A stretch of 64,000 nucleotides of DNA. It comes from Deltaproteobacteria bacterium. Its GTDB lineage: Bacteria > Desulfobacterota > GWC2-55-46. Shown one piece after another: positions 1 through 64,000 of the stretch. How positions within the stretch are numbered: the first letter of the stretch is position 1; each line of letters begins with the position of its first letter. The DNA lies in contig JACRNL010000011.1 in NCBI GenBank assembly GCA_016234935.1, positions 129,472 to 193,471 of the forward strand, in the 5' to 3' direction. Below the pieces are notes generated by a model that was not told the origin of the DNA, made no database searches, and saw only the letters and a list, made by a program, of their open reading frames with translations. The position numbers and the translations under genes were made by a program.

Positions 1-3000
1 ATGTCGCCATGGACCCTGCCGGCGCAAGCAGGTATGTCTCCATAGCCGGCGCCGTCTTCATAATCCCTTTCGTCCTGTTTTCGGGCTACGCAGGTTATCT
101 TGCCGACGTCATCAACAAGCGCTCCGTCCTTATCGCCGCCAAGAGCTTTGAGATAATCGCGGTGACGTGGGGGCTCTTTTCGTTCTTCACGGGCCGCATA
201 GAGCTCATGTTCATGGGCCTTTTCCTCATGGCCTCTCATTCGGCGTTTTTCTCCCCCGCGAAGTACGGCATACTGCCGGAGATCATGCCGCCGGAAGACC
301 TGTCGAGCGCCAACGGTCTTCTGGAAATGAGCACCTTCCTCGCGATAGTCCTGGGAACCGCGATAGGAAGCGTCATGTATTCCTTCTGGAAGGACGACCT
401 TGAAATTATCGGCGGCATCCTCGTCGTAATCGCGGTCGCGGGGACGATGCTGAGCTTTGGCATCCCGCGCGTGCCCGCATCGGGCTCCGTTAAGAAGTTC
501 ACGTTCAATCCGCTTTCGGAGATAATCGCGGGTGTAAAAATACTCTTTAAAAAACGCCAGCTCCTTCTGGCCGTCGGCAGCATAACCTTTTTCTGGTTCC
601 TTGGGACTCTCCTTCAGATGCTCCTCCTCCTGCTCGGCAAGGAAGTGATGCATTTGAGCGACATGATGATAGGCGTCATCGTGACCTTCCTCGCCATAGG
701 CATTGGTTCGGGGGCGGTGATCGCCGGCAGGCTTTCCGGAGACAAGATCGAGCTTGGTCTTTCTCCCCTTGGCGCCATAGGCATGGGGGTATGCGCCATG
801 CTCCTTGCCTACTCGACCTTTTCCTTTGTCCTCACCAGCATAGTCCTTACGCTGCTCGGCTTTTTTGGAGGGATATTCGTCGTGCCCCTTAATGCCATAC
901 TCCAGCATAAAAGCGGCAAGGAGGAAAAGGGCAGGGTAATCGCCACGAATAACTTTATAAACACCGGCGGCATCCTTGGGGCTTCGGCCGTTCTGTGGCT
1001 CACAAGGGACATAATGAACGTGCCCGTGGAAAAGATAATTTTCATCTTCGGCGGCTGCGCGATACTGCTGGCCGTCTTTTTGATAGCGGTCCTGCCGCAG
1101 TATCTTGTCCGCTTCACGTTCTGGTTTTTGGCGCATACGGTATATAAGATACGCATCGAGGGCAGGAATAACGTCCCTGTGTGCGGGCCGGCCCTGATAG
1201 TGTCCAACCACATCTCCTTTATTGACTGGCTCTTTATCAGCGCGTGCGTCCAGCGCTTCATCAGATTTATGATTCACAGCCGGTATTATGAGATGAAGTT
1301 CCTTAAATCGGGGCTGCGCCTCATGAAGGTCATCCCCGTGCCGGATGCGGGGAGGAAAGAGCTGTTCGAGTCCATAAAAATGGCGCGCGAGGAGTTGAAG
1401 GCAGGCCACGTCGTGTGCATCTTCGCCGAGGGTATGCTGTCGCGGACGGGTAATCTCCTGCCATTCAAGAAGGGCATCGAGAGGATAGCGGGCGGCCTTG
1501 ATGTGCCGATAGTGCCGGTGCATCTTGACAGGGTCTGGGGGTCGGTATTTTCTTTTAAAAAGGGCAGGTTTTTCTGGAAGATGCCGGAGCGCGCAAGGCG
1601 CTCGGTAACGGTAAGCTTCGGCGCGCCGCTGCCTTCCACCGCCGCGTCCGAGGATGTTAGGCACGCCATTATGGAGCTCGGCGCCGGAGCGATAGCCCAC
1701 CGCATAGATTCGGGCGAAACGCTCCACACAAGGTTCATAAAGACCGCAAGGAGGCGGTGGTTTTCCCCTTGCGTGGCGGATTCGGGCGGGGCGGAGCTTG
1801 CCTTTGGCGCGGCGCTTACCGCGGCGATGCTCCTTTCAGACTGGCTTGAAAAGGAGAAAGGCCCTGAAAAGTTCATCGGCATAATGCTCCCGGCCTCTGC
1901 GGGCGCGGTGGTCGCCAATGCCGGAGCAATGCTTGCCGGAAAGACGGTCGTGAATCTGAACTTCACGGCGGGGCATTCCTCCATTCAATCGGCCGTAAGG
2001 CTCTGCGGCATAAAGACCGTCATCACTTCGCGCCAATTCCTTTCAAAGGCCCGATTTTTTTCTAAAACTGAGCCGGGCGGGTTGGAAGGCATGGTTTTCC
2101 TTGAGGACATTGCCGAAGGCTTCGGCGCGCTTAAAAAGGCCGTTAAATATATTTCGGCCATAGCCATTCCTTCCTTCCTGCTTGCGCGGATGTACGGCCG
2201 CGGCACGGACGCGTCAAGCCTTGCGACGGTGATATTCACAAGCGGGTCGACCGGAGAGCCAAAAGGGGTGATGCTCTCGCACAGGAACATCCTTGCCAAC
2301 ACCGAGGGTTTCTCGCAGGTATTCCACAAATTGGGCAGGAAAGACGTCCTTATGGGCGTCCTGCCGTTTTTTCACGCGTTCGGGTTTGCGGGGACGCTGT
2401 GGTTCCCGCTCTTGAACGGTTTTAAGGCTGTCTACCATTCAAACCCGATGGACGCCAAGACCGTCGGGGAGATGGTCAAAAAGCACGGGGCTACGGCGCT
2501 TATCGCCACGCCGGCCTTCTATTCGGCATATGTCAGGAACTGCTCCAGAGAGGAGTTTTCCACCGTAAGGATAGCCATCTCAGGGGCGGAGAAGCTGAGG
2601 GACGGCGCGGCAAACGCATTTAAAGAGAAGTTCGGTCTTGAGCTTTTGGAGGGTTACGGATGCACCGAGCTTTCCCCCGTAGTGGCGGTCAACGTCCCGG
2701 ATGTCGTGCACGGGAAGATAACGCAAACGGGCCGGAGGCACGGCACCGTGGGCCAGCCGATACCGGGCGTGGCCGTGAAGATAGTCCACGCCCAGAGCAG
2801 GGAGAGGCTTTACGCCGGAGCGGAAGGCATCCTTTTTGTGAAAGGCCATTCGGTGACGAATGGCTACTTAAGCGACCATCTGGCGACAGGAGAGATGCTG
2901 GAGGGCGGCTGGTATAATACAGGGGACATCGCGTCAATGGACGAGGACGGCTTCCTCCGCATAGTTGACAGGGTATCGAGGTTTTCAAAGGTCGCAGGGG

Positions 3001-3311
3001 AAATGGTCCCGCATATAAGGATCGAGCAGGCCATACTCGACGCGGGCGGAGGGGGGGCGGCGGTCACCGCCGTTCCGGACGGCTCGCGGGGAGAGCGCAT
3101 CGTGGCCTTTTACACGGCTAATGACGTGACAGAGGGCGACCTCCGTGCGCGGCTTTTAAAGACGGATATGCCGAGGCTCTGGATACCGAAAAAAGAGAAC
3201 ATTCATTTTACCCGGGAGATACCGGTTGCCGCGTCGGGCAAGGCCGATATGAAGAGGATAAAGGCTATGGCGCTCGCGCTCCAAGATAAGAGCGAGCCTG
3301 AATACGGATAA
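1..3311 (+). CDS. aas: LplT-Aas-like triple fusion: MFS lysophospholipid transporter + PlsC-type acyltransferase + AMP-dependent acyl-ACP/CoA synthetase. 5' end truncated by the window (first in-frame Met at 9).
   Basis: ORF 9..3311, open to the window edge. Eleven TM helices N-terminally, and the MFS motif-A-like GYAGYLADxINKR follows the first in-window helix, so TM1 is missing. HxxxxD acyltransferase box NHISFIDW. AMP-binding motif TSGSTGEPKGV. C-terminal ligase region ends ...PVAASGKADMKRIKA. Confidence 0.8.
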   Translation, partial: VAMDPAGASRYVSIAGAVFIIPFVLFSGYAGYLADVINKRSVLIAAKSFEIIAVTWGLFSFFTGRIELMFMGLFLMASHSAFFSPAKYGILPEIMPPEDLSSANGLLEMSTFLAIVLGTAIGSVMYSFWKDDLEIIGGILVVIAVAGTMLSFGIPRVPASGSVKKFTFNPLSEIIAGVKILFKKRQLLLAVGSITFFWFLGTLLQMLLLLLGKEVMHLSDMMIGVIVTFLAIGIGSGAVIAGRLSGDKIELGLSPLGAIGMGVCAMLLAYSTFSFVLTSIVLTLLGFFGGIFVVPLNAILQHKSGKEEKGRVIATNNFINTGGILGASAVLWLTRDIMNVPVEKIIFIFGGCAILLAVFLIAVLPQYLVRFTFWFLAHTVYKIRIEGRNNVPVCGPALIVSNHISFIDWLFISACVQRFIRFMIHSRYYEMKFLKSGLRLMKVIPVPDAGRKELFESIKMAREELKAGHVVCIFAEGMLSRTGNLLPFKKGIERIAGGLDVPIVPVHLDRVWGSVFSFKKGRFFWKMPERARRSVTVSFGAPLPSTAASEDVRHAIMELGAGAIAHRIDSGETLHTRFIKTARRRWFSPCVADSGGAELAFGAALTAAMLLSDWLEKEKGPEKFIGIMLPASAGAVVANAGAMLAGKTVVNLNFTAGHSSIQSAVRLCGIKTVITSRQFLSKARFFSKTEPGGLEGMVFLEDIAEGFGALKKAVKYISAIAIPSFLLARMYGRGTDASSLATVIFTSGSTGEPKGVMLSHRNILANTEGFSQVFHKLGRKDVLMGVLPFFHAFGFAGTLWFPLLNGFKAVYHSNPMDAKTVGEMVKKHGATALIATPAFYSAYVRNCSREEFSTVRIAISGAEKLRDGAANAFKEKFGLELLEGYGCTELSPVVAVNVPDVVHGKITQTGRRHGTVGQPIPGVAVKIVHAQSRERLYAGAEGILFVKGHSVTNGYLSDHLATGEMLEGGWYNTGDIASMDEDGFLRIVDRVSRFSKVAGEMVPHIRIEQAILDAGGGGAAVTAVPDGSRGERIVAFYTANDVTEGDLRARLLKTDMPRLWIPKKENIHFTREIPVAASGKADMKRIKAMALALQDKSEPEYG

Positions 3312-3313
3312 AA

Positions 3314-4267
3314 ATGTCAATAATTCACGTCAACGGCCTTGTCAAGAAGTATAACGGCGCGCCGGCGGTTTCCGGCGTATCTTTTGATGTTGAAGAGGGC
3401 GAGATATTCGGCTTTCTCGGCCCCAACGGCGCGGGCAAGACCACCACGATAAGCATCCTGTGCACGCTGCTCGGCTTTGATTCCGGCGAGGCCGTTGTCA
3501 ACGGATTTGACTGCCGCAGGGATCCGCAGAAGGTGCGCTCTTCCATCGGACTCGTCTTTCAGGAGTATACCTTGGACAACGAACTCACCGCGTACGAGAA
3601 CCTCAAGTTCCACTGCTACCTTTATAATATGGAAAAAAGGCTCATGAACGAGCGCATAGACGAGATACTCGGCGTCGTGGGCCTTGCCGGCAGAAGAAAC
3701 GAACTTGTCAAGAGGTTCTCCGGCGGCATGAAAAGGAGGCTTGAGATAGCAAGGGGGCTGCTGCACAGGCCCAAGGTGCTATTTCTCGACGAGCCTACTC
3801 TGGGGCTCGACCCGCAGACGAGAAGCCACGCATGGGAGTTCATAAAAAAGCTGAAGAAGTCGGAAGGCAATACGGTCTTCATGACCACGCACTACATGGA
3901 CGAGGCCGAGATATGCTCAAGGATTGCGATAATAGACAACGGCAGGATAATCGCCTGCGCCACGCCGGAGGAGTTGAAGAGGTCGTTAAAGGGCGACACC
4001 ATCTACGTGAAGACGACGGATGACGAAAAGGCCCGTAAGGAGCTGGAATCAAAGCTCGGCCTGACGTGTAAAAAGATAGAGAGCGGCCTTGCCGTCAGCG
4101 TCGAGGCAGGGGAGAAGTTTATACCTAGGATATTCGAAGCCCTCAAGACGCCGATAGTTTCCGTCAACCTCAAGAGGCCGAGCCTTGAAGACGTATTCAT
4201 AAACCTCACCGGCAGGGAGATAAGGGACTACCCCGGCGCGCCGGGCCGCCGCGGCATACGGGGCTGA
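3314..4267 (+). CDS. ABC transporter ATP-binding protein (ABC-2 exporter type)
   Basis: Walker A GPNGAGKTT, ABC signature FSGGMKRRL, Walker B VLFLDEPT. Starts 3 nt after the aas stop. Confidence 0.85.
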   Translation: MSIIHVNGLVKKYNGAPAVSGVSFDVEEGEIFGFLGPNGAGKTTTISILCTLLGFDSGEAVVNGFDCRRDPQKVRSSIGLVFQEYTLDNELTAYENLKFHCYLYNMEKRLMNERIDEILGVVGLAGRRNELVKRFSGGMKRRLEIARGLLHRPKVLFLDEPTLGLDPQTRSHAWEFIKKLKKSEGNTVFMTTHYMDEAEICSRIAIIDNGRIIACATPEELKRSLKGDTIYVKTTDDEKARKELESKLGLTCKKIESGLAVSVEAGEKFIPRIFEALKTPIVSVNLKRPSLEDVFINLTGREIRDYPGAPGRRGIRG

Positions 4268-4324
4268 TTCAGGCAATCAGGTTTTTTGAAAAATTTTATA
4301 TGCCGTCATTAAAAGGATTTAAGG

Positions 4325-5089
4325 ATGTTTTCCTACAGGGCGATATACGTGATCGTTTTGCGCGAGTTCACGAGGTTTTTCCGGCAAAGGAGCCGCCTTG
4401 TCGTCACCATGGCAAGGCCGCTCATATGGCTGCTTATCGTCGGTTCCGGCTTTACCAAGCTCATTGACGACGGTTCCGGCGTTCACTACATCCAGTTCAT
4501 CCTGCCCGGCATTGTCGGCATGACGATACTTTTCAGCGCCATCTTCTCAACTATCTCCGTGGTGTGGGACAGGGAGTTCGGGTTTTTAAGGGAGATGCTG
4601 GTCGCTCCGGTGCCGAGGGTGACGATAGTCTTCGGGAAACTAATCTCCGGCACGGCCCTGTCGGTCTTTCAGGGCGCGGCGCTCCTCGTGGTAGCCCCGT
4701 TCATAGGGCTTAGCCTCGGGTTTTACGATTTTCTGGCCATGCTGCTGCTCATGGCGCTCGCGGCCTTTGCCATAACGTCCCTCGGGCTGCTGGTGGCGTC
4801 GTTTCTTACGTCCCTTGAGGGCTTTAACGTTATAATGAACTTCATTATCCTTCCGATGTTTTTTTTAAGCGGCGCGCTCTATCCGCTCAGCGTGCTGCCG
4901 TTTTACATAAGGGTCTTTAGCTACATAAACCCGCTCAGCTACGGCGTGGATTCCTTCAAGCACATACTTCTTCCGGGCACGGGCAGGCTTAGCGCGGAGT
5001 TTCCGCTGTATCTGGATATAATATTCGTATCTGTCTTTTCCGTGATTATGACATTTTCATCCGCGCTCGCATTCGAGCGCCGCAAATAG
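4325..5089 (+). CDS. ABC-2 family transporter permease
   Basis: 254 aa, six hydrophobic helices, ABC-2 topology. Immediately follows the ATPase gene. Confidence 0.75.
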   Translation: MFSYRAIYVIVLREFTRFFRQRSRLVVTMARPLIWLLIVGSGFTKLIDDGSGVHYIQFILPGIVGMTILFSAIFSTISVVWDREFGFLREMLVAPVPRVTIVFGKLISGTALSVFQGAALLVVAPFIGLSLGFYDFLAMLLLMALAAFAITSLGLLVASFLTSLEGFNVIMNFIILPMFFLSGALYPLSVLPFYIRVFSYINPLSYGVDSFKHILLPGTGRLSAEFPLYLDIIFVSVFSVIMTFSSALAFERRK

Positions 5090-5098
5090 GCTATTGAG

Positions 5099-5947
5099 AT
5101 GCAGGGAACGCTTTATATAGTCGCAACCCCGATTGGCAACATGGAAGACATGACGATTCGCGCCATAGGCGTCCTTAAAAAGGCCGGTATCGTCGCCGCC
5201 GAGGACACGAGGCATACGAGGAAGCTCCTGGCGCACTTCGGCATAAACACACCGCTTGAAAGCTACCACGAGCATAATGAAAAGGAAAAGTCCGCTTATC
5301 TTGTGGAAAGGCTTAAGGGCGGCGTTGACGTCGCCCTTGTTTCCGACGCGGGCACGCCGGGCATTTCAGACCCCGGTTACAGGCTCATAAGGCTTGCCGC
5401 GGAAAGCTCCGTCCCCGTGGTGTCGGTGCCCGGCCCGTCGGCCATTGTGGCGGCCATCAGCATTTCCGGCCTGCCGATTAGCGAGTTCACGTTCAAGGGG
5501 TTCCTGCCGCATGGCGCGGGCGCGAGGAAAAAGTTTATTCTGGAGCTTAAGGACAGCCCGGGCACTTACGTCATGTATGAATCTCCAAGGAGGCTCCGTG
5601 CCACGCTTGAGTCCGTCCTTGAAAATATCGGCGACGTCCCCGTTGTCGTAGCGCGCGAGATGACAAAGCTCCATGAGGAGGTCATGCGCGGGAGCGCGCG
5701 AGAGGTGCTGGAGCGCGTAAAAGACAGGGAGCTAAAGGGCGAGATAACGCTCATCGTGCGCGTCGAAAAAGATGGGAGAGAGGCGGGCCGGGCGGTGGAT
5801 CCAAGGGAAAGGATAAAGGAGCTTCTTCGGGGGGGCATGCGCCTTAAGGAGGCGGTCATGGCCGTTGCGCTTGAGACCGGGCGGCCCAGGGGCGAACTAT
5901 ACAAAGAGGCGTTGAGGGTAAAGGCGGAATCAGAGGGGTCAAACTGA
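5099..5947 (+). CDS. rsmI: 16S rRNA (cytidine1402-2'-O)-methyltransferase RsmI
   Basis: N-terminus MQGTLYIVATPIGNMEDMTIRAI...AEDTRHTRKLL is the tetrapyrrole-methylase-fold RsmI signature. 282 aa. Confidence 0.85.
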   Translation: MQGTLYIVATPIGNMEDMTIRAIGVLKKAGIVAAEDTRHTRKLLAHFGINTPLESYHEHNEKEKSAYLVERLKGGVDVALVSDAGTPGISDPGYRLIRLAAESSVPVVSVPGPSAIVAAISISGLPISEFTFKGFLPHGAGARKKFILELKDSPGTYVMYESPRRLRATLESVLENIGDVPVVVAREMTKLHEEVMRGSAREVLERVKDRELKGEITLIVRVEKDGREAGRAVDPRERIKELLRGGMRLKEAVMAVALETGRPRGELYKEALRVKAESEGSN

Positions 5948-5984
5948 CAGGCTGCCTGAGACGGGATACGCGAGTGTCTTTCAG

Positions 5985-6165
5985 CAAACTAAACCGGTGT
6001 GGTTGCACCTGTGCACGAACCTGCAGCGGCATTAAAGTTTTTTGGCCGCCTGCGGCGGAGCAAAGTTAAATGGTTGTATTTTGACTTTAGCCGTGCGCAG
6101 CACCTGCGGTGAGCAAAGTTTAAGGTGTATCATTTCAAACTTTAGCGTGCGCAGCACCTTTTTTG
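5985..6165. repeat. Composite intergenic repeat, copy A: three degenerate tandem units ending ctgcggNgagcaaagtt plus a terminal ttttttgaaaaaa palindrome
   Basis: Seen directly. Its reverse complement recurs at 44160-44300 (for example ggccgcctgcggcggagcaaag here versus ctttgccccgccgcaggcggcc there). Confidence 0.8.
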
Positions 6166-6189
6166 AAAAAAGATAAGCGGAGGGAGGAT

Positions 6190-6411
6190 ATGATCAAGAT
6201 ATTTTTGGGCATACTGCTCGGCATTATCGTTCTTACCGGATTTGTCTACTTCGGAGGGGCGAAGTATCTTAAGTCGCTGGGCACAAAGACCGAGGCGGCG
6301 GGGGAAAAGCTCGAAAAGGTGGAAAAGCAGCTGAAGGAGTCAACGAAGGACGTTAAAAAGTCGGTGGACATGACCGCTGAAAAGATGAAAAAGTACGTGC
6401 CGGGGAATTAG
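6190..6411 (+). CDS. Small membrane-anchored coiled-coil protein (YtxH/DUF948-like), 73 aa
   Basis: ATG at 6190 follows SD ggagggagg with a 5-nt spacer. The track ORF starts at an upstream TTG. One N-terminal TM helix, then a K/E-rich helix. Confidence 0.5.
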   Translation: MIKIFLGILLGIIVLTGFVYFGGAKYLKSLGTKTEAAGEKLEKVEKQLKESTKDVKKSVDMTAEKMKKYVPGN

Positions 6412-6420
6412 AAGGGCGCC

Positions 6421-7086
6421 TTACGGCAGCAGATCGTTTAGTTTTTGGAGCTGGAACGGGAAGGATAACGCATAAGGCTTCGTGTGGATATACAGGTCCG
6501 TTATCACAAGGTCGGCGGTTGTGAAATCTTTTGAGAGCGGGGGAAAGATAAGGAACTTCGAGGCAGTTTGCGAGGATTTTATTGTCTGCGTGTTGTCGTA
6601 GATGACCGATGAGAGCGCGCCAAGCTGCGCCTGCGCGCCGACGCTTTCCTTCACGAAGTCGTAGAAATCGGTGTAGTCAAGCGGCTTTTTGTAGTCGAGC
6701 GAATTCGTCGTAAGGGATGTGAGCGCGGGGTTAAAGGTTATATTTATTCTGTTTGAGAGGTTTTTTATGTCTAACTTCAAGAATATATAGCCCTTGGCAG
6801 CGAGTTCGTCTACTACGTCTATATATGTCGGCTCAATATTGTCCTGCGTGACGTGGCGTACCGTTATAACGACTTCCGCGTTTGTAAAGCTCCAGAAGCG
6901 GCCGTGGGGCTTGTAGCCCATCTTTTGCATCTCAGCGGTTTTTTCGCCCAGGATCGGGTAAAGCGCGGTAGACGCTTTTGGTGTCGCCGCGCATCCCGCG
7001 AGGATGATCATGAGGAGCGCCAGAAAAATCGGGCCCGCCGGGGAAGAGGGGAAGCCTTTAAGCCGATTTTTTAAAAAATATGCCAT
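6421..7086 (-). CDS. Putative lipoprotein
   Basis: Signal peptide with lipobox LMIILAGC when started at the internal Met (MAYFLKNRLKG...). No recognisable catalytic motif. Confidence 0.5.
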   Translation of the reverse strand: MAYFLKNRLKGFPSSPAGPIFLALLMIILAGCAATPKASTALYPILGEKTAEMQKMGYKPHGRFWSFTNAEVVITVRHVTQDNIEPTYIDVVDELAAKGYIFLKLDIKNLSNRINITFNPALTSLTTNSLDYKKPLDYTDFYDFVKESVGAQAQLGALSSVIYDNTQTIKSSQTASKFLIFPPLSKDFTTADLVITDLYIHTKPYALSFPFQLQKLNDLLP

Positions 7087-7169
7087 TTCAAGCCCGTACT
7101 CCACCGCCGGTGATTTAATCACTTTCGCTTCGCGAGGCCTTTATAATGTTCCTGATATGAGGACGCGGC

Positions 7170-7463
7170 TTAATAGCTATTGTAACGGGTCAGGGCCGTA
7201 AAGTCGTCGAACTCATTTCTGTATTCTTCCCATGTCACGGTTACCTTTTCCACCCGCGCAATTTCAGGGCCTATCCTGCACCATTGGATGAGCTTGTTTA
7301 CTTTTTCCTCGTCGCCCTCGATGACCGCCTCGACCGCTCCGTCGGGCCTGTTCTTGACAAAGCCGTAGACGCCGATTCTCCTGGCGGCCTCGACCGTATT
7401 CGCCCTGTAAAAAACACCCTGCACGAGACCTTCGATGATAAGGTGCGCCCGTACCGGTTTCAT
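7170..7463 (-). CDS. acyP: Acylphosphatase
   Basis: VRAHLIIEGLVQGVFYRANTVEAARRIGVYGFVKNRPDGAVEAVIEGDEEKVNKLIQWC matches the acylphosphatase fold signature (VQGVxFR...GxVxNxxDGsVe). Start placed at the internal Met (cat at 7461-7463). Confidence 0.8.
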   Translation of the reverse strand: MKPVRAHLIIEGLVQGVFYRANTVEAARRIGVYGFVKNRPDGAVEAVIEGDEEKVNKLIQWCRIGPEIARVEKVTVTWEEYRNEFDDFTALTRYNSY

Positions 7464-7555
7464 AGTGGAGAGACTAACATAAAATTCCATCGTTTGCAAT
7501 ATGCGCGGAGAGGTATTTATGTTATTATTGCCGGTGTAATAATGCGGGCATATCA

Positions 7556-8893
7556 ATGAACTCCTCGGGAAAGCGTCCTTCAAATTCAATCACAATAATC
7601 GGCGGCGGACTTGCCGGAAGCGAGGCGGCGTATCAGGCCGCGAGAAGCGGGCTTCGCGTGGCAATCCGCGAGATGAAGCCAATGCGTTTTTCACCAGCGC
7701 ATTCGATGGACGGCCTTGCCGAGCTTGTGTGCAGCAATTCGCTCAAGGCCGTTGACCTCGCGAGCGCATCCGGCATCCTTAAGGATGAGATGGCAAGGCT
7801 CGGCTCCATAATCATCACGGCCGCGTATGAGACGAGGGTTGCCGCCGGCGGCACCCTCGCCGTTGACCGGGGCGCTTTTTCAGAATTCGTCACGCAGGCC
7901 CTTTTAAAGGCCGGGGTCGAGATAACAAGGGAAGAGGCTGTGAATATCACGGATGAGCCTTCCTCCGGCCCTCTTGTAATCGCCACGGGGCCGCTTACCT
8001 CCGACGCCTTTGCCCCGGCAATAAGTTCCATTGTCGGCGCCCGGAGCTGTTATTTCTACGACGCGGTCGCCCCCATAGTCTACAGGGATTCGATAAACAT
8101 GGACAGGGCCTTTTACGCGTCGCGTTACGGCAAGGGCGGCAATGATTACATAAACTGTCCGCTTGACAAAGACGAGTATGAGCGGTTCGTTGCGGAGCTT
8201 TTAAGCGCCGACAGGCCGTCTGCCCGCGCCTTTGAAGACTTGCCGCTTTTTGCCGGCTGTATGCCGATTGAGGCGATGGCCCAAAGGGGGCCGATGACGT
8301 TGATGTTCGGCCCTATGAAGCCGGTGGGTCTTGTCGACCCGCGCACCGGCACGCGTCCCTGCGCCGCAGTTCAGCTGCGGAGCGAGAACAGAGACGGAAC
8401 GCTTTATAATATCGTGGGTTTTCAGACGCGCCTCGGCTTTAAGGATCAGCAAAGGGTATTCAGGCTCATTCCGGGACTTGAGAACGCGGAGTTCGCAAGG
8501 CTCGGCAAGATGCACAGGAACACCTACATTGATTCGCCGCGGCTGTTAATGAATACGCAGCAACTCAGGTCAAATCCCCGTATCTTTTTCGCCGGACAGA
8601 TAACCGGCGTGGAGGGCTACTGCGAATCGGCGGTATCGGGTATTATGGCCGGCATAAACGCGGCGCGTCTGGCAAAGGGGCTGCCTCTTGTCTGTCCGCC
8701 GTCCACGACGGTTACCGGCGCGCTGCTCCGGCATATAAGCTCGTGCGAAGGGCCTTTTCAGCCCATGAACGCGAATCTCGGCCTTCTGCCGCCGCTTGAA
8801 AGGGTGATAAGGCGCAAAGCTGACAGAAAAGCGGCCCTTGCCCAAAGGGCGCTTGAGGATTTTAATGTGTGGATGAAGACAAACGGCATATGA
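7556..8893 (+). CDS. trmFO: Methylenetetrahydrofolate--tRNA-(uracil54-C5)-methyltransferase TrmFO
   Basis: 445 aa. N-terminal FAD-binding IIGGGLAGSEAAYQAA. Overall length and architecture match TrmFO/Gid. Confidence 0.9.
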   Translation: MNSSGKRPSNSITIIGGGLAGSEAAYQAARSGLRVAIREMKPMRFSPAHSMDGLAELVCSNSLKAVDLASASGILKDEMARLGSIIITAAYETRVAAGGTLAVDRGAFSEFVTQALLKAGVEITREEAVNITDEPSSGPLVIATGPLTSDAFAPAISSIVGARSCYFYDAVAPIVYRDSINMDRAFYASRYGKGGNDYINCPLDKDEYERFVAELLSADRPSARAFEDLPLFAGCMPIEAMAQRGPMTLMFGPMKPVGLVDPRTGTRPCAAVQLRSENRDGTLYNIVGFQTRLGFKDQQRVFRLIPGLENAEFARLGKMHRNTYIDSPRLLMNTQQLRSNPRIFFAGQITGVEGYCESAVSGIMAGINAARLAKGLPLVCPPSTTVTGALLRHISSCEGPFQPMNANLGLLPPLERVIRRKADRKAALAQRALEDFNVWMKTNGI

Positions 8894-9102
8894 CCGCGCC
8901 CCTGCAAGATTTCTTTGTTTTTCTGCGCTTTTTTGTAGTAGAATATTCAGGTTTATCGCTGAGGAAGGCGCCTGCGGATGTAAAAAGCGGCATGTTGCCT
9001 TTTAGAAGGTGATTGTTTGTAATGTGTGCGTGGCATTTATACTTTCATATGCGTTGCAGGCCGCGATAGACCGGCGCATTATCTAAAAAATCAGGAGCGT
9101 TC

Positions 9103-10131
9103 ATGTTAAGCGGCAAGACCATACTCATAACCGGCGGCACAGGGTCATTCGGCAAGAAGATGGTAGAGGTTATTTTGGCGCGCTACCGGCCTGAAAAACT
9201 CATAATCTTCAGCAGGGATGAATTGAAGCAATATGATATGTCGCAGAAGTGGAGCGCTGAGAAGTATCCCTGCATGCGTTATTTTTTAGGCGACGTGCGC
9301 GACAAGGACAGGCTCGTGCGCGCCTTTCACGGCGTTGATTATATAATACACGCGGCGGCGTTGAAGCAGGTGCCGGCGGCTGAATATAACCCCGCGGAGT
9401 TCATCAAGACCAACGTCAACGGCGCGATGAACGTCATTGACGCGGCAATAGACAGGAACGTGAAGAAGGTCGTAGCCCTTTCAACGGACAAGGCCTGCAA
9501 CCCCGCGAACCTCTACGGCGCGACGAAGCTCTGCTCGGATAAGCTCTTCCTTGCGGCCAGCGTCTACGGCGGGCAGGACGGCACCGTTTTCTCGGTCGTG
9601 CGCTACGGGAACGTAGTCGGCAGCCGCGGCTCCGTCATCCCGTTTTTCACAAAGGAAGCGGCTAAAGGCGTGCTGCCGATAACCGACGTCAGGATGACAC
9701 GCTTCTGGATTACCCTCGATCAGGCCGCTGACTTCGTCCTTAAGGCCCTTGCGCTCTCAAAGGGGAGCGAGGTATTCGTGCCCAAGATACCTTCAATGAA
9801 GATAACCGACCTTGCAAAGGCCATCGCCCCTGAATGTGAACACAAGATCGTAGGCATACGCCCGGGCGAAAAGATACACGAGACCCTTGTCGCGGAAGAC
9901 GAGGGCAGGAATACGGTCGAGTACAGGGAATGCTTCGTTGTCAGGCACAATTTTCTGCCTGGCGACCAGAAAAACGGCAAAAGGTGCGTCGAGGGGTTCA
10001 AATACACATCAGACAACAACACGCTCCATATCGGCATCGAAGAGCTTCGCCTCGTGCTCGCGCGCATGTCCGCTGAAGAGGGCGTGGCGGCAGGTAATCA
10101 CTGGCGCATGGAAGATTTAGCCCGCGGGTAG
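9103..10131 (+). CDS. pseB: UDP-N-acetylglucosamine 4,6-dehydratase (inverting) PseB
   Basis: MLSGKTILITGGTGSFGKK...SRDELKQ...YGATKLCSDKLF...VVRYGNVVGSRGSVIPFF...ITDVRMTRFWITLD. From memory, close to Helicobacter pylori FlaA1/PseB along its full length. Confidence 0.9.
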   Translation: MLSGKTILITGGTGSFGKKMVEVILARYRPEKLIIFSRDELKQYDMSQKWSAEKYPCMRYFLGDVRDKDRLVRAFHGVDYIIHAAALKQVPAAEYNPAEFIKTNVNGAMNVIDAAIDRNVKKVVALSTDKACNPANLYGATKLCSDKLFLAASVYGGQDGTVFSVVRYGNVVGSRGSVIPFFTKEAAKGVLPITDVRMTRFWITLDQAADFVLKALALSKGSEVFVPKIPSMKITDLAKAIAPECEHKIVGIRPGEKIHETLVAEDEGRNTVEYRECFVVRHNFLPGDQKNGKRCVEGFKYTSDNNTLHIGIEELRLVLARMSAEEGVAAGNHWRMEDLARG

Positions 10132-10146
10132 GTTTTTTTAAATCAA

Positions 10147-11361
10147 ATGCCAAAAGAAAAAAATTCCGGGTTCATACCATACGGCAGGCAGTGGATAGAT
10201 GAAGACGATATCCGCGCCGTGGCCCGGGCGCTGAGCTGCGATTATCTCACGCAGGGTCCCGGGGTGGAGCGGTTTGAAGAGGCCCTGGCCGGATATCTTG
10301 GCGCGAGGTTTGCCGTGGCGGTTTCAAGCGGCACCGCGGCGCTTCATTTAGCGTGCCTTGCCGTTGGAGTGAAAGACCGCCTTGAGGCAATAACGACCCC
10401 GATAACCTTTGCCGCAAGCGCGAACTCGGCCGTTTACTGCGGCGGAAAGCCGGTGTTTGCGGATATTGAGCCCCATACCTTTAATATTAATCCCGATGAG
10501 ATACGAAAGAAGATAACGGCGCGCGCGAAGGCGGTTATCCCCGTGCATTTCGCCGGGCTTGCCTGCGATATGGACGCCATCAGGGCCATCGCCGATGAGC
10601 GCGGCCTGACGGTCATTGAAGACGCCTGCCACGCGCTCGGCGCGGAGTATAAGGATTTAAAAGGCAAGTGGCATAAGGCCGGCTCTTGCGCCCATTCGGA
10701 CCTGTCTATCATGAGCTTCCATCCGGTAAAGCACATAACCACCGGAGAGGGCGGCGCGATACTCACAAACAGCCCGGAGCTTTATGAAAGGCTTATGCTC
10801 CTGAGGACGCACGGCATAACAAAGAAGCCGGATGCGTTTAAAAACAAGGCAATGGCCTTTGATGAAAACGGCGCGCCCAACCCCTGGTACTATGAGATGC
10901 AGGAGGCGGGGTTCAATTACAGGCTGACTGACCTGCAGTGCGCCCTGGGCATAAGCCAGCTTAAAAAGCTCGACGCCTTTGTCGCAAGAAGGCGGCGCAT
11001 AGCGGATATTTATAGCGCGGCCTTTAAGGGGATTGATCTTATAACGCCGCAGGCCGTGTCCGCAGGCAGGGTGTCGTCCTACCACCTCTACGCCGTGCAG
11101 ATTGATTTTAAGAGGCTCGGCAAAAGCCGGGCAAGAATTATGACGGAGCTTAAGGAAAAGGGCATAGGCACTCAGGTGCACTATATCCCCGTGCATTTAC
11201 AGCCCTTTTACAGGGAAAGGTTCGGATGCAAAAAGGGAGACTTCCCCGTGGCCGAGGCGTATTACGAAAAGGCCCTGAGCCTGCCCATGTACCCGAAGAT
11301 GACGGACGATGATGTGAGGCGGGTGGTCCAGGCTGTAACGGGCCTGCTAAAGGTTGCGTGA
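10147..11361 (+). CDS. pseC: UDP-4-amino-4,6-dideoxy-N-acetyl-beta-L-altrosamine transaminase PseC (DegT/DnrJ/EryC1 family)
   Basis: 404 aa PLP aminotransferase fold. DegT-type motifs, SFHPVKHITTGEGG lysine region. Confidence 0.85.
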   Translation: MPKEKNSGFIPYGRQWIDEDDIRAVARALSCDYLTQGPGVERFEEALAGYLGARFAVAVSSGTAALHLACLAVGVKDRLEAITTPITFAASANSAVYCGGKPVFADIEPHTFNINPDEIRKKITARAKAVIPVHFAGLACDMDAIRAIADERGLTVIEDACHALGAEYKDLKGKWHKAGSCAHSDLSIMSFHPVKHITTGEGGAILTNSPELYERLMLLRTHGITKKPDAFKNKAMAFDENGAPNPWYYEMQEAGFNYRLTDLQCALGISQLKKLDAFVARRRRIADIYSAAFKGIDLITPQAVSAGRVSSYHLYAVQIDFKRLGKSRARIMTELKEKGIGTQVHYIPVHLQPFYRERFGCKKGDFPVAEAYYEKALSLPMYPKMTDDDVRRVVQAVTGLLKVA

Positions 11362-12891
11362 ATGTCAAGGAAAGTCCTGCTCATAAGGCCGCGTAACGTT
11401 TATAATTACAATAATTATCCCGCGCTTAATCTTATATGCGTCGGTTCCAAGCTTAAGTCCGCCGGATATGACGTCAAGATAATCAATTGCGCCTTTGAAA
11501 ACGACCCGTTAAAGGCCATAAGCGCTGAACTGAAGGATTCTCTGTTAGCGGGCATATCGTTTCTTACCTCCGAAGTGCCTGATGCCTATGCCGTAATGAA
11601 GCACATAAAAGACAGCTCCGATTTGCCGGTGGTCGCGGGGGGCTGGCACACGACCCTTTTCCCTGAACAGATGGAGGCGTGTCAATACGTTGATTACGTG
11701 GTGGCGGGAGAGGGCGAAGAGCATATACTGAAGATAGCCGACCTGCTGGCAAAAGGAGAGCGGCCCGGGCAGAAGATATTCCCCAAAAGGATGCTCGATA
11801 TGGATACCCTGCCCATGCCGGATTATGACATCGACGGCAATATCGGCAGGTTCATGGACAGCTATCTTACGGACAAGCTCTCTGAATATGTAAGGCAGCC
11901 CATGCGGTGGCTTCCTTACGAATCAAGCCGCGGTTGCCCGTCGCATTGCACCTTCTGCATAAACGTTGTGGCAGGCAATACGCGTTACAGAAAAAAGAGC
12001 GCGGCGAAGGTTATCTCGGAGATAGAGTATATAGTAAACAAACACAAGCTTACGCACCTGAAGATAATAGACGACAACTTCTTTGTTGACATAAAGTGGG
12101 TGCGTGAGATATGCGCCGGAATAATCGACAGAGGGTTCGACATAACATGGGACGGCGAGTGCCGCTGCGACTATTTTAACGATCGTCATCTTAACGACGA
12201 AACGCTGGATCTTTGCAGAAGGTCGGGTCTTGTTCAGCTTACGCTTGGGATAGAGTCCGGCTCCGAGCATACCCTGAAGCTAATGAAAAAGGGCATAACG
12301 CCGGAGCAGGCTGAAAACGCCGTAAGGAGCTGCAACGCGCATAAGATAATAGCCAGATCGTCTTTCATACTTGAGATACCCGGAGAGACGATAGACGATA
12401 TTAAATACACGATACGGCTCATAAACAGGCTGAGAAGATACCCGTATTTCACCTGCGGGGTTGGCACCTTCAGGCCGTATCCGAAGTGCGAGCTTACCGA
12501 GAACCTCCTGAAGGAAGGCTACCTCAAGGAGCCGCGGAGTTTTGAGGAGTGGAAAATGCAGAACGTTATAGACATGTACACCTCGGCGGAATATCAAAGG
12601 CCGTGGCAGGCGAACGCTGATTATTCCGAGAGCGCGGCCTATTATCTGAACATGGAATCAAGCGTGAGGCTCGGGAACCACCAAATAGACAGGGCGCGTG
12701 ACAGGGTTATTAATAATATGTTCATATCCGTCGCGAAGCTGAGAAATAAATTGGCGTACTATGGGCTCCCTTTTGAAAAAATACTCTATAAAAGATTTCT
12801 GAAGAATTTTTACAGCAGGAGGCAGGAGATGGAAAAGAGCGGCTCGTATCCGCTGTCACGCGGTCTTGAAAAGGACGGGAAAAGGGCATGA
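11362..12891 (+). CDS. Cobalamin (B12)-binding radical SAM protein, class B
   Basis: N-terminal B12-binding Rossmann-like domain. CxxxCxxC radical SAM motif CPSHCTFC. 509 aa. Confidence 0.8.
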   Translation: MSRKVLLIRPRNVYNYNNYPALNLICVGSKLKSAGYDVKIINCAFENDPLKAISAELKDSLLAGISFLTSEVPDAYAVMKHIKDSSDLPVVAGGWHTTLFPEQMEACQYVDYVVAGEGEEHILKIADLLAKGERPGQKIFPKRMLDMDTLPMPDYDIDGNIGRFMDSYLTDKLSEYVRQPMRWLPYESSRGCPSHCTFCINVVAGNTRYRKKSAAKVISEIEYIVNKHKLTHLKIIDDNFFVDIKWVREICAGIIDRGFDITWDGECRCDYFNDRHLNDETLDLCRRSGLVQLTLGIESGSEHTLKLMKKGITPEQAENAVRSCNAHKIIARSSFILEIPGETIDDIKYTIRLINRLRRYPYFTCGVGTFRPYPKCELTENLLKEGYLKEPRSFEEWKMQNVIDMYTSAEYQRPWQANADYSESAAYYLNMESSVRLGNHQIDRARDRVINNMFISVAKLRNKLAYYGLPFEKILYKRFLKNFYSRRQEMEKSGSYPLSRGLEKDGKRA

Positions 12892-13871
12892 GGGTTTTAG
12901 TCGCAGGCACAGGGTCAATCGGCACAAGGCACATAAAGAACCTCGTCGAGCTCGGTCATGAGGTGTATGCTACTGACATAAATCAGGAGTGCCTCAAGGC
13001 CGCCGCGCCGCTTGTGAAGGGGACATTCGTGTCGCTTGACGGCGCGCTTAAGGTCAGGCCTGAAGCGGCTTTTATCTGCACATTCAGCTCAGATCATATA
13101 GAACCCGCGCGCAAATGCGCGGAGGCTGGCTGCCATATTTTTATAGAAAAGCCGCTCTCGATGGATTTAAACGGCGTGGACGAGCTGATAGATACGGCTG
13201 ACAGTAAGGGCCTTGTCACGATGGCCGGCTGCAACATGAGATTCCACCCTGCGGTGGCGCATATTAAAGGCATCCTTGACAACGAAGCCGCTTTTGCTAA
13301 AAAGCTCTGGGCAAACCTTGAGTTCGGCTATTATCTGCCGTTTGCCAAGAAGGACTACGAGTCTTCTTATATGGCAAGAAGGAGTCTGGGCGGCAATATC
13401 ATCTTCGATGTGATACATGAGCTTGATTACGCCGTTTGGTTCTTTGGAAAGCCGGTTGAGGTCTTTTGCAGCAAGGGCATACTGTCGGGCTTGAAAATAG
13501 ACACTGAAGACTACGCGGATATGATGATAAGGTTTAAGTCAGGCGCGGTTTGCGTGATACACATGGATTATCTGCAGCACGGCTACTCAAGAAGGTGCAA
13601 GGTCGTCGCCGAAGGCGGGACGGTCGTCTGGGACTTCGCGCACGGCGATATCGGCGCCGTGACCGTAAATAGCAGGCAATGGGACTGGAAGGAAATGAAA
13701 CTTGAAGCTCTCTATAACCGCATGTACGTGGATGAGGCGCAATACTTCATGGACTGCGTTTCATCCGCCAAGGATACGTTCAATCCCTTAAAGGGTGCGC
13801 TTTCCGTTCTAAAGCTCGCGCTCGCGGCGAATATATCCTGCCATACAAACAAGTGGGAGATGGTGTCATGA
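12888..13871 (+). CDS. Gfo/Idh/MocA family NAD(P)-dependent oxidoreductase
   Basis: MRVLVAGTGSIGTRHIKNL Rossmann N-terminus. 327 aa. ATGA overlap with the upstream gene. Confidence 0.8.
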   Translation: MRVLVAGTGSIGTRHIKNLVELGHEVYATDINQECLKAAAPLVKGTFVSLDGALKVRPEAAFICTFSSDHIEPARKCAEAGCHIFIEKPLSMDLNGVDELIDTADSKGLVTMAGCNMRFHPAVAHIKGILDNEAAFAKKLWANLEFGYYLPFAKKDYESSYMARRSLGGNIIFDVIHELDYAVWFFGKPVEVFCSKGILSGLKIDTEDYADMMIRFKSGAVCVIHMDYLQHGYSRRCKVVAEGGTVVWDFAHGDIGAVTVNSRQWDWKEMKLEALYNRMYVDEAQYFMDCVSSAKDTFNPLKGALSVLKLALAANISCHTNKWEMVS

Positions 13872-14737
13872 GCAAGGTTATCGGGGTAATTACGGCGAGA
13901 ATGGCGTCAACGCGCCTTCCGGGCAAGGTCTTGCTGAAGATGGCTGGTAAATCCATATTCGCGCATCATGCCGAGAGGATGCAGAACGTTAAGGGCCTTG
14001 ACGGGGTTTTTCTGGCCACGTCGGAAGACCCTCTGAATAAGCCGCTTATCGCGGAGGCGGAGCAAATGGGCTGCGGGTGGTTTGCCGGGGCTGAGCAGGA
14101 TATAGTGGACAGGCACATAAAGCTGTGCGAAAGGGAAGGGGCCGACGCCTTTATACGTGTCACCTGCGATTCTCCCATATTCGACATCGGGAGCGCGTCA
14201 AGGTTCGTATCCGAGTTCAGGAAGGAGTACAGGGACCTGATCTATGTCTCCAACATGACGATGATTCAGGGATCTCTGTCCGAGCTGCTCTCTTATAAGG
14301 CCATGGTCCAGGTGCATAAGCAGTACAGGGGCGCGGGCATCTCAATGCCTATAAAGGAAAATATGGATAAGTATAAGACCCTCGGCATAGAGATAGACGC
14401 CGACCTGTGCAGGCCTGAGTACCGCATAACGATTGACGAAGCCGTTGACATTGAAATGATAGGCAAGATATACGAGGCGCTCTATAAGGGCAGGCCGCTT
14501 GACCTTCATGAAGTATATACCTGGCTGGATGACTACCCCATGGTAGCGAAGATGAACATGCATGTCGGCATAAAGGGGTGCGAGCAGCAGAGCGCCAATC
14601 TGACGGAGATGCCGGTCTATACCGTAGTGAAGTCCGGCAAAGGCTTCGTGATACTCGATGAGCAAAAGCGCATGGTCGCGCCGGAGGATTTTATGTCAAG
14701 GGTTAAGGATATTTTCCCGCAACTAAAACGGGGATGA
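13868..14737 (+). CDS. SpsF/FlmC-type cytidylyltransferase-like protein (glycan pathway)
   Basis: VIGVITARMASTRLPGKVLL is typical of the SpsF/NeuA-like cytidylyltransferase family. Start at ATG 13868 overlaps the upstream stop. Confidence 0.65.
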   Translation: MSKVIGVITARMASTRLPGKVLLKMAGKSIFAHHAERMQNVKGLDGVFLATSEDPLNKPLIAEAEQMGCGWFAGAEQDIVDRHIKLCEREGADAFIRVTCDSPIFDIGSASRFVSEFRKEYRDLIYVSNMTMIQGSLSELLSYKAMVQVHKQYRGAGISMPIKENMDKYKTLGIEIDADLCRPEYRITIDEAVDIEMIGKIYEALYKGRPLDLHEVYTWLDDYPMVAKMNMHVGIKGCEQQSANLTEMPVYTVVKSGKGFVILDEQKRMVAPEDFMSRVKDIFPQLKRG

Positions 14738-14738
14738 A

Positions 14739-16037
14739 TTGATGACCATGAAAGACCGTTATATCCGTTCAGAAGAGATGCATAAAAGGGCGTTAAAGGC
14801 AATCCCTCTGGGCACGCAGACCTTCAGCAAGAGCAGTACCCAGTATCCGTTCGGCGTCTCCCCTTATTTTATAAAAAAGGGCAGGGGCTCGCATGTGTGG
14901 GACGTTGACGGCAACGAGTATGTTGACTTTATCAATTCCCTTGCCGCCATAACGCTCGGCTACAACGACCCTGACGTCGACGCGGCCGTGAGGGCGCAGC
15001 TTGAAGAAGGCGTGATATTTTCCCTGCCGCACGAACTTGAGATAAAGGCCGCTGAAAAGGTCATAGAGATGGTTCCGTGCGCCGAGATGGTCAGGTTCGG
15101 CAAGAACGGCTCCGACGCAACGGCCGGGGCGATACGGGTCTCAAGGGCCTTTACGAAAAGGGACCATGTCGCCGTGTGCGGCTACCACGGCTGGCAGGAC
15201 TGGTACATCGGCTCAACCGCGCGAAATCTCGGCGTGCCAAAGGCCACGCGCGAGCTGACGCATACGTTTACTTACAATAATATTGATTCGCTCGATAAGA
15301 TATTCAAGGATTACCCTAACGATGTGGCCGCAGTAATCATGGAACCGATGAACGTTTTTGAGCCGGTTGACGGATTCCTTGAAAAGGCCGCGGAGCTTAC
15401 GCGAAGAAACAACGCGGTCTTCATATTCGACGAGACCATCACGGGCTTTCGCTACGCAAACGGCGGGGCCGGCGAATATTTTAACGTGAAGCCCGACCTT
15501 GCCACATTCGGCAAGGGGCTTGCCAACGGCTATCCCGTTTCCGCGGTGGCCGGAAGGGCCGATATAATGCGGTTCATGGAGGATGTATTTTTTTCATTCA
15601 CATTCGGCGGAGAGACATTGTCCCTTGCCGCCGCTCTTACGACCATGGAAAAGTTGCAGAGGGAGCCTGTCATAAAGACCATCTGGTCTCAGGGGGCGAA
15701 GATACTTGACGGCCTTACTCCCCTTATTAAAAAGCACGGGCTTGAAGATATTCTTTCGACAGCCGGCAAGCCCTGCTGGTCTTTTCTGGTATTCAAAGAC
15801 GCGAAAGACTATACCATGTGGGAATTAAAAACACTCTTTTTGCAGGAGATATTCGCGCGCGGCGTGCTTACGCTTACCACGCACAACATGAGCTACGCGC
15901 ATACCGATGAGGACATCGCAAAGCTCCTCAAGGCGTATGACGAGGTGTTCGGGATGATGAAAGAGGCCGTGGAGGAAAAGTCGCTCTTGAAACTACTGCG
16001 CACGGAGCCTCTGGCTGCGCTCTTTAAAGTGAGATGA
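14739..16037 (+). CDS. Class III (GSA-aminomutase-like) PLP-dependent aminotransferase
   Basis: 432 aa. FIFDETITGFR and AT-III fold. Common in flagellin and nonulosonate glycosylation islands. Confidence 0.8.
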   Translation: MMTMKDRYIRSEEMHKRALKAIPLGTQTFSKSSTQYPFGVSPYFIKKGRGSHVWDVDGNEYVDFINSLAAITLGYNDPDVDAAVRAQLEEGVIFSLPHELEIKAAEKVIEMVPCAEMVRFGKNGSDATAGAIRVSRAFTKRDHVAVCGYHGWQDWYIGSTARNLGVPKATRELTHTFTYNNIDSLDKIFKDYPNDVAAVIMEPMNVFEPVDGFLEKAAELTRRNNAVFIFDETITGFRYANGGAGEYFNVKPDLATFGKGLANGYPVSAVAGRADIMRFMEDVFFSFTFGGETLSLAAALTTMEKLQREPVIKTIWSQGAKILDGLTPLIKKHGLEDILSTAGKPCWSFLVFKDAKDYTMWELKTLFLQEIFARGVLTLTTHNMSYAHTDEDIAKLLKAYDEVFGMMKEAVEEKSLLKLLRTEPLAALFKVR

Positions 16038-17107
16038 AGGTAATCTTCAGGACGGACGCCTCCGTCGCAATCGGCTCCGGCCACGCAATGAGGTGTCTGA
16101 CCCTTGCGGCCGCGCTCCGTGAAAAAGGCGCGGAGGTGGTTTTTATATGCAGGGAGCTTAAGGGCAATCTCTGCGCCTTCATCGAGGAAAAGGGTTATCG
16201 CGTGAGAAGGCTTCCTGTGCATTCGGATTCGGCGTTGCAAAAGGGCCTGTATGCGCGCTGGCTCGGAGTGGATATTGAAACAGACGCGGCGGAGACAATG
16301 GCCGCGATAGAAAAGGAAGGACAGGTGCGCTGGCTGGTTATTGACAGCTATGCCATTGACAAAAGGTGGGAGGCCCGCATGAGGCCGTTTGTGTCCGGCA
16401 TCATGGTGATTGACGACCTTGCCGACCGCGAGCATGACTGCGACATACTGCTGAACCAGAACCTTTACGACGACATGGAGGAAAGATACGCGGGTAAGCT
16501 CCCTATTCACTGCAAAAGGCTTTTTGGCCCTGAATACGCGCTTATTCGGCCAGAGTTCAGGGACGCAAGATTAAAGCGCGGGCAAAGGCACGGCAGCATC
16601 AGGCGCATACTCGTATTTTACGGCGGAAGCGACCTCACAAACGAGACCTCGAAGGCGTTAAGGGCGATTCAATCATTGAATATGCCTCAAGTGGCCGTTG
16701 ACGTGGTCGTTGGCAAGGCAAACCCGAATAGGGAAGAGATTGAGAAGCACGCATTTGCCCTTCCCAATGCGGCATTTTACTGCCAGACTGACGATATGGC
16801 GGAGCTTATGTCAAGGGCAGACCTTGCCCTTGGGGCCGGTGGGTCTTCCTCGTGGGAGAGGTGCTGCATGGGCCTGCCGGCTATAGTGACTGTCGTAGCT
16901 GAAAATCAGGCCGCGATAGCGGAAAACCTCGCCAAAAGAGGGATAGTGATAAATCTCGGCTGGCACGCGGACGCGAAGGAAGCTGATATACAAAATGCCG
17001 TTAAAGCCCTTATGGATGACCGCCAAAAGGTTTTGGAGATGGGCAAAAGGGCGTTAGGGCTTGTTGACGGAGACGGGGCCCTTAGGGCTGTTAAGGAGAT
17101 GATTTAA
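16034..17107 (+). CDS. pseG: UDP-2,4-diacetamido-2,4,6-trideoxy-beta-L-altropyranose hydrolase PseG
   Basis: MKVIFRTDASVAIGSGHAMRCLTLA N-terminus and GT-B-like fold, 357 aa. Sits between the aminotransferase and pseH. Confidence 0.85.
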   Translation: MKVIFRTDASVAIGSGHAMRCLTLAAALREKGAEVVFICRELKGNLCAFIEEKGYRVRRLPVHSDSALQKGLYARWLGVDIETDAAETMAAIEKEGQVRWLVIDSYAIDKRWEARMRPFVSGIMVIDDLADREHDCDILLNQNLYDDMEERYAGKLPIHCKRLFGPEYALIRPEFRDARLKRGQRHGSIRRILVFYGGSDLTNETSKALRAIQSLNMPQVAVDVVVGKANPNREEIEKHAFALPNAAFYCQTDDMAELMSRADLALGAGGSSSWERCCMGLPAIVTVVAENQAAIAENLAKRGIVINLGWHADAKEADIQNAVKALMDDRQKVLEMGKRALGLVDGDGALRAVKEMI

Positions 17108-17122
17108 AGAGAGGTTTCTTGC

Positions 17123-17605
17123 GTGAAGACATCCTTTAATTCAAAAGATGCAGAGATAAATTTCAGATATATTGATGAGTCTGACGTAGAAGATCTGTTT
17201 GAATGGAGAAATCACCCTGAGGTAAGGAAAAACTCTTTTAATATGGCTCCGTTAATATTCAAGGAGCATGAAGAGTGGTTTAAGAGAAAAATTAAAAACT
17301 CTGACACAACCATATATATGGCGTGTTGTGGTAATGACAAAATAGGTTCAATCAGATTTGAAGACAATGGCGAAGTTGAAAAAGTAAGCGTGATGCTAAA
17401 CCCGAAATTTACCGGCAAAGGCCTTGGCTCCAAAATTATCAGGATTGGAACGTGGAAATTTATAAGCGAAAAGAAGCCGGGTAAACCTGTTGTCGCGGAA
17501 ATTAAAAGGGATAATATAGCTTCAATCAAGGCCTTTGAAAGAGCCGGCTTCAAGGAAAGCTTCATAACCTTTATTTTCGACGAAAAGCAGGGGAATTTTG
17601 AATAA
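17123..17605 (+). CDS. pseH: GNAT N-acetyltransferase PseH
   Basis: 160 aa GNAT between pseG and pseI. GTG start. Markedly AT-rich (about 36-40% GC by eye) relative to its neighbours. Confidence 0.75.
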   Translation: MKTSFNSKDAEINFRYIDESDVEDLFEWRNHPEVRKNSFNMAPLIFKEHEEWFKRKIKNSDTTIYMACCGNDKIGSIRFEDNGEVEKVSVMLNPKFTGKGLGSKIIRIGTWKFISEKKPGKPVVAEIKRDNIASIKAFERAGFKESFITFIFDEKQGNFE

Positions 17606-18671
17606 CTCGATAAAAATTGGAAATAGGTTGATAGGCAAGGCCCATCAGCCGTTTGTCATCGCCGAGATGTCGGGCAACCACAATCAGTCGCTTGACCGGG
17701 CGTTGGCCATTGTCGAGGCCGCGGCAAAGGCCGGGGCACACGCGGTTAAGCTTCAGACCTACACCGCCGACACCATGACGATAGAGGCCGATAAAGGGCG
17801 GGACGCCCTTCAAGGGCTATTCTATATTGACGACCCCAAAAGCCTCTGGAAGGGCAGGTCGCTTTACGAGCTTTACAAAGAGGCGTATACGCCGTGGGAA
17901 TGGCACGGGCCGATTTTCAAGCGCTGCCGTGAATTGGATATTATTGGCTTTAGCACGCCGTTTGACGAGACGGCGGTTGACTTTCTGGAAGGCTTGAGCG
18001 TTCCGGCATACAAGATAGCGTCGTTTGAAAATAATCATCTGCCGCTTATAAAAAAGGCCGCGGCAACGGGTAAGCCCCTTATTATTTCAACCGGCATGGC
18101 GACTGTGGCCGAGCTTGATGAGGCTGTTTTAACGGCGCGTAAGGCCGGATGCAAGGATATCATACTTTTAAAATGCACAAGCGCCTACCCCTCCGTGCCG
18201 GATGACACGAATCTCAAGACCATCAGACATCTCAAAAAACTCTTTGACGTGGAAGCCGGGCTTTCAGACCATACGCTCGGCGTCGGCGTGGCCGCCGCGG
18301 CAGTGGCCCTCGGCGCGACGGTCATTGAAAAGCATTTTACGCTTTCAAGGGCGGACCACGGCGTGGACTCTGTCTTTTCCATGGAGCCTGACGAGCTAAA
18401 GCTCCTTGTGGATGAGACTAAAAAGGCGTGGCTGGCCCTCGGCAAGGTCTCATACGGCCCGACGGAAAGGGAAAGGGCGTCGTTAAGATTCCGCCGTTCC
18501 GTCTACGTTGTGAAGGACGTGGCAATGGGCGGGAAGTTCACAACGGAAAATACAAGGATAATAAGGCCGGGTGACGGCCTTTCGCCAAAGTATTACGACG
18601 TGATAATCGGCAAGACGGCCTCGCGCCACATAAAAAAGGGCACGCCGATGAATTGGGAGATGGTTTTGTAG
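17598..18671 (+). CDS. pseI: Pseudaminic acid synthase PseI (NeuB family)
   Basis: QPFVIAEMSGNHNQSLDRAL... is a NeuB-type TIM barrel. C-terminal SAF/antifreeze-like domain. 357 aa. Confidence 0.9.
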   Translation: MNNSIKIGNRLIGKAHQPFVIAEMSGNHNQSLDRALAIVEAAAKAGAHAVKLQTYTADTMTIEADKGRDALQGLFYIDDPKSLWKGRSLYELYKEAYTPWEWHGPIFKRCRELDIIGFSTPFDETAVDFLEGLSVPAYKIASFENNHLPLIKKAAATGKPLIISTGMATVAELDEAVLTARKAGCKDIILLKCTSAYPSVPDDTNLKTIRHLKKLFDVEAGLSDHTLGVGVAAAAVALGATVIEKHFTLSRADHGVDSVFSMEPDELKLLVDETKKAWLALGKVSYGPTERERASLRFRRSVYVVKDVAMGGKFTTENTRIIRPGDGLSPKYYDVIIGKTASRHIKKGTPMNWEMVL

Positions 18672-18697
18672 CAGGTAAAATCTTCTATTGCGGGGGG

Positions 18698-19255
18698 ATG
18701 ATGAAAACAAGGCCGATATTCCTTGAAGGGAAAGATATCTTTCTCGGGCCGTTGTCGAAAGACGACAACCTCGATGATTACGCAAGCTGGCTTAATGACG
18801 CGGAAACAACACGCTACATGGGAAGCGGAAGGTTTCCGTTAGCCGCCGAAGGCCTCATGGACTATATTGGCCACTACAATAGCGGCAAGGACGGCATGCT
18901 CCTTGGGATATTTCTTAAAAAACCGGTCAGGCACATAGGCAACATAACGCTCCATCAGATAGACTGGAGAAACAGGCACGCGGAGATAGGTATTCTAATT
19001 GGCGACAAAAAGGCGCGCGGCAAAGGCTACGCGAAAGAGGCCGTGATTCTTGCGGCGCGCCATGCGTTTACGCGCTTAAATCTGAGGAAGCTTACGGCCG
19101 GCATGATAAAGGGCAATGAAGCGTCGAAAAGAGTCTTTGAGAAAGCTGGCTTCAAGGTCGAGGGCGTGCTTCGTGAGCACTTTTTTCTTGACGGTGAATA
19201 CCTCGATTGCTTAAGGCTCGGGCTTCTGAGAAGCGAATTTGTTGACATGGGCTGA
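18698..19255 (+). CDS. GNAT family N-acetyltransferase (RimL-like)
   Basis: GNAT core at HAEIGILIGDKKARGKGYAKEAV. Start at ATG 18698 after SD gcgggggg. Confidence 0.75.
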   Translation: MMKTRPIFLEGKDIFLGPLSKDDNLDDYASWLNDAETTRYMGSGRFPLAAEGLMDYIGHYNSGKDGMLLGIFLKKPVRHIGNITLHQIDWRNRHAEIGILIGDKKARGKGYAKEAVILAARHAFTRLNLRKLTAGMIKGNEASKRVFEKAGFKVEGVLREHFFLDGEYLDCLRLGLLRSEFVDMG

Positions 19256-19398
19256 CGCCAAAAACTTCCGCATGATAACCGGCGGTCTGAGTATTCAAAG
19301 GACACGATGGCACAAACAAGTTCGAGGCAGCTGGTCGGAGGCGCGTGCCATGGCCGCCGGTTTTGCAGATAAAAGGATTCAGGACTAAGGAATAGTCT

Positions 19399-20178
19399 AT
19401 GTCAATCAGCGGAACGATCAAAGGGGCGGCGCTCCCTTTTTATAAATGGATATACGACGCGGTAATGGGCAATAAAGAGTCGCGGTATCTCTATTACAGG
19501 CTCGCCGTATTCCTCTCCACGCGCGGCATTGCCCCGTTGCTGGCGCCTTCGGCCTCGTCCGTGAAAGAGAGATGGCGCAGGCAGGGGCAGGACAGCGCGG
19601 CTGACAATCCCGCCACTTACGCAGTGGAGGATGCGTCTGTTCGCGAGCTTTTCAGGGATGTTTTTCCTTGTCTGGGTAAAGACAGCCGCATACTTGAGAT
19701 AGGCTGCAATGCCGGGCGTTCTTTGAATTATCTTTACAAAAACGGCTTCAGGAATCTGACAGGCGTTGAGATAGGCCCTGAGGCCGTGGAACTCATGAAG
19801 ACAGCCTTCCCTGAAGCATACAGGGGCAGCACAATTATAGTTGGCGACGCTTCTGATGCAGTCAAGAGGTTTAAGGAGGGGGAGTTCGACCTCGTTTTCT
19901 GTCACTCGGTTCTTGTGAACATACATCCGAGATACAATCATATTTTCAGGGATATGGCGAGGATAAGCCGCAAATTCGTATTGATACTGGAAAACGAGGG
20001 CAGTTGCACGGCGTATCCGCGCGACTTCAAGAGGCTGTTTGAAAAAGAGGGGCTTAAGATGGTCGCGTTCAGGGTGCTTGCCGGCGCCGATGCCGCGATA
20101 CCCGCGCCATTCGAAGACAGGCATATATACGTGAATAACACCATAAGACTTTTCGTAAAGGATAAATCTTCTTTCTGA
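19399..20178 (+). CDS. Class I SAM-dependent methyltransferase
   Basis: Motif I ILEIGCNAGR, 259 aa. The opposite-strand 263-aa ORF that fully overlaps it is judged a shadow ORF. Confidence 0.75.
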   Translation: MSISGTIKGAALPFYKWIYDAVMGNKESRYLYYRLAVFLSTRGIAPLLAPSASSVKERWRRQGQDSAADNPATYAVEDASVRELFRDVFPCLGKDSRILEIGCNAGRSLNYLYKNGFRNLTGVEIGPEAVELMKTAFPEAYRGSTIIVGDASDAVKRFKEGEFDLVFCHSVLVNIHPRYNHIFRDMARISRKFVLILENEGSCTAYPRDFKRLFEKEGLKMVAFRVLAGADAAIPAPFEDRHIYVNNTIRLFVKDKSSF

Positions 20179-20198
20179 GGATTCAGCGCGCATCTTTT

Positions 20199-22310
20199 AT
20201 GCCGGGTTATGTCAAGGATGTTTTGTGCGGCAAGCGTATTTATATGAAAATCAGGTTTTACAGCTATTTCGGCGCCCTGCAGGTGATGTCGGTCTTTTTG
20301 TCAGGGGCGGGAAAGGAGATATACTATTTCGATATATCCGCGGCAGGCAAGGCCTTGCTTGGCCTCTTGAATATGAAAGGCCGCGTCAAGCCTTTTGAGT
20401 TCATCTTAGCCGAAGTAAAGGATTCAACCGGTCAGAGTTATTTCCCGAGGATATACGGAAGAGATATCGTGGCCGTATGCGACGTGATAGAGAATGACGT
20501 ATTCAGGAAAAACCCTCTAATAGACGCGCTTGGAAATATCTTTGACAGGGAAAAGATAATCCTGTATTTCAGAAAGATCGCAGGCAAGGAAATAGCCGAA
20601 AATATCGCATTCTTAAATGTTATTTCGTGGCACTGCCAAACGGTATCGGGCAATAAGCCTGATGCCGTTGAGTTTTTTATAGAGAGCACGGCGTACTACA
20701 GGGCGTTAAGAGATTTTGCGCTGAGAGAGCACCGGATATCGCTTGGCTGGCAGGTCTCCTCAAGAAAGATGTTCAGGTTTTTTTACCCGCTAATTGGGAA
20801 TGTGTTCCTTTCGGTTCTGCTGTGTTTTAGACCGCTTGCAAGCTTTTTTAGCACGACAAAAAAGCTGCCATCAGATAAATCCAGGCCGGTTCTTGCCAGT
20901 TTATATACTGTCAGGGGATTGACCTTTGACCGCACGAAGCGCTGCGATTTCCCCTGGCTGCTCATGTCTGAAATGTCACGCGAGCAGATATTGATCTATT
21001 TCGACAGAAAGGACCTGCCGGTCACGGACGATATGGCTGAGTTGCTGAGGCGGCAGGGTGTCAACTGCATGGCGATGTCTGCCGAGGCAACCAGCGTAAG
21101 CGGGATGCCTGTTTTCGTCCCTTCGTTCGTAACCGTGAAAAAGCTCCTCAGGCAGACCGGCCGTGTTTTATTTGCCGCTTTTAAAGAGGCATCCCGTCTC
21201 AGGTTGCGCTCATTAGTTTATTTGAGCGCTGGCATTCGTTTCGCGAGAGAATATTCCGTTGCATACGATTTTTACCTTTCCAATAATATTAAGATAAATA
21301 TGGATTTTATTGATTTTGACCCCAACCGGATACCGAGGAGCCTTGCGCTGAGAGACGCGGGCGGGGTAAGCATAAGCTATCAGGTGTCTAACTGGCCCAT
21401 ACCCAACGTGATACTTGGCACGGGCGCGGATATCTTTTTCATGTTCGGGCCGCACTATTTGAAAAATTTTCTTAAAGGCGGCGCCTGTAATGACGCCGTT
21501 GTTTATACCGGATATACGTCTGATTATTCATTTGCCGCAGTTAAGGAAAGGGCAAGGGATTTGCGGGAGAGGCTTGTGGGGAGCGGTGCGCAGTTTGTGG
21601 TCGCTTATTTCGATGAGAACTCCGCCGGGGGCAGGATGAGCATCATCCCGCATAAAACAGCCGCGGTAATCTATAAAAGACTTTTGGAGCTGGTCGTAGC
21701 GGATGGAACCATTGGTCTTATTTGCAGCCCTAAGCGCCCCAAGACCCTTCTTAAGCGAATGCCGGAGCTTTCATCTCTTTTGAAAAAGGCAAAGGATACG
21801 GGCAGGTGTCTGTTTATCGAGGGAGAATACGCCACTGACAAATATCCTGCCGAATCAGCGCAGGCCTCAGACCTTGTGATAACTTTATTGATAGGCGGCA
21901 CTACGGCGCTGGAGAGCCACCTTTGCGGCCAAAGGGCGGTCTTCCTTGATCTGGAAGGGTTTTATTCCTACACGGAATATGAATGGGGCAGGAACACCAT
22001 CGTCTTTGACGATATGGACGCTCTAATATCGGCTATCGAAAGATTCCGGCAGGATGGGCAGGCAAACGACGCGCTGGGCAATCCCGCGCTGATACGAACG
22101 CTTAATGAAAAAGATCCGTTCCGCGACGGGAAGGCCGCCGAAAGGATGGGGCAGTATCTGAACTGGCTGCTTGAGGCCTTTAACCAGGGCGGGACAAGGC
22201 AGGACGCGATCGCGTCCGCCAACAGCAAATATGCGGAGCAATGGGGCAAGGAAAATATCGTAAGGCTTGAATATCCGGCAGGGAGCCGTTTGTCGCCGGA
22301 TAAGGATTGA
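20199..22310 (+). CDS. Large hypothetical protein with GT-B-like C-terminal signature (putative glycosyltransferase), 703 aa
   Basis: C-terminal ...DLVITLLIGGTTALESHLCGQRAVFLD resembles the GT-B donor-binding motif. Lower GC than its flanks. No other motif recognised. Confidence 0.45.
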   Translation: MPGYVKDVLCGKRIYMKIRFYSYFGALQVMSVFLSGAGKEIYYFDISAAGKALLGLLNMKGRVKPFEFILAEVKDSTGQSYFPRIYGRDIVAVCDVIENDVFRKNPLIDALGNIFDREKIILYFRKIAGKEIAENIAFLNVISWHCQTVSGNKPDAVEFFIESTAYYRALRDFALREHRISLGWQVSSRKMFRFFYPLIGNVFLSVLLCFRPLASFFSTTKKLPSDKSRPVLASLYTVRGLTFDRTKRCDFPWLLMSEMSREQILIYFDRKDLPVTDDMAELLRRQGVNCMAMSAEATSVSGMPVFVPSFVTVKKLLRQTGRVLFAAFKEASRLRLRSLVYLSAGIRFAREYSVAYDFYLSNNIKINMDFIDFDPNRIPRSLALRDAGGVSISYQVSNWPIPNVILGTGADIFFMFGPHYLKNFLKGGACNDAVVYTGYTSDYSFAAVKERARDLRERLVGSGAQFVVAYFDENSAGGRMSIIPHKTAAVIYKRLLELVVADGTIGLICSPKRPKTLLKRMPELSSLLKKAKDTGRCLFIEGEYATDKYPAESAQASDLVITLLIGGTTALESHLCGQRAVFLDLEGFYSYTEYEWGRNTIVFDDMDALISAIERFRQDGQANDALGNPALIRTLNEKDPFRDGKAAERMGQYLNWLLEAFNQGGTRQDAIASANSKYAEQWGKENIVRLEYPAGSRLSPDKD

Positions 22311-22314
22311 TGCA

Positions 22315-23787
22315 ATGTCCCTCGGCGAAAAGAACATAAGAAACTTCTTCATCTACATCTTTCCGAAGTTCGTCGGCTACGGGGTGCAGTTCGTTACGCT
22401 TCCGATCCTGACGCGCATACTTTCCCCTGCGGACTTCGGCGTCGTGACGATGACCATGCTCTTTGCAACGCTCGGGGCAAGCGTCCTTACGCTCGGGATA
22501 ACCTCCGCCGCTCAAAGATACTATTTTGAGTATAAGCCCGGCGGAGACGGCCTGAACGCGCTGGTGTTTTCCTCCCAGCTCTTTTTGTATCTCATGCTGG
22601 CGGTTTCTTCGGCAGCCGCCTTTTTCTTCAAGGACCGTGTCGCGCTCCTGATTACCGGAGACGCAAAGTATGGCACAGCCGTCTTCCTTATGTTCATCGC
22701 CGGGTACCTCGGACAGGTCATTAATTTTTATCTTTATATGTACCAGAACATGGAAAAGGCGTCGTGGCACTCGGCCTTCAACATTTCAAGGAGCGTCCTG
22801 ACGGGCGCTTTGAGCCTGCTGCTCGTCTGGCATTTCAGGATGTCCTACATGGGGATGATCTGGGCGTCCCTTGCGGCCACGGCCGCAGTGTGCCTTGCCA
22901 TGTTCGTGCTGTTTAACAGGGGTTTTACTTTCCGCTTGAGCTTTAGGGTGCTGATTGACAATATAAAGTTCGGGCTTCAGATAGTGCCAAAGTCGCTTAC
23001 GGGCTTCATAAACCTGTATTTTGACAAGTATATGATAAACAACATGCTCTCGCTCTCCGCGGTGGGCGTCTACAACATAGGGCAAAGCGTAGGCAATCTC
23101 GCCTTTTTCTTGATGAGTGCCATCTGGTCTTCTTTTCAGCCGGTCTATTACAGGGACGTCTTTGACCGGGGGGCCGAGGCATCGGGGAACGTGGGCAGGA
23201 TATTCACCATATTCGCCTACATATCGCTGGCGCCGCTCCTTGTCCTGATACTCTTTGCGGGAGAGGCGCTGTCCGTAATAGCCCCGCCCGCGTATTACGG
23301 CGCGCTCGACGTGATAATAATCATTTCCGCCGGCGTGGCCACGCAGACCTTCGGCATGTATGTCGGCGTGCAGTATGCCTACACCAAAAAGGCTTATTGG
23401 CTCTTTCCGATAACCGTTGCAGGGACCATAGTGAACGTGATTGCGAACGTCATCCTTATCCCGCGTCTGGGGCTTACGGGCGGCGCCGTCTCCTCGGCGC
23501 TTTCCACGGCGGCCTTTAACGTCATAGCGATAGCAATAGGCCAGAGGATTTACAGGATCGGGTATGAATGGAAGCCGATAGCGGTCTTATACGCGCTGAT
23601 AGCGCTGGCAATACCTTCGGCGCTCTACGTAAGGACGGATGCCTTCCCGTTCGCCGTTGTCTACGGCATTAAGCTCTCGCTCATAGCGTTCTATCTTTTT
23701 GCCGGGATAAAGACGCGTATAATAACAGAGACTTCGATTAAAAAGGTCGCCGGTTCACTGTTTAACTACCGGAGGAAGGAGGCCTGA
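22315..23787 (+). CDS. wzx: Wzx-like oligosaccharide flippase (MOP/polysaccharide biosynthesis protein family)
   Basis: About 490 aa with 12-14 TM helices throughout. Start at ATG 22315, just after the upstream stop. Confidence 0.75.
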   Translation: MSLGEKNIRNFFIYIFPKFVGYGVQFVTLPILTRILSPADFGVVTMTMLFATLGASVLTLGITSAAQRYYFEYKPGGDGLNALVFSSQLFLYLMLAVSSAAAFFFKDRVALLITGDAKYGTAVFLMFIAGYLGQVINFYLYMYQNMEKASWHSAFNISRSVLTGALSLLLVWHFRMSYMGMIWASLAATAAVCLAMFVLFNRGFTFRLSFRVLIDNIKFGLQIVPKSLTGFINLYFDKYMINNMLSLSAVGVYNIGQSVGNLAFFLMSAIWSSFQPVYYRDVFDRGAEASGNVGRIFTIFAYISLAPLLVLILFAGEALSVIAPPAYYGALDVIIIISAGVATQTFGMYVGVQYAYTKKAYWLFPITVAGTIVNVIANVILIPRLGLTGGAVSSALSTAAFNVIAIAIGQRIYRIGYEWKPIAVLYALIALAIPSALYVRTDAFPFAVVYGIKLSLIAFYLFAGIKTRIITETSIKKVAGSLFNYRRKEA

Positions 23788-23790
23788 GCC

Positions 23791-24687
23791 ATGAAGGACG
23801 CGTGCAACCTGTGTTTGTCGGATGGTTTTGAGCTTGTAAAATCTGCGCTGCGCGACCAGGGCGCGGAGCAAAAGGTTTATAGATGCCTTGCTTGCGGACA
23901 TGTTCAGCTCCTGCCGAGGCCGACGGCCGAGGAGGATAGCGCCTTTTACGACGCTAACCGTCAGGACAGAAACAGGGGTAAGGAGATAGATTACGAAAGG
24001 CTCCGGCTGAACAACCTCTTTGATACGGAAAGACATGTTAGTCTTATAAAAGGGCTTTGCGCGGACAAGGGTTCGCGGATACTTGATATCGGGGCGGGCT
24101 ATGGGTTTTTCGTCAACAGGCTCTACGGTGCCGGATACACAAAAGCAATGGGTATAGAGGTGAGTGAAGAAAGGCGGGCTATGGCCGTAAACCGCGGGCG
24201 CGCGGAGATTATCGACTTCGATGTTTTAAGCCCAGGGTGTGACATCGGCAGGTTCGCCATTGTAACGCTTTTTCACGTGCTGGAGCACATGGCCGACCCT
24301 GTTGCATTTTTAAGGGGTATTAAGGGCCTGCTAAGCGACGGCGCTGTCTTTGTATGTGAGGTGCCTAACGTAAACGAACTTCTTCTTGAGAGATCTAAGA
24401 CGTACAACGATTTTTATTGGATACGGGCTCACCTTAATTACTTTAGCGCCAAGACACTTGTTGATTGTTTTACAAAGGCAGGTTACGCGGGCGTACAGAT
24501 GCGCTTTGAACAGAGGTATGGGCTTTTGAATATGTGTAACTGGCTTTCAAAAGGCACGCCGCAGATAGACCATCCGGTATTCGAAATAGACGGCGCGTAT
24601 AAGCCGGTTGAGGATTTTTACAGGGAGCATCTTGCGTCAATGAGAAAGACGGACACGATAGTCGCGGTTGCAGGGCTGAAAAAATGA
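23791..24687 (+). CDS. Class I SAM methyltransferase with N-terminal CxxC...CxxC zinc ribbon
   Basis: CNLC...CLACGH zinc ribbon, then motif I ILDIGAGYG. 298 aa. Confidence 0.75.
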   Translation: MKDACNLCLSDGFELVKSALRDQGAEQKVYRCLACGHVQLLPRPTAEEDSAFYDANRQDRNRGKEIDYERLRLNNLFDTERHVSLIKGLCADKGSRILDIGAGYGFFVNRLYGAGYTKAMGIEVSEERRAMAVNRGRAEIIDFDVLSPGCDIGRFAIVTLFHVLEHMADPVAFLRGIKGLLSDGAVFVCEVPNVNELLLERSKTYNDFYWIRAHLNYFSAKTLVDCFTKAGYAGVQMRFEQRYGLLNMCNWLSKGTPQIDHPVFEIDGAYKPVEDFYREHLASMRKTDTIVAVAGLKK

Positions 24688-26624
24688 AGTATGTAGTAAT
24701 TGAGTTCATTGACGAATATAAGGCTTTTATAGAGTTTCTCGGTAAAGGTAAAGGCCGGCTTGAGGATTACGTCATAGTAGCCATTGAGCCAAAGCTCGAG
24801 GCCTATCTTGAGGCCAATGGCGTGAGATATCGCAATACCCTTAATTATTTCGACACCGGATCCCAAAAAAGGATATTGAGAGCGACCGAGAAGGTAATGG
24901 AGTATATAGAGAGAAACTTCACTTTTACGGATTCCGGCGGGCTCAGGAGCTGTTACGAAAAGGAGTTCGCGCATTATGTAAGGTTGTATATGAATCATAT
25001 GTTCAAGATGTTGGAGATATTCGGTGGTATTCGCGCGGAGGACAGCGGTTGTGAGTTATACGCGTGCGGAGGCGGTTCAATGACCGCGACTGCCATTATG
25101 TCGGACGATGAGAGATATCTCGCAAGGCTGGCGGCAGGCTTCGCTGATGCGCATAATCTTAGTTTTACGGATTTCAATGGAGATGCATCGGTATCCGCCG
25201 CGCCGGTTAGAGGCGGCTATGTAAATTCGGCAAATTTCGTTGTAAAACTCCTCAGCAGGGCAACGTTGTCGCTTTTTACCGGTAAAAAGACGATTTTTGT
25301 GCCGCGAATGGGGCATGTTTTCAAAGACATGGCAAAGCGGTTGTCGGCAAAGGACAGGCGAGTGGTCTTTGTGGCAATAGACTATACGGAAGGTTTTCTA
25401 TATGCGGCGGTCTTTAACGCGCTTTCTTTCTTCAAGTCGCTAACGGGGAGACAGCCATATAGAAATTATATCGTCAACGTGAATTTTTTCCGCAGCGCCG
25501 TATCTCATGACGAGTGTGAAAGATTGACGCAATGTGTTGATTCCATCGTCGAGCGCGGCGGACTGTTTGAATATAATGGCGTAGATTGCCGGGCGTTGAT
25601 TAAAATGAAGGTGGACGCAGGGCTTAAAGCCCACCTTTTGCGCATGCTCCACAGCTCGCATAATCTCAGTTATATGTTCGGCAGGATGAAAAGGTGGATG
25701 GTGATGTCGTTTTCCGGGCTCGACGCGATGGCCGTGGCCGGGGAGCTTACAAGAAGGCTCGGCGAAAGGTCTTTGTTTGTTTCCCACGGCGCGCATCCGG
25801 CGCCGTCGGATGAGTATCATGAAATAGAGCTTTTACGGCTGTGCAGGAGTTTCATGCTCAGCGACTACACGCACGTTGCTCTGAGCAGTCCCGTGCAGGA
25901 GGAGCATCTTCGTTACTTTAAGCGCAAATACGATTGGGTCGGTAATATTGAATTGAAGACAGGTCCGCTGGTTTTTGCCGACGTGATGGATATGGATAAA
26001 TCCGAAAGCAAAATAAGACTGGGCATACCTCCGGGCAACATTGTGCTGACTCATGCCACGACCACCAAGGCAAGGCACGGCGAAAGGTATTATTTTCTCG
26101 AAACATTGGATGAGTTTTTTGCGAGCCTTTCTGATATTGTCCGGTGCGTGGATGAGCGCCGCGGCGTGAGCCTGATAATAAGGGTCCATCCGGGGTTCCG
26201 TTTGAATGATGAAGAGATAAAAGCGCTTTTGCCGGCGTCTGCGAAATTCATTATACACAGGGATGGCCCCTTTAGCGAGGCGCTCTCGGCCACGGACGTC
26301 CTTATAAGTTATTCTTCGACCGCTATAGACGAGGCGCTCATGAATAAAATCCCGGTCTTGCTTTACGACAGGTGGAGCAGGTATAATCATTTCAAGACAG
26401 GTGTTTTTGAGGGGTCTTCGTCGCCGGATATTTTTCCTGTATGTTATGTGAACGCAAGAGAAAAACTGGCCGGAGCGGTTGAATATATGCTGGGAAAGAC
26501 CATGGCTGTTGATAAAAAAGATTTTGACAATGGCAGGTTCCGCTACTCGGAAGATTATTCCGAAAACCTCTTTAAGTTCGTTGAGGGCTCCTTGAATGCG
26601 CGTCAGCCCGGAGGGTTGCCATGA
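24684..26624 (+). CDS. Large hypothetical protein with GT-B-like C-terminal signature (putative glycosyltransferase), 646 aa
   Basis: C-terminal ...VLISYSSTAIDEALMNKIPVLLYD is a TagF/GT-B-like donor-domain motif. AT-shifted composition. Confidence 0.5.
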   Translation: MKYVVIEFIDEYKAFIEFLGKGKGRLEDYVIVAIEPKLEAYLEANGVRYRNTLNYFDTGSQKRILRATEKVMEYIERNFTFTDSGGLRSCYEKEFAHYVRLYMNHMFKMLEIFGGIRAEDSGCELYACGGGSMTATAIMSDDERYLARLAAGFADAHNLSFTDFNGDASVSAAPVRGGYVNSANFVVKLLSRATLSLFTGKKTIFVPRMGHVFKDMAKRLSAKDRRVVFVAIDYTEGFLYAAVFNALSFFKSLTGRQPYRNYIVNVNFFRSAVSHDECERLTQCVDSIVERGGLFEYNGVDCRALIKMKVDAGLKAHLLRMLHSSHNLSYMFGRMKRWMVMSFSGLDAMAVAGELTRRLGERSLFVSHGAHPAPSDEYHEIELLRLCRSFMLSDYTHVALSSPVQEEHLRYFKRKYDWVGNIELKTGPLVFADVMDMDKSESKIRLGIPPGNIVLTHATTTKARHGERYYFLETLDEFFASLSDIVRCVDERRGVSLIIRVHPGFRLNDEEIKALLPASAKFIIHRDGPFSEALSATDVLISYSSTAIDEALMNKIPVLLYDRWSRYNHFKTGVFEGSSSPDIFPVCYVNAREKLAGAVEYMLGKTMAVDKKDFDNGRFRYSEDYSENLFKFVEGSLNARQPGGLP

Positions 26625-27286
26625 GGACAGTCGGATTTATCCCATCGAAATTGAATAGTGAACGGGTGCCTTTAAAGAACATAAAAGATCTGGGCGGCAT
26701 TCCTCTTATTAACTACACCGTGTGCACGCTGAACAAGGTCGCGGCTGTGGACGAGATAGTCATTTTCGCCTCAGAGCCGTCCATCTGCGATTACGTGCAG
26801 CATGGCCTTAAATACAAGTTTATCCAAAGGCCGGCCTGCCTCGATACGCAGGAGGCGACGATACAGGATATCATCCGTGAGTTTTTGAAAAGGGACAGCG
26901 CTGACACGGTGGTGCTCATGCACTGCACCTCGCCTTTCCTAAAATCAGCGACAATCGCGGACTGCGTTGAAAAGGTCAACTCCGGCCGATACGAATCCGC
27001 ATTTACGGCCAATGAGATAAAAAAGTTCTGCTGGTTCAAGGGCAACCCGCTGAACTATTCCCTCTCGAAGCCGACCCCGCGCACGCAGGACATTGCCCCT
27101 GTAATAGTCGAGCAGTCGAGCCTTTATGTTTTTAAACGCGAGGTCTTTGAAAAGACCGGCCAGCGCATTTCCGACAGGCCCTATGTCAAGGCGATAGACC
27201 ATTTCGAGGGGCATGACATTGACACGCCGGAGGACTTCCGCGTGGCGGAATTGATAGTCAACACGGGTATGTTCGAGCTTTCATGA
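26621..27286 (+). CDS. pseF: CMP-pseudaminic acid synthetase PseF (acylneuraminate cytidylyltransferase family)
   Basis: MRTVGFIPSKLNSERVPLKNIKDLGGIPLINYTV NeuA-type N-terminus. 221 aa. Confidence 0.85.
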   Translation: MRTVGFIPSKLNSERVPLKNIKDLGGIPLINYTVCTLNKVAAVDEIVIFASEPSICDYVQHGLKYKFIQRPACLDTQEATIQDIIREFLKRDSADTVVLMHCTSPFLKSATIADCVEKVNSGRYESAFTANEIKKFCWFKGNPLNYSLSKPTPRTQDIAPVIVEQSSLYVFKREVFEKTGQRISDRPYVKAIDHFEGHDIDTPEDFRVAELIVNTGMFELS

Positions 27287-28434
27287 CAATAACGAACTGC
27301 TCCATATTTAAAAGATATCCTGTTTCTTTCGGTTCATCCGGCGTCAGCGCGGGCTATGAGATACTCGTCGGCAGGGGTATAACCCCGGCCATTGCAGATT
27401 TCCTCGCGCAAAAGACGAAGGACGACAGAGTCATTGTCGTCTGCGACGACTATTTCAAGGGGCGCATCGCTTCTTTGACAGATGCGCTCGCAAAGGCCGG
27501 CTTTAGCGTAAACGTTTACAGCTTCGAGGGCGGCAAGCACCACAAGAACATCAACGAGGCAATGCGCATATACGAGGCGCTGGAAAAGAGTGACTTCGCG
27601 CGCGATTCGACCATGATAGCCGTCGGAGGCGGCGTCATAGGAGACCTCGCGGGCTTCGTGGCAAGCACCTACTTGAGGGGGATGAACCTCATACACGTCC
27701 CGTCGTCGCTGACCGCGATGATAGACTCTTCCATAGGCGGCAAGGTCGCCATAAACTTCAGAAAGACGGTCAACGCCATCGGCAACTACTACCATCCGAT
27801 ATTAAATGTCATTGACCTTGACTTTATGGACACGCTGCCGCCGAGGGATTATCTTGCCGGGCTTGCGGAGATAATCAAATGCGCGGTGATAGCCGACAAA
27901 GAGCTTTTCGATTACCTCGACGTCAACTCCGAAGCGGTGCTCCGGCGTGAGGAAGTTGCGCTTTTGAAGATAATCTACCGCGCCATAGAGATAAAGCTCG
28001 ACCATGTGAGGGATGACGTAAGGGAGCAGAGTATAAGGCTGAAGCTGAACTACGGGCATACGATGGGCCATGCCGTGGAGATTTCTACCGGCATGTTTGA
28101 AGAGGTCTACAGGCACGGCGAGGGCGTTGCCATCGGCATGGTCGGGGCGGCGCATATCGCGAGGGCGTTTTTAAAGCAGGGCGATGAAATATTAAAGAGG
28201 CATGAGGCGGTGCTTGAAAAATACGGCCTGCCGGTTAAGTGCGCATCCGGCGCTATCGGGTTTGATGCTGATTTGCTAAAAAAGGAATGCCTTAGAAATA
28301 TCTTCAAGGATAAAAAGAAAAAGGACGCGATGCTTCGCTTTGTCCTGCCGGTTGCGATAGGCAGGTGCGAGGTATACGCGGGGATACCGGACGAGATGCT
28401 TCAGAAGGCGTTTGACTACATAATAGGCCAATGA
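27283..28434 (+). CDS. 3-dehydroquinate synthase-like sugar-phosphate cyclase family protein
   Basis: GGGVIGDLAGFVASTYLRGMNLIHVPSSLTAMIDSSIGGKVAINF is the DHQS-family NAD and metal site. 383 aa. Sits inside the glycan operon, not an aro context. Confidence 0.75.
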   Translation: MTITNCSIFKRYPVSFGSSGVSAGYEILVGRGITPAIADFLAQKTKDDRVIVVCDDYFKGRIASLTDALAKAGFSVNVYSFEGGKHHKNINEAMRIYEALEKSDFARDSTMIAVGGGVIGDLAGFVASTYLRGMNLIHVPSSLTAMIDSSIGGKVAINFRKTVNAIGNYYHPILNVIDLDFMDTLPPRDYLAGLAEIIKCAVIADKELFDYLDVNSEAVLRREEVALLKIIYRAIEIKLDHVRDDVREQSIRLKLNYGHTMGHAVEISTGMFEEVYRHGEGVAIGMVGAAHIARAFLKQGDEILKRHEAVLEKYGLPVKCASGAIGFDADLLKKECLRNIFKDKKKKDAMLRFVLPVAIGRCEVYAGIPDEMLQKAFDYIIGQ

Positions 28435-28462
28435 TGACGGTGAAAGACATTATTTCAAAATT

Positions 28463-28511
28463 CCCCTTAACCCCTTGAAGGGGCTGAGCCCCCTCAGGGG
28501 GTTAAGCCCCC
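28463..28511. repeat. Dispersed palindromic repeat family R1 (ccccttgaagggg / cccccTCAggggg units)
   Basis: Seen directly. Related copies at 33708-33734, 37877-37913 (inverted) and 58748-58788. Here followed by ggggggaag + T7, which is terminator-like. Confidence 0.85.
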
Positions 28512-28539
28512 TTTTACAAAGGGGGGAAGTTTTTTTATT

Positions 28540-28616
28540 CCTCCCCAGCACCACTTTCCGTTACTGGCATATGTATCTAATAGAAATGTTGGCGCCGGAA
28601 AGTGGTGCTGGGGAGG
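28540..28616. promoter_or_regulatory. Perfect 21-bp-stem inverted repeat (cctccccagcaccactttccg ... cggaaagtggtgctggggagg) with a 35-nt AT-rich loop, 16 nt upstream of the SDR gene start
   Basis: Seen directly. A degenerate short-loop version recurs at 63253-63305. Confidence 0.7.
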
Positions 28617-28632
28617 GTAGGGAGGATTTACG

Positions 28633-29421
28633 ATGTCGCAGTGTGGCAGGGGGGAGATGACGGACAAAAGATTTTCCATAAAAGACAGGGTCTGCGTTGT
28701 AACAGGCGCGGGCAAGGGCATCGGCAGGGAGACTGCAAGGCTCTTTTATGAAGAAGGGGCTTTCCTCGCGCTCATCACGAGGGACGGCAAAGACCTGCAA
28801 TCGCTTAAGACGGAGCTTGACCTTGATGACAGGCGCGTCCTCTTGTTTGAGGGCGACGTGTCCGATGAAAAGACCGTCAAAAGATTCATTGCCGAGGCCG
28901 CTGAAAAATTCGGCAGGATAGACGTCCTTGTAAACAACGCGGGCATGAGGTTTAGAAAAAAGCTCCTTGAGACAACGCCTGACGAATGGGCGCGGGTGAT
29001 GAACACGAACCTTACGAGCGTCTACCTCATGTGCCGCGAGGCAGGCCCGCACATGATAAGGCAGAAATGGGGCAGGGTCATAAACATCGCGTCCGTCATC
29101 GGAACGCTCGGCCTTGCCGAGCTTACGGCGTACGGCGCGTCAAAGGGCGGGATGCTAACGTTCACGAAGTGCCTCGCGCTCGAATGGGCGGGGCATAACA
29201 TAAACGTCAACGCCGTTGCCCCGGGCTTTTGCGAGACATCCTACGCTGAAAGTTTTAAAAAGAAAGAGGAGCTTTATAAATTCACCATCGAGAGAACGCC
29301 GCAGAAAAGGTGGGGCTCGTCAGCCGACGTGGCGGCGGCATGCCTTTTCCTGGCCTCCGGGGAGGCATCCTTCATAACCGGAGAGGTGCTGAGCGTGGAC
29401 GGCGGGTGGAGCGCATGGTAG
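28633..29421 (+). CDS. SDR family oxidoreductase (FabG-like)
   Basis: TGAGKGIGRE Rossmann motif and catalytic Y/K region (AYGASK). SD gggagg 7 nt upstream. Confidence 0.8.
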   Translation: MSQCGRGEMTDKRFSIKDRVCVVTGAGKGIGRETARLFYEEGAFLALITRDGKDLQSLKTELDLDDRRVLLFEGDVSDEKTVKRFIAEAAEKFGRIDVLVNNAGMRFRKKLLETTPDEWARVMNTNLTSVYLMCREAGPHMIRQKWGRVINIASVIGTLGLAELTAYGASKGGMLTFTKCLALEWAGHNINVNAVAPGFCETSYAESFKKKEELYKFTIERTPQKRWGSSADVAAACLFLASGEASFITGEVLSVDGGWSAW

Positions 29422-29465
29422 GCGATGAGCGTGGAACGACCGTTCAACCTGGAAGGGGTTTCTAA

Positions 29466-30896
29466 TTGAAGATACTGTTTATTCTGCCGGACGTTGATTC
29501 GTTCCACAGGCTTAATATACACTTCGGGATAGCCACCCTTGCCGGGTTTCTAAAGGCCAACGGCTATAACGACATTAGATTTCTTGCGGTTACGAGCGTA
29601 GAGGACTATGCGCGCATAATACGCGAGGTGGAGGCGTATAAGCCCGATATCGTAGGGTTTACATCCGTTGAGACGCAGTTCAAGCATGTTATCGCCCTTT
29701 CAGAGAAGATAAAAGAGGCGCATAAATGCATCGTCGTGCTCGGCGGGGTCTTCATCACGCTATTTCCTGAGAGCGTCAAGGACGCAAAGGCCCTTGACGG
29801 GGCCTTTAAGGGCGAGAGCGAACAGGCGCTGCTTAATTTCGTCCGGGCCGTTGAAAATGGGGCGGATTACAGGCAGGTTAATAACTTCTGTTATTACGAT
29901 GAAAAGGAAGGCAGGGTCATCCAGAACAGGCTGTCGCCAATGGAGGACAACCTCGACCTTTTTGGAATACCCGACCGCGGGATATTCGATTTCCAGAGCG
30001 TCATCGACTCCTACGGCGGGGCCGCGCCATTCATGTTCAACCGCGGCTGTCCGTATAACTGCTCGTTTTGCTCCAACCACGCGCTGGCATCCGTCTACGG
30101 CAGGCTGAGCAACAAGACCAGGAGAAGGAGCGTTGACCTGTGCATAAAAGAGATAAAGGGCGTCACTTCGAGCTATAAGCTCGAAGTCATACATGTCTGG
30201 GACGATCTTTTCACATCGCACAGGAAGTGGATGCAGGAGTTCCTTGATAAATACAAAAAAGAGGTCGGGCTGCCTTTCATGTGCACGACGCGGTCAAACC
30301 TCTGCGATGAAGAGCTCTTTAAGGCCCTTAAAGACGGCGGCTGCTACAGGGTGCACATGAGTCTTGAGTCAGGCAACGACTTTGTAAGAAATAAGGTCAT
30401 GAGGAGAAATATCTCAAAGGCGCAGATAGAAAAGTCGTTCGGCCTTGCCCGTAAATACGGAATCGAGGTCAGCGCGTCTTCCATCATCGGTCTGCCGTTT
30501 GAGACCCCGGAAATGATAGATGAGACTATCGGCCTCCTGGGCTCGCTCAAGGTGGAAAGCTGCGGGGTGAATATCTTTCATCCGTATAAGGGTACGCACC
30601 TTTACAAGGTCTGCGAGGAATACGGGATGCTTGTTAAGGAGGATGAGATGCATGGCATCATGGAAAGAAGGGAGAGCATATTGAATCTCCCGCATGTAAG
30701 CAGGGAGAAGCTCAAGCATTACTTTGACAATTTCGAGATGTTGGTGAGGCAGAAGGAAGGCGCCCTGCCTTACCTTAAATGCAGGCTGAAGGCGACCGCG
30801 AAGAAGCTTCTCCCTGAGACCATACAGGGCGTGATAAGGAAGGCACGTAAAAAGAAAGGCAGAGTGCAGGACTTTCCGGACGGTCTTGAGGAATGA
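29466..30896 (+). CDS. Cobalamin (B12)-binding radical SAM protein, class B
   Basis: N-terminal B12-binding domain. CxxxCxxC motif CPYNCSFC. 476 aa. TTG start. Confidence 0.8.
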   Translation: MKILFILPDVDSFHRLNIHFGIATLAGFLKANGYNDIRFLAVTSVEDYARIIREVEAYKPDIVGFTSVETQFKHVIALSEKIKEAHKCIVVLGGVFITLFPESVKDAKALDGAFKGESEQALLNFVRAVENGADYRQVNNFCYYDEKEGRVIQNRLSPMEDNLDLFGIPDRGIFDFQSVIDSYGGAAPFMFNRGCPYNCSFCSNHALASVYGRLSNKTRRRSVDLCIKEIKGVTSSYKLEVIHVWDDLFTSHRKWMQEFLDKYKKEVGLPFMCTTRSNLCDEELFKALKDGGCYRVHMSLESGNDFVRNKVMRRNISKAQIEKSFGLARKYGIEVSASSIIGLPFETPEMIDETIGLLGSLKVESCGVNIFHPYKGTHLYKVCEEYGMLVKEDEMHGIMERRESILNLPHVSREKLKHYFDNFEMLVRQKEGALPYLKCRLKATAKKLLPETIQGVIRKARKKKGRVQDFPDGLEE

Positions 30897-30909
30897 TAGA
30901 AGGTATGGC

Positions 30910-31680
30910 ATGAGCCGCATCATGAACGGCATTAAGAGAAGGCTCAGGAATATCTCCAAGCTCAAGGGCGCGTGGAGGCCCGGGTTTTTGTGGCTTTATA
31001 AAAACCGTTATCTCCGTATGGACGCCAACGTCGACATAAACGACTTAAGGCGGCGGCGCTTCCATCTGGACCGCTACGAGTTCGCCGCGCGCTCGATACA
31101 GGAGATTAAAAAGGCGGGCGCGTCCATACTCGACGCCGCATGCGGCACCGGCTACGGGACGAATATCCTTGAAAAGAGCGGGGCAGGGCGCGTGATAGGC
31201 GTTGACATAAGCCCTGAGGCAATAGAATACGCGCAGAAGAAATACGGTAGCGGAGTCGCGTCTTTTAAGGCGTCGGACGTGAGTAAGCTCGATAAGGCCG
31301 CGCTTTGCGCGGACGGCTTTGACGCTGTCGTGTCGTTCGAGACCATAGAGCATATCGATGATCCGCTGGCATTTTTAAAGTGCGTAGCCGGCCTGCTTAA
31401 AAAAGACGGCATCTTCATAGTCTCCACCCCGAATAAATGGGGCGTAACAAAAGACCACAAGATAGACTACGATTACGGGTTGTTCAGGGATCATCTGGAA
31501 AAGTTTTTTGAAATAGAATCCATATGGGCGCAAAACAGCGGCTGCATGGAGGAGTGGATAAACAGGGGACAGGAAAGAAGGCTCATAAGGGCGGCTCCGC
31601 AGAATATCGAAGAGGCCGAATGTTTTCTCGCCATATGCAGGCAAAAGTCAACAAAGCCCGCGGACGCTGAAAAAAGATGA
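30910..31680 (+). CDS. Class I SAM-dependent methyltransferase
   Basis: Motif I ILDAACGTGYG. Start chosen at ATG 30910 (SD gaagg). The ORF is also open from 30886. Confidence 0.7.
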   Translation: MSRIMNGIKRRLRNISKLKGAWRPGFLWLYKNRYLRMDANVDINDLRRRRFHLDRYEFAARSIQEIKKAGASILDAACGTGYGTNILEKSGAGRVIGVDISPEAIEYAQKKYGSGVASFKASDVSKLDKAALCADGFDAVVSFETIEHIDDPLAFLKCVAGLLKKDGIFIVSTPNKWGVTKDHKIDYDYGLFRDHLEKFFEIESIWAQNSGCMEEWINRGQERRLIRAAPQNIEEAECFLAICRQKSTKPADAEKR

Positions 31681-32708
31681 CCGTAATGGCAGACATAGAC
31701 GCAGGGCCGCCTATTTTCCGGCACACAGGCAGGGCGCACATCAGGCTCGGCAAGGGGCAAAAGGCCGTCCGCGACGCGCTCATTGGAAAACTTGATCAAG
31801 GTATATACCGGCTTGAAGAGGTCAAGTGCCTGTGCGGCATGACGGAGGATGTTGTTATTTCCGAGACCGACAGATACGGTCTGCCGCTTAAGACCGTCAT
31901 ATGCACTTACTGCGGCCTTCTGAGGACAAACCCGAGGCTTGACGCAGGTTCGCTTGACGGTTTCTACGCGAACGAATACCGGGACCTGTACATGGGGGCC
32001 GACTACGGCGACATGGACAGCTACTTTCTCGACATGGCCGCAAGGGGACGGGAAGCGCTTGACCTCATTAGAAAGACCGCGCCCTGGGTTGACCTGAAAA
32101 AGGCCGATGTGCTTGAGGTCGGCTGCTCCGCCGGCGGCGTGCTCTTTCCTTTTCTCGAGGCGGGCGCAAGGGTCAAGGGGTTTGACCATGACAGGCGCTA
32201 TCTGGATTACGGCAATAAGCGGGAACCGGCATTGAATCTTCTGCCGGGCGGCGTGGAAACGCTTGAAAAGGAAGATTGCAAATACGATATCATCTTGATA
32301 AACCACGTCATGGAGCACCTTGCCGATCCCGCGGGCGCGGCCTCGGCGGCAAGAAAGAGGCTCAAGCCGGGCGGGCTTTGCTATGTCTCCGTGCCCGGCC
32401 TGAAGAACCCCGCTTACTACAACAGCCCCGTAAAAAGTTTTTTAGGCTCGCTTCACATAGGGCATCTATGGCATTTTTCAAGGCTGACGCTTCGGCGCCT
32501 GTTAAAGGACTTTGACATGCTTTATATAGACGACGAAGTGCGGGCCGTATGCGCCTTGTCGCGGGCGGGAAGAGTTGAAAAGGATTTTCCGTCAGAGTAT
32601 GCATCGAACATGGAATTTATCCGGGACTATGAAAATGCCTTTGCGTGGAAGTTAAGGCGCGCAAGGAACGTCATTAGAAATATCCGCCATTTGATCAAGC
32701 TCGTGTAG
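31677..32708 (+). CDS. Class I SAM methyltransferase with N-terminal zinc ribbon
   Basis: CLCG...CTYCG zinc ribbon, then motif I VLEVGCSAGG. 343 aa. Same architecture as 23791-24687. Confidence 0.7.
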   Translation: MTVMADIDAGPPIFRHTGRAHIRLGKGQKAVRDALIGKLDQGIYRLEEVKCLCGMTEDVVISETDRYGLPLKTVICTYCGLLRTNPRLDAGSLDGFYANEYRDLYMGADYGDMDSYFLDMAARGREALDLIRKTAPWVDLKKADVLEVGCSAGGVLFPFLEAGARVKGFDHDRRYLDYGNKREPALNLLPGGVETLEKEDCKYDIILINHVMEHLADPAGAASAARKRLKPGGLCYVSVPGLKNPAYYNSPVKSFLGSLHIGHLWHFSRLTLRRLLKDFDMLYIDDEVRAVCALSRAGRVEKDFPSEYASNMEFIRDYENAFAWKLRRARNVIRNIRHLIKLV

Positions 32709-32743
32709 TTTCAGGCCAGACCTTTGCCAGACATCCGAGGGAT

Positions 32744-33673
32744 ATGTCAAAAATACCGGAACCGGTAAAATACATAGGCAAAAAATATATCCTCAACCTC
32801 ATCAAGAGGAAGAGGCTCGCGGCTCCGCCTTTTCCGCCCGAGTTGTGGATAGAGAACACCAACCACTGCAACGCGCGGTGCGTTATGTGTCCGCGCGATC
32901 TGCACACGCGCCCTCTGGGCATCATGAAGCTTTCTTTGTTTACGCGGCTCATGAGCGAGGCGTCCGCGCACGCCGCGAAAATAAAGAGGGTGCACCTGCA
33001 TAATTACGGAGAGCCGCTCTTGGACAAAGACCTGCCTGAGAGGATAAGGCTGGCTAAAAGGGCCGGCATAAAAGAGGTCTATTTTGTCACCAACGCGTCG
33101 CTCCTTACTCCCGAAAAATCGAAAGAGATAATCGAAGCGGGCCTTGATGAGTTCAAGATAAGTTTTTACGGCACGGACAGGGAAACTTACAACGCGACGA
33201 TGAGGGAGCTTGATTTTGACAGGTCTATCCAGAACGTCAGAGATTTCTTCAGCGTGCGCCGGAAGCTCAAGGCCCGGCGTCCCGGCGTCATCATCCAGTA
33301 TCTCGTCCAGCCGTTGAATATGGCCAAGACAGGGGAGTTTCTTGCAATATTCAAGCCGCTTGTAAATAAAGAGCTTGGCGACAGCCTCAGCATATGCCAT
33401 CTGCATAACTTCGGCGGCGGGCGTGATTACAGGAAGACGGCGAGGATTTCCGGCATCTGCAACTATCCGTGGCGGACGATAGTCATCCTGCACGACGGAA
33501 GGGTCGTGACATGCTGTCTGGATTATAACGGCCTGCAGGTAATGGGCGACGTCAACAAACAAACGATAGAGGAGATATGGAACGGGGACGCCTACCAAAA
33601 GGCAAGGGAGAGTTTCAAGAGGCTTGACTACGGCGGCTATCCTGTGTGCTTAAAGTGCGACATAATAAGATAA
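32744..33673 (+). CDS. Radical SAM protein with C-terminal SPASM/twitch-like Cys cluster
   Basis: CxxxCxxC motif CNARCVMC. C-terminal Cys-rich segment ...VTCCLDY...YPVCLKCD. 309 aa. Confidence 0.75.
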   Translation: MSKIPEPVKYIGKKYILNLIKRKRLAAPPFPPELWIENTNHCNARCVMCPRDLHTRPLGIMKLSLFTRLMSEASAHAAKIKRVHLHNYGEPLLDKDLPERIRLAKRAGIKEVYFVTNASLLTPEKSKEIIEAGLDEFKISFYGTDRETYNATMRELDFDRSIQNVRDFFSVRRKLKARRPGVIIQYLVQPLNMAKTGEFLAIFKPLVNKELGDSLSICHLHNFGGGRDYRKTARISGICNYPWRTIVILHDGRVVTCCLDYNGLQVMGDVNKQTIEEIWNGDAYQKARESFKRLDYGGYPVCLKCDIIR

Positions 33674-33707
33674 CCCCTGTCAGCGGTGAAAAGCGTCATT
33701 ACAAAAT

Positions 33708-33734
33708 CCCCTTGAAGGGGCTGAGCCCCCTTAG
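33708..33734. repeat. Repeat family R1 copy (partial)
   Basis: ccccttgaaggggctgagcccccttag; compare 28463-28511. Confidence 0.8.
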
Positions 33735-33769
33735 CCCTCTTTTCCAAAGGTGGGAAATAAAAATATGAG

Positions 33770-35590
33770 ATGATGAAAATAATCCGTTTGTCAGATATTG
33801 GAAGGCTTCCGGTCTTGGACGCGGCTAAGGCGCGTCAATGCTGTTTTGTTGACCTTATAGGCGGCCTCGTGCGTCGCGGCGGCGCGCCTGTGCGCGGCGG
33901 CATCAGGGAGATAAGGCTTGAAGGGCTTACGCCGGCGGAGAAGAAAATCTGCCGGCTGGATTATATCGACGCGATAGCCGGGCTTGGCGCGGACTTTTCC
34001 TCGCCTGAGTGGTGGGCAAACGCAGCCTCTGAAAAAAACGAGCACACGTCAGAGCACTTTAAAAACCTGTGTCTGTTTTACTTACTTGTAAAGGCCCTGA
34101 AGGCTGTTGATGACGTAATCGTCTACGTCGTATGTAACGACGCGGTGGCCCTGCAGCTTTGGGCGTGGTGCGGCCGCGCAGGCATAAAGATAACCGGCGT
34201 GGGAAAGCGGCCCTTTGTTACGGGGCGGTTTGATGAAGGGGTAAGGACGTTTAAGGCAGTGAAGGCGGCCTTTGGTGTTGCTATAAGGGCGGTAGTCCGT
34301 AAACTCTACCTGTTCGTTGTCGCGGGGGCGCATATAAGAAAAAACCTTGACCGGACAAAGGACTATTATGTAATAAGGTCATGGATAAACAAGGACGCGC
34401 TCAGACAGTGCGTTTATGCGAAAGACCCGTATTTCGGCAGGCTCCCGGAGACGGCCGTTGAAAGGGGTTTTAATACGCTGATAGTCGCGGGCATACTAAA
34501 CAACTTCACTGAAACCGTCCGGGGATTGAAGAGAGTTGATGCACTTATCGTCCCTGAGGAATATTTTTTGAGCCTTTCTGATATCGTCCGTGCCTTGTTT
34601 CGTCTTAGCCTTAGAAGGACGCGCCTTAAAAGGCCAGTGATGTTCAGCGGAGTTGACGTATCGGCGATATACGAGGCCGAGATAGAAAAGGGGTATCTGG
34701 ACGCCTCTTACACAAAGAACATCCTCAGGTATTTCATTGCCGCAAGGCTTGCGTGTTCCATAAGGTTCGGCCTGTACACACAGACATATGAAAACTACGC
34801 GTGGGAAAAAATGATGATACTCGGCATACGTAAAAACAGGCCGCAGGCGAGGATACTCGGCTTCCAGCACGCGTTCGTGTCGGAGGATTCGTTCAAGTAT
34901 TTTACAGGCGCAAAGGAAAGGGATATCGCACCGCTGCCCGACGGTATCATCACAATGGGCAGGGCGACGAAAAATATTCTTCAAAGTTACGGCAATTACC
35001 CTGCGGGCATTTTGACCGAGGGATGCGCCCTCAGGCAGGAGTATCTTGCCGGGGTAAAGATTTTTAACAGGCGGCGCTTTGGCAGGGTGGTCGTGCCGCT
35101 GACCATGATCGCGAAGGAGAGCGCATTGACGCTTGATTTCCTTTGCTCGTCGGGCCTTGCGTCCTCGGGCATAAAGGTTATTGTAAGGTGCCACCCGGCT
35201 GCCCCGTTTGAGACCTTTCAAAGACTCCTTGCCGAGGAGTTGCCGGACAGCTTCGTCTTTGACAGCGCGCGGAGCGTTGAGGAGGAGTTGAGGCAATCAG
35301 ACATGGTGCTTTACACATGGACGACCGTGGCGGCGGAGGCGCTTAGGATGGGCCTGCCGGTCATTTACCTCGACGTGCTTTCTCCCCTGCGCGTTGATCC
35401 GCTCTTTGAATGCGATGCGCTTAAAAAAAGCGTCAGCGTGCCTGAAGGGCTTATTCCTGCGATGGATGGTTTTTATAACATGACGGACGAAGCGTTCAGC
35501 GCCGAGCAGGCCGGCGCGCAGAGTTATCTAAAGGATTATTTTTATCCGGTGACGCCGAAAAATCTTGCTCCATTTTTTCCAGGACAATGA
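33770..35590 (+). CDS. Large hypothetical protein with GT-B-like C-terminal signature (putative glycosyltransferase), 606 aa
   Basis: C-terminal ...SDMVLYTWTTVAAEALRMGLPVIYLD. Third member of the large-protein set, alongside the 20199 and 24684 genes. Confidence 0.45.
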   Translation: MMKIIRLSDIGRLPVLDAAKARQCCFVDLIGGLVRRGGAPVRGGIREIRLEGLTPAEKKICRLDYIDAIAGLGADFSSPEWWANAASEKNEHTSEHFKNLCLFYLLVKALKAVDDVIVYVVCNDAVALQLWAWCGRAGIKITGVGKRPFVTGRFDEGVRTFKAVKAAFGVAIRAVVRKLYLFVVAGAHIRKNLDRTKDYYVIRSWINKDALRQCVYAKDPYFGRLPETAVERGFNTLIVAGILNNFTETVRGLKRVDALIVPEEYFLSLSDIVRALFRLSLRRTRLKRPVMFSGVDVSAIYEAEIEKGYLDASYTKNILRYFIAARLACSIRFGLYTQTYENYAWEKMMILGIRKNRPQARILGFQHAFVSEDSFKYFTGAKERDIAPLPDGIITMGRATKNILQSYGNYPAGILTEGCALRQEYLAGVKIFNRRRFGRVVVPLTMIAKESALTLDFLCSSGLASSGIKVIVRCHPAAPFETFQRLLAEELPDSFVFDSARSVEEELRQSDMVLYTWTTVAAEALRMGLPVIYLDVLSPLRVDPLFECDALKKSVSVPEGLIPAMDGFYNMTDEAFSAEQAGAQSYLKDYFYPVTPKNLAPFFPGQ

Positions 35591-36465
35591 CGGCAGGTAG
35601 CATGAAGTCAAAATACAGTTCCACGAAAATGTTTATGCAGAGGCTCTCGGACAGGATGAAGGCGGTCAGCAACGTCTTCAGGAAGATGGCGCTTTCTACT
35701 CCTGTCGGCGCGAACCTTTCTCTCGGCCGCATGGAGAGGAAAAATCCTCTGTTCGAGGCCGTTGAGATAGAGACAACTACCATATGCAACAGGAAGTGCT
35801 CCTACTGTCCGAACGCGAATTTGGCAAGGCCGGCAAAAAACATGGACGAGGCGCTGTTTCGTTCCATCATAGACAGCCTCGGCGAGATAGGCTTTTCCGG
35901 CAGGGTCTCTCCGCACTTTTACGGCGAGCCTCTTGTTGACAAGCGTATACTGAAGTTTCTTGCGTACACGAGGGAAAGGCTCCCGAAGGCGCTTATAAAG
36001 CTCTTTACAAACGGCGACCTCTTGACCTATGAACTTTTTTTAAAGCTCCTTGACGCCGGGGTTGACGTGGTCAGGATAGCGCAGCATGATCCCCGGCCGC
36101 CGAAGACAGTTGTTGAAACTCTCAGGAGGATAAAAGAAAACGGCCTCATGCGGCATGTCGAGTACGTGAAGTATTATAATAATGAAAAGGATTTGACGAA
36201 CAGGGGCGGCCTCGTTGACGTGAAGCCGTCTAAAAGAAAGATATTCTGCGACTATGTCTCGTGCGCCACGGTGGACTACGAGGGGAACGTCCTTCTTTGC
36301 TGTCAGGACTATCTGTCCAAGCACAGGTTCGGGAATCTCAAAAAGGAAAGGCTCGTTGACGTATGGAACAACGCGCGCTACAAGGCGCTGCGTGACAAGA
36401 TAAAATGCGGCATGTGGCCGCTTGAGATATGCAGGGTTTGCGCCGGAGTGCGGAAGGCGTCCTGA
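35587..36465 (+). CDS. Radical SAM protein with C-terminal SPASM/twitch-like Cys cluster
   Basis: CxxxCxxC motif CNRKCSYC. C-terminal ...VLLCCQDY...CGMWPLEICRVCAG. 292 aa. Paralogous in architecture to the 32744 gene. Confidence 0.75.
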   Translation: MTAGSMKSKYSSTKMFMQRLSDRMKAVSNVFRKMALSTPVGANLSLGRMERKNPLFEAVEIETTTICNRKCSYCPNANLARPAKNMDEALFRSIIDSLGEIGFSGRVSPHFYGEPLVDKRILKFLAYTRERLPKALIKLFTNGDLLTYELFLKLLDAGVDVVRIAQHDPRPPKTVVETLRRIKENGLMRHVEYVKYYNNEKDLTNRGGLVDVKPSKRKIFCDYVSCATVDYEGNVLLCCQDYLSKHRFGNLKKERLVDVWNNARYKALRDKIKCGMWPLEICRVCAGVRKAS

Positions 36466-36508
36466 GTCGTCTGTTAGTCTATGCCCGCCGCAGGCGGGAA
36501 TTAAATAT

Positions 36509-36538
36509 TTGCTAATTATGGCTGTAATAAGTATAATA
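36509..36538 (+). promoter_or_regulatory. Putative sigma70-type promoter (TTGCTA - 18 nt - TATAAT), preceded by GC hairpin cccgccgcaggcggg at 36484-36498
   Basis: Seen directly in the 187-bp spacer before the GT4 gene. Weak call. Confidence 0.35.
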
Positions 36539-36652
36539 TTTTGGCTTGAAAGGCTGCAAGCAGCGCGGTTTTTGAAGGAGTTTTCGCTGTTTTTTCCGCT
36601 TTGAGCCTGTTCTGATACGGCGGCACGCCGGATATCCGTCACCGGAATTGTT

Positions 36653-37825
36653 ATGCCTAAAATACTCTACATTACGGCGCGTTCCGATTACGGCGGCGGG
36701 CCTGAGCAGATGCACCTCTTGATCAAGAGGCTCTCCGCCGCATTCAAGGTCTACGTGGCCTGTCCAAACGACGTCCCTTACTTCGCAATCTTCGGAAAGT
36801 ATGCCGAGGTGCTGGAGATACCCTGCAGGAAGTTTTCGGTCGCAAGCCTTATCGCCCTTTACAAAGCGGTCAGGGAAAAGGATATAGACATAATTCATTC
36901 GCACGGCAGGGGGGCGGGCGTGTATGCCAGGCTCCTTGGGGCCATGACCCGCAAACCCGTTGTCCATACCTTTCAGGGGGTGCATCTGTGGCACCTCAGC
37001 CCGCTAAGGAAATTTCTTTATCTCTTTGTTGAAAAGGCCTTTGCCAGGGTCACGGACGTATTCATCAACGTCTCGGAGTCCGAGAGAAAGACCTGCGAAA
37101 ACGCCAATTTTTATTCCAGGAAGTTCAGGGTCGTGCCAATCGGCGTCGAGGTGCCGCCCATGCGCCGCCCCCCGCTTGATACACGCGAGGGCAGGGTAAG
37201 GCCTGACAGGCGCAGGTTTACGCTGATAAATATTTCGAGGCTCTCTTTCGAGAAGGGCGTTGACGTGCTTTTAAAAGTGGTAAAGGCGCTGGCGGACTCA
37301 GGGGCTGACTTCAAGCTCCTCCTCGCGGGCGACGGCCCTGAGCGCAAAAAGCTCGAAAAGGACGCAAAGGCCCTTGGCATCGAAAAATACGTGGTGTTCT
37401 ACGGGGCCGTCAGCGACGCGGACAAGCTGAGGCTCCTTGAGTCAGCCCACGTCTTCATGAACACGTCAAGGTGCGAGGGCATGCCGATCGCCGTTCTTGA
37501 GGCGATGGCAAGGTCTTTGCCCGTCGTTGCCACGGACGTGGCCGGCAACAAAGACGTGGTCATAAGCGGGGAAAACGGCTTTCTGTTCGACATAACGAGG
37601 CCTGAGGAAGGGGCGCGGCGGATAGTCGAGCTTATGAGAACCCCGGCGCTCTACGAACAGATGTCAACGGGCGCCTACCGGACCATGACTGAAAAATTCT
37701 CCGTTGAAACGATGTGCGAAAGCACGAAGGAAATATATATGTCCCTGCTTGGCGCCGTCAAAAAAAAAGGCGCGCTGCCGGGCAAGGCATACAGGGATAA
37801 GGCCGCAGCGGTCAATGCAAAATAA
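36653..37825 (+). CDS. Family 4 glycosyltransferase (GT4, GT-B)
   Basis: 390 aa. E-x7-E-type C-terminal region ...GMPIAVLEAMARSLPVVATDVAGNKDVV. Overall length fits RfaG/WcaL-like GT4. Confidence 0.8.
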   Translation: MPKILYITARSDYGGGPEQMHLLIKRLSAAFKVYVACPNDVPYFAIFGKYAEVLEIPCRKFSVASLIALYKAVREKDIDIIHSHGRGAGVYARLLGAMTRKPVVHTFQGVHLWHLSPLRKFLYLFVEKAFARVTDVFINVSESERKTCENANFYSRKFRVVPIGVEVPPMRRPPLDTREGRVRPDRRRFTLINISRLSFEKGVDVLLKVVKALADSGADFKLLLAGDGPERKKLEKDAKALGIEKYVVFYGAVSDADKLRLLESAHVFMNTSRCEGMPIAVLEAMARSLPVVATDVAGNKDVVISGENGFLFDITRPEEGARRIVELMRTPALYEQMSTGAYRTMTEKFSVETMCESTKEIYMSLLGAVKKKGALPGKAYRDKAAAVNAK

Positions 37826-37876
37826 GCGGCCCCCGCTTAGGGCACGCGAGGGCAGGAACGGTTTGATAGGACGAGG

Positions 37877-37913
37877 GTTGAACCCCCTGAGGGGGTTCGA
37901 CCCCTTCAAGGGG
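37877..37913. repeat. Repeat family R1 copy, inverted orientation
   Basis: aaccccctgagggggttcgaccccttcaagggg is the reverse complement of the 28463 element. Confidence 0.8.
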
Positions 37914-37918
37914 CATGA

Positions 37919-38929
37919 ATGTTTATGAAGAATAAAAAGATACTCGTCACAGGCGCGGACGGTTTTATCGGGTCGCATCTCACGGAGGAGCTTGTGCGCC
38001 GCGGTTTTACGGTCAAGGCCTTTGTCATGTATAATTCCTTTAATTCATGGGGATGGCTCGACAGGTCCGAGCCGGAGATTTTAAAATCAATCGAGGTCTT
38101 CGCGGGCGACATCAGGGACCCCCACGGCGTGAGGAACGCCATGAAGGGCTGCGACGTGGTGATGCACCTTGCCGCGCTCATAGCCATACCGTACTCCTAC
38201 CACTCCCCTGACACATACGTTGACACGAACGTCAAGGGCACGCTGAACGTGGTGCAGGCCGCGAGGGAGCTGGGGACAAGCAGGGTCGTGCATACCTCGA
38301 CGAGCGAAGTCTACGGCACGGCGAGGTTCGTGCCCATTACCGAGGAGCATCCTTTACAGGGGCAGTCGCCGTATTCGGCCTCCAAGATAGGCGCCGACCA
38401 TATAGCCATGTCCTTTCACAGCTCCTTTGAAACGCCGGTTGTTGTTTTGAGGCCGTTCAACACATACGGGCCGCGCCAGTCGGCAAGGGCCGTCATACCG
38501 GCGATAATAACCCAGATAGCAAGCGGCGCAAGGAGCCTGAAGCTCGGGGCAATCCACCCCACCAGGGACTTTAACTACATCTCGGACATCGTCCGCGGTT
38601 TTATTGCCGCGGCGGAATCCGACGGGGCGGTCGGCGAGGTCATTAACTGCGGAAGCGGCTTCGAGATTTCCATCGGTGATACCGTCCGCATGATAGCGGA
38701 TATAATGGGCGCTGAATGCGAGATACAGACCGACAATGAGCGTCTGCGCCCGGCAGGGAGCGAGGTCGAGCGCCTGCTGGCCGACAATTCCAAGGCAAAG
38801 CGCATCATGGGATGGACGCCCGCATACGCCGGCATGGAAGGCCTGAGGCGCGGCCTTGGCGAGACGATAGAATGGTTTCGCAATCCTGAGAATCTCAAGT
38901 CCTACAAGGCCGGCCTGTATAATATCTGA
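37919..38929 (+). CDS. NAD-dependent epimerase/dehydratase (SDR, CDP-sugar pathway; possibly CDP-paratose-2-epimerase/tyvelose-epimerase-like)
   Basis: ILVTGADGFIGSHL Rossmann motif, YxxxK (YSASK). Internal YNSFNSWGWLD segment resembles CDP-paratose 2-epimerase-type enzymes, from memory only. Confidence 0.7.
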   Translation: MFMKNKKILVTGADGFIGSHLTEELVRRGFTVKAFVMYNSFNSWGWLDRSEPEILKSIEVFAGDIRDPHGVRNAMKGCDVVMHLAALIAIPYSYHSPDTYVDTNVKGTLNVVQAARELGTSRVVHTSTSEVYGTARFVPITEEHPLQGQSPYSASKIGADHIAMSFHSSFETPVVVLRPFNTYGPRQSARAVIPAIITQIASGARSLKLGAIHPTRDFNYISDIVRGFIAAAESDGAVGEVINCGSGFEISIGDTVRMIADIMGAECEIQTDNERLRPAGSEVERLLADNSKAKRIMGWTPAYAGMEGLRRGLGETIEWFRNPENLKSYKAGLYNI

Positions 38930-38999
38930 GCCGCGTTTCGCGGCATGATGATTTTTGTTTGCGAGGGCGTATGCTGATTTTAAGATGGAGGGCAGGGCT

Positions 39000-39713
39000 A
39001 TGCATGCCGTTATTTTAGCGGGGGGAAAGGGCACAAGGCTCAGGCCCTATACCATTAATTTTCCTAAGCCCCTTGTTCCCGTCGGAGACTATCCGATACT
39101 TGAGGTTATAATCCGCCAGCTCGCTTCATCCGGTTTTAAACGGGTGACCATTTCCACCGGACACCTGTCTGAACTGATAGAGGCATACTTCGGCAACGGC
39201 AGGCGCTGGGGCGTGGATATCGAATATGTGCGGGAGTATACGCCGCTTAATACGGCCGGTGCGTTAAAGCTGGTGGAGCGCTGCGAAGACGACTTTCTGG
39301 TCATGAACGGCGACGTCCTTACAACGCTTGATTACGGCAAACTCTTGGCCTTGCACGTGGAAAAAGGTGTAAAGGCCACGATAGCATCAAAGTCCCGCGA
39401 ATCCAAAATCGACTTCGGCGTTCTTAAGATAGACGAGAACGGATTTCTCGATGAATATATCGAGAAGCCTGTGTACAACTTTTCGGTCAGCATGGGGGTC
39501 TACGTCCTTTCAAAGGAGGCTACAGGCCTGATAGGCGATGGGGAGGCCATTGGAATGCCTGATTTGCTCCTTCGAATTAAGAAGGCCGGTGAAAAGGTCT
39601 ACTGCCACAGGAGCGACTGCTACTGGCTGGACATCGGCAGGATGGATGATTATGAAAAGGCGCAGGAAGAGTTTGAAGCCAACAAACATATTTTTTTGAA
39701 GGACAATGGATAA
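39000..39713 (+). CDS. Sugar-1-phosphate nucleotidyltransferase
   Basis: MHAVILAGGKGTRLRPYT NTP-transferase N-terminus. Start at ATG 39000 with SD ggaggg 8 nt upstream. The track ORF begins at an upstream TTG. Confidence 0.75.
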   Translation: MHAVILAGGKGTRLRPYTINFPKPLVPVGDYPILEVIIRQLASSGFKRVTISTGHLSELIEAYFGNGRRWGVDIEYVREYTPLNTAGALKLVERCEDDFLVMNGDVLTTLDYGKLLALHVEKGVKATIASKSRESKIDFGVLKIDENGFLDEYIEKPVYNFSVSMGVYVLSKEATGLIGDGEAIGMPDLLLRIKKAGEKVYCHRSDCYWLDIGRMDDYEKAQEEFEANKHIFLKDNG

Positions 39714-40620
39714 CAAAACCGTTCTGATTACCGGTATGCATGGTTTTATCGGGAGACATCTGGCCGCGGCATTGAGGGAGGCTTTTCACGGGGTAAGGGT
39801 CGAAGGCGTGGACAGGGCCGGCAGGCATGAAAGCCCGGACTGCCGCGGCCTCGACCTGCTGGAGCCTGAATGCGCCGTTAGAGTGATAGGCGGGGTCAGG
39901 CCCGATTATATCTTTCATCTGGCGGGCGTTGTTTATTCAAAGGATCTGCGCGAGCTTTACAGGGGCAACGTGGAAACGACCGTAAATATCCTTGACGCGG
40001 TTAAGAAGGCAGGGCTTCCCGCAAGGGTTGTCGTCGCCGGCTCCGCCGCGGAGTACGGAGATGTTTCATCTGAAGATTTGCCCATTTCGGAAAAATTAGT
40101 CCCCAATCCGGCGAGCCCTTACGGCGTGTCAAAGGTCTGGCAGACTACCGTGGCAAGGTATTACGCGCAGACAGGCGTTGACACGGTAGTCGGCAGGCTG
40201 TTTAACGTTATCGGCCAGGGAGCTCCGGAAGGGCTTTCCATAGGGGCCTTTGCCGGCCAGTTGAAAAAAATCAGGCGCGGCGATCTGCCGCCGGAGCTGT
40301 CGGTCGGCAATCTCAAGCCAAGGCGCGACTTCATAGACGTCGTTGATGCCTGCCGCGGCCTTGCCGCCATTGCGGAAAAAGGAAGGTCAGGGGAGATATA
40401 CAATATCTGCTCCGGCTCGTCGGTATCGATGGAGAGCGTCCTCGGCATGATGATAGAGGCATCCGGGCTGGAGGTAAGGGTCGCCATTGACCCCGCGAGA
40501 TTCAAGGGCGCGGACGCCGGGGACGTGCGGGGTTCAAGCGCCAAGATATCGTCCGAGACAGGCTGGCAGCCGTCAGTGCCGCTGCTTAGCAGCATCGCGG
40601 CAATGGTAGGCGGATTTTAG
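39706..40620 (+). CDS. NAD(P)-dependent 4-ketoreductase/epimerase (SDR; Rmd/GDP-fucose-synthase-like)
   Basis: VLITGMHGFIGRHL motif and catalytic YGVSK. 304 aa. Confidence 0.75.
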   Translation: MDNKTVLITGMHGFIGRHLAAALREAFHGVRVEGVDRAGRHESPDCRGLDLLEPECAVRVIGGVRPDYIFHLAGVVYSKDLRELYRGNVETTVNILDAVKKAGLPARVVVAGSAAEYGDVSSEDLPISEKLVPNPASPYGVSKVWQTTVARYYAQTGVDTVVGRLFNVIGQGAPEGLSIGAFAGQLKKIRRGDLPPELSVGNLKPRRDFIDVVDACRGLAAIAEKGRSGEIYNICSGSSVSMESVLGMMIEASGLEVRVAIDPARFKGADAGDVRGSSAKISSETGWQPSVPLLSSIAAMVGGF

Positions 40621-40654
40621 ACCCCGGTGGACAGTAATCAGGAGGAGAGAGCGC

Positions 40655-41458
40655 ATGAAGGCGGTGATTCTATGCGGGGGGCAGGGGACGCGCATAAGGG
40701 ACGTTTCAGATAATATCCCCAAGCCCATGATCCCTCTGGGGGGTTATCCCATACTCTGGCACATCATGAAGTATTATTCGCACTGGGGGCACAGCTCGTT
40801 TGTCCTGTGCCTCGGGGTCAAGGGACAGGTCATCAAGGATTTTTTTCTGAACTACGAGGCGCACACGAGAGACTTCACCGTGTCGCTCGGCCAGTCGAGG
40901 TCCATCGAATATCACAGCGTGCATGACGAGGCGGACTGGCGCGTGACGCTCGCTGATACGGGCCTTGAGGCCATGACAGGGGCGCGCGTAAAGAGGGTGA
41001 AACATTACCTCGCCGGAGAAGAAAATTTTCTGCTGACATACGGCGACGGCGTCGGCGACGTTGACATCGACAGGCTGGTCAAGTTCCACCTGTCTCACGG
41101 CAAGGTAATGACGGTCACAGGCGTGAGGCCTCCGGGAAGGTTCGGCGAGATAATGAGCGGGCCCGGCGGCCTCGTAACGGAGTTCAATGAAAAGCCGCAG
41201 GCTGCCGGCGGCAGGATATCAGGCGGGTTTTTCGTCTGCCGTAAGGAACTGTTTGACTACCTGGATGACAGGGAAGGCCTCGTCTTTGAGCAGGAGCCAA
41301 TACGCGCTCTCGTGCGCGCATCTCAGATGATGGTCTATGAGCACGACGGCTTCTGGCAGCCGATGGACACGTCGCGCGATTACCTGTATCTCAACGGCCT
41401 TTGCGCGGCAGGAAAGGCGCCGTGGACGGTCTGGCGCAACCCGGAGGGTAAGGGATGA
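40655..41458 (+). CDS. rfbF: Glucose-1-phosphate cytidylyltransferase RfbF
   Basis: MKAVILCGGQGTRIRDVSDNIPKPMIPLGGYPILWHIMKYYSHWG is the characteristic RfbF N-terminus. 267 aa. Confidence 0.85.
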   Translation: MKAVILCGGQGTRIRDVSDNIPKPMIPLGGYPILWHIMKYYSHWGHSSFVLCLGVKGQVIKDFFLNYEAHTRDFTVSLGQSRSIEYHSVHDEADWRVTLADTGLEAMTGARVKRVKHYLAGEENFLLTYGDGVGDVDIDRLVKFHLSHGKVMTVTGVRPPGRFGEIMSGPGGLVTEFNEKPQAAGGRISGGFFVCRKELFDYLDDREGLVFEQEPIRALVRASQMMVYEHDGFWQPMDTSRDYLYLNGLCAAGKAPWTVWRNPEGKG

Positions 41459-41904
41459 TAGACGGCGTTAAGATAACTCCATTAAAGCAGATACCGGATG
41501 AGCGCGGGCGGATAATGCACATGCTCCGCGCCGACGCGCCGCACTTCGTCCGGTTCGGCGAGATATATTTTTCATCCGTGTATCCAGGGGCTATAAAGGG
41601 ATGGCATCTGCATAAACTCATGACGATAAATTACGCGGTTCCCCACGGCAATATTAAATTCGTTCTTTATGACGGCCGCAAGGACAGTCCCACCAAAGGC
41701 CGGCTGCAGGAGATATTCCTCGGGCCGGACAATTACAACCTCGTCACAGTGCCTCCGCTTATCTGGAACGGGTACAAGGGGATAGGCCTTCAACCGGCCA
41801 TCGTCGCGAACTGCGCGAGCCTCGCGCACGACCCTGAGGAGATGGACAGGCTCGACCCGTTTGACCCGCTTATTCCTTACGACTGGGAGATAAAGCACAG
41901 ATGA
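41455..41904 (+). CDS. RmlC-like cupin, sugar-nucleotide 3,5-epimerase family
   Basis: 149 aa cupin ...GEIYFSSVYPGAIKGWHLHK.... ATGA overlap with rfbF. Confidence 0.75.
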   Translation: MIDGVKITPLKQIPDERGRIMHMLRADAPHFVRFGEIYFSSVYPGAIKGWHLHKLMTINYAVPHGNIKFVLYDGRKDSPTKGRLQEIFLGPDNYNLVTVPPLIWNGYKGIGLQPAIVANCASLAHDPEEMDRLDPFDPLIPYDWEIKHR

Positions 41905-42869
41905 CGCGCGAGGTCCTCATCACCGGGGGCCTCGGCTATGCGGGCGGCCGCATCGCCCGCTTCCTTGCCGGGCGGCCCGATATGACGCTTCGCCTCGGCA
42001 CGCGCCTTCGGCATGAGGCCGCGCCGGAGTGGCTTAAAAACGGCCGCGTCGTCCGGATGGACTTTGAATCGCCGGACTCGCTGGCAGGCGCCTTGGCCGG
42101 GGTGAATTGCGTGATTCATCTTGCGGCCATGAACGAGTTGGACAGCGCCGCAAACCCCGAAGGCGCGCTGATTGTAAACGGCCTGTATTCCCTAAAACTC
42201 CTGAACGCGGCAATGCGCGCGGGCGCTGAGAGGTTTATTTATTTTTCAACGGGGCATGTCTACGGCAGCCCGCTTGAAGGCAGGATAACCGAAGACAGCG
42301 TTACGCGGCCCGTTCACCCCTACGCCATAACGCACAGGGTAAGCGAGGATTTTGTCCTTGCGGCCCATGACCGGAAAAAGCTCGTCGGCGTGGTTTTAAG
42401 GCTCACAAACGGCTTCGGCGCGCCGGAAAGGGCCGACGTCAACCGATGGACGCTGCTGGTCAATGACCTGTGCAGGCAGGCCGTGACAACCGGCGCTCTT
42501 GTTCTTCGCTCCTCCGGCATCCAATACCGGGACTTCATCACGCTTGAAGACGTCGCAAGGGCCGCCGGTCATTTCGCGGCCCTTCCAGCCGAGGCCTGCG
42601 GCAAAGGCCTTTTCAACCTCGGCGGCCAGCGCTCCATGACCATCCTTGAGATGACTGAGCGCATTAGCGCAAGGTGCCAGGCTGTCCTCGGTTTTAGGCC
42701 GCGCATCGTCCGGCCCGAAGCCGCCGCCCTTGAGGACGGCGCGGCAAGGCCGCTTGATTTTTGCATAGACAGGCTGAAGGCGACCGGCTTTACCCTTACC
42801 GGCGATATAGACGCGGAGATAGACGCGACCCTTTGCCTTTGCAAAAAAGCATTCGGGCAGGGCGCGTGA
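41901..42869 (+). CDS. NAD-dependent epimerase/dehydratase family protein (atypical catalytic region)
   Basis: VLITGGLGYAGGRIA Rossmann motif, 322 aa. The YxxxK appears replaced by YAITHR. Confidence 0.65.
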   Translation: MTREVLITGGLGYAGGRIARFLAGRPDMTLRLGTRLRHEAAPEWLKNGRVVRMDFESPDSLAGALAGVNCVIHLAAMNELDSAANPEGALIVNGLYSLKLLNAAMRAGAERFIYFSTGHVYGSPLEGRITEDSVTRPVHPYAITHRVSEDFVLAAHDRKKLVGVVLRLTNGFGAPERADVNRWTLLVNDLCRQAVTTGALVLRSSGIQYRDFITLEDVARAAGHFAALPAEACGKGLFNLGGQRSMTILEMTERISARCQAVLGFRPRIVRPEAAALEDGAARPLDFCIDRLKATGFTLTGDIDAEIDATLCLCKKAFGQGA

Positions 42870-43819
42870 TGAAGGCCGTGAACTCAGGCGGCCCGCCGCC
42901 GTTCGTTACGGTAATCGTCACGACCTACAACCGCGCGAAACTCCTTTCAGAGACCATCTCTTCAATACTCAATCAGAGTTTTGCGGATTTTGAGCTTATA
43001 ATTGTTGACAATATGTCCGAAGACGCCACCCAAGGGTATGTCACGGGCCTTAACGACCGGCGTATAAGGTTTTTTAAGAACCCGAATAACGGGATCATCG
43101 CGGTCAACCGGAACTTCGGCATAAAAAGGGCGAGGGGCAAATACATCGCCTTTTGCGACGACGACGACCTGTGGTTCCCGGATAAGCTCAAGACACAGGT
43201 TGAGTTCATGGAGTCGAATCCGGACGTGGGGCTGACCTTCAGCAACGCCGAGACATTTGGAGACGGCGCCACAGGCAGGGCCATTTACGCCAAAGGCGAG
43301 AGCGAATCGGTGAAGGATTTTAATTCGCTTTTGAGGGGAAATAAAATTGCCGCCTTCACCGTTATGGCCGCAAAGAACTGTCTTGACGATGTTGGTCTTT
43401 TTGACGAGAGCCCGGAGCTTAAATCCATCGAGGATTACGACCTGTGGCTGAGGGTTGCCCGTAAATACGCCCTTGCCTGCATGCCGCAAATGCTCGGCAG
43501 ATACCGCGTGCATTCTGCAAGGACGAGCGGAGACGATGTCTTTGAGAAAAAGAAGCTTCTGCGGCTGGTGGAAAAATTCAAAAAGAGCGGTCTTGCCGGC
43601 AGGTGCGAGGCTCGCATGATGGAGTCGCACGTTCATTGGATGATAGGCAATTCAGTTCTGTTGAGTGGGGCAAACGGGGACGCAGCCTTCCGGGCACACT
43701 ACCGCCGCGCATTGTCGCTTTCGCTTAACGTAAGGACATTGCTAAGTTTTATGCTTACACTCGCGCCTACCGGAGTTGCGGCCGGCATATTCAGGTTTAT
43801 TGGAAGAGCCAGGGTCTAA
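42869..43819 (+). CDS. Family 2 glycosyltransferase (GT-A)
   Basis: VTVIVTTYNRAKLL...DDDD (D-x-D). Start at ATG 42869, overlapping the upstream stop (TGATG). The Arg-rich upstream extension is rejected. Confidence 0.8.
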   Translation: MKAVNSGGPPPFVTVIVTTYNRAKLLSETISSILNQSFADFELIIVDNMSEDATQGYVTGLNDRRIRFFKNPNNGIIAVNRNFGIKRARGKYIAFCDDDDLWFPDKLKTQVEFMESNPDVGLTFSNAETFGDGATGRAIYAKGESESVKDFNSLLRGNKIAAFTVMAAKNCLDDVGLFDESPELKSIEDYDLWLRVARKYALACMPQMLGRYRVHSARTSGDDVFEKKKLLRLVEKFKKSGLAGRCEARMMESHVHWMIGNSVLLSGANGDAAFRAHYRRALSLSLNVRTLLSFMLTLAPTGVAAGIFRFIGRARV

Positions 43820-43868
43820 CGCGGGCAACGCAATGGTTAAGGCTCGAAGGGCGTCATGCCCTCGAAGG

Positions 43869-44093
43869 CTAAAACCGTGAAGCTGTTTTTTTCAGAGCCG
43901 GCCTTGCCGCCGCTGTTGGCTTATCCATCTTCGCCGCCGCTTTCGGCTTATCTATCTTACCGGACGTTTGTCCGTATCTTGCCGCCACGATCTTTTCGGC
44001 GTTAAGCCAGTTCTCAAGTTCGTTGCCTGGCACACAGCCGTTTTGTTCGTAAAGCTCATACGCGACCTTCGCTATTTCATCCTGCACGTCCAT
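43869..44093 (-). CDS. Small DUF2934-like protein, 74 aa
   Basis: EIAKVAYELYEQNG...ENWLNAEKIV pattern. Convergent with the glycan operon. Confidence 0.5.
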   Translation of the reverse strand: MDVQDEIAKVAYELYEQNGCVPGNELENWLNAEKIVAARYGQTSGKIDKPKAAAKMDKPTAAARPALKKTASRF

Positions 44094-44159
44094 AATTGCC
44101 TCCCGTAAAAATTTGATACGATAAAGTATAGCAGAGATTTCGGATTTGTTTAGGGGCCC

Positions 44160-44300
44160 GCTTACCTTTTTTGAAAAAAAAGGCGCTGTGCACGGCTAAA
44201 GGTGCTGGCGCACGGCTAAAGCGTGAATGTAATCCTTTAGCTTTGCTCACCGCAGGTGCTTTGCCCCGCCGCAGGCGGCCAAAAAACTTTAATTATAGCG
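44160..44300. repeat. Composite intergenic repeat, copy B (inverted relative to 5985-6165)
   Basis: ggtgctggcgcacggctaaa..ctttgctcaccgcaggtgc..ctttgccccgccgcaggcggcc is the reverse complement of the copy-A units. Shares the ttttttgaaaaaa end. Confidence 0.8.
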
Positions 44301-44333
44301 CGTTTGCGGGAGTTTCCTCCTGACGGCGACGGC

Positions 44334-45572
44334 CTATTCGTATCTGAGGGCATCGATGGGGTCAAGGAGCGACGCCTTATAGGCCGGATAAAAGCCGAAG
44401 AATATGCCGACTATGCCGGAGAAGCAAAAGGCAAGGATGAGCGAAAGCGCGGAGACAAGCGTGGGCCAGCCGGCGATGGCGGACAGCGCCGTTGATCCTC
44501 CGACGCCGATGAGTATGCCGAGGATGCCGCCTATGAGCGAGAGCGTCAGCGCTTCTATCAGGAACTGCGTACGGATGTCCCATGACCTGGCGCCCACGGC
44601 CATGCGTATGCCTATTTCTCTGGTCCTCTCGGTGACGGACACGAGCATGATGTTCATTATGCCTATGCCGCCCACAAGCAGGGAGACCGACGCGATGGCC
44701 CCGAGCAGAAGAGTCATGACATTGGCGGCCTGTTCCGCCGTCTGCATCATCTGAGTCAGGTTTCTGACGGTGAAGTCGTTGTCCTGTTTCGGGCCTATGT
44801 GGTGGCGCTGCCGGAGTATATCGTTGGTCTGCTTCTCGGCAGCGGGGAGGTCGTCGCCGCTTTTGGCCTTGACCATTATTATCCTGACCATGCCGGGGAA
44901 GGTCGTGCCGAAAAGCTTTTTCTGCGCGGTAGTCACCGGTACCAGGATGGTGTCGTCCTGGTCCTGCCCTATGGCGCTCTGCCCCTTTGGCGCAAGCGTT
45001 CCGATGATGGTGAAGGGGACGTTCTTTATCCTTATTATCTGGCCGACCGGGTCGGCGCCTTCAAAGAGGTTGTCAACTATGGTCTTTCCGACAAGGCAGA
45101 CCTTCGTTGAGGTCTTTACATCCTGATCGGTAAAGGGCCTGCCGGATTCAAGGGGCCAGTCGCGCACCACGAGGATGCCGGGCGTAGTGCCAAGCACGTT
45201 CGTCGACCAGTTCCGGTGTCCCCAGACGACCTGCGCGATGCCTGAAAGTATAGGCGCGACCTCCTCGACCGCGCCGGCTTCCTTGAGTATCGCGTCGGCG
45301 TCGCTCATGGAAAGCGTGGGCAGAGTGCCCGCGCCCATCCTTGCCCCGCCTGAGGTAGCCCCGCCGGGCAAAACGATAATGAGGTTGGAGCCCATGCCGG
45401 CTATCTGCTCGGAAATCTGCCTGCGCGCCCCGGCGCCGACCGACAGCATGGCGATGACCGCGGCAACGCCTATGATGATGCCGAGCATCGTAAGGGCCGA
45501 GCGCATCTTGTTGACGCTGAGCGCCCTTGCGGATACCTTTATGGCGGATGGAAGGTTTATCATCGTGAGCAA
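44334..45572 (-). CDS. macB: MacB/FtsX-family ABC transporter permease
   Basis: 412 aa. N-terminal TM, large periplasmic domain, three C-terminal TMs (FtsX). Confidence 0.8.
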   Translation of the reverse strand: MLTMINLPSAIKVSARALSVNKMRSALTMLGIIIGVAAVIAMLSVGAGARRQISEQIAGMGSNLIIVLPGGATSGGARMGAGTLPTLSMSDADAILKEAGAVEEVAPILSGIAQVVWGHRNWSTNVLGTTPGILVVRDWPLESGRPFTDQDVKTSTKVCLVGKTIVDNLFEGADPVGQIIRIKNVPFTIIGTLAPKGQSAIGQDQDDTILVPVTTAQKKLFGTTFPGMVRIIMVKAKSGDDLPAAEKQTNDILRQRHHIGPKQDNDFTVRNLTQMMQTAEQAANVMTLLLGAIASVSLLVGGIGIMNIMLVSVTERTREIGIRMAVGARSWDIRTQFLIEALTLSLIGGILGILIGVGGSTALSAIAGWPTLVSALSLILAFCFSGIVGIFFGFYPAYKASLLDPIDALRYE

Positions 45573-45590
45573 TATAACTGAGGCCGTTTT

Positions 45591-46286
45591 TTACGCATTG
45601 TTCCCGCCCGGCCCGTCGTTAACTATCTGCCCGTCCAGGAACCGTATCACCCTTTTGCTGTATGCCGCGATGTCTGACTCGTGCGTGACAAGGATGATGG
45701 TTATCTCCCTTTGCGTATTGAGCCTGACGAACAGGTCCATTATCTCCCTGCTCGTCTTCGAGTCAAGGTTCCCAGTTGGTTCGTCCGCGAGGATTATAGG
45801 CGCATCGTTTATGAGCGCCCGCGCTATGGCCACCCGTTGCTGCTGTCCGCCGGAGAGCTGGTTCGGGTGGTGGTGCAGCCTGTTTTCAAGGCCGACCGTT
45901 TTTAGCGACTGCCTTGCCCGTTCGTGCCTTTGGCCGGCGGGAACGCCGGAGTATACGAGTGGAAGCTCGACGTTTTCAAGCGCGCTCGTCCTTGAAAGAA
46001 GGTTGAAGCCTTGGAAGACAAAGCCTAATTTCTGATTCCTTATGAGCGCGAGCTCGTCCCTGTCAAGGCCGCTGACGTCAACACCCTCAAGGATGTATTT
46101 GCCGGATGTAGGCCGGTCAAGGCAGCCCAGCATGTTCATGAATGTGGATTTGCCGGAGCCGGACGGCCCCATGATGGCGACGAACTCGCCGCGGCCTATC
46201 TCAAGGGATATCTTATCAAGGGCATTGAGCGGGGCCCCGCCGAGGGAGTAAACCTTCGACACTTCCTTTATTTCTATGAGCGGCAT
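45591..46286 (-). CDS. ABC transporter ATP-binding protein (MacB/LolD type)
   Basis: Walker [10 protein letters not shown], signature [15 protein letters not shown], Walker [12 protein letters not shown]. Confidence 0.85.
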
Positions 46287-46298
46287 CTCAGAACATCC

Positions 46299-47453
46299 TC
46301 AGAACATCCTCGGCGCGCGCGCCGAGGCAGGCTTAGACTGCTTCATAAGGGACTCGGCTATCAGCTCCTGCCCTTCATTGACGCCGGAGATTATTTCCGT
46401 GTATATGCCGTTGCTGACGCCCGTTGTCACGGCCACCCGTTTTGGCCTCTTGTTTTCAAGTATCCAGACTGCCGGGCCGCCGCGTTCCGCTTTGGCCTCT
46501 TTTTCCGCGGGTTTGAACCTGAAGACGGCATTGGGAGCCATAATCACGCCGCGCTTGCGCGCGGTTATTATCGAGACATTAGCGGTCATGCCCGGCTTGA
46601 GCTTCATCTCAGGGTTGGCGACGTTCACGACCACGTCATAGGTGACGACGTTCTGTATGACGATGGGGGCGTTCCTTACCTGCACGACGGCGCCCTTGAA
46701 GGAAGCCTCCGGGTAAGCGTCAACCGTGAACTCCGCCTCCTGCCGTTGCCGTATCCTGCCGATGTCGGCTTCGTTCACGTTCGTGTCTATCTGCATCCGG
46801 GTGAGGTCCTCGGCGATGGTAAAGAGCGTGGGCGTCTGGAAGGATGCGGCTACAGTCTGTCCCACGTCCACGTTCCTTGAGATGACGACGCCGTTAACCG
46901 GAGAGAGTATCCGCGTGTATGTGAGGTTCGTTTCGGCGAGCCTCGCCGCGGCGCCTGCCTGGGCAACGGCCGCTTTTGCGGCGTTAAGGGAGGCCGCCCC
47001 GGTGTCATGGCTGGTTTGGGCCGCGTCTAATTCGCTTCTGGCTATGAGTTTTTTTGAAAACAGCTCCAGGCTCCGGTCCAGCGTCCTTTTCGCGTCCGTC
47101 AGGGACGCTTGGGCCTTTTCAACGTTTGCCGCCGCGGACATGGCGTTGGCCCTTGCCTGCTCGGCCTGCGCCTCGAACGCGGCCGGATCTATACGGGCTA
47201 TGAGCTGGCCTTTTTTTACCTTTGAATTGAAGTCCGCGTATATGTCCCTTATCGTCCCGGACACCTGCGTGCCCACCAGGATGGTGACCGTAGGGTTCAG
47301 CGTGCCGGTGGCCGTAACCGCTTCGTCGAGGTTGCCCTTTACCGCCTTCTCGGTGCGGTATCCGGGGCTATCGCCGCCGTTTCTGAAATAGAAAAGATAT
47401 GCGCCGGTTACGGCGATTATGACGGCCGCCGCTATGATGACCTTTTTCTTCAT
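46299..47453 (-). CDS. macA: Efflux periplasmic adaptor (membrane fusion protein, HlyD/MacA family)
   Basis: N-terminal TM anchor, long coiled-coil, beta-barrel domains. 384 aa. Confidence 0.8.
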   Translation of the reverse strand: MKKKVIIAAAVIIAVTGAYLFYFRNGGDSPGYRTEKAVKGNLDEAVTATGTLNPTVTILVGTQVSGTIRDIYADFNSKVKKGQLIARIDPAAFEAQAEQARANAMSAAANVEKAQASLTDAKRTLDRSLELFSKKLIARSELDAAQTSHDTGAASLNAAKAAVAQAGAAARLAETNLTYTRILSPVNGVVISRNVDVGQTVAASFQTPTLFTIAEDLTRMQIDTNVNEADIGRIRQRQEAEFTVDAYPEASFKGAVVQVRNAPIVIQNVVTYDVVVNVANPEMKLKPGMTANVSIITARKRGVIMAPNAVFRFKPAEKEAKAERGGPAVWILENKRPKRVAVTTGVSNGIYTEIISGVNEGQELIAESLMKQSKPASARAPRMF

Positions 47454-48754
47454 TTCGCTCCCATTGCCTTTTCAACGCCGGCCTCGGCTATCTTATAGTC
47501 GTAAAGCGCCTGGTTGCAGGCGTTTTTCGCGTTGACAGCCAATATCTCGGCGTCTGTTATCTCCAGAGGGCTGCCGATGCCGTTTGCGTACCTCTGGTTT
47601 GCAAGCTCAAGGTTTTCATCGGCCTGCCTGACGACAAGCTCTGCCGCCGGTATCCGCTCCGCGGCCTCGGTCAGGTTCAGGTATGCCTGCTGGACGTCAA
47701 GGAATATGGATTGTTTGATGGAATCCTCGTTAGCCCTGGCGGCATTAAGGCTCGCCCTGGACTCCTCTACCTGGTACTTCGTGAGAAAACCGCTGAAAAT
47801 AGGTATCGTCACGGTTGCCCCGACGTTCCAGCTCTTGTCAAGCGGGAAGGCCCGGCCGTTCCAGTTATAGGCCGCGTCTCCGGATAATTGAGGATAGTAT
47901 CCTTTTTTGGCGAGGTCAATGCCCCTTTCGGCGGAGCGCATCTTCGCGGAAACGGACTTCAGGTCAGGCCTGTTTTTGTATGCCCTCTCAAGCGCATCCG
48001 CGAAGGCGATATCATACTTCACGAATGAAAGGTTGTCTTCAATGGCGTATTCAGGGGCATGGATCAGCCCCATAGCGCCGCTTAGCTGCGCGAAGGCTAT
48101 CTTGAGCGCGTTTGCCGCCTTTATCCTGCCGAGCTCCGCGTTGCTCTTGTCCACAGCCGCCTTTGTCACGTCTATCCTTGACCTGGTGCCTGCCTCGTAA
48201 AAACCCTTTGCCTGTACCAGGTGGTCTTCAAGCTGCTTAACCGTGGATACGGCAAGGTCAAGGCTCCGCTTTGCCTGCAGAGTCTTGTAGTAGGCCTGTT
48301 TTACGTTAAAGACCGTCTGCGATTCGGTGTTTTCGAGGTCCTTTTTGGATGATTCGAGATTAAGCCGCTGGATGTCCACTTGCGCGGAGGTCTTTCCGAA
48401 GTCGAAGATGTTCTGCTTAAGGCTGGCGCTCGCGCTGTATGCGTCAATGGAACCGGGGGAATCGGGGGAGGCGCCACTGGCGCTGCCTGTGGTGATTGGA
48501 GCTGATTTTCTGGCGTAGCCGGAGGAAAGGCTTACTTGAGGAAAGTAGTTGGACTTGGCCTCGTCCACCTTGCTGCCGGACACCCCCACTGCGGCGCGCG
48601 AGGCGCCCAGGCCGGGGTTTTGCTTCAAGGCTATTTCAAGGCATCTTTGCAGACTCAGCGTCTTGTCTTTTTTTATGAAATCCGCGCAAAAGGCGGCTCC
48701 GGCGCCGAGGCAGATGAACGTTATGACAGCGGTTGCAATGAGGCCGCGCTTCAA
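47450..48754 (-). CDS. TolC-family outer membrane efflux protein
   Basis: Signal peptide, two internally repeated alpha-helical/beta halves. 434 aa. Overlaps the adaptor gene start. Confidence 0.8.
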   Translation of the reverse strand: MKRGLIATAVITFICLGAGAAFCADFIKKDKTLSLQRCLEIALKQNPGLGASRAAVGVSGSKVDEAKSNYFPQVSLSSGYARKSAPITTGSASGASPDSPGSIDAYSASASLKQNIFDFGKTSAQVDIQRLNLESSKKDLENTESQTVFNVKQAYYKTLQAKRSLDLAVSTVKQLEDHLVQAKGFYEAGTRSRIDVTKAAVDKSNAELGRIKAANALKIAFAQLSGAMGLIHAPEYAIEDNLSFVKYDIAFADALERAYKNRPDLKSVSAKMRSAERGIDLAKKGYYPQLSGDAAYNWNGRAFPLDKSWNVGATVTIPIFSGFLTKYQVEESRASLNAARANEDSIKQSIFLDVQQAYLNLTEAAERIPAAELVVRQADENLELANQRYANGIGSPLEITDAEILAVNAKNACNQALYDYKIAEAGVEKAMGAK

Positions 48755-48986
48755 TTAAATCCCTCCCGCAGGCGTCCCGTAAAAGTAAGTGTTTACTTAC
48801 TTATTATAGCCGGATTTGCCTTTCTGTCAATACAATTATGCCGCTTGCCCGCCGGTTACCGCCCTCAAGCCCGAATGTTTCTATCGGGGATGAAAGGAGA
48901 AAGCTGCCGTGCAGGCCGGAAAAGCAGCTGTTTTATCAGCATGTTGCATAATACCAACATATTTTTTTCAAAGACCGCTAAAGTTC

Positions 48987-49015
48987 TTGACATTTTATGC
49001 CGATATGTATATCAT
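48987..49015 (+). promoter_or_regulatory. Sigma70-type promoter for the pilin gene (TTGACA - 17 nt - TATCAT)
   Basis: Seen directly in the AT-rich spacer. SD caggagg sits 8 nt before ATG 49121. Confidence 0.55.
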
Positions 49016-49120
49016 ATGCTATAAGGCTTTGTTATTAACTGCATTGCTGGTTTGTCAAGAAAAGGGATGTGCGCATAAGGCGGATAAAAACTTAGACACA
49101 CAAACAGGAGGAATAAGAAT

Positions 49121-49594
49121 ATGAAGAGAAGGATTTTAGCGGCGGTTATCGGGTTGGGTCTGCTTTCCATTGCCGGTTCGGCAATGGCGCAGGGTCTTGC
49201 GACTATTGCAGTCTCGGCGCAAATCCCGGCCAAGTGCGCGGTTGATTCGGTTGTAGGGCAGACGGCGGACTTCGGAGACGTTATTACGACCCCCGCCACG
49301 CCTAAGACAGTAACAACGCTCTTCAGGTGCACAAAAGGCACGGCTATCACGATAACTGATGATGGCGGATTGCATGGGGGCACGCCCGGCATCTCCGGTA
49401 ATGTGAATGCCGGCGGCGTTGACAATATTAACTATACGTATGCTTATACCGTACCCAACGGAGGCGTGGGCGCGGGCTGGGGCGGTGCCCAGCAGTTATC
49501 CATGGCTATAGTACTGACCCTTAATCAAACCCAAGCGGATGCCGCAACTGTAGGCAATTATACGGACACCCTTGGGTTCACCATAACGCCCTGA
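49121..49594 (+). CDS. Csu-type (sigma clade) chaperone-usher major pilin, spore coat U domain
   Basis: Signal peptide, paired Cys, C-terminal ...NYTDTLGFTITP strand characteristic of SCPU/CsuA/B pilins. Confidence 0.75.
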   Translation: MKRRILAAVIGLGLLSIAGSAMAQGLATIAVSAQIPAKCAVDSVVGQTADFGDVITTPATPKTVTTLFRCTKGTAITITDDGGLHGGTPGISGNVNAGGVDNINYTYAYTVPNGGVGAGWGGAQQLSMAIVLTLNQTQADAATVGNYTDTLGFTITP

Positions 49595-49647
49595 CGGTCT
49601 ATTTGTATTGAGCGTATTGAGAGAGCAGAGGAAAACATGACAGTGAA

Positions 49648-49680
49648 AAGGGCGGCCTCCATTAGCCGCCCTTTTTTTTC
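49648..49680 (+). terminator. Rho-independent terminator after the major pilin gene
   Basis: aagggcggc-ctccatta-gccgccc + T8, seen directly. Confidence 0.7.
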
Positions 49681-49821
49681 AGAACAGGGGCAGGTCGATG
49701 ACGACTTCCTTATCTCCTCCCCCCTTGCGGGGCAGGGTGGGGGAGGCAGGATGGTGGATTTAGGGGTATACTTATAGGTAAGAGTAAGAGGACGCATGAA
49801 TCGGCCTTATGAGATAAAAAC

Positions 49822-50925
49822 ATGGAATTCAAAGAAAAGGAAATAGACGCCTCCGCATTGAAGCTTGCAAAGAGGCCTTTAGGCCGGATACTTCTGGACG
49901 GCGGCTTCATAAGCAGGGCGGATCTTGACAGGGCGGCCGAGGAGCAAAAAAGGGTAAAGCAGCCCATCGGCGAGATACTCGTGCGCATGGGCGCGCTCGA
50001 TGCCGACGCCCTTCGTGTGGTTCTGGCTGTTCAGCACAGGTTTTCCTCGCTTGAAGACGCCCTGAGCGCCGCCGCCGGCCAGCGCATGATGCTCGGTGAA
50101 CTCCTCCTTCAGGCCGGACGCCTCAGCCCCGAAAAGCTGTCCTCGGCCCTTGACGAACAAAGCCGGACCAATGAGAAGATAGGCGGGATACTCGTCCGCC
50201 GCCGCGTTATAACCGAAAGGGAGCTTGACGCGCTTCTTCAGTTTCAGAAAAATCTTGACGATAGTGAATCCGGGAGCGCGGATCTGCGGCTCGGCGAGAT
50301 ACTCGTCGCGGCAAAGAAGCTTTCCTACCGGCAGCTCCATGATACGCTTGCCAGACAGCAGGTCACGAAAAAGAAGCTCGGCGAGGCATTAATCGAGGCA
50401 GGCCATTGCGAGCGCCATCATGTTGAATGGGGCCTTGGCGTCCATAAAAAACTTATTGCCGCGGCTGTCATAACCGTCCTGTCGCTCGCGCACGTTCCGG
50501 CCGCCGGCGTCGCGCATGGGGCGGCAAATCCGGCGGCGGCGTCGCTCAGCGTGCAGATATCGGCGAGGGTATCGCCTCGCGTGGCCGTCAGAACCATCTA
50601 TCAGGCCCCGGAATTCGTCATCACAAACGCCGACGTAGACCGCGGTTATGTCGACGTCGCGGCGGCGTCGCTTTTTCAGGTCAGGAACAATTCACCCGCG
50701 GGTTATATCCTCGCCTTTGAGGCCGGGACGGCAAAATTCAAAGAAGTGCGCATTACGGGGCTTGCCTCCGAGGTCGTCATTACATCAGGGAGTGCCGTCT
50801 CCATGCAGCCATACGCCGGCCCCTATCCGGTGACGATGCAGCTAAGCTACAGGTTTGTCCTCGACAAGGACGCATATCCCGGCACTTATGCGTGGCCGGT
50901 AATGATGTCGGTCTCGTCATTATAA
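49822..50925 (+). CDS. Triple MshEN (T2SS-E N-terminal, c-di-GMP-binding type) domain protein fused via a TM segment to a C-terminal pilin-like beta domain
   Basis: Six 24-residue motifs match the MshEN consensus RLGxx(L/V/I)(L/V/I)xxG(I/F)(L/V/I)xxxx(L/V/I)xxxLxxQ: PLGRILLDGGFISRADLDRAAEEQ, PIGEILVRMGALDADALRVVLAVQ, MLGELLLQAGRLSPEKLSSALDEQ, KIGGILVRRRVITERELDALLQFQ, RLGEILVAAKKLSYRQLHDTLARQ, KLGEALIEAGHCE.... Hydrophobic segment LIAAAVITVLSLAHVPAAGVA follows. About 130 aa of beta-rich tail with weak SCPU-like character. Confidence 0.7.
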   Translation: MEFKEKEIDASALKLAKRPLGRILLDGGFISRADLDRAAEEQKRVKQPIGEILVRMGALDADALRVVLAVQHRFSSLEDALSAAAGQRMMLGELLLQAGRLSPEKLSSALDEQSRTNEKIGGILVRRRVITERELDALLQFQKNLDDSESGSADLRLGEILVAAKKLSYRQLHDTLARQQVTKKKLGEALIEAGHCERHHVEWGLGVHKKLIAAAVITVLSLAHVPAAGVAHGAANPAAASLSVQISARVSPRVAVRTIYQAPEFVITNADVDRGYVDVAAASLFQVRNNSPAGYILAFEAGTAKFKEVRITGLASEVVITSGSAVSMQPYAGPYPVTMQLSYRFVLDKDAYPGTYAWPVMMSVSSL

Positions 50926-51209
50926 GAATCGGGGATACAGACATTCGGAGCCTGCCCCTGCGTGTATGCCCTCGCGTGCCCCTGCTCCCCGGTAGATACA
51001 TTCGAGGACATGTTAAAACGTGCGGGGGCAGGCTGAAGCGGGGGATGGCTTTTCCATATTGTCATTCCCGATGTTTTTATCGGGAATCTAATTCCGTGAT
51101 TTGAGAAGATAAAATTAAAACCAGATCCCCGATAAAGACATTCGGGGATGACAGCAGGGCAGCGTTCGGGGATGACGGAAAAAAGAAGACATAATAAGGA
51201 GCAGGTCGA

Positions 51210-51995
51210 ATGATAACATTGCCGCCGCTTCGATCCCGGATTTTCAGATTCAAGCGCCTCCATGCCGTAATCCTTTTAAGCCTGTTTTTTTTGCGCCCTG
51301 CATCCGTCCTTGCAGGCTTCAGCGTGTCGCCTTTGACAATTGAATTCGACAAGAAGGTAAAAAGCGCTCTGATTTCGATAGAGGCCCAGGGGCCGGAAAA
51401 CGTCAATCTGCAGATGAGGGCCGTCCTGTGGACCCAGGACGCCGACGGCAAGGACGTCTACACGGACACATCCGACCTTATCTACCTCCCGAAATTAATG
51501 ACGGTCAAGGGCAATAAATCGAGGGCGCTGAGGGTTGGCACCACGCAGTCCACTATCGTGGATAAGGAAAAGTGTTACAGGCTGTTCATCGAAGAGATAC
51601 CCGCCCCCAGGAAGGATGCCGAGGGCCCGAACGTCAACATATCATTCAGGTTTGCTCTGCCGGTCTATATAAAACCGGTCAAGGAGATTTACGATTTAAA
51701 GATAGAAAAGGCGGAAATGTCGGGTAAGGGCGTGATTGTTCTTGTCAGGAATTCCGGCAACGCGCATCAGAGGGTATTTACCGTTGACATCAGGGGCAAG
51801 GATTCCGGCGGCAACGCTCTCATGTCCGCCCGGCTCAACGGATGGTATGTCCTTGGCGGCAGTTCAAGTAAATATTTTGCGGAGATACCGAAAGACAGGT
51901 GCAATGAATTGAAGACGATTGAAGTCGAAGTCAATACCGACAGAGGGCCGATTAAACAGGATATCGCGATAGACGCCGCCAAGTGCCAGCCTTAA
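51210..51995 (+). CDS. PapD-like periplasmic pilus chaperone
   Basis: Signal peptide, then FSVSPLTIEFDKKVKSALISIEAQGPENVNLQMRAV... (chaperone N-domain pattern). SD aggagcagg. Confidence 0.75.
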   Translation: MITLPPLRSRIFRFKRLHAVILLSLFFLRPASVLAGFSVSPLTIEFDKKVKSALISIEAQGPENVNLQMRAVLWTQDADGKDVYTDTSDLIYLPKLMTVKGNKSRALRVGTTQSTIVDKEKCYRLFIEEIPAPRKDAEGPNVNISFRFALPVYIKPVKEIYDLKIEKAEMSGKGVIVLVRNSGNAHQRVFTVDIRGKDSGGNALMSARLNGWYVLGGSSSKYFAEIPKDRCNELKTIEVEVNTDRGPIKQDIAIDAAKCQP

Positions 51996-52010
51996 ACTGC
52001 GGGGGGTTTT

Positions 52011-54398
52011 TTGACAGGCCGGCTAATGGACAAAATTGCCGCATTAAAATACGGCCTGCTGATACTGGCTTCTTTAGTTTTTTTTTGCGTTCCTGCTTTT
52101 TCAGAGGAATCGGTGGTCGTTGTCCTTAATGTAAGGCTCAACATGGTGGACAAGGGTGATTTTTACATGATGGCCGCCCCTGACGGGGACTATCTTGTGA
52201 AGACCGAAGAGCTTAAAAAGATGGGTTTCAAGGCCCCGCGGGGCGCGGCTTCCATTATAGAAGGCGCCGAACATATCTCCCTGAAGTCCATGCAGGGCGT
52301 CAGGTTCGTCTACAACGAGGACGCCGTCGCCCTCGAAATCACCGCCGAGCCGTCGCTTCTTGGCAAGGTTATCATTGATTACGCCGGGACCATCTACAAG
52401 GAAAATGTCGAATACACCGGCAGCGGCTTCAGCGCGTTTTTCAACTACAAGCTCAACTATAACGCAGGCATGGATTTTAAATACGAAAGCTCCGTCATGA
52501 CAAATGAAGCGGGGGTGCGCGGCGCCGGATTTCTGCTAAAGACGGATACCGTGTATACGGACACAAACAGCGGCGAAACATTCCGAAGACTCCAGAGCAA
52601 CGTCACCTACGACAGAAGGAATGAACTGCAGCGCATAACGGGCGGCGACTTCTTCGCCTCTTCCGGCGACTTCGGCACCACCTTGAACATGGGCGGCCTC
52701 AGCATAGCCAAGATATACAGGATGGACCCCTATTTTATAAAGCAGCCGCTTTTTAACGTTACCGGCCAGATGGCGACTCCATCGGAGGTCGAGGTCTATC
52801 TTGACGGCGCGCTTATAAGGAAGGAAAAGCTGGCGCCGGGAGAGTTTGAGCTAAGGAATATATCGGCATACAGCGGGGCGGGCAATTATGAGATACTTAT
52901 CAGGGACTCATATGGAAGAGAGCAGAGGATGAGGTATCCGTTCTATTATGCCGATCAGCTCTTAAAGAGCGGTCTGCATGAATACAGCTATAACGCCGGC
53001 CTCATCAGGAAGGATTACGGGGTAAAGAGCGCGGAGTACGGCTCGCCGGCATTTTCCGCGCTGCACAGGTACGGTTTCAGCGACATCCTTACGGTCGGCG
53101 CCGGCGCCGAAGCCTCCGGCGGGACCTATGTGCTTACCCCCCAGATTTCTTACGGCATGGCTGATATAGGCGTATTGGACGTGGATCTGTCCGGCAGCGA
53201 GGACGAGACAATGGGAGAGGGCTGGGCCGGCCTGGCGAGTTACAGGTATGACGGAAGACCCATAAGCTCGAGGGTTATCTTCAGGCAATTCAACAAGGAG
53301 TATATGCGGCTGAGTTCAGCTCTTACCGGCGTGAGGACAAAGTTCGAGATAGGAGCCGGCATAAGCTACTCGCCGGGAAATCTCGGCGCCGCAAGCCTTG
53401 ATTATACCGCCACCAAGATCTACCATGGAGCGGAGAGGAGGACGACCTCCACGACCTATTCCATAAGCCCGTTCAGAGAGGCCATGCTCTCTTTTACATT
53501 AAGGAACAGGAGGACGAAGGCGCCTGAGGGCGATGAATCGGCCAATGAGTTGTTTGTCAATTTCAGCTATTATCCGTGGAAGGATATAAGCGCGTCCGTA
53601 AGCTGGCAAAGGTTAAAGGACGTTGACACGGAGACGGCCCAGATACAGAAGCCTGCGCCGACGGGAGAGGGCTACGGCTACAGGATGGCCGCCGCGAGGG
53701 TGGACGGCCCGGCGGAGCGCAGCACCACGGTTTCCCCGTACGTTCAGTATAACGGCCGCTACGCCAGGATTGTCGGTGAATTTAACGGGATCTACGGCGC
53801 CGCCGGCCAACGCTCGGAAAGGTCTGATCTGTCGGTTGCAGGAGGCATCGGATACGTCGGCGGCAGGCTGGGCCTCAGCCGCCCGATATTAGACAGCTTT
53901 GCCGTCGTGAAGGCGGACGGGCTGAAGGACGTGTCAGTAATGCGCAGCGGCCAGGAGATAGGCAAGACAGACTCTGCCGGCTACGCCTTCGTGCCTGAGC
54001 TTGTTTCATATGTTAATAATACGATAAATCTCGATATAACGGCCATCCCCATGGATTATGCCGTTCATGACGCCGGAAGGACCATAAATCCGGCTTTGAG
54101 GAGCGGCACGTATCTGGACTTTAATATAAGGAAGATACAGGCCGTCACCGGAAGATTAAGGATTAAATCAAAAGACGGCTCGATAAAAGACGCCGAGTTC
54201 TACGAGGTCAGCATGACGGTCAAGGGAGAGGAGCTGCTTTTACCTACCGGCAAGGCAGGAGAGTTTTATATTGAAAACATCCCTGCCGGGCAATACACGG
54301 CGGCTGCTCGCTACCCTGGCACGGCTTGCGCGTTTGAGATTGTAGTCCCGGAGAGCATGGAGACTATTGTGGATTTGGGAGAGGTATTCTGTGAATAG
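52011..54398 (+). CDS. Outer-membrane fimbrial usher
   Basis: 795 aa, signal peptide, beta-rich throughout. Positioned chaperone-usher-pilin. TTG start per the track; alternative ATG at 52026. Confidence 0.7.
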   Translation: MTGRLMDKIAALKYGLLILASLVFFCVPAFSEESVVVVLNVRLNMVDKGDFYMMAAPDGDYLVKTEELKKMGFKAPRGAASIIEGAEHISLKSMQGVRFVYNEDAVALEITAEPSLLGKVIIDYAGTIYKENVEYTGSGFSAFFNYKLNYNAGMDFKYESSVMTNEAGVRGAGFLLKTDTVYTDTNSGETFRRLQSNVTYDRRNELQRITGGDFFASSGDFGTTLNMGGLSIAKIYRMDPYFIKQPLFNVTGQMATPSEVEVYLDGALIRKEKLAPGEFELRNISAYSGAGNYEILIRDSYGREQRMRYPFYYADQLLKSGLHEYSYNAGLIRKDYGVKSAEYGSPAFSALHRYGFSDILTVGAGAEASGGTYVLTPQISYGMADIGVLDVDLSGSEDETMGEGWAGLASYRYDGRPISSRVIFRQFNKEYMRLSSALTGVRTKFEIGAGISYSPGNLGAASLDYTATKIYHGAERRTTSTTYSISPFREAMLSFTLRNRRTKAPEGDESANELFVNFSYYPWKDISASVSWQRLKDVDTETAQIQKPAPTGEGYGYRMAAARVDGPAERSTTVSPYVQYNGRYARIVGEFNGIYGAAGQRSERSDLSVAGGIGYVGGRLGLSRPILDSFAVVKADGLKDVSVMRSGQEIGKTDSAGYAFVPELVSYVNNTINLDITAIPMDYAVHDAGRTINPALRSGTYLDFNIRKIQAVTGRLRIKSKDGSIKDAEFYEVSMTVKGEELLLPTGKAGEFYIENIPAGQYTAAARYPGTACAFEIVVPESMETIVDLGEVFCE

Positions 54399-54411
54399 CG
54401 CATTTAAAATT

Positions 54412-54882
54412 ATGTTCATAAATTGGATGCAGTTTTTATTGTTTGCCCTTGCGCCCTTTGCGGGTGATAGGGCGTATGCCGCCGCCCCAACCTGTACGTT
54501 GACCGCGACGCCAATAAACTTCCCCCTGTATGACTCTTCCGTTGCCGTCACCGCCACCGGTACCGTCACGGTGTCATGCTCAAGCGGCAACCCCGCGTAT
54601 ACGGTATCCCTCGGGCCAAGTTCTGGGAGCAACTCCGTAAACCCAAGGGCGTTAAAGCACCAGACAGTCCCGGATACGCTGACTTATACCATCAGGACTC
54701 CGGCGACGACACAGGGCACCCCTGCCGGAGCGCTCTGGGGCGACGGCACACTCGGCACAATCGTCGTGACTGAAAGGTTCAGGTTGTCGGCTGTGCTTAC
54801 CATGACCGGCGATATCCCGGCCGGACAGGATATGACGTACGGTCTTTACGCTGACAGCATCACGGCTACCGTGACGCCTTAA
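54412..54882 (+). CDS. Spore coat U domain pilin / tip subunit (CsuE-position)
   Basis: Signal peptide, Cys pair (PTCTL...VSCSSG), C-terminal YADSITATVTP. Start at ATG 54412 after the usher stop. Confidence 0.7.
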   Translation: MFINWMQFLLFALAPFAGDRAYAAAPTCTLTATPINFPLYDSSVAVTATGTVTVSCSSGNPAYTVSLGPSSGSNSVNPRALKHQTVPDTLTYTIRTPATTQGTPAGALWGDGTLGTIVVTERFRLSAVLTMTGDIPAGQDMTYGLYADSITATVTP

Positions 54883-54975
54883 CGCATTGTTTTTAAAATT
54901 GAAATCACGTTGTGTCAATAGCGCCTCCCGTCCCGCTGCGCACGCCCTCTTCTTTTTTTCTGTCAATCCGGTAAG

Positions 54976-55005
54976 TTGTCTTATTCCCTGAAATAATGGT
55001 AAAAT
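54976..55005 (+). promoter_or_regulatory. Sigma70-type promoter (TTGTCT - 17 nt - TAAAAT) for the small ORF
   Basis: Seen directly. Confidence 0.45.
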
Positions 55006-55041
55006 ATATGTATAAGATGTTATATCAAGGAGGTGAGATGT

Positions 55042-55152
55042 ATGTATCTCGATTGGCATGATAAAGACATCAGGCACATGGTGGAGGCGTACTATATTAC
55101 GGCTCTGGCGCTTACTCTCTTGATGCTTATCGGCGGATGGTATCTGTTATAA
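55042..55152 (+). CDS. 36-aa single-TM hydrophobic peptide MYLDWHDKDIRHMVEAYYITALALTLLMLIGGWYLL. Below the ORF-track size cutoff.
   Basis: Consensus SD aaggagg 7 nt upstream of ATG 55042. Own promoter and a downstream hairpin + T6 at 55183-55210. Confidence 0.5.
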   Translation: MYLDWHDKDIRHMVEAYYITALALTLLMLIGGWYLL

Positions 55153-55182
55153 AGCGCTTGATTCCATGTGATCTGTGCTTGG

Positions 55183-55210
55183 AAAAAGGGGGAGATTCCC
55201 CTTTTTTCTT
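55183..55210 (+). terminator. Putative intrinsic terminator after the small ORF (aaaaa gggg-gagatt-cccc tttttt)
   Basis: Seen directly. Short 4-5 bp GC stem. Confidence 0.4.
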
Positions 55211-55343
55211 ATCTTTTTCAAAGCCCGTCCTCCATTCCAGCGTAACATCCCGATTTTACGGACAAATATCCCATAGCCGCGGTTTAGCCCGTCTTGACGA
55301 ACCCGAAAATCAAGCTATCCTTTTTTAAAAGGAAGCGCGGGCA

Positions 55344-56945
55344 ATGGATAATGCGGGTGAGGCCGTCTATTACAGAAATAAAGTTCGCGGCAGAGCCGGC
55401 GTCAGGCAATGGATATTTTCAACCGACCATAAGCGCATAGGCGTTTTATACCTCGTCTCGGTTCTGGCCATGTTTTCGAGCGGCGTAGTCCTCGGCGTTC
55501 TTATGAGGCTGGAACTTCTAACGCCCGGGCCGACCCTGATGGGGCCGCAGACCTATAATTCCATGTTCACGCTTCACGGCGTGATAATGCTCTTTCTCTT
55601 TATCATCCCTGCCGCCCCCGGTGTGTTCGGAAACTTCTTCCTGCCCATACTCATCGGCGCAAACGACGTGGCCTTTCCGCGCCTGAACCTCCTTTCATGG
55701 TGGTTTTACATGGCAGGCGCGGCCATTGCCGTGGCTTCTATTTTAATCGGCGCGGGGCCGCCGGACACGGGCTGGACGTTTTACGCTCCGTACAGCCTCT
55801 TCACCGGGCAGGACGTTTCATTGGCCCTTTTTGCCGTCTTCGTGCTCGGCCTTTCGTCGGTGCTGACGGGCATAAATTTTATCGTCACAGTGCACAACAT
55901 GCGCGCGCCCGGCATGGGCTGGTTCAGGATGCCTCTGTTCGTGTGGTCTATCTACGCCACGGCGTGGATACAGGCCCTTGCCACGCCAGTTGTCGGCACG
56001 ACCTTTTTACTGGTGATAGCCGAAAGGTTTTTCGGCATAGGCGTATTCGATCCTGCAAAGGGAGGAGACCCGATACTGTATCAGCACCTTTTCTGGATAT
56101 ACTCCCATCCGGCGGTCTATATAATGATACTGCCGGCAATGGGGATTATCACCGAGATAATCCCCGTATTTGCCCGAAAGACGGTCTTCGGCTACCGGGC
56201 GATAGCGTATTCAAGCCTTGCGATAGCAGGGGTGGGCTCCCTCGTGTGGGGCCATCACATGTTCGTAAGCGGCTACTCCTACACGGCAGGGGTGCTCTTT
56301 TCGTTCTTTACCTTCCTCGTGGCCATACCGAGCGCGGTAAAGGTTTTTAATTGGATCGCCACCCTTCATAAAGGCTCGATAGTCTTTTCCACCCCCATGC
56401 TCTACGCCTTTTGCTTCATCTTCCTTTTTTCCATCGGAGGGCTGACCGGGCTTATGCTCGGCGCGCTTTCTATGAACGTCGTTTTGCACGGCACGTATTT
56501 TGTGGTGGGCCACTTCCACTACGTCAAGTTCGGCGGCGCGGGGTTTGCCTTTTTCGCGGGGCTTCATTATTGGTTCCCTAAGATGTCCGGCAGGCTCTAT
56601 AGCCGGATGAGGGCCAATATCGCGCTGTTTCTGTTGTTTGCCGGCTTTAACATGTTGTACTTTCCGATGTTCATCCTCGGCATCGAGGGCATGCCGAGGA
56701 GATACTTTGACGCTTTGCCGCAGTATCATTTCTGGCAGGCAGTGTCCATCGCGGGCTCGTGGGTGCTGGCGGCAGGCATTATACTGATGCTGGCCAATCT
56801 CGTCCACGCGCTTTTCAGGGGAGAAAAGGCCCCTGAAAACCCGTGGGCAGGGGCGACGCTTGAGTGGACTATCCCGTCACCGCCTGCCCATGAGAACTTC
56901 GTGAAAATCCCTGAGATAAGGCGCGGGCCGTATGATTACCGGTAG
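55344..56945 (+). CDS. ctaD: Cytochrome c oxidase subunit I (heme-copper oxidase, A-type)
   Basis: 533 aa, 12 TM. Conserved His ligands and WFFGHPEVY-equivalent region (FWIYSHPAVYIMILP), GHHMF. Confidence 0.9.
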   Translation: MDNAGEAVYYRNKVRGRAGVRQWIFSTDHKRIGVLYLVSVLAMFSSGVVLGVLMRLELLTPGPTLMGPQTYNSMFTLHGVIMLFLFIIPAAPGVFGNFFLPILIGANDVAFPRLNLLSWWFYMAGAAIAVASILIGAGPPDTGWTFYAPYSLFTGQDVSLALFAVFVLGLSSVLTGINFIVTVHNMRAPGMGWFRMPLFVWSIYATAWIQALATPVVGTTFLLVIAERFFGIGVFDPAKGGDPILYQHLFWIYSHPAVYIMILPAMGIITEIIPVFARKTVFGYRAIAYSSLAIAGVGSLVWGHHMFVSGYSYTAGVLFSFFTFLVAIPSAVKVFNWIATLHKGSIVFSTPMLYAFCFIFLFSIGGLTGLMLGALSMNVVLHGTYFVVGHFHYVKFGGAGFAFFAGLHYWFPKMSGRLYSRMRANIALFLLFAGFNMLYFPMFILGIEGMPRRYFDALPQYHFWQAVSIAGSWVLAAGIILMLANLVHALFRGEKAPENPWAGATLEWTIPSPPAHENFVKIPEIRRGPYDYR

Positions 56946-56961
56946 ACGCGGCGAGGAAGAT

Positions 56962-57573
56962 ATGGGCAAAACAGGCGTTAGAGACGATGCGCGCGGCGCG
57001 GCGGCTCGCCTGGGCATGTGGCTTTTTATAGCCACGGAGGCCTTTTTCTTCCTGGCTCCGCTTCTCCTTTATGCCGCGTATCGATACAGGTATGCATATG
57101 ATTTTCGCGCCGCGGGAGGAGAGCTTAACCTTTTTACCGGCGCGGCCAACACCGCCGTGCTTCTTACGAGTTCCCTTACCATGGCCCTCGCGGTCAATGC
57201 GGGGCAAAGGGGGGATAAGAGGCTTACGGCTGTCCTGCTCGCGGCGACGATTATCCTTGGGTCTGTCTTTCTCGTGATTAAGTATTTCGAATGGACAGCC
57301 AAGATATCCCACGGCATCTATCCAAATTCCGAAACGTTTTCAGGCCGCGCGCGCGGCGAGGTGATATTCTGGGGGCTTTATTTTTTTATTACCGGCCTTC
57401 ACGGCCTCCACGTGTTCATCGGCGTATGCCTTTTAACGGTCATGCTTTTTATGAGGCTTGCCAACGCGTCCGGAGGGAGATACCCGGCGAGGCTTGAGAA
57501 CTGCGGCCTCTACTGGCATGCCGTAGACGTCATCTGGATATATATTTTCCCGTTTTTCTATCTTATGGGATAG
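56962..57573 (+). CDS. ctaE: Cytochrome c oxidase subunit III
   Basis: GLYWHAVDVIWIYIFPFFYL signature. About 5 TM. Start at ATG 56962. Confidence 0.85.
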   Translation: MGKTGVRDDARGAAARLGMWLFIATEAFFFLAPLLLYAAYRYRYAYDFRAAGGELNLFTGAANTAVLLTSSLTMALAVNAGQRGDKRLTAVLLAATIILGSVFLVIKYFEWTAKISHGIYPNSETFSGRARGEVIFWGLYFFITGLHGLHVFIGVCLLTVMLFMRLANASGGRYPARLENCGLYWHAVDVIWIYIFPFFYLMG

Positions 57574-57579
57574 GAGATT

Positions 57580-57861
57580 GTGATGGAGAGAAAGGCTGAT
57601 TATAAGAGCCTTATTATTGTTTGGGCGGGACTAATATTGCTCACGTGGCTTTCTGCCGGCGTCTCCGGCGCCGGCCTTGCGGCGGAGGCGCGTGTGGCTG
57701 TGCCGCTGCTTATCGCAATGCTCAAGGCGTCTTTGGTCTTTTACTTCTTCATGCGCTTCAGGGTGGGCGGGGAGATATTCTGGGTGGTGCTTCCGGCAGG
57801 GCTGATAACGGTAATAATCATTACGCTTCTTGTATTTTCCGACGTGGGTTACAGGTATTGA
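57580..57861 (+). CDS. Prokaryotic cytochrome c oxidase subunit IV (CoxD-like), 93 aa, 3 TM
   Basis: Size, position after subunit III and three hydrophobic helices. Confidence 0.65.
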   Translation: MMERKADYKSLIIVWAGLILLTWLSAGVSGAGLAAEARVAVPLLIAMLKASLVFYFFMRFRVGGEIFWVVLPAGLITVIIITLLVFSDVGYRY

Positions 57862-57906
57862 AGACGCATTGACATTTACGCCGCTAAAAGGCCGGCGGTA
57901 AAAGAG

Positions 57907-58524
57907 GTGCTTTTAAGAATGCTGTTAAGCCAGGCAAGCAATATAGGAAAACTCACTGACGGCGCGTTCATGGCAATTACTGCCATTTGCGTGGCGCTTT
58001 TCCTGACAATAAATATCATTATGCTGTATTTCGCCGTTAAATACAGGAGATCCAGGCATCCGCAAAGCGCGGATATTGATGGAAGCGTTCTGCTGGAGCT
58101 TGCATGGACGGTCATCCCGGCGGCCCTTGTCGTGTTCATGTTTTACCTTGGGCTTAAGGGCTACGCCATCCGGAAGGACGCGCCCGGAGACGCGCTCGCG
58201 GTGAATGTGCGCGGGCAGATGTGGTCATGGATATTTCAGTATGCCAACGGCAAGGAAAGCAGCGCTCTGGCATTGCCCCTTAACAGGGCCGTGAAGTTCA
58301 ATCTGACCTCCGGCGACGTCATCCACAGCTTTTTCATCCCTGCGTTCGGGATAAAGGGGGACGTGGTCCCGGGCAGGCAAAACACCCTCTGGGCCGTCCC
58401 GATTGAAAAGGGTTCTTTTGACGTCTTTTGCACGGAATACTGCGGCGCCGGACATTCGATTATGCTGTCAAAGGCTGTTGTGATGGACGAAAAGGATTTC
58501 GAGGAGTGGTATGGGGCGCGGTGA
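57907..58524 (+). CDS. ctaC: Cytochrome c oxidase subunit II (CuA cupredoxin)
   Basis: Two TM helices, then a cupredoxin domain with CuA motif H...CTEYCGAGHSIM. No fused cytochrome c domain. Confidence 0.85.
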   Translation: MLLRMLLSQASNIGKLTDGAFMAITAICVALFLTINIIMLYFAVKYRRSRHPQSADIDGSVLLELAWTVIPAALVVFMFYLGLKGYAIRKDAPGDALAVNVRGQMWSWIFQYANGKESSALALPLNRAVKFNLTSGDVIHSFFIPAFGIKGDVVPGRQNTLWAVPIEKGSFDVFCTEYCGAGHSIMLSKAVVMDEKDFEEWYGAR

Positions 58525-58550
58525 GATATTTTCCGGCAAGGTTGAAAAAA

Positions 58551-58625
58551 TGGAGGCGGCGAGCGGACTCGAACCGCTGAATCGCAGTTTTGCAGACTGC
58601 TCCCTTGCCACTTGGGTACGCCGCC
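58551..58625 (-). tRNA. tRNA-Cys (anticodon GCA)
   Basis: Reverse complement folds as: acceptor GGCGGCG/CGCCGCC; anticodon stem GCAGT/ACTGC with loop CUGCAAA; T-arm AGCGG-TTCGAGT-CCGCT; discriminator U73; encoded CCA. Confidence 0.85.
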
Positions 58626-58747
58626 GTTTGTTTATCCTGTAATCACTATAAACAGCGGCAATGAACTTTGTCAAGACTTAAAGTTTTTTGCGAGTCTCGC
58701 GCTGCACATTTTTGTTTTTTAAGATATACTCGTATTGAACAAGGTCG

Positions 58748-58788
58748 CCCCTTGAAGGGGTTCAACCCCCTGAGGGCGGTTCAACGCC
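58748..58788. repeat. Repeat family R1 copy
   Basis: ccccttgaaggggttcaaccccctgagggcggttcaacgccg. Confidence 0.8.
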
Positions 58789-59017
58789 GCAACCATACAC
58801 CATCCAGTTCATCTGCGTCAAAACACACCTTAGATCATCTCCGATAGGCATTTCACATGGGCACTGCTGCGTTCCCGGCGCCTTGCAAGCGGTTTTGCCG
58901 CGGCCGAATGAACCGGCCTGTGCAAACGCCCCCACCCTGCCCTCCCCCATCAAGGGGGAGGAGATAAGGAAGTGGTCATCTGAACGCGGGGTTTTAATCC
59001 ACCACAGTCCCCCTTAG

Positions 59018-59036
59018 AAAAAAAAAGGGGGGGGGG
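59018..59036. repeat. Homopolymeric tract A9G10, 45 nt upstream of the HAMP gene start
   Basis: gaaaaaaaaagggggggggg, seen directly. Confidence 0.9.
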
Positions 59037-59047
59037 AAGCCTAAATT

Positions 59048-59068
59048 CCCCTCTTTTCTAAAGAGGGG
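59048..59068 (+). promoter_or_regulatory. Perfect 9-bp-stem, 3-nt-loop hairpin (cccctcttt-tct-aaagagggg) in the 5' leader, 12 nt before ATG 59081
   Basis: Seen directly. Confidence 0.6.
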
Positions 59069-59080
59069 TTAGGGGAGATT

Positions 59081-59689
59081 ATGGGAAAAAAGAAAAAAGA
59101 AGCTTCCGTAATAGACCGTGCCTTCAAGATACGCTTCGGCGTGAAGCTGTGCCTGTTTGCCACGTCGGCGCTTCTGGCGGCGACGGCCTTTGTGTATTCC
59201 GTCACCTCTCAAAAGCTCGGCGGCGGCTATGCCGAGGCTGTCTACACGATAGCAAATCTCAAGGTGAAAATCTTTCCGCTTATCTTCGCTTCGCTCTACA
59301 CGGCAGGGATACTTGCTTTTGCAACTATCTCCATCGCGGTTATCTCCGTATTTTTTTCACACAGGATAGCCGGACCCATCTACCGCATGGAAAGGAGCCT
59401 GGAGGCCATTGAGTCAGGAGACCTCACGACCACGACGAAGCTCCGCTCCGGGGATCAGCTTATGCCTGTTGCCGAGGATATGAACGGGATGGTCAGGGCG
59501 CTTAACCACAGGGTGAAAAGCATGCAAGAAGCCCTCGACGAGATTAAGGGCGACGCCCAAAGGCTTTCGGCCCTTTTGCAGGAAGAAGGACTCGCGGCCG
59601 GAGGCGCAATGGAAAAGGCAGAGGCGCTTAAAGGCGGCGTTGAGAAGCTTAAAAAATCCTCTGTGGTCGTGAAACCGAAGGAATATTAA
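59081..59689 (+). CDS. Membrane protein with 2 TM + HAMP domain + C-terminal coiled coil, no output domain
   Basis: Two TM helices, HAMP-like HRIAGPIYRMERSLEAIESGDLTTTTKL...NGMVRALNHRV, then a helical E/K-rich tail. Confidence 0.65.
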   Translation: MGKKKKEASVIDRAFKIRFGVKLCLFATSALLAATAFVYSVTSQKLGGGYAEAVYTIANLKVKIFPLIFASLYTAGILAFATISIAVISVFFSHRIAGPIYRMERSLEAIESGDLTTTTKLRSGDQLMPVAEDMNGMVRALNHRVKSMQEALDEIKGDAQRLSALLQEEGLAAGGAMEKAEALKGGVEKLKKSSVVVKPKEY

Positions 59690-59690
59690 G

Positions 59691-60494
59691 GTGAAGAAGT
59701 TTTGGCTCATTACGCTCCTGCTGGCGGTTATAGCGCTGTTCGGGGTTTCCGACAGGTTTGTTTCCTCCATATGGCTGAGCTACCACAGTTTCGAGGGCAG
59801 ATGTAATGACTGCCATCTTGTCGTGCCAAAGCCCGGCGAAGGGCCGGGCACGCTTATGAAGAACGTAACCGTCCTTTGCACCTCCTGCCACGCGGAGATC
59901 AAGAATTTTTCGCATCCGGTTGACATGGCGCCGTCCATGCCGGTGCCGGTAAACTTTCCGCTGGACTGGAAAGGGACGGTAACGTGCGTGACGTGCCATC
60001 CCGTCCATGACTACGGACACGGCGAGGCCCATTTAAGGAGCGCTGCGTCGGGCGAGGGGTTTTGCGCGAACTGCCACGGCGATATTGATTCAAAGATGCA
60101 CGCTGCGTCCATCGGCACCGCACACCTATCGGCTTTTCAGGCGGACAGATTCGTAAGGACGCAGGCATCTGTCGATGAGCTTTCCCTTAAGTGCCTCTCC
60201 TGCCACGACTCCCTTGTGGGAAGAGGCGTAGAGGTCGAAAGCAAGGCCGCGACCGAGGGTTACCATGAGGCAAACCAGATAGGGCTTTCTCATCCCATCG
60301 GAGTGTCTTACCTTGAGGCAAAGCGGCTTTATTTTGGCGCGTACAGGGACATTGACAAATTGCCGCCGGAGATACATCTTTTCGGGGGCGTTATAGGCTG
60401 CGGCACGTGCCACGACCCGTATTCAAAGCGGCATTATGAGCTTGTCATGTCGAACGAGATAAGCGCCCTGTGCCTTGCGTGCCATGTAAAGTAG
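59691..60494 (+). CDS. Multiheme c-type cytochrome (7 CxxCH motifs)
   Basis: CNDCH, CTSCH, CVTCH, CANCH, CLSCH, CGTCH, CLACH. Signal peptide. GTG start. Confidence 0.85.
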   Translation: MKKFWLITLLLAVIALFGVSDRFVSSIWLSYHSFEGRCNDCHLVVPKPGEGPGTLMKNVTVLCTSCHAEIKNFSHPVDMAPSMPVPVNFPLDWKGTVTCVTCHPVHDYGHGEAHLRSAASGEGFCANCHGDIDSKMHAASIGTAHLSAFQADRFVRTQASVDELSLKCLSCHDSLVGRGVEVESKAATEGYHEANQIGLSHPIGVSYLEAKRLYFGAYRDIDKLPPEIHLFGGVIGCGTCHDPYSKRHYELVMSNEISALCLACHVK

Positions 60495-60612
60495 GGTGCC
60501 GGGCAATTTTATTAATAGCGCTTTAATACTGCTTTAATGACTCTGTATTAATATGTGTTGACGTCTTAATGGGTTGATTTTTTCCATTAACTATGTTAAT
60601 TTTTAAGGGCGT

Positions 60613-61230
60613 ATGAAAAAAGGCCAATATCCGAAATACAGGAGACGTAATTTTTTCATCAAGAGGCATTTGCAGGGAAAGTTTGTGGCAGGGTTTACAA
60701 TCTTCGTGCTCGCGGGGATAATACTGAACCTGCTGCTTGCGTATTACCTGATAGACTCGCGCCTCACTGAGGAGATATACAGGATACATCTAACGGTAAG
60801 GTCGACCTCGGAGCTGGCGTGGCCGGTGCTTTGGAAGCTTTCGCTCGTGACGGTATGCGTGGGTTTTTTCGCGGCCGTCGGCATAGGATACCACCTGACG
60901 CGCCGGGTCGAGGTGCCTGTTCTGGATTTTATTGGAAGCGTCAGAAGCGCCGCCGGCGCGGACTTCTCGAACAGGTTCGCCAAGACGGGATTTAACGGCC
61001 TGGAAGACCTGCGCGTCTTCTATAACAGGATGGCGCATTCTATCGAAAAAAGGCTCTGTGCCGTCCATGATTCGGCGGTGGAAATGGGAAAGAGCTGTGA
61101 GAAAGTCAGCCGCCTGGCCGCCAAAAAGGCCTTGATGCGGGCTGATATTGAAGAGTTGAGAAAAGAGCTCATGGGCATCGAAGGCGCCGAGTTGAAGGCG
61201 CGCAGGGAATTGGCGCGATTCAAGGTTTAA
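60613..61230 (+). CDS. Membrane 2 TM + HAMP + coiled-coil protein (paralog of 59081-59689)
   Basis: Same architecture. HAMP-like YHLTRRVEVPVLDFIGSVRSAAGADFSNRF...LRVFYNRMAHSI. Confidence 0.6.
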   Translation: MKKGQYPKYRRRNFFIKRHLQGKFVAGFTIFVLAGIILNLLLAYYLIDSRLTEEIYRIHLTVRSTSELAWPVLWKLSLVTVCVGFFAAVGIGYHLTRRVEVPVLDFIGSVRSAAGADFSNRFAKTGFNGLEDLRVFYNRMAHSIEKRLCAVHDSAVEMGKSCEKVSRLAAKKALMRADIEELRKELMGIEGAELKARRELARFKV

Positions 61231-61275
61231 AGCCGGCACGCGCCGGTACGAGAAAAAACGTATTGAGGGCTTAGC

Positions 61276-62403
61276 ATGAGAAAGGCCGTGTATGTATTCA
61301 TGTTGTTGCTTCTTATGGCGCCGGCTTTCGCCGGGACGCTTCATGCGGGCGACTGGCCGATGTTCCTGAAAGACGGGGAGCATTCATCCTATGCCGATGA
61401 CGCGCCCCTTCCGCCGTATGACGTAAAGTGGCGCTTCAGCGCGAAAGGGCCGTTCTATTCCTCTCCCATCGTCTACAAGAAAAAGGTTTTTGCCGGTTCC
61501 TACGACAAAAATATGTATGCCCTTGACGCCGGCACCGGCAAGGTTGTCTGGAGCTTTGTCTCGGAGGACGCTATACTCGGCACTCCTGCCGCGTTCAAGG
61601 ACGCCGTCTACTTCGCCACGAAGGCCGGTAAGGTCTACGCCCTTGCCGTTGACACCGGAAAGCTCATCTGGACCTTCGATGCCGAAGCGGGCGTGATGAC
61701 CTCTCTGCTCGTTGTGGACGATATCGTCTATTTCGGCGCGCAGGACCTTTATTTATATGCCGTTGACGCTAAGAGCGGCAAGCGCCTCTGGCGCCTGCGC
61801 GTGCCTGACACAAGCATATACAGCGGGATATATTCCTCTCCGGTGTATTATGGCGGGTCGGTGTTGGTTTCCGGGAAGAACGGGATCATATACTCGGTCG
61901 AGGCCAAGAGCATGGCGAGGAATTGGTCTAAGAGGGTTATGGCCGCAATGTACTCTTCCCCTGTCGTAAAAGACGGCGTAGTATATGTTTCCACCTACGG
62001 GAAAAAGATGTTCGCGCTGGACGTCAAGACAGGCAAGAACGTCTGGCAAAGGGAGCTTGAGGGCGAGTTTACGTATGCCTCGCCGGTAGTTATAAACGGC
62101 CGCGTATATCAAGGGCTTAAAAACGGCCATATAATGGTGCTTGATACGGCCAAGGGTCTTGTTAAGGGCAATATAAATCTGGGCGCCGCGGTTGATGCCA
62201 CTCCTGTCGGCACATCTTCCGGCATGCTTTTAGCCGGGTGTGCCGACGGGATGTTTTATGCGCTTGACGCGGCAAGCGGCGCCGTCAAGTGGAAGTTCGA
62301 AACCGATGGGGCCATTCATGCGTCTCCCGCGGTCGCAGGGGACGCCATATACGTCTCCACGGTGGAAGGCAGCCTCTACGCTTTTACGCCGCAAAAAAAA
62401 TAA
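61276..62403 (+). CDS. PQQ-like (BamB-type) beta-propeller repeat protein, secreted
   Basis: Signal peptide. Repeated ...G.VY.G..DG.LYALDA.TGK..W... blades (about 8). Confidence 0.8.
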   Translation: MRKAVYVFMLLLLMAPAFAGTLHAGDWPMFLKDGEHSSYADDAPLPPYDVKWRFSAKGPFYSSPIVYKKKVFAGSYDKNMYALDAGTGKVVWSFVSEDAILGTPAAFKDAVYFATKAGKVYALAVDTGKLIWTFDAEAGVMTSLLVVDDIVYFGAQDLYLYAVDAKSGKRLWRLRVPDTSIYSGIYSSPVYYGGSVLVSGKNGIIYSVEAKSMARNWSKRVMAAMYSSPVVKDGVVYVSTYGKKMFALDVKTGKNVWQRELEGEFTYASPVVINGRVYQGLKNGHIMVLDTAKGLVKGNINLGAAVDATPVGTSSGMLLAGCADGMFYALDAASGAVKWKFETDGAIHASPAVAGDAIYVSTVEGSLYAFTPQKK

Positions 62404-62426
62404 CGGTATTTGAGAGAGTGTTAGGC

Positions 62427-63041
62427 ATGACCGCATCTAAAAAAATATCGGTGTTTATCCTGCCTTTTGTCCTTGCCGCATGCGCGGCGGCGTTTGCCGC
62501 CGGCGTCTCATCGGCGGCGGATGCCCCGGCTGTTCCTGCTGCCGCGCCTAAGCCTCCGTATACCGCCATTGAAGCGGTAACAACGATCATAGACCCGCAC
62601 ACGCAGATAAGCGACGAGGGACATATCCTCTGGGAAAAATGCATAATCTGCCACAGGAATGTGCCGGACTTGAAGAAAGAGAAGTCCATAAGCGACGTAA
62701 CGCTCCGTTATGCAAATGAAATGAAGGATCTGTGTCTTGGATGTCATATTGACAGGAAGCACCCCGGGACAGAAGGCGCAAGCGTCATGATGAGCGCCGC
62801 GGAGGCGCCGGATCATCTTGTCGTGCCTTCCCAGACAGTCAAGCAGAATTTGCGTCTCATGCTCAAAAGCACTCCTACGATATTCCCGTTTGATCCCAAG
62901 ACAGGAAAGGTCACATGCGTTACCTGCCACAATCCTCACGAAAAGGGTCTGCAGTCGGGCAAAGCCGGCTGGGGGGCCGGCTCTTTCAAGAGGCTTCGCG
63001 CCGAAGGTGATGATATCTGCCAATACTGCCACAGGAAATAA
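62427..63041 (+). CDS. Multiheme c-type cytochrome (4 CxxCH motifs)
   Basis: CIICH, CLGCH, CVTCH, CQYCH. Signal peptide MTASKKISVFILPFVLAACAAAFA. Confidence 0.8.
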   Translation: MTASKKISVFILPFVLAACAAAFAAGVSSAADAPAVPAAAPKPPYTAIEAVTTIIDPHTQISDEGHILWEKCIICHRNVPDLKKEKSISDVTLRYANEMKDLCLGCHIDRKHPGTEGASVMMSAAEAPDHLVVPSQTVKQNLRLMLKSTPTIFPFDPKTGKVTCVTCHNPHEKGLQSGKAGWGAGSFKRLRAEGDDICQYCHRK

Positions 63042-63290
63042 TGCGTGACGGCAATCCCGAATGCTTATGAGGCGGCGTTTTTGGCGGCCATGGCGCATTA
63101 TGGTTTCTATATTAAACTGATGCGTTTCACCGGCGCCAGTGCTTAAGAGGCCTAATAAATGCGCATGGGCGGAAAAAAAATCTCATACCCCCGCTTAAGA
63201 CCCACGCTTAAGCTTGCCCTCGAATGTTTCTATCGGGGGACACGCGAGGGCAGCCCAGCATCGCTTTCCGTTACCGGCAGGCGCAGGAAA

Positions 63291-64000
63291 GTGGCGCTGG
63301 GGAGGGCAGGCTTCCTGTGTCTTTTCTTCCTCGTCCTTGTCTTTTCCGGCTGTTCCTCCACCAGAGTGTCCGAGCCGCAGGATCAGAGGATAGTCCAGGG
63401 CAGGCGTCTTATCTGGCCGCCCGCTCCGGCCACGGCGCGCGTCGCATTTGTCCAGAGCATCTCTGCCCCTGAGGATATAGGCGCGAACAAGGGTTTTTTT
63501 AAAAAAATATTTGAATTTATCCTCGGCCCTGAAGGCAATGCGGTGCTAAAACCCTACGGCGTCGCAATAGACTCTTCCGGCAGGCTCATCGTGGCCGATA
63601 CCGCTTATAAGAGGATACACATATACGACCTCAAGGCGCCCGGCTACGACTATATTGACAGTGCTGGGGATGCAAAGCTTGAATCTCCCATCGGGGTAGC
63701 TGCCGATGCCGATGGCAATATCTATGTAACCGACCCGGGGGCAAGAAAAGTATTCGCTTACGGGAAAAAAGGGCAATTTCTCTTTGAGTTCGACGCGGGA
63801 GTGAAACCCACCGGCATCGCCGTGAACAGGGTTGACAAGGAAATCTACGTCGTTGATACCGGCGCGCACAGTGTGGGCGTCTACGACCTTAACGGCAACC
63901 GTAAAAGGAGCTTTGGAGTCTGGGGCGCAAAGGGCGGGGGCGAATTCAACTTCCCGGTGGACATATTCATTGACGGATCCGGCGATGTTTATATCACTGA
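63291..64000 (+). CDS. NHL-repeat beta-propeller lipoprotein, 3' end beyond the window
   Basis: Frame-0 ORF open to the window end, so absent from the track. Lipobox LVLVFSGC. NHL blades ...PYGVAIDSSGRLIVADTAYKRIHIYD..., ...PIGVAADADGNIYVTDPGARKVFAY..., ...PTGIAVNRVDKEIYVVDTGAHSVGVYD.... Start uncertain (GTG 63291, or ATG 63165 running through the repeat). Confidence 0.6.
   Translation, partial: MALGRAGFLCLFFLVLVFSGCSSTRVSEPQDQRIVQGRRLIWPPAPATARVAFVQSISAPEDIGANKGFFKKIFEFILGPEGNAVLKPYGVAIDSSGRLIVADTAYKRIHIYDLKAPGYDYIDSAGDAKLESPIGVAADADGNIYVTDPGARKVFAYGKKGQFLFEFDAGVKPTGIAVNRVDKEIYVVDTGAHSVGVYDLNGNRKRSFGVWGAKGGGEFNFPVDIFIDGSGDVYIT

Follow-up and report, generated by a model that had tools for sequence, protein, structure and literature searches.

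A contig stretch of 64,000 nucleotides from an uncultured deltaproteobacterium, hereafter the window, encodes a pseudaminic acid (Pse) biosynthesis cluster together with three large proteins, here named A, B and C. The question raised by this locus is which reaction these three proteins may catalyze, and whether they are related to one another.

Gene context of the three open reading frames

The open reading frames for A (HZB82_08670; 20199..22310), B (HZB82_08685; 24684..26624) and C (HZB82_08725; 33770..35590) were confirmed on the + strand, to which all features named below also map, and encode products of 703, 646 and 606 aa, respectively. Family alignments and the NCBI annotation indicate that the true start of A is probably the ATG at 20244, which would yield a protein of 688 aa; in the case of C, family alignments place the start at 33770 rather than at the shorter NCBI start. 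The A family, which comprises 1011 cluster representatives at E<=1e-30, is covered by no Pfam or NCBIfam model. A conserved transmembrane helix was looked for in A, B and C, and none was found.

The Pse biosynthesis block (9103..19255) encodes PseB, PseC, PseG and PseI proteins scoring above the NCBIfam equivalog cut-offs, as well as a B12-radical SAM protein, a Gfo/Idh oxidoreductase, a class-III aminotransferase, a PseH-like GNAT, a second GNAT and a 294-aa CTP_transf_3 cytidylyltransferase. Directly upstream of A is the gene of a SAM methyltransferase resembling Pse-associated methylases (19399..20178; TIGR03587, E=1.8e-12), a homologue of which is the nearest matched upstream gene in 8 of 55 A-family genes. 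Between A and B map a Wzx-type (MOP) flippase gene (22267..23787; PF01943, 5.8e-24), whose homologue is the nearest matched downstream gene in 16 of the 55 A-family genes, and another SAM methyltransferase gene (23791..24687; PF13489, 5.7e-21), the stop of which overlaps the B start codon; 11 of 20 B genes have a homologue of it directly upstream. The stop of B overlaps by 4 bp the start of the gene for a PseF-like CTP_transf_3 cytidylyltransferase of 221 aa (26621-27286), and for 16 of the 20 B genes the next gene downstream encodes a cytidylyltransferase. The 221-aa protein forms a B-linked cassette (26621..29421) with a DHQS/AroB-like enzyme (27283-28434) and a product of the SDR type (28633-29421); the DHQS-like gene is present in 12 of the 19 loci that contain B, compared with 0 of the 36 that do not. 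Further downstream are a B12-radical SAM gene and two SAM methyltransferase genes (29466..32708), all presumed to modify sugars, and, directly upstream of C, the gene of a radical SAM/SPASM (twitch) protein (32744..33673) whose homologues occur in 13/23 loci with C versus 5/32 loci without C. The start of a second radical SAM/SPASM-like gene (35587..36465) overlaps the stop of C. A distal glycan cluster (36653..43819) encodes a GT4, LegB, a PtmE-like nucleotidyltransferase, epimerases/reductases, a GT2 and a glucose-1-phosphate cytidylyltransferase that recurs in a minority of related loci.

More than 15 phyla keep the order pse genes, A, Wzx, methyltransferase, B, CMP-transferase, DHQS-like gene, SDR, C and radical-SAM gene, examples being Nitrospiraceae, Margulisiibacteriota-type, Saganbacteria and Ignavibacteriae loci, and A, B and C co-occur in many uncultured phyla. 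This conserved synteny of the whole cluster contradicts a separate acquisition of the three genes. Acquisition had been suggested by the first-pass annotation on the basis of an AT shift, but the GC contents of A (49.5%), B (48.5%) and C (52.8%) fall within about 1 SD of the mean of the cluster genes (52.9 +/- 4.1%). A NeuB-like gene lies within 10 kb in 34 of 53 A-family loci, and a NeuB-like or CTP_transf_3-like gene in 40 of them; across the three families, such synthase and cytidylyltransferase neighbours are seen in dozens of genomes. Related loci carry one to three CTP_transf_3 genes and one to four long A/B/C-type proteins. A separate HMGL-like/MptE-like fusion protein of 575-576 aa is encoded in two related loci. 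Neither an acceptor, an initiating transferase nor a polymerase was identified in the window's cluster, which is also devoid of flagellin genes.

Predicted fold, mutual relationship and remote homology

AF2 models of A (pLDDT 90.5, pTM 0.90) and B (pLDDT 88.5, pTM 0.89) display with high confidence the GT-B fold previously assigned to them from a C-terminal signature, and match many GT-B structures at E values of 1e-7 to 1e-9. Both models comprise an additional alpha/beta domain of some 200 aa at the N-terminus, followed by a middle and a C-terminal Rossmann domain; the protein modelled for B is TagF/TagB-like. As modelled, A and B thus belong to the GT-B superfamily. When compared to the PDB with Foldseek, A matched UDP-GlcNAc 2-epimerases (6e-8, best), HepE, OGT and TagF (4.7e-5), and B matched NeuC (4.6e-9, best), VldE, the Cps3 multienzyme (8.6e-8), TarL (1.4e-7) and TagF (2.2e-7); TM-scores were modest (0.55-0.63 relative to the target), and the best matches are UDP-GlcNAc 2-epimerases and NeuC, not transferases. 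Membership in the UDP-GlcNAc 2-epimerase/NeuC family (PF02350) was considered and rejected, the structural likeness being at the level of the fold only.

The three proteins had been presented as one family. Judged from their sequences, they are separate families and not paralogues: BLASTP returned E>1 for the A-B and A-C pairs and, for B-C, a match of 71 aa at E=6e-4, and none of the open reading frames in 59 loci matched two of the three family HMMs at E<1e-5. The all-versus-all comparison did reveal similarity between B and C, to which hhalign assigned a probability of 88% with a collinear and nearly full-length alignment at a relaxed threshold, and none between A and B (8%); the A-C match (63%) spans 403 columns. 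It is through its hhalign match to B that C is provisionally tied to the GT-B set. On balance it seems rather likely that A, B and C represent three distinct, very distantly related GT-B families of a TagB/TagF-like group which, loosely defined, also contains TIGR04326, TIGR04396 and the BFO_1060 Pse/Leg transferases of Tannerella forsythia.

Profile searches were conducted with 103 family members (37 of A, 34 of B, 32 of C). BFO_1060 (NF046086) was matched at E<=0.05 by 14/37 A (best E=3e-6), 30/34 B and 11/32 C members, and TIGR04396 was matched by 7/37, 27/34 and 27/32 members, respectively. TIGR04326, like TIGR04396 described as a 'surface carbohydrate biosynthesis' family, was matched by 29 of the 32 C-family members (best E=1.6e-19). 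The matches of the window's own proteins to curated families are of 17-56 bits versus cut-offs of 125-250: A and B score 16.9 and 23.6 bits against BFO_1060 (cut-off, 200 bits), to which the window's C has no match at E<=0.01; TIGR04396 scores are 16-18 bits (cut-off, 125); and C reaches 55.6 bits against TIGR04326 (E=3e-15, profile positions 340-544 of 602). With a cut-off of 250 bits, C was not retained as a member of this last family but as a distant relative of it. PF05159 (KpsC/KpsS) was matched by 0/103 family members at E<=0.1, and KpsC, WbbB and KpsS1 structures were absent from the best 50 Foldseek PDB matches of A and B, leaving the analogy with KpsC drawn by the first-pass annotation without support. 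The same is true of the Maf/DUF115 relationship that it had proposed to check, PF01973 (Maf/DUF115, MptE-like) being matched by 0/103 members at the same threshold.

Proposed function and alternatives

We propose, as a fairly probable reading, that A, B and C are cytoplasmic GT-B transferases that would use CMP-activated Pse-derived nonulosonic acids. Genomic context and remote homology are suggestive of CMP-nonulosonic acids as the substrates, as the first-pass annotation had surmised, whereas the cytoplasmic location is suggested by the lack of a conserved transmembrane helix and the presence of Wzx between A and B. A, B and C are probably three different glycosyltransferases attaching sialic-acid-like sugars. 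Their donors would be CMP-pseudaminic acid derivatives produced by the same cluster (PseBCHGI, two CTP_transf_3 proteins and several methylases), each CTP_transf_3 cytidylyltransferase possibly being paired with a separate redox or amination cassette. Other GT-B enzymes suggest, by analogy, that the CMP-activated nonulosonic acid may be bound in the C-terminal domain, where the predicted donor-binding elements are the HP of B and C, the K/S-P of the A family, the [ST][ST]xxxE helix and an Asp located after the next strand. Holding the acceptor would presumably be the role of the middle and N-terminal domains. With their donors, the three enzymes would extend a lipid-linked oligosaccharide at the cytoplasmic face, which would then be flipped by the Wzx encoded between A and B. 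What the analysis shows is the fold of A and B, the motifs, the remote homology and the conserved gene neighbourhood; which donor and acceptor are used, in which order the enzymes act and which residues are catalytic is what we infer.

The C-terminal stretch by which the three proteins had originally been grouped is real and occupies equivalent positions in A (T568-ALE572-SHLCG-QRAVFL-D584), B (T546-AIDE550-ALMNKIPVLLY-D562) and C (T519-VAAE523-ALRMGLPVIYL-D535), its Thr, Glu and Asp being invariant or nearly so within each family. It is, however, a generic GT-B helix-strand element rather than one specific to TagF or KpsC. Nor are the proteins quite as devoid of recognizable catalytic motifs as had been stated: B displays an invariant HP (H502-P503) and a SYSST-x-IDE motif, and C an invariant HP (H475-P476) and a YTWTT-x-x-x-E motif. 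The HP position is K-P in 116 of 133 A-family sequences and S-P in the window's A (P511), and at least 93% of these 133 sequences retain Q395, D442, D472, E473, R536, D558, T568, E572 and D584.

Neither of the two histidines that are invariant in B and C is present in the window's A, the position aligned to H367 of C being variable, and this raises the possibility, in our view unlikely, that only B and C use CMP-nonulosonic acids and that A relies on an NDP-sugar donor or on other chemistry. Conservation of D472-E473, R536 and D558 in their stead, a Ser at the HP position (Lys in most of the family) and what is taken to be the weakest link to BFO_1060 (14/37 members) are consistent with such a difference, as is the gene inventory: the window encodes three candidate transferases but a single NeuB-type synthase and two CTP_transf_3 proteins, so that at least one of the transferases may use another donor. 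Yet, of the three families, it is A that most tightly adjoins NeuB-GNAT-methyltransferase genes, and it keeps this position in loci with Pse-type genes as in those with Leg-type genes (LegB-, PtmE- and LegC-like, with a NeuB-like synthase in some); moreover, Lys-Pro could replace His-Pro in phosphate binding.

Quite unlikely is the possibility that the three proteins are TagF/TarL-type phosphotransferases, which would transfer alditol- or sugar-phosphate from a CDP donor to form the phosphodiester links of a teichoic-acid- or capsule-like polymer. The motifs of B, SYSST included, seem to resemble TagF-family motifs; TagF, TarL-CDP-ribitol and the Cps3 multienzyme figure among the Foldseek matches; and the window encodes a glucose-1-phosphate cytidylyltransferase. 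A check against PF04464 (TagF) proved weakly positive for the B family (7/34 orthologues, best E=5e-10), 21/34 members of which also weakly match DUF6716, but the window's A, B and C have no PF04464 match at E<=0.01 and no A or C orthologue has one. The conserved partners, furthermore, are CTP_transf_3 proteins, the family of CMP-ulosonic acid synthetases, whereas the sole CDP-forming cytidylyltransferase identified is of the glucose-1-phosphate type and is found in a minority of related loci; and the T. forsythia relatives that were tested, although TagB-like too, transfer nonulosonic acids (PMC5420450). It is very improbable that A, B and C are not transferases but GT-B-fold nucleotide-sugar 2-epimerases or hydrolases (NeuC/LegG/PseG-like) serving nonulosonic acid biosynthesis: the best Foldseek matches to non-hydrolysing UDP-GlcNAc 2-epimerases (A) and NeuC (B), the weak PseG matches of 3/32 C members and the PF02350 match of one B member only (E=0.017) are outweighed by a window Pse pathway that lacks no step and includes a genuine PseG, by lengths of 600-700 aa versus about 370 aa for epimerases, by glycosyltransferases such as TagF and TarL ranking lower in the same Foldseek lists with E values within a few orders of magnitude, and by consistent family-level profile signals pointing to transferase families.

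Comparison with known systems

Read as CMP-nonulosonic acid transferases, A, B and C may be compared with several characterized groups. Maf/FlmG proteins (PF01973, MptE-like/DUF115) transfer Pse or Leg to flagellin from CMP donors but differ from A and B in fold family. KpsS1 (GT118), KpsC/KpsS (GT107), WbbB (GT99) and KrkA (GT140) are retaining ulosonic-acid transferases, and KpsS1 is a proven Pse transferase encoded beside pse genes (PMC12887879). All of them use CMP-(non)ulosonic acid donors, like those proposed here, have modified GT-B folds and operate by Asp-nucleophile double displacement. The 103 A-, B- and C-family sequences gave no PF05159 signal, and none of the structures of these enzymes is among the best 50 Foldseek matches of A and B.

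TagF, TarL and TagB (PF04464; PDB 3L7J, 8VA1) resemble A and B in their GT-B fold and additional N-terminal region, and use a cytidine-nucleotide donor, as is predicted for A, B and C. They are CDP-glycerol/CDP-ribitol phosphotransferases, whereas glycosyl transfer rather than phosphodiester formation is the chemistry expected here, where the neighbouring genes make CMP-sugars in place of CDP-alditols and no TagD/TarI-type donor supply was identified. TIGR04326 (LIC13510-type), with a profile of 602 positions, is similar in length to A, B and C, and TIGR04396 is matched by all three families below its curated cut-off; neither has a tested function, and no mention of either was found in the literature searched.

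Of the relatives detected, only the Pse/Leg-derivative transferases of T. forsythia, which were matched by all three families, have been tested experimentally. Tanf_01245 and TFUB4_00887 belong to the BFO_1060 family (NF046086), and knocking them out removes the terminal Pse or Leg derivative (Tomek et al. 2017, PMC5420450). At about 445 aa, these enzymes are shorter than A, B and C (606-703 aa), of which A and B are modelled with an extra N-terminal domain, and the BFO_1060 match extends over about 100 residues of the C-terminal domain only, at 17-24 bits versus a cut-off of 200. They share with B and C the HP of the C-terminal domain, a motif that in bacterial sialyltransferases is described as binding CMP-Neu5Ac (PMC5420450) and the His of which is absent from A. 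Like A, B and C, the T. forsythia transferases are predicted to be TagB-like GT-B proteins and adjoin a CMP-nonulosonic acid biosynthesis locus, an adjacency found in the window and in related loci alike.

Genomic context of A, B and C

The three genes studied here, A (HZB82_08670, 20199-22310), B (HZB82_08685, 24684-26624) and C (HZB82_08725, 33770-35590), all on the + strand and all labeled ‘hypothetical protein’ by NCBI, lie on a 266.5-kb contig of a ‘Deltaproteobacteria bacterium’ MAG within a single uninterrupted + strand glycan cluster (9103-43819) that has a GidA/TrmFO-type gene on one side and a MacAB-TolC efflux operon on the other. The PseB, PseC, PseG and PseI proteins of this cluster all exceed NCBIfam equivalog cut-offs. 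Also encoded are PseH-like GNATs, two cytidylyltransferases of the CTP_transf_3 family, a Wzx flippase, GT4 and GT2 proteins, LegB, a PtmE-like nucleotidyltransferase, a glucose-1-phosphate cytidylyltransferase, a dehydroquinate synthase-like (DHQS-like) enzyme, several SDRs, five SAM methyltransferases, and two B12-binding and two SPASM/twitch radical SAM enzymes (11362-12891, 29466-30896, 32744-33673, 35587-36465). In related loci the number of radical SAM genes reaches four or five. The combination of radical SAM enzymes and methyltransferases in one cluster implies unusual C-methylation or radical chemistry on sugars. No Wzy polymerase or initiating phosphoglycosyltransferase was identified in the cluster. 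Elsewhere in the window, 9-3311 encodes a 1100-aa LplT/Aas-type lysophospholipid recycling protein (a fusion of MFS transporter, acyltransferase and acyl-ACP-synthetase-like AMP-binding domains) followed by an ABC-2 transporter pair, and a chaperone-usher pilus cluster (49121-54398; SCPU-domain subunit, PapD-like chaperone and usher) precedes a cytochrome oxidase operon (55344-58524) and multihaem cytochromes.

Three modules of the cluster bear on the sugars that it may produce. Between pseC and pseG, an insertion that is also kept in other phyla (12888-16037) encodes a Gfo/Idh oxidoreductase, a 294-aa cytidylyltransferase and a class-III (GSA-aminomutase-like) aminotransferase, and by analogy suggests the introduction of an extra amino group at the CMP-sugar level. 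A second cassette (26621-29421), also found in L001, L003, L005, L006, L009 and other related loci, encodes a 221-aa CTP_transf_3 cytidylyltransferase, the DHQS-like enzyme, which scores 318.6 bits against an AroB equivalog cut-off of 305 despite its location in a glycan cluster, and an SDR; it may catalyze the oxidize-reduce epimerization of a CMP-ulosonic acid or, more speculatively, yield a carbocyclic product. Our literature searches found nothing relevant linking dehydroquinate synthase with nonulosonic acid clusters. Finally, 37919-39713 encodes LegB (above its cut-off) and the PtmE-like nucleotidyltransferase; since no LegC-, LegG- or LegI-type gene or second NeuB occurs in the window, the pathway that this pair supplies may lead to a GDP-linked 6-deoxy-amino sugar instead of legionaminic acid.

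The true start of A is probably the second ATG, at 20244, as proposed by NCBI, given that orthologs lack the first 15-25 residues and that residues 1-13 are modeled with pLDDT <50. The start of C is at 33770, as indicated by full coverage by its orthologs and a nearly invariant Ile4. The 96-bp gap upstream of C (33673-33770) contains a short GC hairpin, ccccttgaagggg, with a GGTGG Shine-Dalgarno-like site after it, perhaps a small regulatory or terminator-like element within the operon. A hydrophobic helix at residues 198-216 of A was considered as a transmembrane segment and rejected, its hydrophobicity not being kept across the A family. No conserved transmembrane segment was found in the A, B or C families, which fits cytoplasmic or peripheral enzymes.

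The first-pass annotation took an AT shift in two of the three genes as a sign of their acquisition. The GC contents of A (49.5%) and B (48.5%) are within about one standard deviation of the mean for cluster genes (52.9 ± 4.1%) and that of C (52.8%) is at the mean, leading us to reject a separate acquisition of A or B; the cluster as a whole stands at 52.9% compared to 53.7% for the window. If horizontal transfer took place, its unit would be the entire syntenic cluster rather than single genes. By far the strongest compositional outlier is the PseH-like GNAT gene at 17123-17605 (37.3% GC; GC3 41%), which may be a recent replacement of that single gene.

Conservation of the gene neighborhood

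The strongest evidence for the proposed function of A, B and C is their conserved gene neighborhood. With each GTDB species represented by one genome, a scan yielded 51 loci from more than 15 phyla, nearly all of them from MAGs, and all retrieved loci were searched with the HMMs of the three families and with the window’s own proteins. Orthologs of A, B and C share contigs in an uncultured Nitrospiraceae MAG (L001/L012), in a Margulisiibacteriota-type metagenome contig (L003) and in MAGs of Saganbacteria, Ignavibacteriae and Brocadia, among others. Gene order is near-constant: pse genes, GNAT, methyltransferase, A, Wzx, methyltransferase, B, 221-aa CTP_transf_3 gene, DHQS-like gene, SDR, methyltransferase(s), SPASM radical SAM gene and C, with C directly following A in the Margulisiibacteriota-type and Saganbacteria loci. 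Among 53 distinct A-family loci, a NeuB-like gene is present in 34, a CTP_transf_3-like gene in 29 and either of the two in 40, while Wzx, B and C occur in 25, 18 and 21, respectively; these counts are lower bounds since many contigs end within the loci. By a rough rather than computed estimate, a random gene lies within 10 kb of a NeuB homolog in well under 1% of cases. The 221-aa-type cytidylyltransferase gene is directly 3′ of B in 16/20 cases, the DHQS-like gene is found in 12/19 loci with B versus 0/36 without it, and a SPASM radical SAM homolog in 13/23 loci with C versus 5/32 without it. A typical locus has one to three CTP_transf_3 genes and one to four long proteins devoid of Pfam match. 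Divergent A-like genes also map in loci carrying Leg-type genes (LegB-like, PtmE-like, LegC-like), several of which (L044, L045, L048, L030) also have a NeuB-like synthase. Members of the A family, often accompanied by Wzx, B or C, are found in a Woesearchaeota MAG (L043; archaeal DPANN), in Uhrbacteria (L031; CPR) and in the anammox bacteria Scalindua (L049) and Ca. Brocadia (L018/L034), the latter having homologs of both A and B, and this distribution points to a wide horizontal spread of the cluster.

We note some further features of the related loci. A 574-576-aa HMGL-like protein is encoded in L001 (12682-15480), L007 (1551-3281) and the JGI 3300072015 locus of P0084, with an MptE-like (DUF115/Maf-type) match in two of these three loci; in L001 and the P0084 locus its gene adjoins those of a PfkB kinase and a further cytidylyltransferase, a module that is absent from the window. 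Much longer A- and C-family ORFs in L052 (1316 aa), L027 (900 aa) and L024 (a 927-aa C-like ORF), and a 771-aa ORF with a PIG-L deacetylase domain located in a row of long Pfam-less genes (L008, 7671-9986), may represent fusions or multi-domain variants.

Relationship, fold and conserved motifs

A, B and C had been proposed to form one family. By ordinary criteria they do not: all-versus-all BLASTP relates B to C (E=6e-4 across 71 residues) but finds nothing between A and either of the others, the three proteins have separate sets of about 35 full-length orthologs each (32-82% identity), and no ORF in 59 loci was matched by more than one family HMM. Profile-profile comparisons returned probabilities of 88% for B-C, 63% for A-C (403 columns) and 8% for A-B, and at a relaxed threshold the B-C alignment is collinear across nearly the full length, with H368 of B and H367 of C offset by five residues in a region of low confidence. 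AlphaFold2 models of A (pLDDT 90.5, pTM 0.90) and B (pLDDT 88.5, pTM 0.89) generated from family alignments have parallel secondary-structure strings, an N-terminal alpha/beta domain of ~200 residues preceding two Rossmann-like domains. The most fitting description of A, B and C is as distinct families that share an architecture and belong to one distant superfamily.

The GT-B fold that had been proposed is borne out for A and B, the two proteins modeled, since Foldseek searches of the PDB returned GT-B proteins only: UDP-GlcNAc 2-epimerases (6e-8), HepE, OGT, TagF (4.7e-5) and the Cps3 multienzyme for A; NeuC (4.6e-9), VldE, CalG1, Cps3 (8.6e-8), TarL with CDP-ribitol (1.4e-7) and TagF (2.2e-7) for B. 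The C-terminal stretch once read as a TagF/KpsC-like signature does occupy an equivalent place in all three proteins, with conserved Thr, Glu and Asp, but is a generic GT-B helix-strand element. KpsC and Maf membership was rejected, no A-, B- or C-family member matching PF05159 (KpsC/KpsS) or PF01973 (Maf/DUF115). Pfam matches were limited to the B family, namely DUF6716 (‘putative glycosyltransferase’; 21/34) and TagF-like PF04464 (7/34, best 5e-10), with none in the A and C families. Sequence and profile searches of the PDB returned nothing meaningful, whether the query was A, B, C, one of the three family profiles or a PF04464-positive ortholog of B.

The same small group of NCBIfam models recurs among the matches of the A, B and C families. 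The BFO_1060 family glycosyltransferase model matches 14/37 A-, 30/34 B- and 11/32 C-family members (best 3e-6, 8e-9 and 8e-9, respectively); TIGR04396 matches 7/37, 27/34 and 27/32; and TIGR04326 matches no A-family member, 1/34 of the B family and 29/32 of the C family (best 1.6e-19; 3e-15 for the window’s C). All scores are far under curated cut-offs, placing A, B and C outside these NCBIfam families. Our searches found no literature on TIGR04326, TIGR04396, LIC13510 or DUF6716. Deletion of the BFO_1060-family members of Tannerella forsythia, Tanf_01245 and TFUB4_00887, leaves the S-layer O-glycan without its terminal Pse5Am7Gra or Leg derivative, and both were described as GT-B proteins of TagB-like type that carry D/E-D/E-G and HP motifs, HP being reported as a CMP-Neu5Ac-binding motif of bacterial sialyltransferases (PMC5420450).

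Invariant residues of the B family are H368, K462, R464, R468, H502-P503-G504, S542-Y-S-S-T546 and D549-E550; those of the C family are Q366-H367, R422-Q423, R473, H475-P476, Y515-T-W517, T519 and E523. The three motifs of B appear to resemble the TagF-family motifs YAPTWR, HP and TDYSS. In 133 divergent A-family sequences the HP position reads K-P (116/133), or S-P in the subclade of the window’s A, and Q395, D442, D472, E473, R536, D558, T568, E572, D584, D643 and R649 are kept in at least 93%.

Alternative functions and significance

A, with K-P or S-P at the HP position, might use a different donor, a reading that we regard as unlikely. That all three enzymes are TagF-type phosphotransferases with CDP donors, as the TagF and TarL structural matches and the PF04464 hits of B might suggest, appears quite unlikely in view of their conserved CTP_transf_3 partners and of a Pse pathway that is already complete. 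The same two observations make NeuC/PseG-like epimerases or hydrolases, to which the 2-epimerase and NeuC matches could point, an improbable identity for these proteins. It is barely conceivable that B is a pseudo-glycosyltransferase acting on a carbocyclic, dehydroquinate-derived CMP donor supplied by the neighboring DHQS-like enzyme.

One joint reading, possible but tentative, is that A, B and C represent three new families of glycosyltransferases whose donors are CMP-activated, heavily modified nonulosonic acids, and that they form the assembly core of a conserved island of ~20 genes. This island would have spread horizontally among uncultured groups (Omnitrophota, Margulisiibacteriota, Saganbacteria, anammox Planctomycetes and CPR, and as far as a Woesearchaeota MAG), and its product would be a glycan in which several nonulosonic acids follow one another or differ in their modifications. 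The A family would have a His-independent (Lys/Ser-Pro, Asp-Glu) variant of the CMP site.

To our knowledge, Pse/Leg transferases represent the least known step of bacterial sialic-acid-like glycobiology, and the only ones with experimental support that we know of are those of T. forsythia, Maf/FlmG and KpsS1 (GT118). To these, a conserved gene order shared by dozens of genomes adds three candidate transferase families that are linked to nonulosonic acid loci. Clustered at 50% identity, the A family, which has neither a Pfam nor an NCBIfam model, numbers 1011 representatives at E≤1e-30, rising to 2030 at E≤1e-3. The idea of TagB-like GT-B nonulosonic acid transferases is already known (PMC5420450), and NCBI curates related families devoid of assigned function; what appears to be new, judging from sequence, is that the A, B and C families fall outside all curated models, and our searches found no literature describing them. 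They are testable targets for enzymology and the chemoenzymatic synthesis of Pse glycosides, and point to an unstudied surface glycan common to uncultured phyla and anammox bacteria.

Proposed mechanism and comparison with known systems

In the mechanism that we propose, a CMP-activated nonulosonic acid would occupy the C-terminal domain of each enzyme and an oligosaccharide-lipid acceptor its middle and N-terminal domains, with transfer taking place at the cytoplasmic face ahead of flipping by Wzx. The donors are probably different derivatives of a single Pse scaffold made by PseBCHGI. Two cytidylyltransferases might act on this scaffold: that at 13853-14737 is paired with the Gfo/Idh oxidoreductase and the class-III aminotransferase, and that at 26621-27286 is translationally coupled to B and to the DHQS-like enzyme, followed by the SDR. 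A precedent is the CMP-Leg 8-epimerase ElaABC, in which ElaA is a Gfo/Idh/MocA enzyme and ElaB a CTP transferase (PMC13656337). The 26621-27286 cytidylyltransferase, DHQS-like enzyme and SDR may constitute an analogous oxidize-reduce cassette, although its likeness to ElaABC is only loose; the Gfo/Idh-cytidylyltransferase pair, on the other hand, resembles ElaA and ElaB, with the aminotransferase replacing the reductase (SDR).

Follow-up and report, generated by a model that had tools for sequence, protein, structure and literature searches.

Putative surface-glycan tailoring genes divided between two separable modules of a deltaproteobacterial pseudaminic-acid island

What do four neighboring genes for an SDR, a radical SAM (rSAM) enzyme with a B12-binding domain and two methyltransferases (MTs) contribute to their locus, and do they belong together? 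The earlier note on the window (the whole 64,000-nt stretch of DNA that was analysed) took them for one tailoring cassette, by implication that of a natural-product cluster. The locus comes from an uncultivated bacterium, a groundwater Deltaproteobacteria MAG. All four ORFs are present at positions 28633-32708, and domain annotation agrees with what had been read from the sequence, including a second B12-rSAM carrying CPYNCSFC:

28633..29421, + strand, classical SDR, 262 aa (Pfam adh_short_C2, 1.4e-68), third gene of a cytidylyltransferase/AroB-like/SDR triad
29466..30896, + strand, B12rSAM2, B12-binding-domain radical SAM enzyme of an uncharacterised subfamily, 476 aa (PF02310, 49.9 bits; PF04055, 86.4 bits; both pass cut-offs)
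30886..31680, + strand, class I SAM-dependent MT (Pfam Methyltransf_31/23/11/25/12 above cut-off)
31677..32708, + strand, Cys4 zinc-ribbon plus class I MT (ZnMT), 343 aa (Methyltransf_23, E=1e-17)

The SDR motifs TGxxxGxG, NNAG and YxxxK are readable in the sequence. For the class I MT, a gene prediction made independently from this DNA puts the start at 30922 (252 aa), which is the likely one. The four genes are closely packed, and this packing, together with the 4-nt overlap (ATGA) between the class I MT and ZnMT genes, suggests an operon. Neither MT reaches the cut-off of any NCBIfam model, and neither classifies as an rRNA/tRNA methyltransferase, in line with the earlier reading.

The surrounding locus is a single-strand, Wzx-dependent surface-glycan island of ~35 kb (about 9103-43819) with housekeeping genes on its flanks. 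It is not a secondary-metabolite cluster, because PseB, PseC, PseG and PseI score above the NCBIfam equivalog cut-offs (scores of 494, 511, 308 and 483, respectively), and the natural-product reading is replaced by that of a pseudaminic-acid island. Its main landmarks, and a pilus operon further downstream, are:

9103..19255, + strand, pseudaminic acid core (NCBIfam equivalog scores; Pfam)
22267..23787, + strand, Wzx-type flippase (Polysacc_synt, 5.8e-24; 11 hydrophobic segments)
23791..24687, + strand, first zinc-ribbon MT (CxxC-x23-CxxC), an ancient paralogue of the 31677 ZnMT
51210-54398, chaperone-usher pilus operon

The core contains PseB, PseC, B12-rSAM no. 1, a GFO/IDH/MocA-family oxidoreductase and a cytidylyltransferase in its first part, and a class III aminotransferase, PseG, PseI and a GNAT acetyltransferase in the remainder. 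PseF and PseH stay below NCBIfam cut-offs (that of PseF is reached by neither cytidylyltransferase of the locus), and apart from these two every step of the Pse pathway has an equivalog-level match. Within the island there are also dTDP-sugar genes and glycosyltransferases of families GT2 and GT4. The island product is CMP-pseudaminic acid, and a second CMP-activated acidic residue is probably made as well. As an explanation of the whole, we favor, with moderate confidence, that the four genes encode surface-glycan tailoring enzymes of this island; functions of these subfamilies are predicted from superfamily membership, fold and neighborhood. Our literature search found no paper connecting radical SAM enzymes with nonulosonic acids.

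At least 8 metagenomic loci, independent of one another and spread over several phyla, have orthologues (50-75% identity) in the same order, so the arrangement is not due to chance. The comparison shows that the four genes are split between two separable, horizontally shared, uncharacterised modules that occur across several phyla. The idea of a tailoring cassette thus holds for tailoring, and not for a single unit: the SDR goes with the triad upstream (module B: cytidylyltransferase, AroB-like dehydroquinate synthase and SDR), whereas the rSAM and the MTs go with a downstream block (module C: B12-domain rSAM, then optionally the class I MT and ZnMT, then an rSAM-SPASM enzyme resembling BtrN and a GT-B protein of 606 aa). 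The remaining genes of the two modules and their neighbors are:

24684..26624, + strand, 646-aa protein with a weak glycosyltransferase signature (BFO_1060 GT, 2.4e-5; DUF6716, 0.0014)
26621..27286, + strand, CMP-ulosonic-acid synthetase-like cytidylyltransferase (CTP_transf_3, Pfam 4.5e-18)
27283..28434, + strand, AroB-like 3-dehydroquinate synthase paralogue (TIGR01357, 318.6 bits, above the cut-off of 305)
28435..28632, no strand, intergenic insert between the AroB-like gene and the SDR, splitting the triad
32744..33673, + strand, radical SAM/SPASM enzyme, BtrN-like, constant downstream partner of B12rSAM2 (Pfam; synteny)
33770..35590, + strand, 606-aa GT-B-fold protein, putative CMP-sugar-acid transferase (AF2 and Foldseek)
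35587..36465, + strand, second radical SAM/SPASM enzyme (Pfam; 25% identity to the first)

The SDR is present in the window, L002, L010, L017 and L019, with the AroB-like gene and the cytidylyltransferase alongside in 5/5, and among syntenic loci it occurs only where the AroB-like gene also occurs. In the window the triad is interrupted by the insert (GC-rich palindromes, a terminator-like hairpin and a perfect 21-nt inverted repeat), whereas in L002 the genes flanking this position overlap. In L009, L016 and L020 the triad gives way to another precursor module (HMGL/MptE-like, PfkB kinase and cytidylyltransferase), and in L017 both are present. B12rSAM2 is found at 57-65% identity in L009, L016, L018 and L020, all lacking the AroB/SDR pair; therefore its substrate cannot strictly need the module B product. 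In 6 loci B12rSAM2 is followed by the rSAM-SPASM enzyme and the GT-B protein, and the class I MT (window, L002, L016, L020) and ZnMT (window, L016, L017, L020) are optional inserts between B12rSAM2 and the rSAM-SPASM gene, so that, as expected of variable tailoring genes, MTs come and go between loci. Two natural fusions, P0034 (B12rSAM2 with class I MT orthologues) and P0144 (ZnMT with class I MT), establish a functional link between the rSAM, the class I MT and the ZnMT.

In the favored explanation, module B would supply a precursor. The AroB-like enzyme probably catalyses a reaction of the dehydroquinate-synthase type, with DAHP or a closely similar compound as substrate, because every DAHP-binding and catalytic motif is kept; its active-site motifs show no variation in 4 syntenic orthologues. 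The SDR would reduce the ketone made by this enzyme, and the NeuA-like cytidylyltransferase (CMP-Neu5Ac synthetases are its closest solved relatives; PseF model 74.6 bits, below the cut-off of 205.7) would convert an alpha-hydroxy or ulosonic acid to its CMP ester. The two rSAM enzymes of module C may then carry out radical chemistry at unactivated carbons of the CMP-activated residue, most likely a putative C-methylation by the B12-domain enzyme and alcohol oxidation or epimerisation by the rSAM-SPASM enzyme (BtrN is its best solved relative, 61 bits, E=9e-16), and the class I MT and ZnMT could add O-, N- or enolate-C-methyl groups. Finally, the GT-B protein would transfer the finished residue to a lipid-linked glycan, which Wzx would flip. 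This 606-aa protein has no Pfam match and reaches 55.6 bits with TIGR04326, under cut-off; its AF2 model (pLDDT 87) has a GT-B fold by Foldseek (CalG1, NeuC, TagF), and a distant L010 relative weakly matches polysialyltransferase PF07388. On chemical grounds, a carbocyclic-acid CMP ester would donate its glycosyl group poorly. This counts against the explanation, as do the B12rSAM2 loci without the AroB/SDR pair and the PseF scores of both cytidylyltransferases, which stay under the cut-off.

The same enzymes might serve a different acceptor: instead of building an O-antigen or capsule polymer, the locus would glycosylate proteins (general O-glycosylation of S-layer, pilin or flagellin) in the manner of Tannerella forsythia or Campylobacter. 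We regard this as a tentative and rather unlikely possibility. Pse is typical of protein glycans, the Wzy_C domains of related loci (genes in L016 and L020) could be part of O-oligosaccharyltransferases, and the window contains the chaperone-usher pilus operon. The 646-aa protein, always paired with the cytidylyltransferase in synteny and weakly similar at its C-terminus to the 606-aa protein, matches the T. forsythia BFO_1060 glycosyltransferase model, but at 23.6 bits, far under the cut-off of 200, and the window lacks genes for flagellin, Maf/DUF115, S-layer or PglL-type proteins.

Another possibility, an improbable one in our judgement, concerns the chemistry: B12rSAM2 might be an AprD4-like radical 1,2-diol dehydratase and the SDR an AprD3-like ketoreductase, together removing a hydroxyl of the sugar or cyclitol with no C-methylation. 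The SDR lies directly upstream of B12rSAM2, and AprD4, a diol dehydratase not known to bind B12 or to methylate, scores best among solved relatives against the B12rSAM2 family profile (95 bits, E=4e-26, vs ~47 bits for TokK and OxsB). However, the NCBIfam AprD4 model scores 71 bits vs a cut-off of 500 and ranks under HpnJ, BchE, ApyD and PhpK; even the top match, HpnJ, has 117 bits vs 577, and no curated NCBIfam subfamily cut-off is reached. Moreover, SDR and rSAM are inherited apart (SDR but no rSAM in L017; the reverse in L009, L016, L018 and L020), and P0034 joins the rSAM to a methyltransferase, not a reductase. C195, C199 and C202 of B12rSAM2 are invariant among 30 homologues; cobalamin binding is not readable from sequence. 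The six methyl-transfer steps proposed for the locus are an upper bound, because the B12-rSAMs reach no NCBIfam methylase subfamily cut-off and the nearest solved relative of B12rSAM2 is the non-methylating AprD4; only the four class I MTs are secure, and the ORFs of the methyltransferase at 19399 and the first B12-rSAM at 11362 are both present.

That the genes tailor a diffusible aminoglycoside- or cyclitol-like natural product is very unlikely. Antibiotic-pathway relatives are nearest for several enzymes (sugar-phosphate-cyclase superfamily, BtrN, AprD4, MtmC/TcaB9), and the locus also has DegT and class III aminotransferases, but true DHQS (201 bits) outscores both DOIS (117) and the EEVS ValA (112) as a relative of the AroB-like enzyme. 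Also against it are the near-complete Pse pathway, the Wzx flippase kept beside the module in 6 loci, the Wzy_C-domain genes, the GT2, GT4 and GT-B transferases with dTDP-sugar genes, and the lack of a cluster-typical regulator, resistance gene or exporter within 9103-43819.

The zinc-ribbon plus MT architecture does occur twice, at 23791 and 31677, and the ribbons align: profile-profile comparison of the two families by hhalign spans 272 columns at 99.9% probability (E=2e-34) and lines up both Cys pairs. In the 31677 ZnMT, C51, C53, C76 and C79 are each at least 90% conserved (32 homologues). Judging from the hhalign result, the ZnMT pair is homologous including the ribbon. Like the B12-rSAM pair, it consists of ancient paralogues. 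The duplication and divergence proposed for the ZnMTs, and the paralogy suspected for the B12-rSAMs, therefore stand as homology and fall as events inside this locus: recent local duplication of either pair is hardly credible, since members, although homologous across most of their length, share 23% (ZnMTs) and 24% (B12-rSAMs) identity, whereas orthologues elsewhere share 50-68% (51-61% for each ZnMT and 57-68% for B12rSAM2, at equivalent positions in other phyla). Because each copy has its own positional orthologues in other phyla, both splits predate locus assembly.

Among known systems, the Campylobacter pse/ptm flagellin island and the T. forsythia O-glycosylation locus share with the window a Pse core, a cytidylyltransferase, class I methyltransferases and a large non-canonical NulO-transferase candidate; unlike in the window, radical SAM enzymes and an AroB paralogue are not reported there. 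As in the validamycin and acarbose pathways, a DHQS-superfamily cyclase adjoins a nucleotidyltransferase and a GT-B protein, but the window cyclase is of the DHQS type and retains carboxylate-binding motifs (EEVS-type in those pathways) and the nucleotidyltransferase is of CMP-ulosonate rather than GlgC type. BtrN, the butirosin radical SAM dehydrogenase acting on a cyclitol hydroxyl, resembles the 32744 enzyme as a small rSAM with an auxiliary-cluster domain; the 61-bit match covers the rSAM core only, and the 32744 enzyme has a full SPASM-type C-terminus and a glycan locus. Class B radical SAM enzymes include methylases (TokK, GenK, Fom3) and non-methylating members (AprD4, HpnJ, BchE, OxsB). 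B12rSAM2 has their N-terminal B12-binding-type Rossmann domain and CxxxCxxC radical SAM core, and differs in its glycan locus, in reaching no curated subfamily cut-off and in having a relative fused to a class I MT; among characterised class B enzymes, no fusion of this kind is known to us. The 31677 ZnMT is 60-80 residues shorter than TcaB9, MtmC and KijD1 (Methyltransf_13/14 architecture), without the C-terminal Methyltransf_14 domain or, unlike them, a Pfam match to Methyltransf_13 or 14, and sequence identity (17-19%) and TM-scores (only 0.45-0.54) are low. Like them, it has a Cys4 zinc module at the N-terminus and a class I SAM domain after it. Its AF2 model (pLDDT 90.8) matches their structures clearly better than any others (they make up the top 18 Foldseek matches, E 7e-13 to 2e-10), and the predicted fold resembles that of NDP-sugar C3-methyltransferases. 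By this analogy the ZnMT probably acts on a nucleotide-linked sugar, because these structural neighbors do so.

An ORF scan and Pfam searches recovered all four genes that the earlier note had read as a tailoring cassette, each where the note had placed it, as well as the three related genes (at 23791, 19399 and 11362) that it had mentioned. They are listed below with the AroB-like gene that precedes the four.

Genes of the putative tailoring region and related genes in the window
11362: first B12-binding radical SAM enzyme
19399: methyltransferase
23791: zinc-ribbon methyltransferase, CxxC-x23-CxxC
27283-28434: AroB-like 3-dehydroquinate synthase paralogue; TIGR01357, 318.6 bits (cut-off 305)
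28633-29421, + strand: classical SDR, 262 aa; adh_short_C2, 1.4e-68
29466-30896, + strand: second B12-binding radical SAM enzyme, 476 aa; PF02310, 49.9 bits, and PF04055, 86.4 bits; CPYNCSFC
30886-31680, + strand: class I methyltransferase, 264 aa as an ORF (252 aa from the likely start at 30922); five Methyltransf families above cut-off
31677-32708, + strand: zinc-ribbon methyltransferase, 343 aa; CxC-x22-CxxC, N-terminal to the SAM domain

According to the ORF scan, the four genes at 28633-32708 are closely packed, and the two methyltransferase genes share an ATGA overlap. With Pfam and NCBIfam annotations of every large ORF, we placed them in a single co-directional glycan island (approximately 9103-43819), whose pseudaminic acid (Pse) core exceeds the NCBIfam equivalog cut-offs for PseB, PseC, PseG and PseI (494, 511, 308 and 483 bits, respectively). 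The island also encodes a GNAT acetyltransferase, two CTP_transf_3 cytidylyltransferases, a Wzx flippase, GT2 and GT4 glycosyltransferases, and dTDP-sugar enzymes (an RmlB-like dehydratase, nucleotidyltransferases and epimerases). No gene reached the cut-off for canonical PseF (74.6 bits against 205.7 for the gene at 26621-27286, and no match for the one at 13853-14737) or for canonical PseH (44.9 bits against 93.1 for the GNAT at 18653-19255); these two CTP_transf_3 genes and the sub-threshold GNAT are divergent stand-ins. The genes on either side serve housekeeping or unrelated functions (an Aas-like fusion, ABC transporters, RsmI, TrmFO, MacAB-TolC, a chaperone-usher pilus and cytochrome oxidase), and the locus is of the surface-glycan type, not a secondary-metabolite cluster. 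We also considered a flagellin glycosylation island, and rejected it since neither flagellar nor Maf genes are found anywhere in the window.

Several observations were made in passing. The gap between PseC and PseG (11362-16037) holds the first B12-binding radical SAM gene, a GFO/IDH/MocA-family oxidoreductase, a KdsB-like cytidylyltransferase and a HemL-like class III aminotransferase, suggesting that the Pse precursor is modified further or that a third sugar is activated. At the window edge (9-3311), an 1100-aa protein fuses an MFS transporter, an acyltransferase and an AMP-binding, acyl-ACP-synthetase-like domain (the Aas/LplT-type architecture of lysophospholipid recycling). Outside the island there are a chaperone-usher pilus pair (PapD-like and usher; 51210-54398) and a haem-copper oxidase operon with a multihaem cytochrome c (55344-60494).

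The translated SDR carries the motifs of a classical SDR (VTGAGKGIG for TGxxxGxG, NNAG, and YGASK for YxxxK). In the second B12-binding radical SAM enzyme, the three cysteines of CPYNCSFC (C195, C199 and C202, i.e. CxxxCxxC) are invariant across 30 homologues, and the N-terminal B12-binding domain is recognized above the cut-off (PF02310, cut-off 32.1). The enzyme falls in no curated methylase subfamily: its top NCBIfam matches are HpnJ (117 bits, cut-off 577), BchE (111, cut-off 481), ApyD and PhpK (91, cut-off 600), all below cut-off. The closest solved relative of its family profile is AprD4 (95 bits; OxsB and TokK score about 47), which is a diol dehydratase and does not methylate. With no subfamily cut-off reached and AprD4 as the nearest solved relative, methylation by this enzyme is therefore no more than plausible. 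For this reason the six methyl-transfer steps that had been proposed for the locus hold only as an upper bound. Both class I methyltransferases contain a glycine-rich motif I (ILDAACGTGYG in one and VLEVGCSAGG in the other) and match several Methyltransf Pfam models above cut-off; their matches to CmoB, RlmA-type, FtsJ and PrmA models are all far below cut-offs, so that they do not classify as RNA methyltransferases.

The zinc-ribbon methyltransferase at 31677-32708 has a predicted zinc site of the TcaB9/MtmC Cys4 type, with C51, C53, C76 and C79 at least 90% conserved. In its AlphaFold model (pLDDT 90.8) the Cys4 region forms a small beta unit (pLDDT 96-97). The best 18 PDB matches found by Foldseek are NDP-sugar C3-methyltransferases (MtmC, KijD1 and TcaB9; E-values from 7e-13 to 2e-10), and generic small-molecule methyltransferases come next (about 2e-8). 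These matches have a Foldseek probability of 1.00, but TM-scores of 0.45-0.54 and identities of 17-19%. The protein (343 aa, as compared to 405-420 aa) lacks the C-terminal domain of the TcaB9/MtmC type and has no Pfam match to PF08421 (Methyltransf_13) or PF08484 (Methyltransf_14). Judging from the model, it therefore appears to resemble TcaB9/MtmC in architecture, and it lies outside their family.

We gathered homologues of the radical SAM enzyme, the zinc-ribbon methyltransferase and a 606-aa protein encoded downstream of them, read their contigs, and compared all window proteins with all loci by tblastn. Nine independent syntenic loci were found, with Deltaproteobacteria, Ignavibacteriae and Flavobacteria among the sources; a scan of 185,579 species genomes gave seven loci, all in MAGs, and no cultured reference organism. 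The SDR gene lies directly 3' of the AroB-like gene and its cytidylyltransferase in all five loci that carry it (the window, L002, L010, L017 and L019). Apart from the window, at least four loci conserve this triad (module B), with identities of 59-76%. An alternative precursor module, made up of a cytidylyltransferase, a 570-aa protein in which an HMGL-like aldolase domain is joined to an MptE/DUF115-like one, and a PfkB kinase (e.g. 4442-7179 in L016), replaces the triad in L009, L016 and L020 and stands beside it in L017, suggesting that modules for keto-acid precursors form a family and can be exchanged for one another. In L009, which is from a Flavobacteria MAG, the PfkB kinase and B12-binding radical SAM genes are separated by a 318-aa ORF (8631-9587) that is transposase-like by eye.

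The remaining genes belong to a second module (module C), in which a B12-binding radical SAM gene is followed by an rSAM-SPASM gene and the 606-aa protein (the window, L002, L016, L018, L019 and L020), with the class I methyltransferase (the window, L002, L016 and L020) and the zinc-ribbon methyltransferase (the window, L016, L017 and L020) as optional members. L017 has the zinc-ribbon enzyme without either the radical SAM or the class I methyltransferase gene, and L019 has three ORFs of no recognized function (about 350 aa each) in place of both methyltransferases. The L010 radical SAM orthologue is an ORF of only 353 aa with a stop-rich stretch upstream, and its N-terminal B12 domain appears degraded. 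Two natural fusions were also found, one joining the radical SAM enzyme to the class I methyltransferase (P0034; the latter part is 50% identical to the window protein) and one joining the zinc-ribbon and class I methyltransferases (P0144; 56% identity). Given their variable occurrence and the two fusions, these are genuine variable tailoring genes; the part of the claim that did not survive the presence/absence comparison is that of one cassette, since the four genes span two modules.

The AroB-like gene, situated between a NeuA-like cytidylyltransferase gene (26621-27286, nearest to CMP-Neu5Ac synthetases) and the SDR gene, would be labeled as housekeeping aroB by automatic annotation. Its product scores higher with true dehydroquinate synthase (DHQS, 201 bits) than with DOIS (117) or the EEVS ValA (112). 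The motifs DSSIGGK, NAIG, AEIIK, IKLD, RLKLNYGHTxGH, HGEGV and KDKK, which we take, from the A. nidulans enzyme, to bind the metal, the phosphate and the carboxylate of DAHP, are invariant in four syntenic orthologues. A 9-carbon phosphosugar, considered as substrate together with terminal deoxygenation, was put aside because the motifs that fix the carboxylate-phosphate distance of DAHP are all retained.

The sole sizeable gap in the cassette (28435-28632) separates the AroB-like and SDR genes, which overlap in L002. It contains GC-rich palindromes nested in one another (28466-28510), a hairpin that has a T-run and resembles a terminator (28507-28525), and an inverted repeat of 21 nt without mismatches, CCTCCCCAGCACCACTTTCCG, with arms at 28540-28560 and 28596-28616 and a 35-nt spacer. 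A kindred hairpin is found in 63240-63310, including a copy of the arm with two mismatches (63285-63305); by chance, no copies would be expected. From its sequence, the element looks like a small inserted REP/MITE-like repeat; Rfam searches of the intergenic hairpins gave only sub-threshold, generic hairpin (miRNA-type) matches.

Three large proteins of the island have next to nothing in Pfam at E-values up to 10. The 606-aa protein, for which no Pfam domain was found, is modeled (pLDDT 87) with a GT-B fold (similar to CalG1, NeuC-type epimerases and TagF), an assignment that came from structure prediction alone and for this protein only; a distant relative in L010 has a weak match to a polysialyltransferase family. 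The 646-aa protein (24684-26624) has weak C-terminal similarity to it and weak BFO_1060/DUF6716 glycosyltransferase signals. Both this protein and the 703-aa protein (20199-22310) are soluble, and other phyla have them, with identities of 31-61%, next to Wzx.

Locus type, modular organization, functional linkage by fusion and fold-level identities are established by these comparisons, and glycan tailoring as the general role of the genes is probable. For the order of steps, we offer a scheme that is tentative and may well prove wrong in part. Module B would make a precursor acid: the AroB-like enzyme would act on DAHP or an analogue in the manner of a DHQS, the SDR would then reduce the ketone, and the NeuA-like enzyme would form the CMP ester. 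At unactivated positions, the B12-binding radical SAM enzyme would probably C-methylate, and its rSAM-SPASM partner, which is nearest to the cyclitol dehydrogenase BtrN (61 bits), would probably oxidize or epimerize. The two SAM methyltransferases would add more methyl groups, the zinc-ribbon one probably on a nucleotide-linked sugar, before the GT-B protein moves the residue onto a lipid-linked glycan that Wzx would flip. As the radical SAM gene is also found without the AroB/SDR pair, the enzyme must act on something that the two precursor modules have in common, and this could be the Pse residue itself. Pse may be served by either of the two cytidylyltransferases. Another weak point of the scheme is that a CMP-carbocycle would serve poorly for glycosyl donation.

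The same enzymology would fit a protein acceptor (O-glycosylation) in place of a polysaccharide, a variant that we regard as unlikely although worth keeping in mind. Less credible still is that the adjacent SDR and radical SAM genes form a deoxygenation pair like AprD4/AprD3, as the PDB match to AprD4 might indicate; the AprD4 model scores 71 bits against a cut-off of 500, and we downgraded this reading because the two genes are separable across loci and thus inherited separately. A diffusible aminoglycoside- or cyclitol-like product is very improbable in view of Wzx, Wzy, the glycosyltransferases and the Pse core.

The zinc-ribbon methyltransferases at 31677 and 23791 share 23% identity over 221 residues, and their family profiles (built from 30 and 32 sequences) align by hhalign with 99.9% probability (E=2e-34, 272 columns) with both cysteine pairs in register; the two B12-binding radical SAM enzymes share 24% identity over 408 residues (E=1e-23). 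Homology within each pair is thus borne out, including the alignment of the zinc ribbons, whose failure would have counted against the note. Other phyla have orthologues of each copy, with 51-68% identity, at an equivalent position, so the duplications are ancient, and recent duplication within the locus can practically be dismissed.

The way in which phages, immune systems and other cells recognize a bacterial surface is shaped by nonulosonic acids, pseudaminic acid among them, and mass-spectrometric surveys report many unexplained variants in environmental microbes, which enzymes of this kind could generate. Within the literature library covered, full-text queries turned up no paper that connects radical SAM enzymes with nonulosonic acids; those on dehydroquinate synthase together with cytidylyltransferase, O-antigen or polysaccharide likewise gave none on the present system. 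It is conceivable, though something of a long shot, that the triad, the AprD4/HpnJ-like and BtrN-like radical SAM enzymes, the methyltransferases and the GT-B protein build a surface-glycan block not previously described, either a 'carba-ulosonic' acid with a carbocycle like that of quinate or an ulosonic acid that is C-methylated or deoxygenated by radical chemistry, CMP-activated and placed next to Pse. If true, this would be the first role of radical SAM/B12 enzymes in nonulosonic-acid glycan tailoring, and one widespread in uncultivated phyla. Radical SAM enzymes, methyltransferases, a repurposed shikimate-pathway cyclase and an unclassified GT-B protein, none with a characterized orthologue, make up a portable combinatorial set. 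Demonstration of the products would bring radical SAM and B12 chemistry into the tailoring of surface glycans and establish a new transferase family, and hundreds of metagenomic proteins now called hypothetical or mislabeled (e.g. as BchE, YgiQ or UbiG) could then be annotated; if only ordinary methyl groups are added, the result is a routine refinement of annotation. The four-gene finding in itself is a sound, ordinary annotation, and all component superfamilies, as well as glycan tailoring cassettes as a kind, are known already. The triad, the block of B12-binding radical SAM, rSAM-SPASM and GT-B proteins, and the combination of a pseudaminic-acid locus with four radical SAM enzymes are without characterized counterpart, and this context raises the testable possibility of new sugar chemistry.

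Follow-up and report, generated by a model that had tools for sequence, protein, structure and literature searches.

The window analysed here, a stretch of 64,000 nucleotides from an uncultured Deltaproteobacteria bacterium, carries two radical SAM genes (rSAM1 and rSAM2) on either side of a gene for a 606-aa protein. The locus raises the question of what these two enzymes act on: a sugar, a carbocycle, a protein or a peptide. We consider it probable that both are BtrN-type twitch enzymes tailoring a sugar for a surface glycan, together with a dedicated transferase.

Gene arrangement of the locus

The three ORFs were called on the + strand, with two conserved groups of genes upstream.

24684..29421, + strand: whole conserved upstream cassette, beginning with a 646-aa protein of no assigned family (Pfam, NCBIfam)
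26621-27286, + strand: CTP_transf_3 (221 aa) of the cassette (Pfam, NCBIfam)
27283-28434, + strand: dehydroquinate-synthase-like (DHQS-like) gene of the cassette (Pfam, NCBIfam)
28633-29421, + strand: SDR of the cassette (Pfam, NCBIfam)
29466..32708, + strand: conserved upstream partner block, B12 radical SAM plus two methyltransferases (synteny)
29466-30896, + strand: B12-binding radical SAM partner (Pfam)
30886-31680, + strand: methyltransferase partner (Pfam)
31677-32708, + strand: second methyltransferase partner (Pfam)
32744..33673, + strand: rSAM1, predicted twitch-type radical SAM enzyme, 309 aa (ORF, Pfam, BtrN match)
33708..33734, no strand: GC-rich palindrome in the gap from rSAM1 to the 606-aa gene, core CCCCTTGAAGGGGCTGAGCCCCC
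33770..35590, + strand: GT-B-fold protein of 606 aa, putative transferase with a CMP- or CDP-sugar as donor (ORF, AF2 fold)
35587..36465, + strand: rSAM2, predicted BtrN-like twitch radical SAM enzyme, 292 aa (ORF, Pfam, BtrN match)

The preliminary description had the radical SAM pair bracketing a GT-B-like protein within a sugar locus, and both the coordinates and the AlphaFold model of the 606-aa protein agree with this. The start of rSAM2 overlaps the stop of the 606-aa gene by 4 bp. PseB, PseC, PseG and PseI are encoded at the locus, all above their equivalog cutoffs, and the pseudaminic acid pathway is complete. Also present are LegB, a glucose-1-phosphate cytidylyltransferase (CDP-glucose), a Wzx flippase, GT2 and GT4 genes, and the CTP-transferase/DHQS-like/SDR cassette. 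The core of the palindromic element has four matches in the window (two exact, two with three mismatches), all of them intergenic, while none was expected from shuffles.

Domain class of the two radical SAM proteins

Both ORFs scored above the Pfam gathering cutoffs for Radical_SAM (PF04055; 58.8 for rSAM1 and 45.9 for rSAM2, cutoff 29.5) and for SPASM (PF13186; 59.5 and 40.9, cutoff 21.5). They are thus radical SAM proteins with a C-terminal auxiliary-cluster domain, as first described, and their C-terminal Cys clusters do match a SPASM profile. The motifs are as follows.

32867..32890, + strand: rSAM1 CxxxCxxC (C42, C46, C49), predicted ligands of the SAM-binding [4Fe-4S] cluster (alignment)
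33458..33658, + strand: rSAM1 twitch domain, C239-x12-G252-x4-C257(C258)...C302-x2-C305 (alignment with BtrN)
35785..35808, + strand: rSAM2 CxxxCxxC (C67, C71, C74) (alignment with BtrN)
36199-36210, + strand: rSAM2 N205-R206-G-G motif, upstream of and outside the twitch domain (alignment with BtrN)
36247..36441, + strand: rSAM2 twitch domain, C221...C238(C239)...C282-x2-C285 (alignment with BtrN)

The N-terminal CxxxCxxC motifs noticed earlier, CNARCVMC in rSAM1 (within HCNARCVMCP) and CNRKCSYC in rSAM2 (within ICNRKCSYCP), were found and are conserved, at 99–100% in 119 rSAM1 homologs and 100% in 116 rSAM2 homologs; both triads align with C16/C20/C23 of BtrN. The searches found 966 homologs of rSAM1 and 259 of rSAM2. 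The four auxiliary Cys, 100% conserved in rSAM1 and 98–100% in rSAM2, align with the four auxiliary-cluster ligands of BtrN. Both chains stop 4–7 residues past the final CxxC and thus lack CX5CX3C...C of the seven-Cys motif, which leaves room for one auxiliary cluster only. This places both proteins in the twitch class (one auxiliary cluster, BtrN type). The earlier SPASM/twitch label therefore holds for twitch but not for full SPASM.

BtrN (2-deoxy-scyllo-inosamine dehydrogenase of the butirosin pathway; PDB 4M7T/4M7S), which like the two proteins has about 250–300 aa and an N-terminal CxxxCxxC, matched rSAM2 along its whole length by phmmer with an E value of 2.8e-37 over residues 51–288 (34% identity over 240 aa), and rSAM1 with 8.7e-16 and an identity of only 22%. 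It was also the top PDB fold match (4m7t, E 1e-12, TMt 0.77) of the rSAM1 AF2 model (pLDDT 89), ahead of BlsE (rank 2), SuiB and DesII (rank 4). N151 and R152 of BtrN correspond to N205 and R206 of rSAM2 (97% and 100% conserved), and H117 and D190 are retained there in the alignment, whereas Arg152 is not kept in rSAM1, which reads N-F-G-G. Both families also differ from BtrN in a near-invariant extra Cys adjoining the second auxiliary ligand (CC; CF in BtrN): C258 of rSAM1 (93% conserved) and C239 of rSAM2 (100%) stand where BtrN has Phe.

The pair had been called architecturally similar, which holds, but the two are not equivalent: only rSAM1 is tightly coupled to the 606-aa protein. With only 25% identity (E 2e-16), rSAM1 and rSAM2 are distant paralogs of two different subfamilies rather than products of a recent duplication.

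The Pfam SPASM match, along with weak NCBIfam matches to PqqE, WgkB, StsB and PapB (17–37 bits), could be read as a sign that the enzymes are SPASM-type maturases of some small, unannotated precursor peptide (RiPP). We regard this as highly improbable: every peptide-maturase match is more than 10-fold under its cutoff, the predicted twitch domain has a single auxiliary cluster, and Pfam shows just Radical_SAM and SPASM in the two proteins, with no RRE or other N-terminal domain. The small ORFs in the intergenic gaps are short, span the repeated palindromic element and include none plausible as a precursor, in agreement with the earlier remark that no precursor-peptide ORF is visible. Moreover, the neighbouring genes in all the syntenic loci encode sugar-nucleotide enzymes, glycosyltransferases and flippases.

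The 606-aa protein

The 606-aa protein matches no Pfam family and has 4841 relatives among 1.84 billion representatives. Its AF2 model (pLDDT 89.7, pTM 0.90) matched GT-B proteins in Foldseek with E values of about 1e-8 and a target-normalised TM (TMt) of 0.49–0.57 for single-domain GT-B matches; these similarities are at fold level only, with about 10% identity and TMt about 0.5. The model thus predicts a two-Rossmann GT-B fold, and the protein may transfer a sugar activated with CMP or CDP. Its C-terminal Rossmann half contains an 'HP' motif in the family alignment:

35186..35197, + strand: R473-C-H475-P476 of the 606-aa protein

The 32 family members aligned all keep R473, H475 and P476 (R-x-H-P), although HP is a motif of two residues, which limits the donor assignment. 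In bacterial sialyltransferases the HP motif binds CMP-Neu5Ac (PMC2169525), and the known Pse/Leg transferases are GT-B/TagB-like proteins with an HP motif, encoded beside CMP-nonulosonate genes (PMC5420450). In GT-B fold and HP motif the 606-aa protein resembles the sialyl/nonulosonate transferases and those of the TagB/TagF type (GT38/52/80; T. forsythia Tanf_01245). Its structural matches include TagF and a TagF-like capsule polymerase, and its gene stands beside CTP_transf_3 and Pse genes. However, it is about 150–200 aa longer, belongs to no Pfam or CAZy-type family, and no D/E-D/E-G motif was identified in it, in contrast to the bacterial GT-B sialyl/nonulosonate transferases. TIGR04326 (O_ant_LIC13510), an uncharacterised family of about 600 aa likewise found in surface-carbohydrate loci, aligns with its C-terminal 200 residues (E 3e-15), but at 55.6 bits (cutoff 250) the 606-aa protein is a distant relative at most and not a member.

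Three large GT-B-like proteins had been proposed for the locus. The fold holds for the 606-aa protein; the 646-aa paralog, which has RVHP in place of R473-C-H475-P476, resembles the 606 family only over 74 columns at the C-terminus (hhalign probability 78%), and the 703-aa protein has no detectable similarity to that family.

Conservation of the gene neighbourhood

An rSAM1 ortholog was found upstream of and strictly adjacent to the close 606 orthologs in 9/9 loci, from Deltaproteobacteria, Nitrospiraceae, Omnitrophota and metagenomes, and this recurrence indicates that the arrangement is not due to chance. rSAM2 follows the pair in only three of the nine, its relatives elsewhere lying in other glycan loci. 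Only rSAM1 is therefore tightly coupled to the 606-aa protein, and rSAM2 is an optional add-on. Orthologs of the B12 radical SAM/methyltransferase genes (53–66% identity) lie directly upstream in L004, L006, L015, L017, L018, L019 and L020; the CTP_transf_3/DHQS-like/SDR trio keeps its order in L003, L004, L006, L015, L017 and L020; and a 646-aa ortholog is present in L003, L004, L017 and L020. Relatives of rSAM1 or rSAM2 were examined at 11 loci beyond the window; 10 of these are glycan clusters, and homologs were thus seen in glycan rather than sulfatase or RiPP contexts. The exception, L016, has an rSAM1 relative (54% identity) amid ACP, ketosynthase and ABC-transporter genes, with no clear glycan locus.

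The strict adjacency in all nine loci would also suit an enzyme that modifies the 606-aa or another protein, or installs a cofactor, in the manner of anaerobic sulfatase or metalloenzyme maturases, and C122, C419 and C548 are nearly invariant in the 606 family. The top NCBIfam matches, too, are TIGR04317 (W_rSAM_matur) and TIGR04311 (rSAM_Geo_metal), respectively a tungsten-cofactor oxidoreductase maturase and a putative metalloenzyme maturase. But neither protein reached any NCBIfam equivalog, these two matches being far below cutoff (110 bits against 380 and 82 against 400). In L014 and L016 an rSAM1 family member has no 606 ortholog next to it, in L002, L036 and L037 the rSAM2 relatives lack a 606 homolog altogether, and there is no sulfatase in the locus. 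Sequence and fold alike make BtrN, a small-molecule enzyme, the closest relative of solved structure. We judge a protein substrate, raised in the preliminary description, to be quite unlikely.

The cassette suggests another route. The DHQS-like enzyme would make a dehydroquinate-type carbocyclic acid from DAHP, the SDR would reduce it, and the 221-aa CTP_transf_3 would convert the product to a CMP ester. Ring carbinols of this cyclitol would next be oxidised or epimerised by the BtrN-like enzymes, in the way that BtrN acts on 2-deoxy-scyllo-inosamine, and the 606-aa GT-B protein would then transfer the cyclitol. In the window and in the six loci with the trio, the cassette precedes rSAM1-606 or rSAM2, its genes being 54–80% identical across phyla. 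It includes neither an aldolase nor a synthase, which would make DAHP from central metabolism a natural input. At 318.6, the DHQS-like protein clears the aroB equivalog cutoff of 305, and AroB active-site residues are kept in 7/7 orthologs aligned to V. cholerae AroB; we presume, after the A. nidulans DHQS structure, that they bind NAD, Zn, phosphate and carboxylate. BtrN's cyclitol substrate is itself made by a DHQS homolog. On the other hand, rSAM1-606 has no cassette within 10 kb in L018, the DHQS-like gene is absent from the rSAM2-relative loci L002, L036 and L037, and it could simply be the host's aroB. To our knowledge, no glycan has a quinate-type residue, and CMP activation and transfer of a carbocycle would be chemically unprecedented for the enzyme family. 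We therefore hold this route to be doubtful, though less so than the protein or peptide readings.

Probable chemistry on a sugar

Sugar tailoring is the reading we prefer. BtrN, BlsE and DesII, all among the best fold matches of rSAM1, act on cyclitols or sugars, which counts for this reading. DesII acts on TDP-4-amino-4,6-dideoxyglucose and BlsE on cytosylglucuronate, both by radical chemistry, and through PseC the locus supplies 4-amino-4,6-dideoxy sugar nucleotides of a comparable kind. DesII and BlsE differ from the two proteins in auxiliary-domain organisation and reactions (deamination, decarboxylation), and they are remote in sequence, BlsE matching with an E value of 2.4e-5 and DesII not being recovered by the sequence search. 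BtrN differs in context, belonging to an aminoglycoside cluster and not to a surface-glycan locus (Pse, LegB, CDP-glucose, Wzx); here there is no DOI-synthase-type cyclase, and the DHQS-like gene retains the DAHP-binding residues.

HygY is reportedly a twitch enzyme in which, according to the title of its paper, loss of the donor Cys unmasks dehydrogenase activity. BtrN, whose twitch domain binds a Cys4 auxiliary cluster, carries out a two-electron alcohol oxidation (PMC10337720; PMC9012708) on a cyclitol, 2-deoxy-scyllo-inosamine (PMC9012708). In the radical SAM epimerases NeoN and EpeE, the latter of twitch type, the Cys hydrogen donors are C249 (PMC10991966) and C223 (PMC13012085), respectively. 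NeoN and HygY (sugar) and EpeE (peptide) are radical SAM enzymes whose substrate radical is quenched by such a conserved Cys; the likeness of NeoN and HygY to rSAM1 and rSAM2 proposed here is one of chemistry, not of sequence alignment, and a twitch domain is shown among these only for EpeE and, going by the paper title, HygY. The extra Cys absent from BtrN thus hints at possible epimerisation. Because of the BtrN homology, dehydrogenase or epimerase chemistry is favoured; of the radical epimerase or dehydratase first suggested, the former fits and the latter found no specific support. Most likely both enzymes oxidise or invert a sugar carbon.

SAM would be cleaved at the CxxxCxxC [4Fe-4S] cluster to give a 5'-deoxyadenosyl radical, which would abstract H from a ring carbon of the substrate. 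This substrate is most likely an amino-deoxy or acidic sugar in nucleotide-activated form, made by enzymes of the locus. The substrate radical may then pass an electron to the single Cys4-ligated auxiliary cluster, giving a keto-sugar as with the dehydrogenase BtrN, or the conserved Cys may give H back on the opposite face and invert the stereocentre, as in NeoN, HygY and EpeE. The 606-aa transferase would install the tailored residue. The conserved core would comprise rSAM1, one or two methyltransferases and/or the B12 radical SAM, and the 606-aa protein, with rSAM2 as an accessory tailoring step. This would place BtrN-like enzymes in cell-surface glycan synthesis, a role so far undescribed for the type.

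Two twitch-domain radical SAM proteins related to BtrN

Three genes lie on the + strand at exactly the positions given in the preliminary description:

32744-33673, + strand: rSAM1, 309 aa, containing HCNARCVMCP
33770-35590, + strand: the middle protein, 606 aa
35587-36465, + strand: rSAM2, 292 aa, containing ICNRKCSYCP

The 606-aa gene and rSAM2 share 4 bp, at the stop of the former and the start of the latter. Both rSAM1 and rSAM2 were above the gathering scores of PF04055 Radical_SAM (58.8 and 45.9 bits, respectively; cutoff 29.5) and of the Pfam SPASM model (59.5 and 40.9 bits; cutoff 21.5), which agrees with the earlier remark that the two are architecturally similar. The three SAM-cluster Cys residues of CxxxCxxC are 99–100% conserved in 119 homologs of the rSAM1 family and 116 of the rSAM2 family. 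Judged by this motif and by PF04055, both proteins are members of the radical SAM superfamily. Their identity to each other is 25% (E 2e-16), which indicates a common architecture and different subfamilies, and rules out recent duplication. Both subfamilies are large and unnamed, with at least 966 cluster representatives for rSAM1 and at least 259 for rSAM2.

SPASM domains, with two auxiliary clusters, have the seven-Cys motif CX9-15GX4C-gap-CX2CX5CX3C-gap-C. Only the C-x12-G-x4-C ... C-x2-C part of it was found in rSAM1 and rSAM2, which end 4 and 7 residues, respectively, after the CxxC, and the CX5CX3C...C part is absent. A full SPASM domain was therefore rejected. The four auxiliary Cys (C239/C257/C302/C305 in rSAM1 and C221/C238/C282/C285 in rSAM2; 98–100% conserved in the same 119 and 116 homologs) align with the four ligands of the single auxiliary cluster of BtrN, the 2-deoxy-scyllo-inosamine (DOIA) dehydrogenase of the butirosin pathway. 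These results together identify rSAM1 and rSAM2, at the sequence level, as twitch-domain radical SAM proteins with one predicted auxiliary [4Fe-4S] cluster. The earlier term "SPASM/twitch-type" thus holds for the profile match and for twitch, but not for full SPASM. The Pfam SPASM model still matches both because twitch is a truncated SPASM domain (PMC9012708). BtrN is itself a twitch enzyme, whose Cys4 auxiliary cluster has been proposed as the electron acceptor (PMC10337720; PMC9012708).

Among solved structures, BtrN was the only strong match for the two proteins. rSAM2 matched it at E 2.8e-37 over residues 51-288 (34% identity over 240 aa), and rSAM1 at E 8.7e-16 (22% identity). The nearest PDB fold to the AlphaFold model of rSAM1 (pLDDT 89.0, pTM 0.87; 56-sequence alignment) was also BtrN (E 1e-12, TM 0.77 on BtrN), followed by BlsE, SuiB, DesII, MoaA, EpeE, and anSME. 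In the comparison with known sugar-acting radical SAM enzymes that had been proposed earlier, BtrN is thus the top fold match of rSAM1, with BlsE and DesII also near. rSAM2 and its family keep N151-R152-G-G, H117, and D190 of BtrN, whereas rSAM1 has N-F-G-G in place of N-R-G-G. The N-R-G-G sequence kept in rSAM2 is only suggestive of BtrN-type dehydrogenase chemistry, that is, two-electron oxidation of a secondary alcohol with the auxiliary cluster as acceptor. The rSAM1 and rSAM2 families differ from BtrN in having CC where BtrN has C-F; the extra Cys, next to the second auxiliary ligand, is 93% conserved in the rSAM1 family and 100% in the rSAM2 family.

The surrounding glycan locus

The glycan locus extends over 9103-43819, with all genes on the same (+) strand. 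Bit scores are followed by cutoffs:

Within 9103-18671, + strand: PseB (494 bits; 408)
Within 9103-18671, + strand: PseC (511 bits; 423)
11362-12891, + strand: first B12-binding radical SAM protein, after PseC
Within 9103-18671, + strand, before PseG: GFO/MocA oxidoreductase, 294-aa CTP_transf_3 protein, class-III (glutamate-1-semialdehyde-aminomutase-like) aminotransferase
Within 9103-18671, + strand: PseG (308 bits; 154), with a GNAT next
Within 9103-18671, + strand: PseI (483 bits; 340), then a second GNAT and a methyltransferase
20199-22310, + strand, next in order: 703-aa protein, no Pfam or NCBIfam family
Following in this order, + strand: Wzx-type flippase, methyltransferase
24684-26624, + strand, next in order: 646-aa protein, no Pfam or NCBIfam family
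26621-29421, + strand, downstream of the 646-aa protein: cassette of 221-aa CTP_transf_3, dehydroquinate-synthase-like (DHQS-like), and SDR proteins
29466-30896, + strand: second B12-binding radical SAM protein, then two methyltransferases, rSAM1, the 606-aa protein, and rSAM2
After rSAM2 and before LegB, + strand: GT4
Within 37919-41458, + strand: LegB (528 bits; 475)
Within 37919-41458, + strand: mannose-1-phosphate-guanylyltransferase-like nucleotidyltransferase
Within 37919-41458, + strand: glucose-1-phosphate cytidylyltransferase (312 bits; 300)
Last genes named, + strand: epimerases and GT2

The pseudaminic acid pathway at 9103-18671 is complete; PseB, PseC, PseG, and PseI all exceed their NCBIfam equivalog cutoffs. 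Its interruption by the B12 radical SAM, oxidoreductase, CTP_transf_3, and aminotransferase genes suggests a further-modified Pse derivative. The genes at 37919-41458 indicate that this locus has extra branches, of Leg type and for CDP-hexose; six homologous loci from other genomes or metagenomes (L007, L012, L018, L020, L028, and L030) likewise have CDP-hexose genes after 606-family genes. No flagellin, sulfatase, or peptide-precursor genes were found in the glycan locus. Promoter and terminator counts were no higher than in shuffles, and operon boundaries therefore cannot be claimed. The Rfam search of the window found no riboswitch, and its sole match was a tRNA:

58554-58625: tRNA

A GC-rich palindromic element with the core CCCCTTGAAGGGGCTGAGCCCCC had four matches, all in intergenic gaps, and none in 100 shuffles:

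28471-28515: palindromic element
33708-33734: palindromic element, in the gap between rSAM1 and the 606-aa gene
37875-37913: palindromic element
58748-58770: palindromic element

Possible identities are a REP-like element and a hairpin for transcript processing. Outside the glycan locus, the gene at 9-3311 encodes an 1100-aa protein in which an MFS transporter is joined to an acyltransferase and to an AMP-binding (acyl-ACP-synthetase-like) domain, an arrangement similar to a lysophospholipid transporter fused with a reacylation system. A chaperone-usher fimbrial cluster (SCPU spore-coat-U protein, PapD-like chaperone, and outer-membrane usher) lies downstream at 49121-54398.

Tests for peptide and sulfatase maturation

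The preliminary description saw no small precursor-peptide ORF between the two radical SAM genes. Our small-ORF search likewise found none plausible in the gaps adjoining them (33674-33769 and 36466-36652), where ORFs of at least 20 aa only read through the palindromic element. No NCBIfam equivalog came near its cutoff for either protein. The peptide-maturase models among the listed NCBIfam hits all fell far below their cutoffs, and neither protein has an RRE or any other extra Pfam domain. Their domain is of the twitch kind, not SPASM, and glycan genes surround them. It is thus extremely unlikely that rSAM1 and rSAM2 act on a precursor peptide, and their identity as RiPP radical SAM/SPASM maturases was rejected.

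Anaerobic sulfatase-maturating enzymes (anSMEs) have a full SPASM domain and a sulfatase partner gene. No anSME model was present among the best 25 of 38 NCBIfam hits of rSAM1 or the best 25 of 26 of rSAM2, anSME ranked 21st or lower in the rSAM1 fold search, and no sulfatase gene was found in the window or the syntenic loci. This identity was also rejected.

The 606-aa protein and the other large proteins

In the NCBI annotation (P0121, 591 aa), the 606-aa protein begins 15 codons later than 33770 (33770-33814), but the longer form, with its ATG at 33770, is supported by the family alignment, in which the consensus reads MxxIIHS... No Pfam family was found for this protein. It is matched by NCBIfam TIGR04326 ("surface carbohydrate biosynthesis protein", uncharacterised) over the C-terminal 200 residues only, and membership was rejected because the score of 55.6 bits is below the cutoff of 250. 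A word-indexed search found 35 relatives, none carrying a name. An exhaustive search with the profile gave 4841 representatives at E<=1e-3 (1107 at E<=1e-30), which indicates that the protein belongs to a large uncharacterised superfamily.

The family profile had no match among PDB sequences (best, vinculin, E 0.14), so that the fold search alone was informative. The AlphaFold model (pLDDT 89.7, pTM 0.90) gave 311 PDB matches at E<=1e-3, of which the best 50 were GT-B-fold proteins. The GT-B matches include UDP-GlcNAc 2-epimerases, GT1/GT4 and other glycosyltransferases, MurG, TagF, and the TagF-like Cps3D, at E ~1e-8, with target-normalised TM of 0.49–0.57 for single-domain hits and about 10% identity. 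On the basis of this model, the 606-aa protein is a member of the GT-B fold superfamily, with two Rossmann-like domains and an inter-domain cleft, at the fold level only, and a putative transferase. At that level, the model supports the earlier term "GT-B-like". Three large proteins had been so called, and the term stands for this one; the 646-aa protein resembles the 606 family only in 74 C-terminal columns, and the 703-aa protein has no detectable similarity to it. Homologs of the 703-aa and 646-aa proteins recur in the related loci L012, L014, L015, and L028.

The shared C-terminal columns contain R-x-H-P: R473-x-H475-P476 is invariant in the 606 family, and the aligned position in the 646-aa protein is RVHP. 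Bacterial CMP-sugar (sialyl/nonulosonate) transferases have an HP motif and a D/E-D/E-G motif, with HP binding both the phosphate of CMP and the carboxylate of the sugar in bacterial sialyltransferases (PMC2169525). In Tannerella forsythia, the Pse/Leg transferases proven by genetics are GT-B/TagB-like, have the HP motif, and adjoin CMP-nonulosonate genes (PMC5420450). In the 606-aa protein no clear D/E-D/E-G motif was identified, the two-residue HP motif is itself short, and neither Pfam nor the profile search against the PDB gave a sequence-family match. By analogy, we infer that its donor may be a CMP- or CDP-sugar.

Synteny of rSAM1, rSAM2, and the 606-aa protein

Loci were gathered around homologs from genomes and metagenomes, and all proteins of the locus were mapped onto them. 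Counting 606 orthologs with at least 40% identity and usable upstream sequence, nine loci were obtained including the window (the others being L004, L006, L015, L017, L018, L019, L020, and L027), from Deltaproteobacteria, Nitrospiraceae, Omnitrophota, and environmental contigs. An rSAM1 ortholog (54–58% identity) is immediately upstream of the 606 ortholog in 9/9, except that one methyltransferase gene separates them in L006. None of the more distant 606-family loci (25–37% identity) has this pairing. Upstream of rSAM1 there is a methyltransferase and/or a B12 radical SAM ortholog; orthologs of the 29466-30896 protein (57–66% identity) occur there in L017, L018, and L020, directly adjacent in L018. 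This protein is probably a C-methylase of the same residue. The CTP_transf_3/DHQS-like/SDR cassette is found further upstream in the window, L004, L006, L015, L017, and L020, and it adjoins an rSAM2 ortholog in L003.

Only the window, L004, and L019 have rSAM2 after the 606 ortholog; in L001 it comes after a 606-like protein of 27% identity. Other glycan clusters have relatives of rSAM2 (49–61% identity) but no 606 homolog: L002, a heptose-type locus; L036, where the gene sits between two GT2 genes; and L037, a Pelotomaculum locus with rhamnose-pathway-type (Rml-like) genes, UDP-glucose dehydrogenase, and flippases. This synteny indicates that the conserved unit is one or more methylases, rSAM1, and the 606-aa protein, in this order, and that rSAM2 is a modular accessory. 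The homologs are in glycan rather than sulfatase contexts, with a single exception: L016, the only examined rSAM1 relative in a different setting, has lipid-type genes (ACP, ketosynthase, and ABC transporter).

The strict adjacency of rSAM1 and the 606-aa gene, together with weak "metalloenzyme maturase" NCBIfam hits, could be read as one or both radical SAM enzymes modifying the 606-aa protein. However, these hits have very low scores, rSAM1 and rSAM2 are related to BtrN, and both families also occur without 606, which makes protein maturation very unlikely.

Two rSAM2 homologs, P0040 and P0051 (L036 8001-8765), carry the JGI label "8-amino-3,8-dideoxy-alpha-D-manno-octulosonate transaminase" although they have Radical_SAM and SPASM domains; the label was probably carried over in error by annotation transfer. 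L004 (2206-5004), L005 (1551-3281), and the JGI contig that carries P0132 each encode a protein of about 575 aa that includes an HMGL-like aldolase domain, to which an MptE/Maf-like domain is fused in 2/3 loci. Nearby are a PfkB kinase (2/3 loci) and another CTP_transf_3, and these loci may represent a further unusual CMP-activated acid-sugar module.

The DHQS-like cassette

The best NCBIfam match of the 221-aa CTP_transf_3 protein was PseF (74.6 bits, below cutoff), while the DHQS-like protein passed the aroB model (318.6 bits; cutoff 305). The gene order of the cassette is kept at 54–80% identity in loci of Nitrospiraceae, Omnitrophota, and metagenomes. The DHQS-like homolog scored 201 bits against AroB and 117 bits against the DOI synthase 2D2X. 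The residues which we take, after the A. nidulans structure, to be the catalytic, Zn, NAD, phosphate, and carboxylate (DAHP-binding) residues of AroB are kept in 7/7 cassette orthologs. A DOI-synthase/EEVS-type reading was rejected, since the assigned DAHP-binding residues are kept and the AroB score is far above those of 2D2X, 4P53, and 5TPR.

The DHQS-like protein might make dehydroquinate, which would be reduced and activated with CMP before the BtrN-like enzymes oxidise or epimerise it. The aroB score, the kept AroB residues in a protein unlike DOI synthase or EEVS, and the fact that BtrN itself works on a cyclitol speak for such a carbocycle; but in L018 the cassette is missing within 10 kb of rSAM1 and 606, and there are rSAM2 relatives that lack it, and we regard this route as unlikely. 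It would concern the following block:

24684-36465, + strand: 646-aa GT-B-like protein, CTP_transf_3, DHQS-type, SDR, B12 radical SAM, two methyltransferases, rSAM1, 606-aa protein, rSAM2

It is a long shot that this block, from the 646-aa protein to rSAM2, is a pathway for a new CMP-activated carbocyclic ulosonic-acid mimic, which would be made from DAHP via dehydroquinate, C-/O-methylated, oxidised or epimerised on the ring by the BtrN-like enzymes, and put into a Pse-containing surface glycan of anaerobic, mostly uncultured bacteria.

Proposed role and meaning

As a general statement, it is reasonably probable that rSAM1 and rSAM2 are sugar-tailoring twitch enzymes with a dedicated transferase; any specific substrate is much less certain. 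From the BtrN homology and fold, the two predicted [4Fe-4S] sites per enzyme, the BtrN, BlsE, and DesII neighbours, the glycan context, and the co-inheritance with a GT-B protein, we infer that each would take an H atom from a sugar produced by the locus, at a ring carbon. Among such sugars would be 4-amino-4,6-dideoxy sugar nucleotides (that made by PseC, and probably more through LegB), which resemble the substrates of BtrN and DesII. The substrate radical might be oxidised via the auxiliary cluster to a ketone, as in BtrN, and this ketone could feed an aminotransferase. Alternatively, a Cys might quench the radical from the opposite face, giving epimerisation. Transfer of the residue so tailored would fall to the 606-aa protein.

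In twitch radical SAM epimerases of the HygY/NeoN type, a conserved non-ligand Cys gives an H atom to the substrate radical. In HygY this Cys is C183, and mutation of one Cys reportedly turns the enzyme into a dehydrogenase. The Cys H donor is C223 in the twitch-type epimerase EpeE (PMC13012085) and C249 in the radical SAM epimerase NeoN (PMC10991966). The extra conserved Cys of rSAM1 and rSAM2, absent from BtrN, slightly tilts the analogy toward epimerisation over dehydrogenation.

To our knowledge, the twitch radical SAM enzymes acting on sugars or cyclitols (BtrN and HygY) all serve antibiotic pathways, as does the sugar epimerase NeoN. No aminoglycoside genes (DOI synthase, DOI aminotransferase, etc.) were found in the window, and every rSAM2 context examined is a polysaccharide locus; rSAM1 and rSAM2 were therefore rejected as functional equivalents of BtrN on DOIA in the 2-deoxystreptamine pathway. 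In the literature, we found no paper that ties BtrN-like, twitch, or SPASM radical SAM enzymes to polysaccharide, O-antigen, or nonulosonic acid loci. Our analysis points to a known type of chemistry in a hitherto undescribed biological role, with a conserved uncharacterised GT-B partner.

Radical SAM sugar tailoring in anaerobes would not astonish a specialist, and the strict rSAM1-606 coupling, the extra Cys, and the DHQS-type cassette are testable leads. Two large unnamed twitch subfamilies occur in surface-polysaccharide loci of anaerobes from several phyla, and one of them, that of rSAM1, co-inherits strictly with an uncharacterised GT-B family of thousands of members. The DHQS-type cassette nearby raises the possibility of carbocyclic glycan components. 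If these enzymes are nucleotide-sugar radical dehydrogenases or epimerases, they would provide an O2- and NAD-independent route to stereochemical diversity in glycans, nonulosonic acids included, and a handle on the function of the large family of ~600-aa "surface carbohydrate biosynthesis" proteins.
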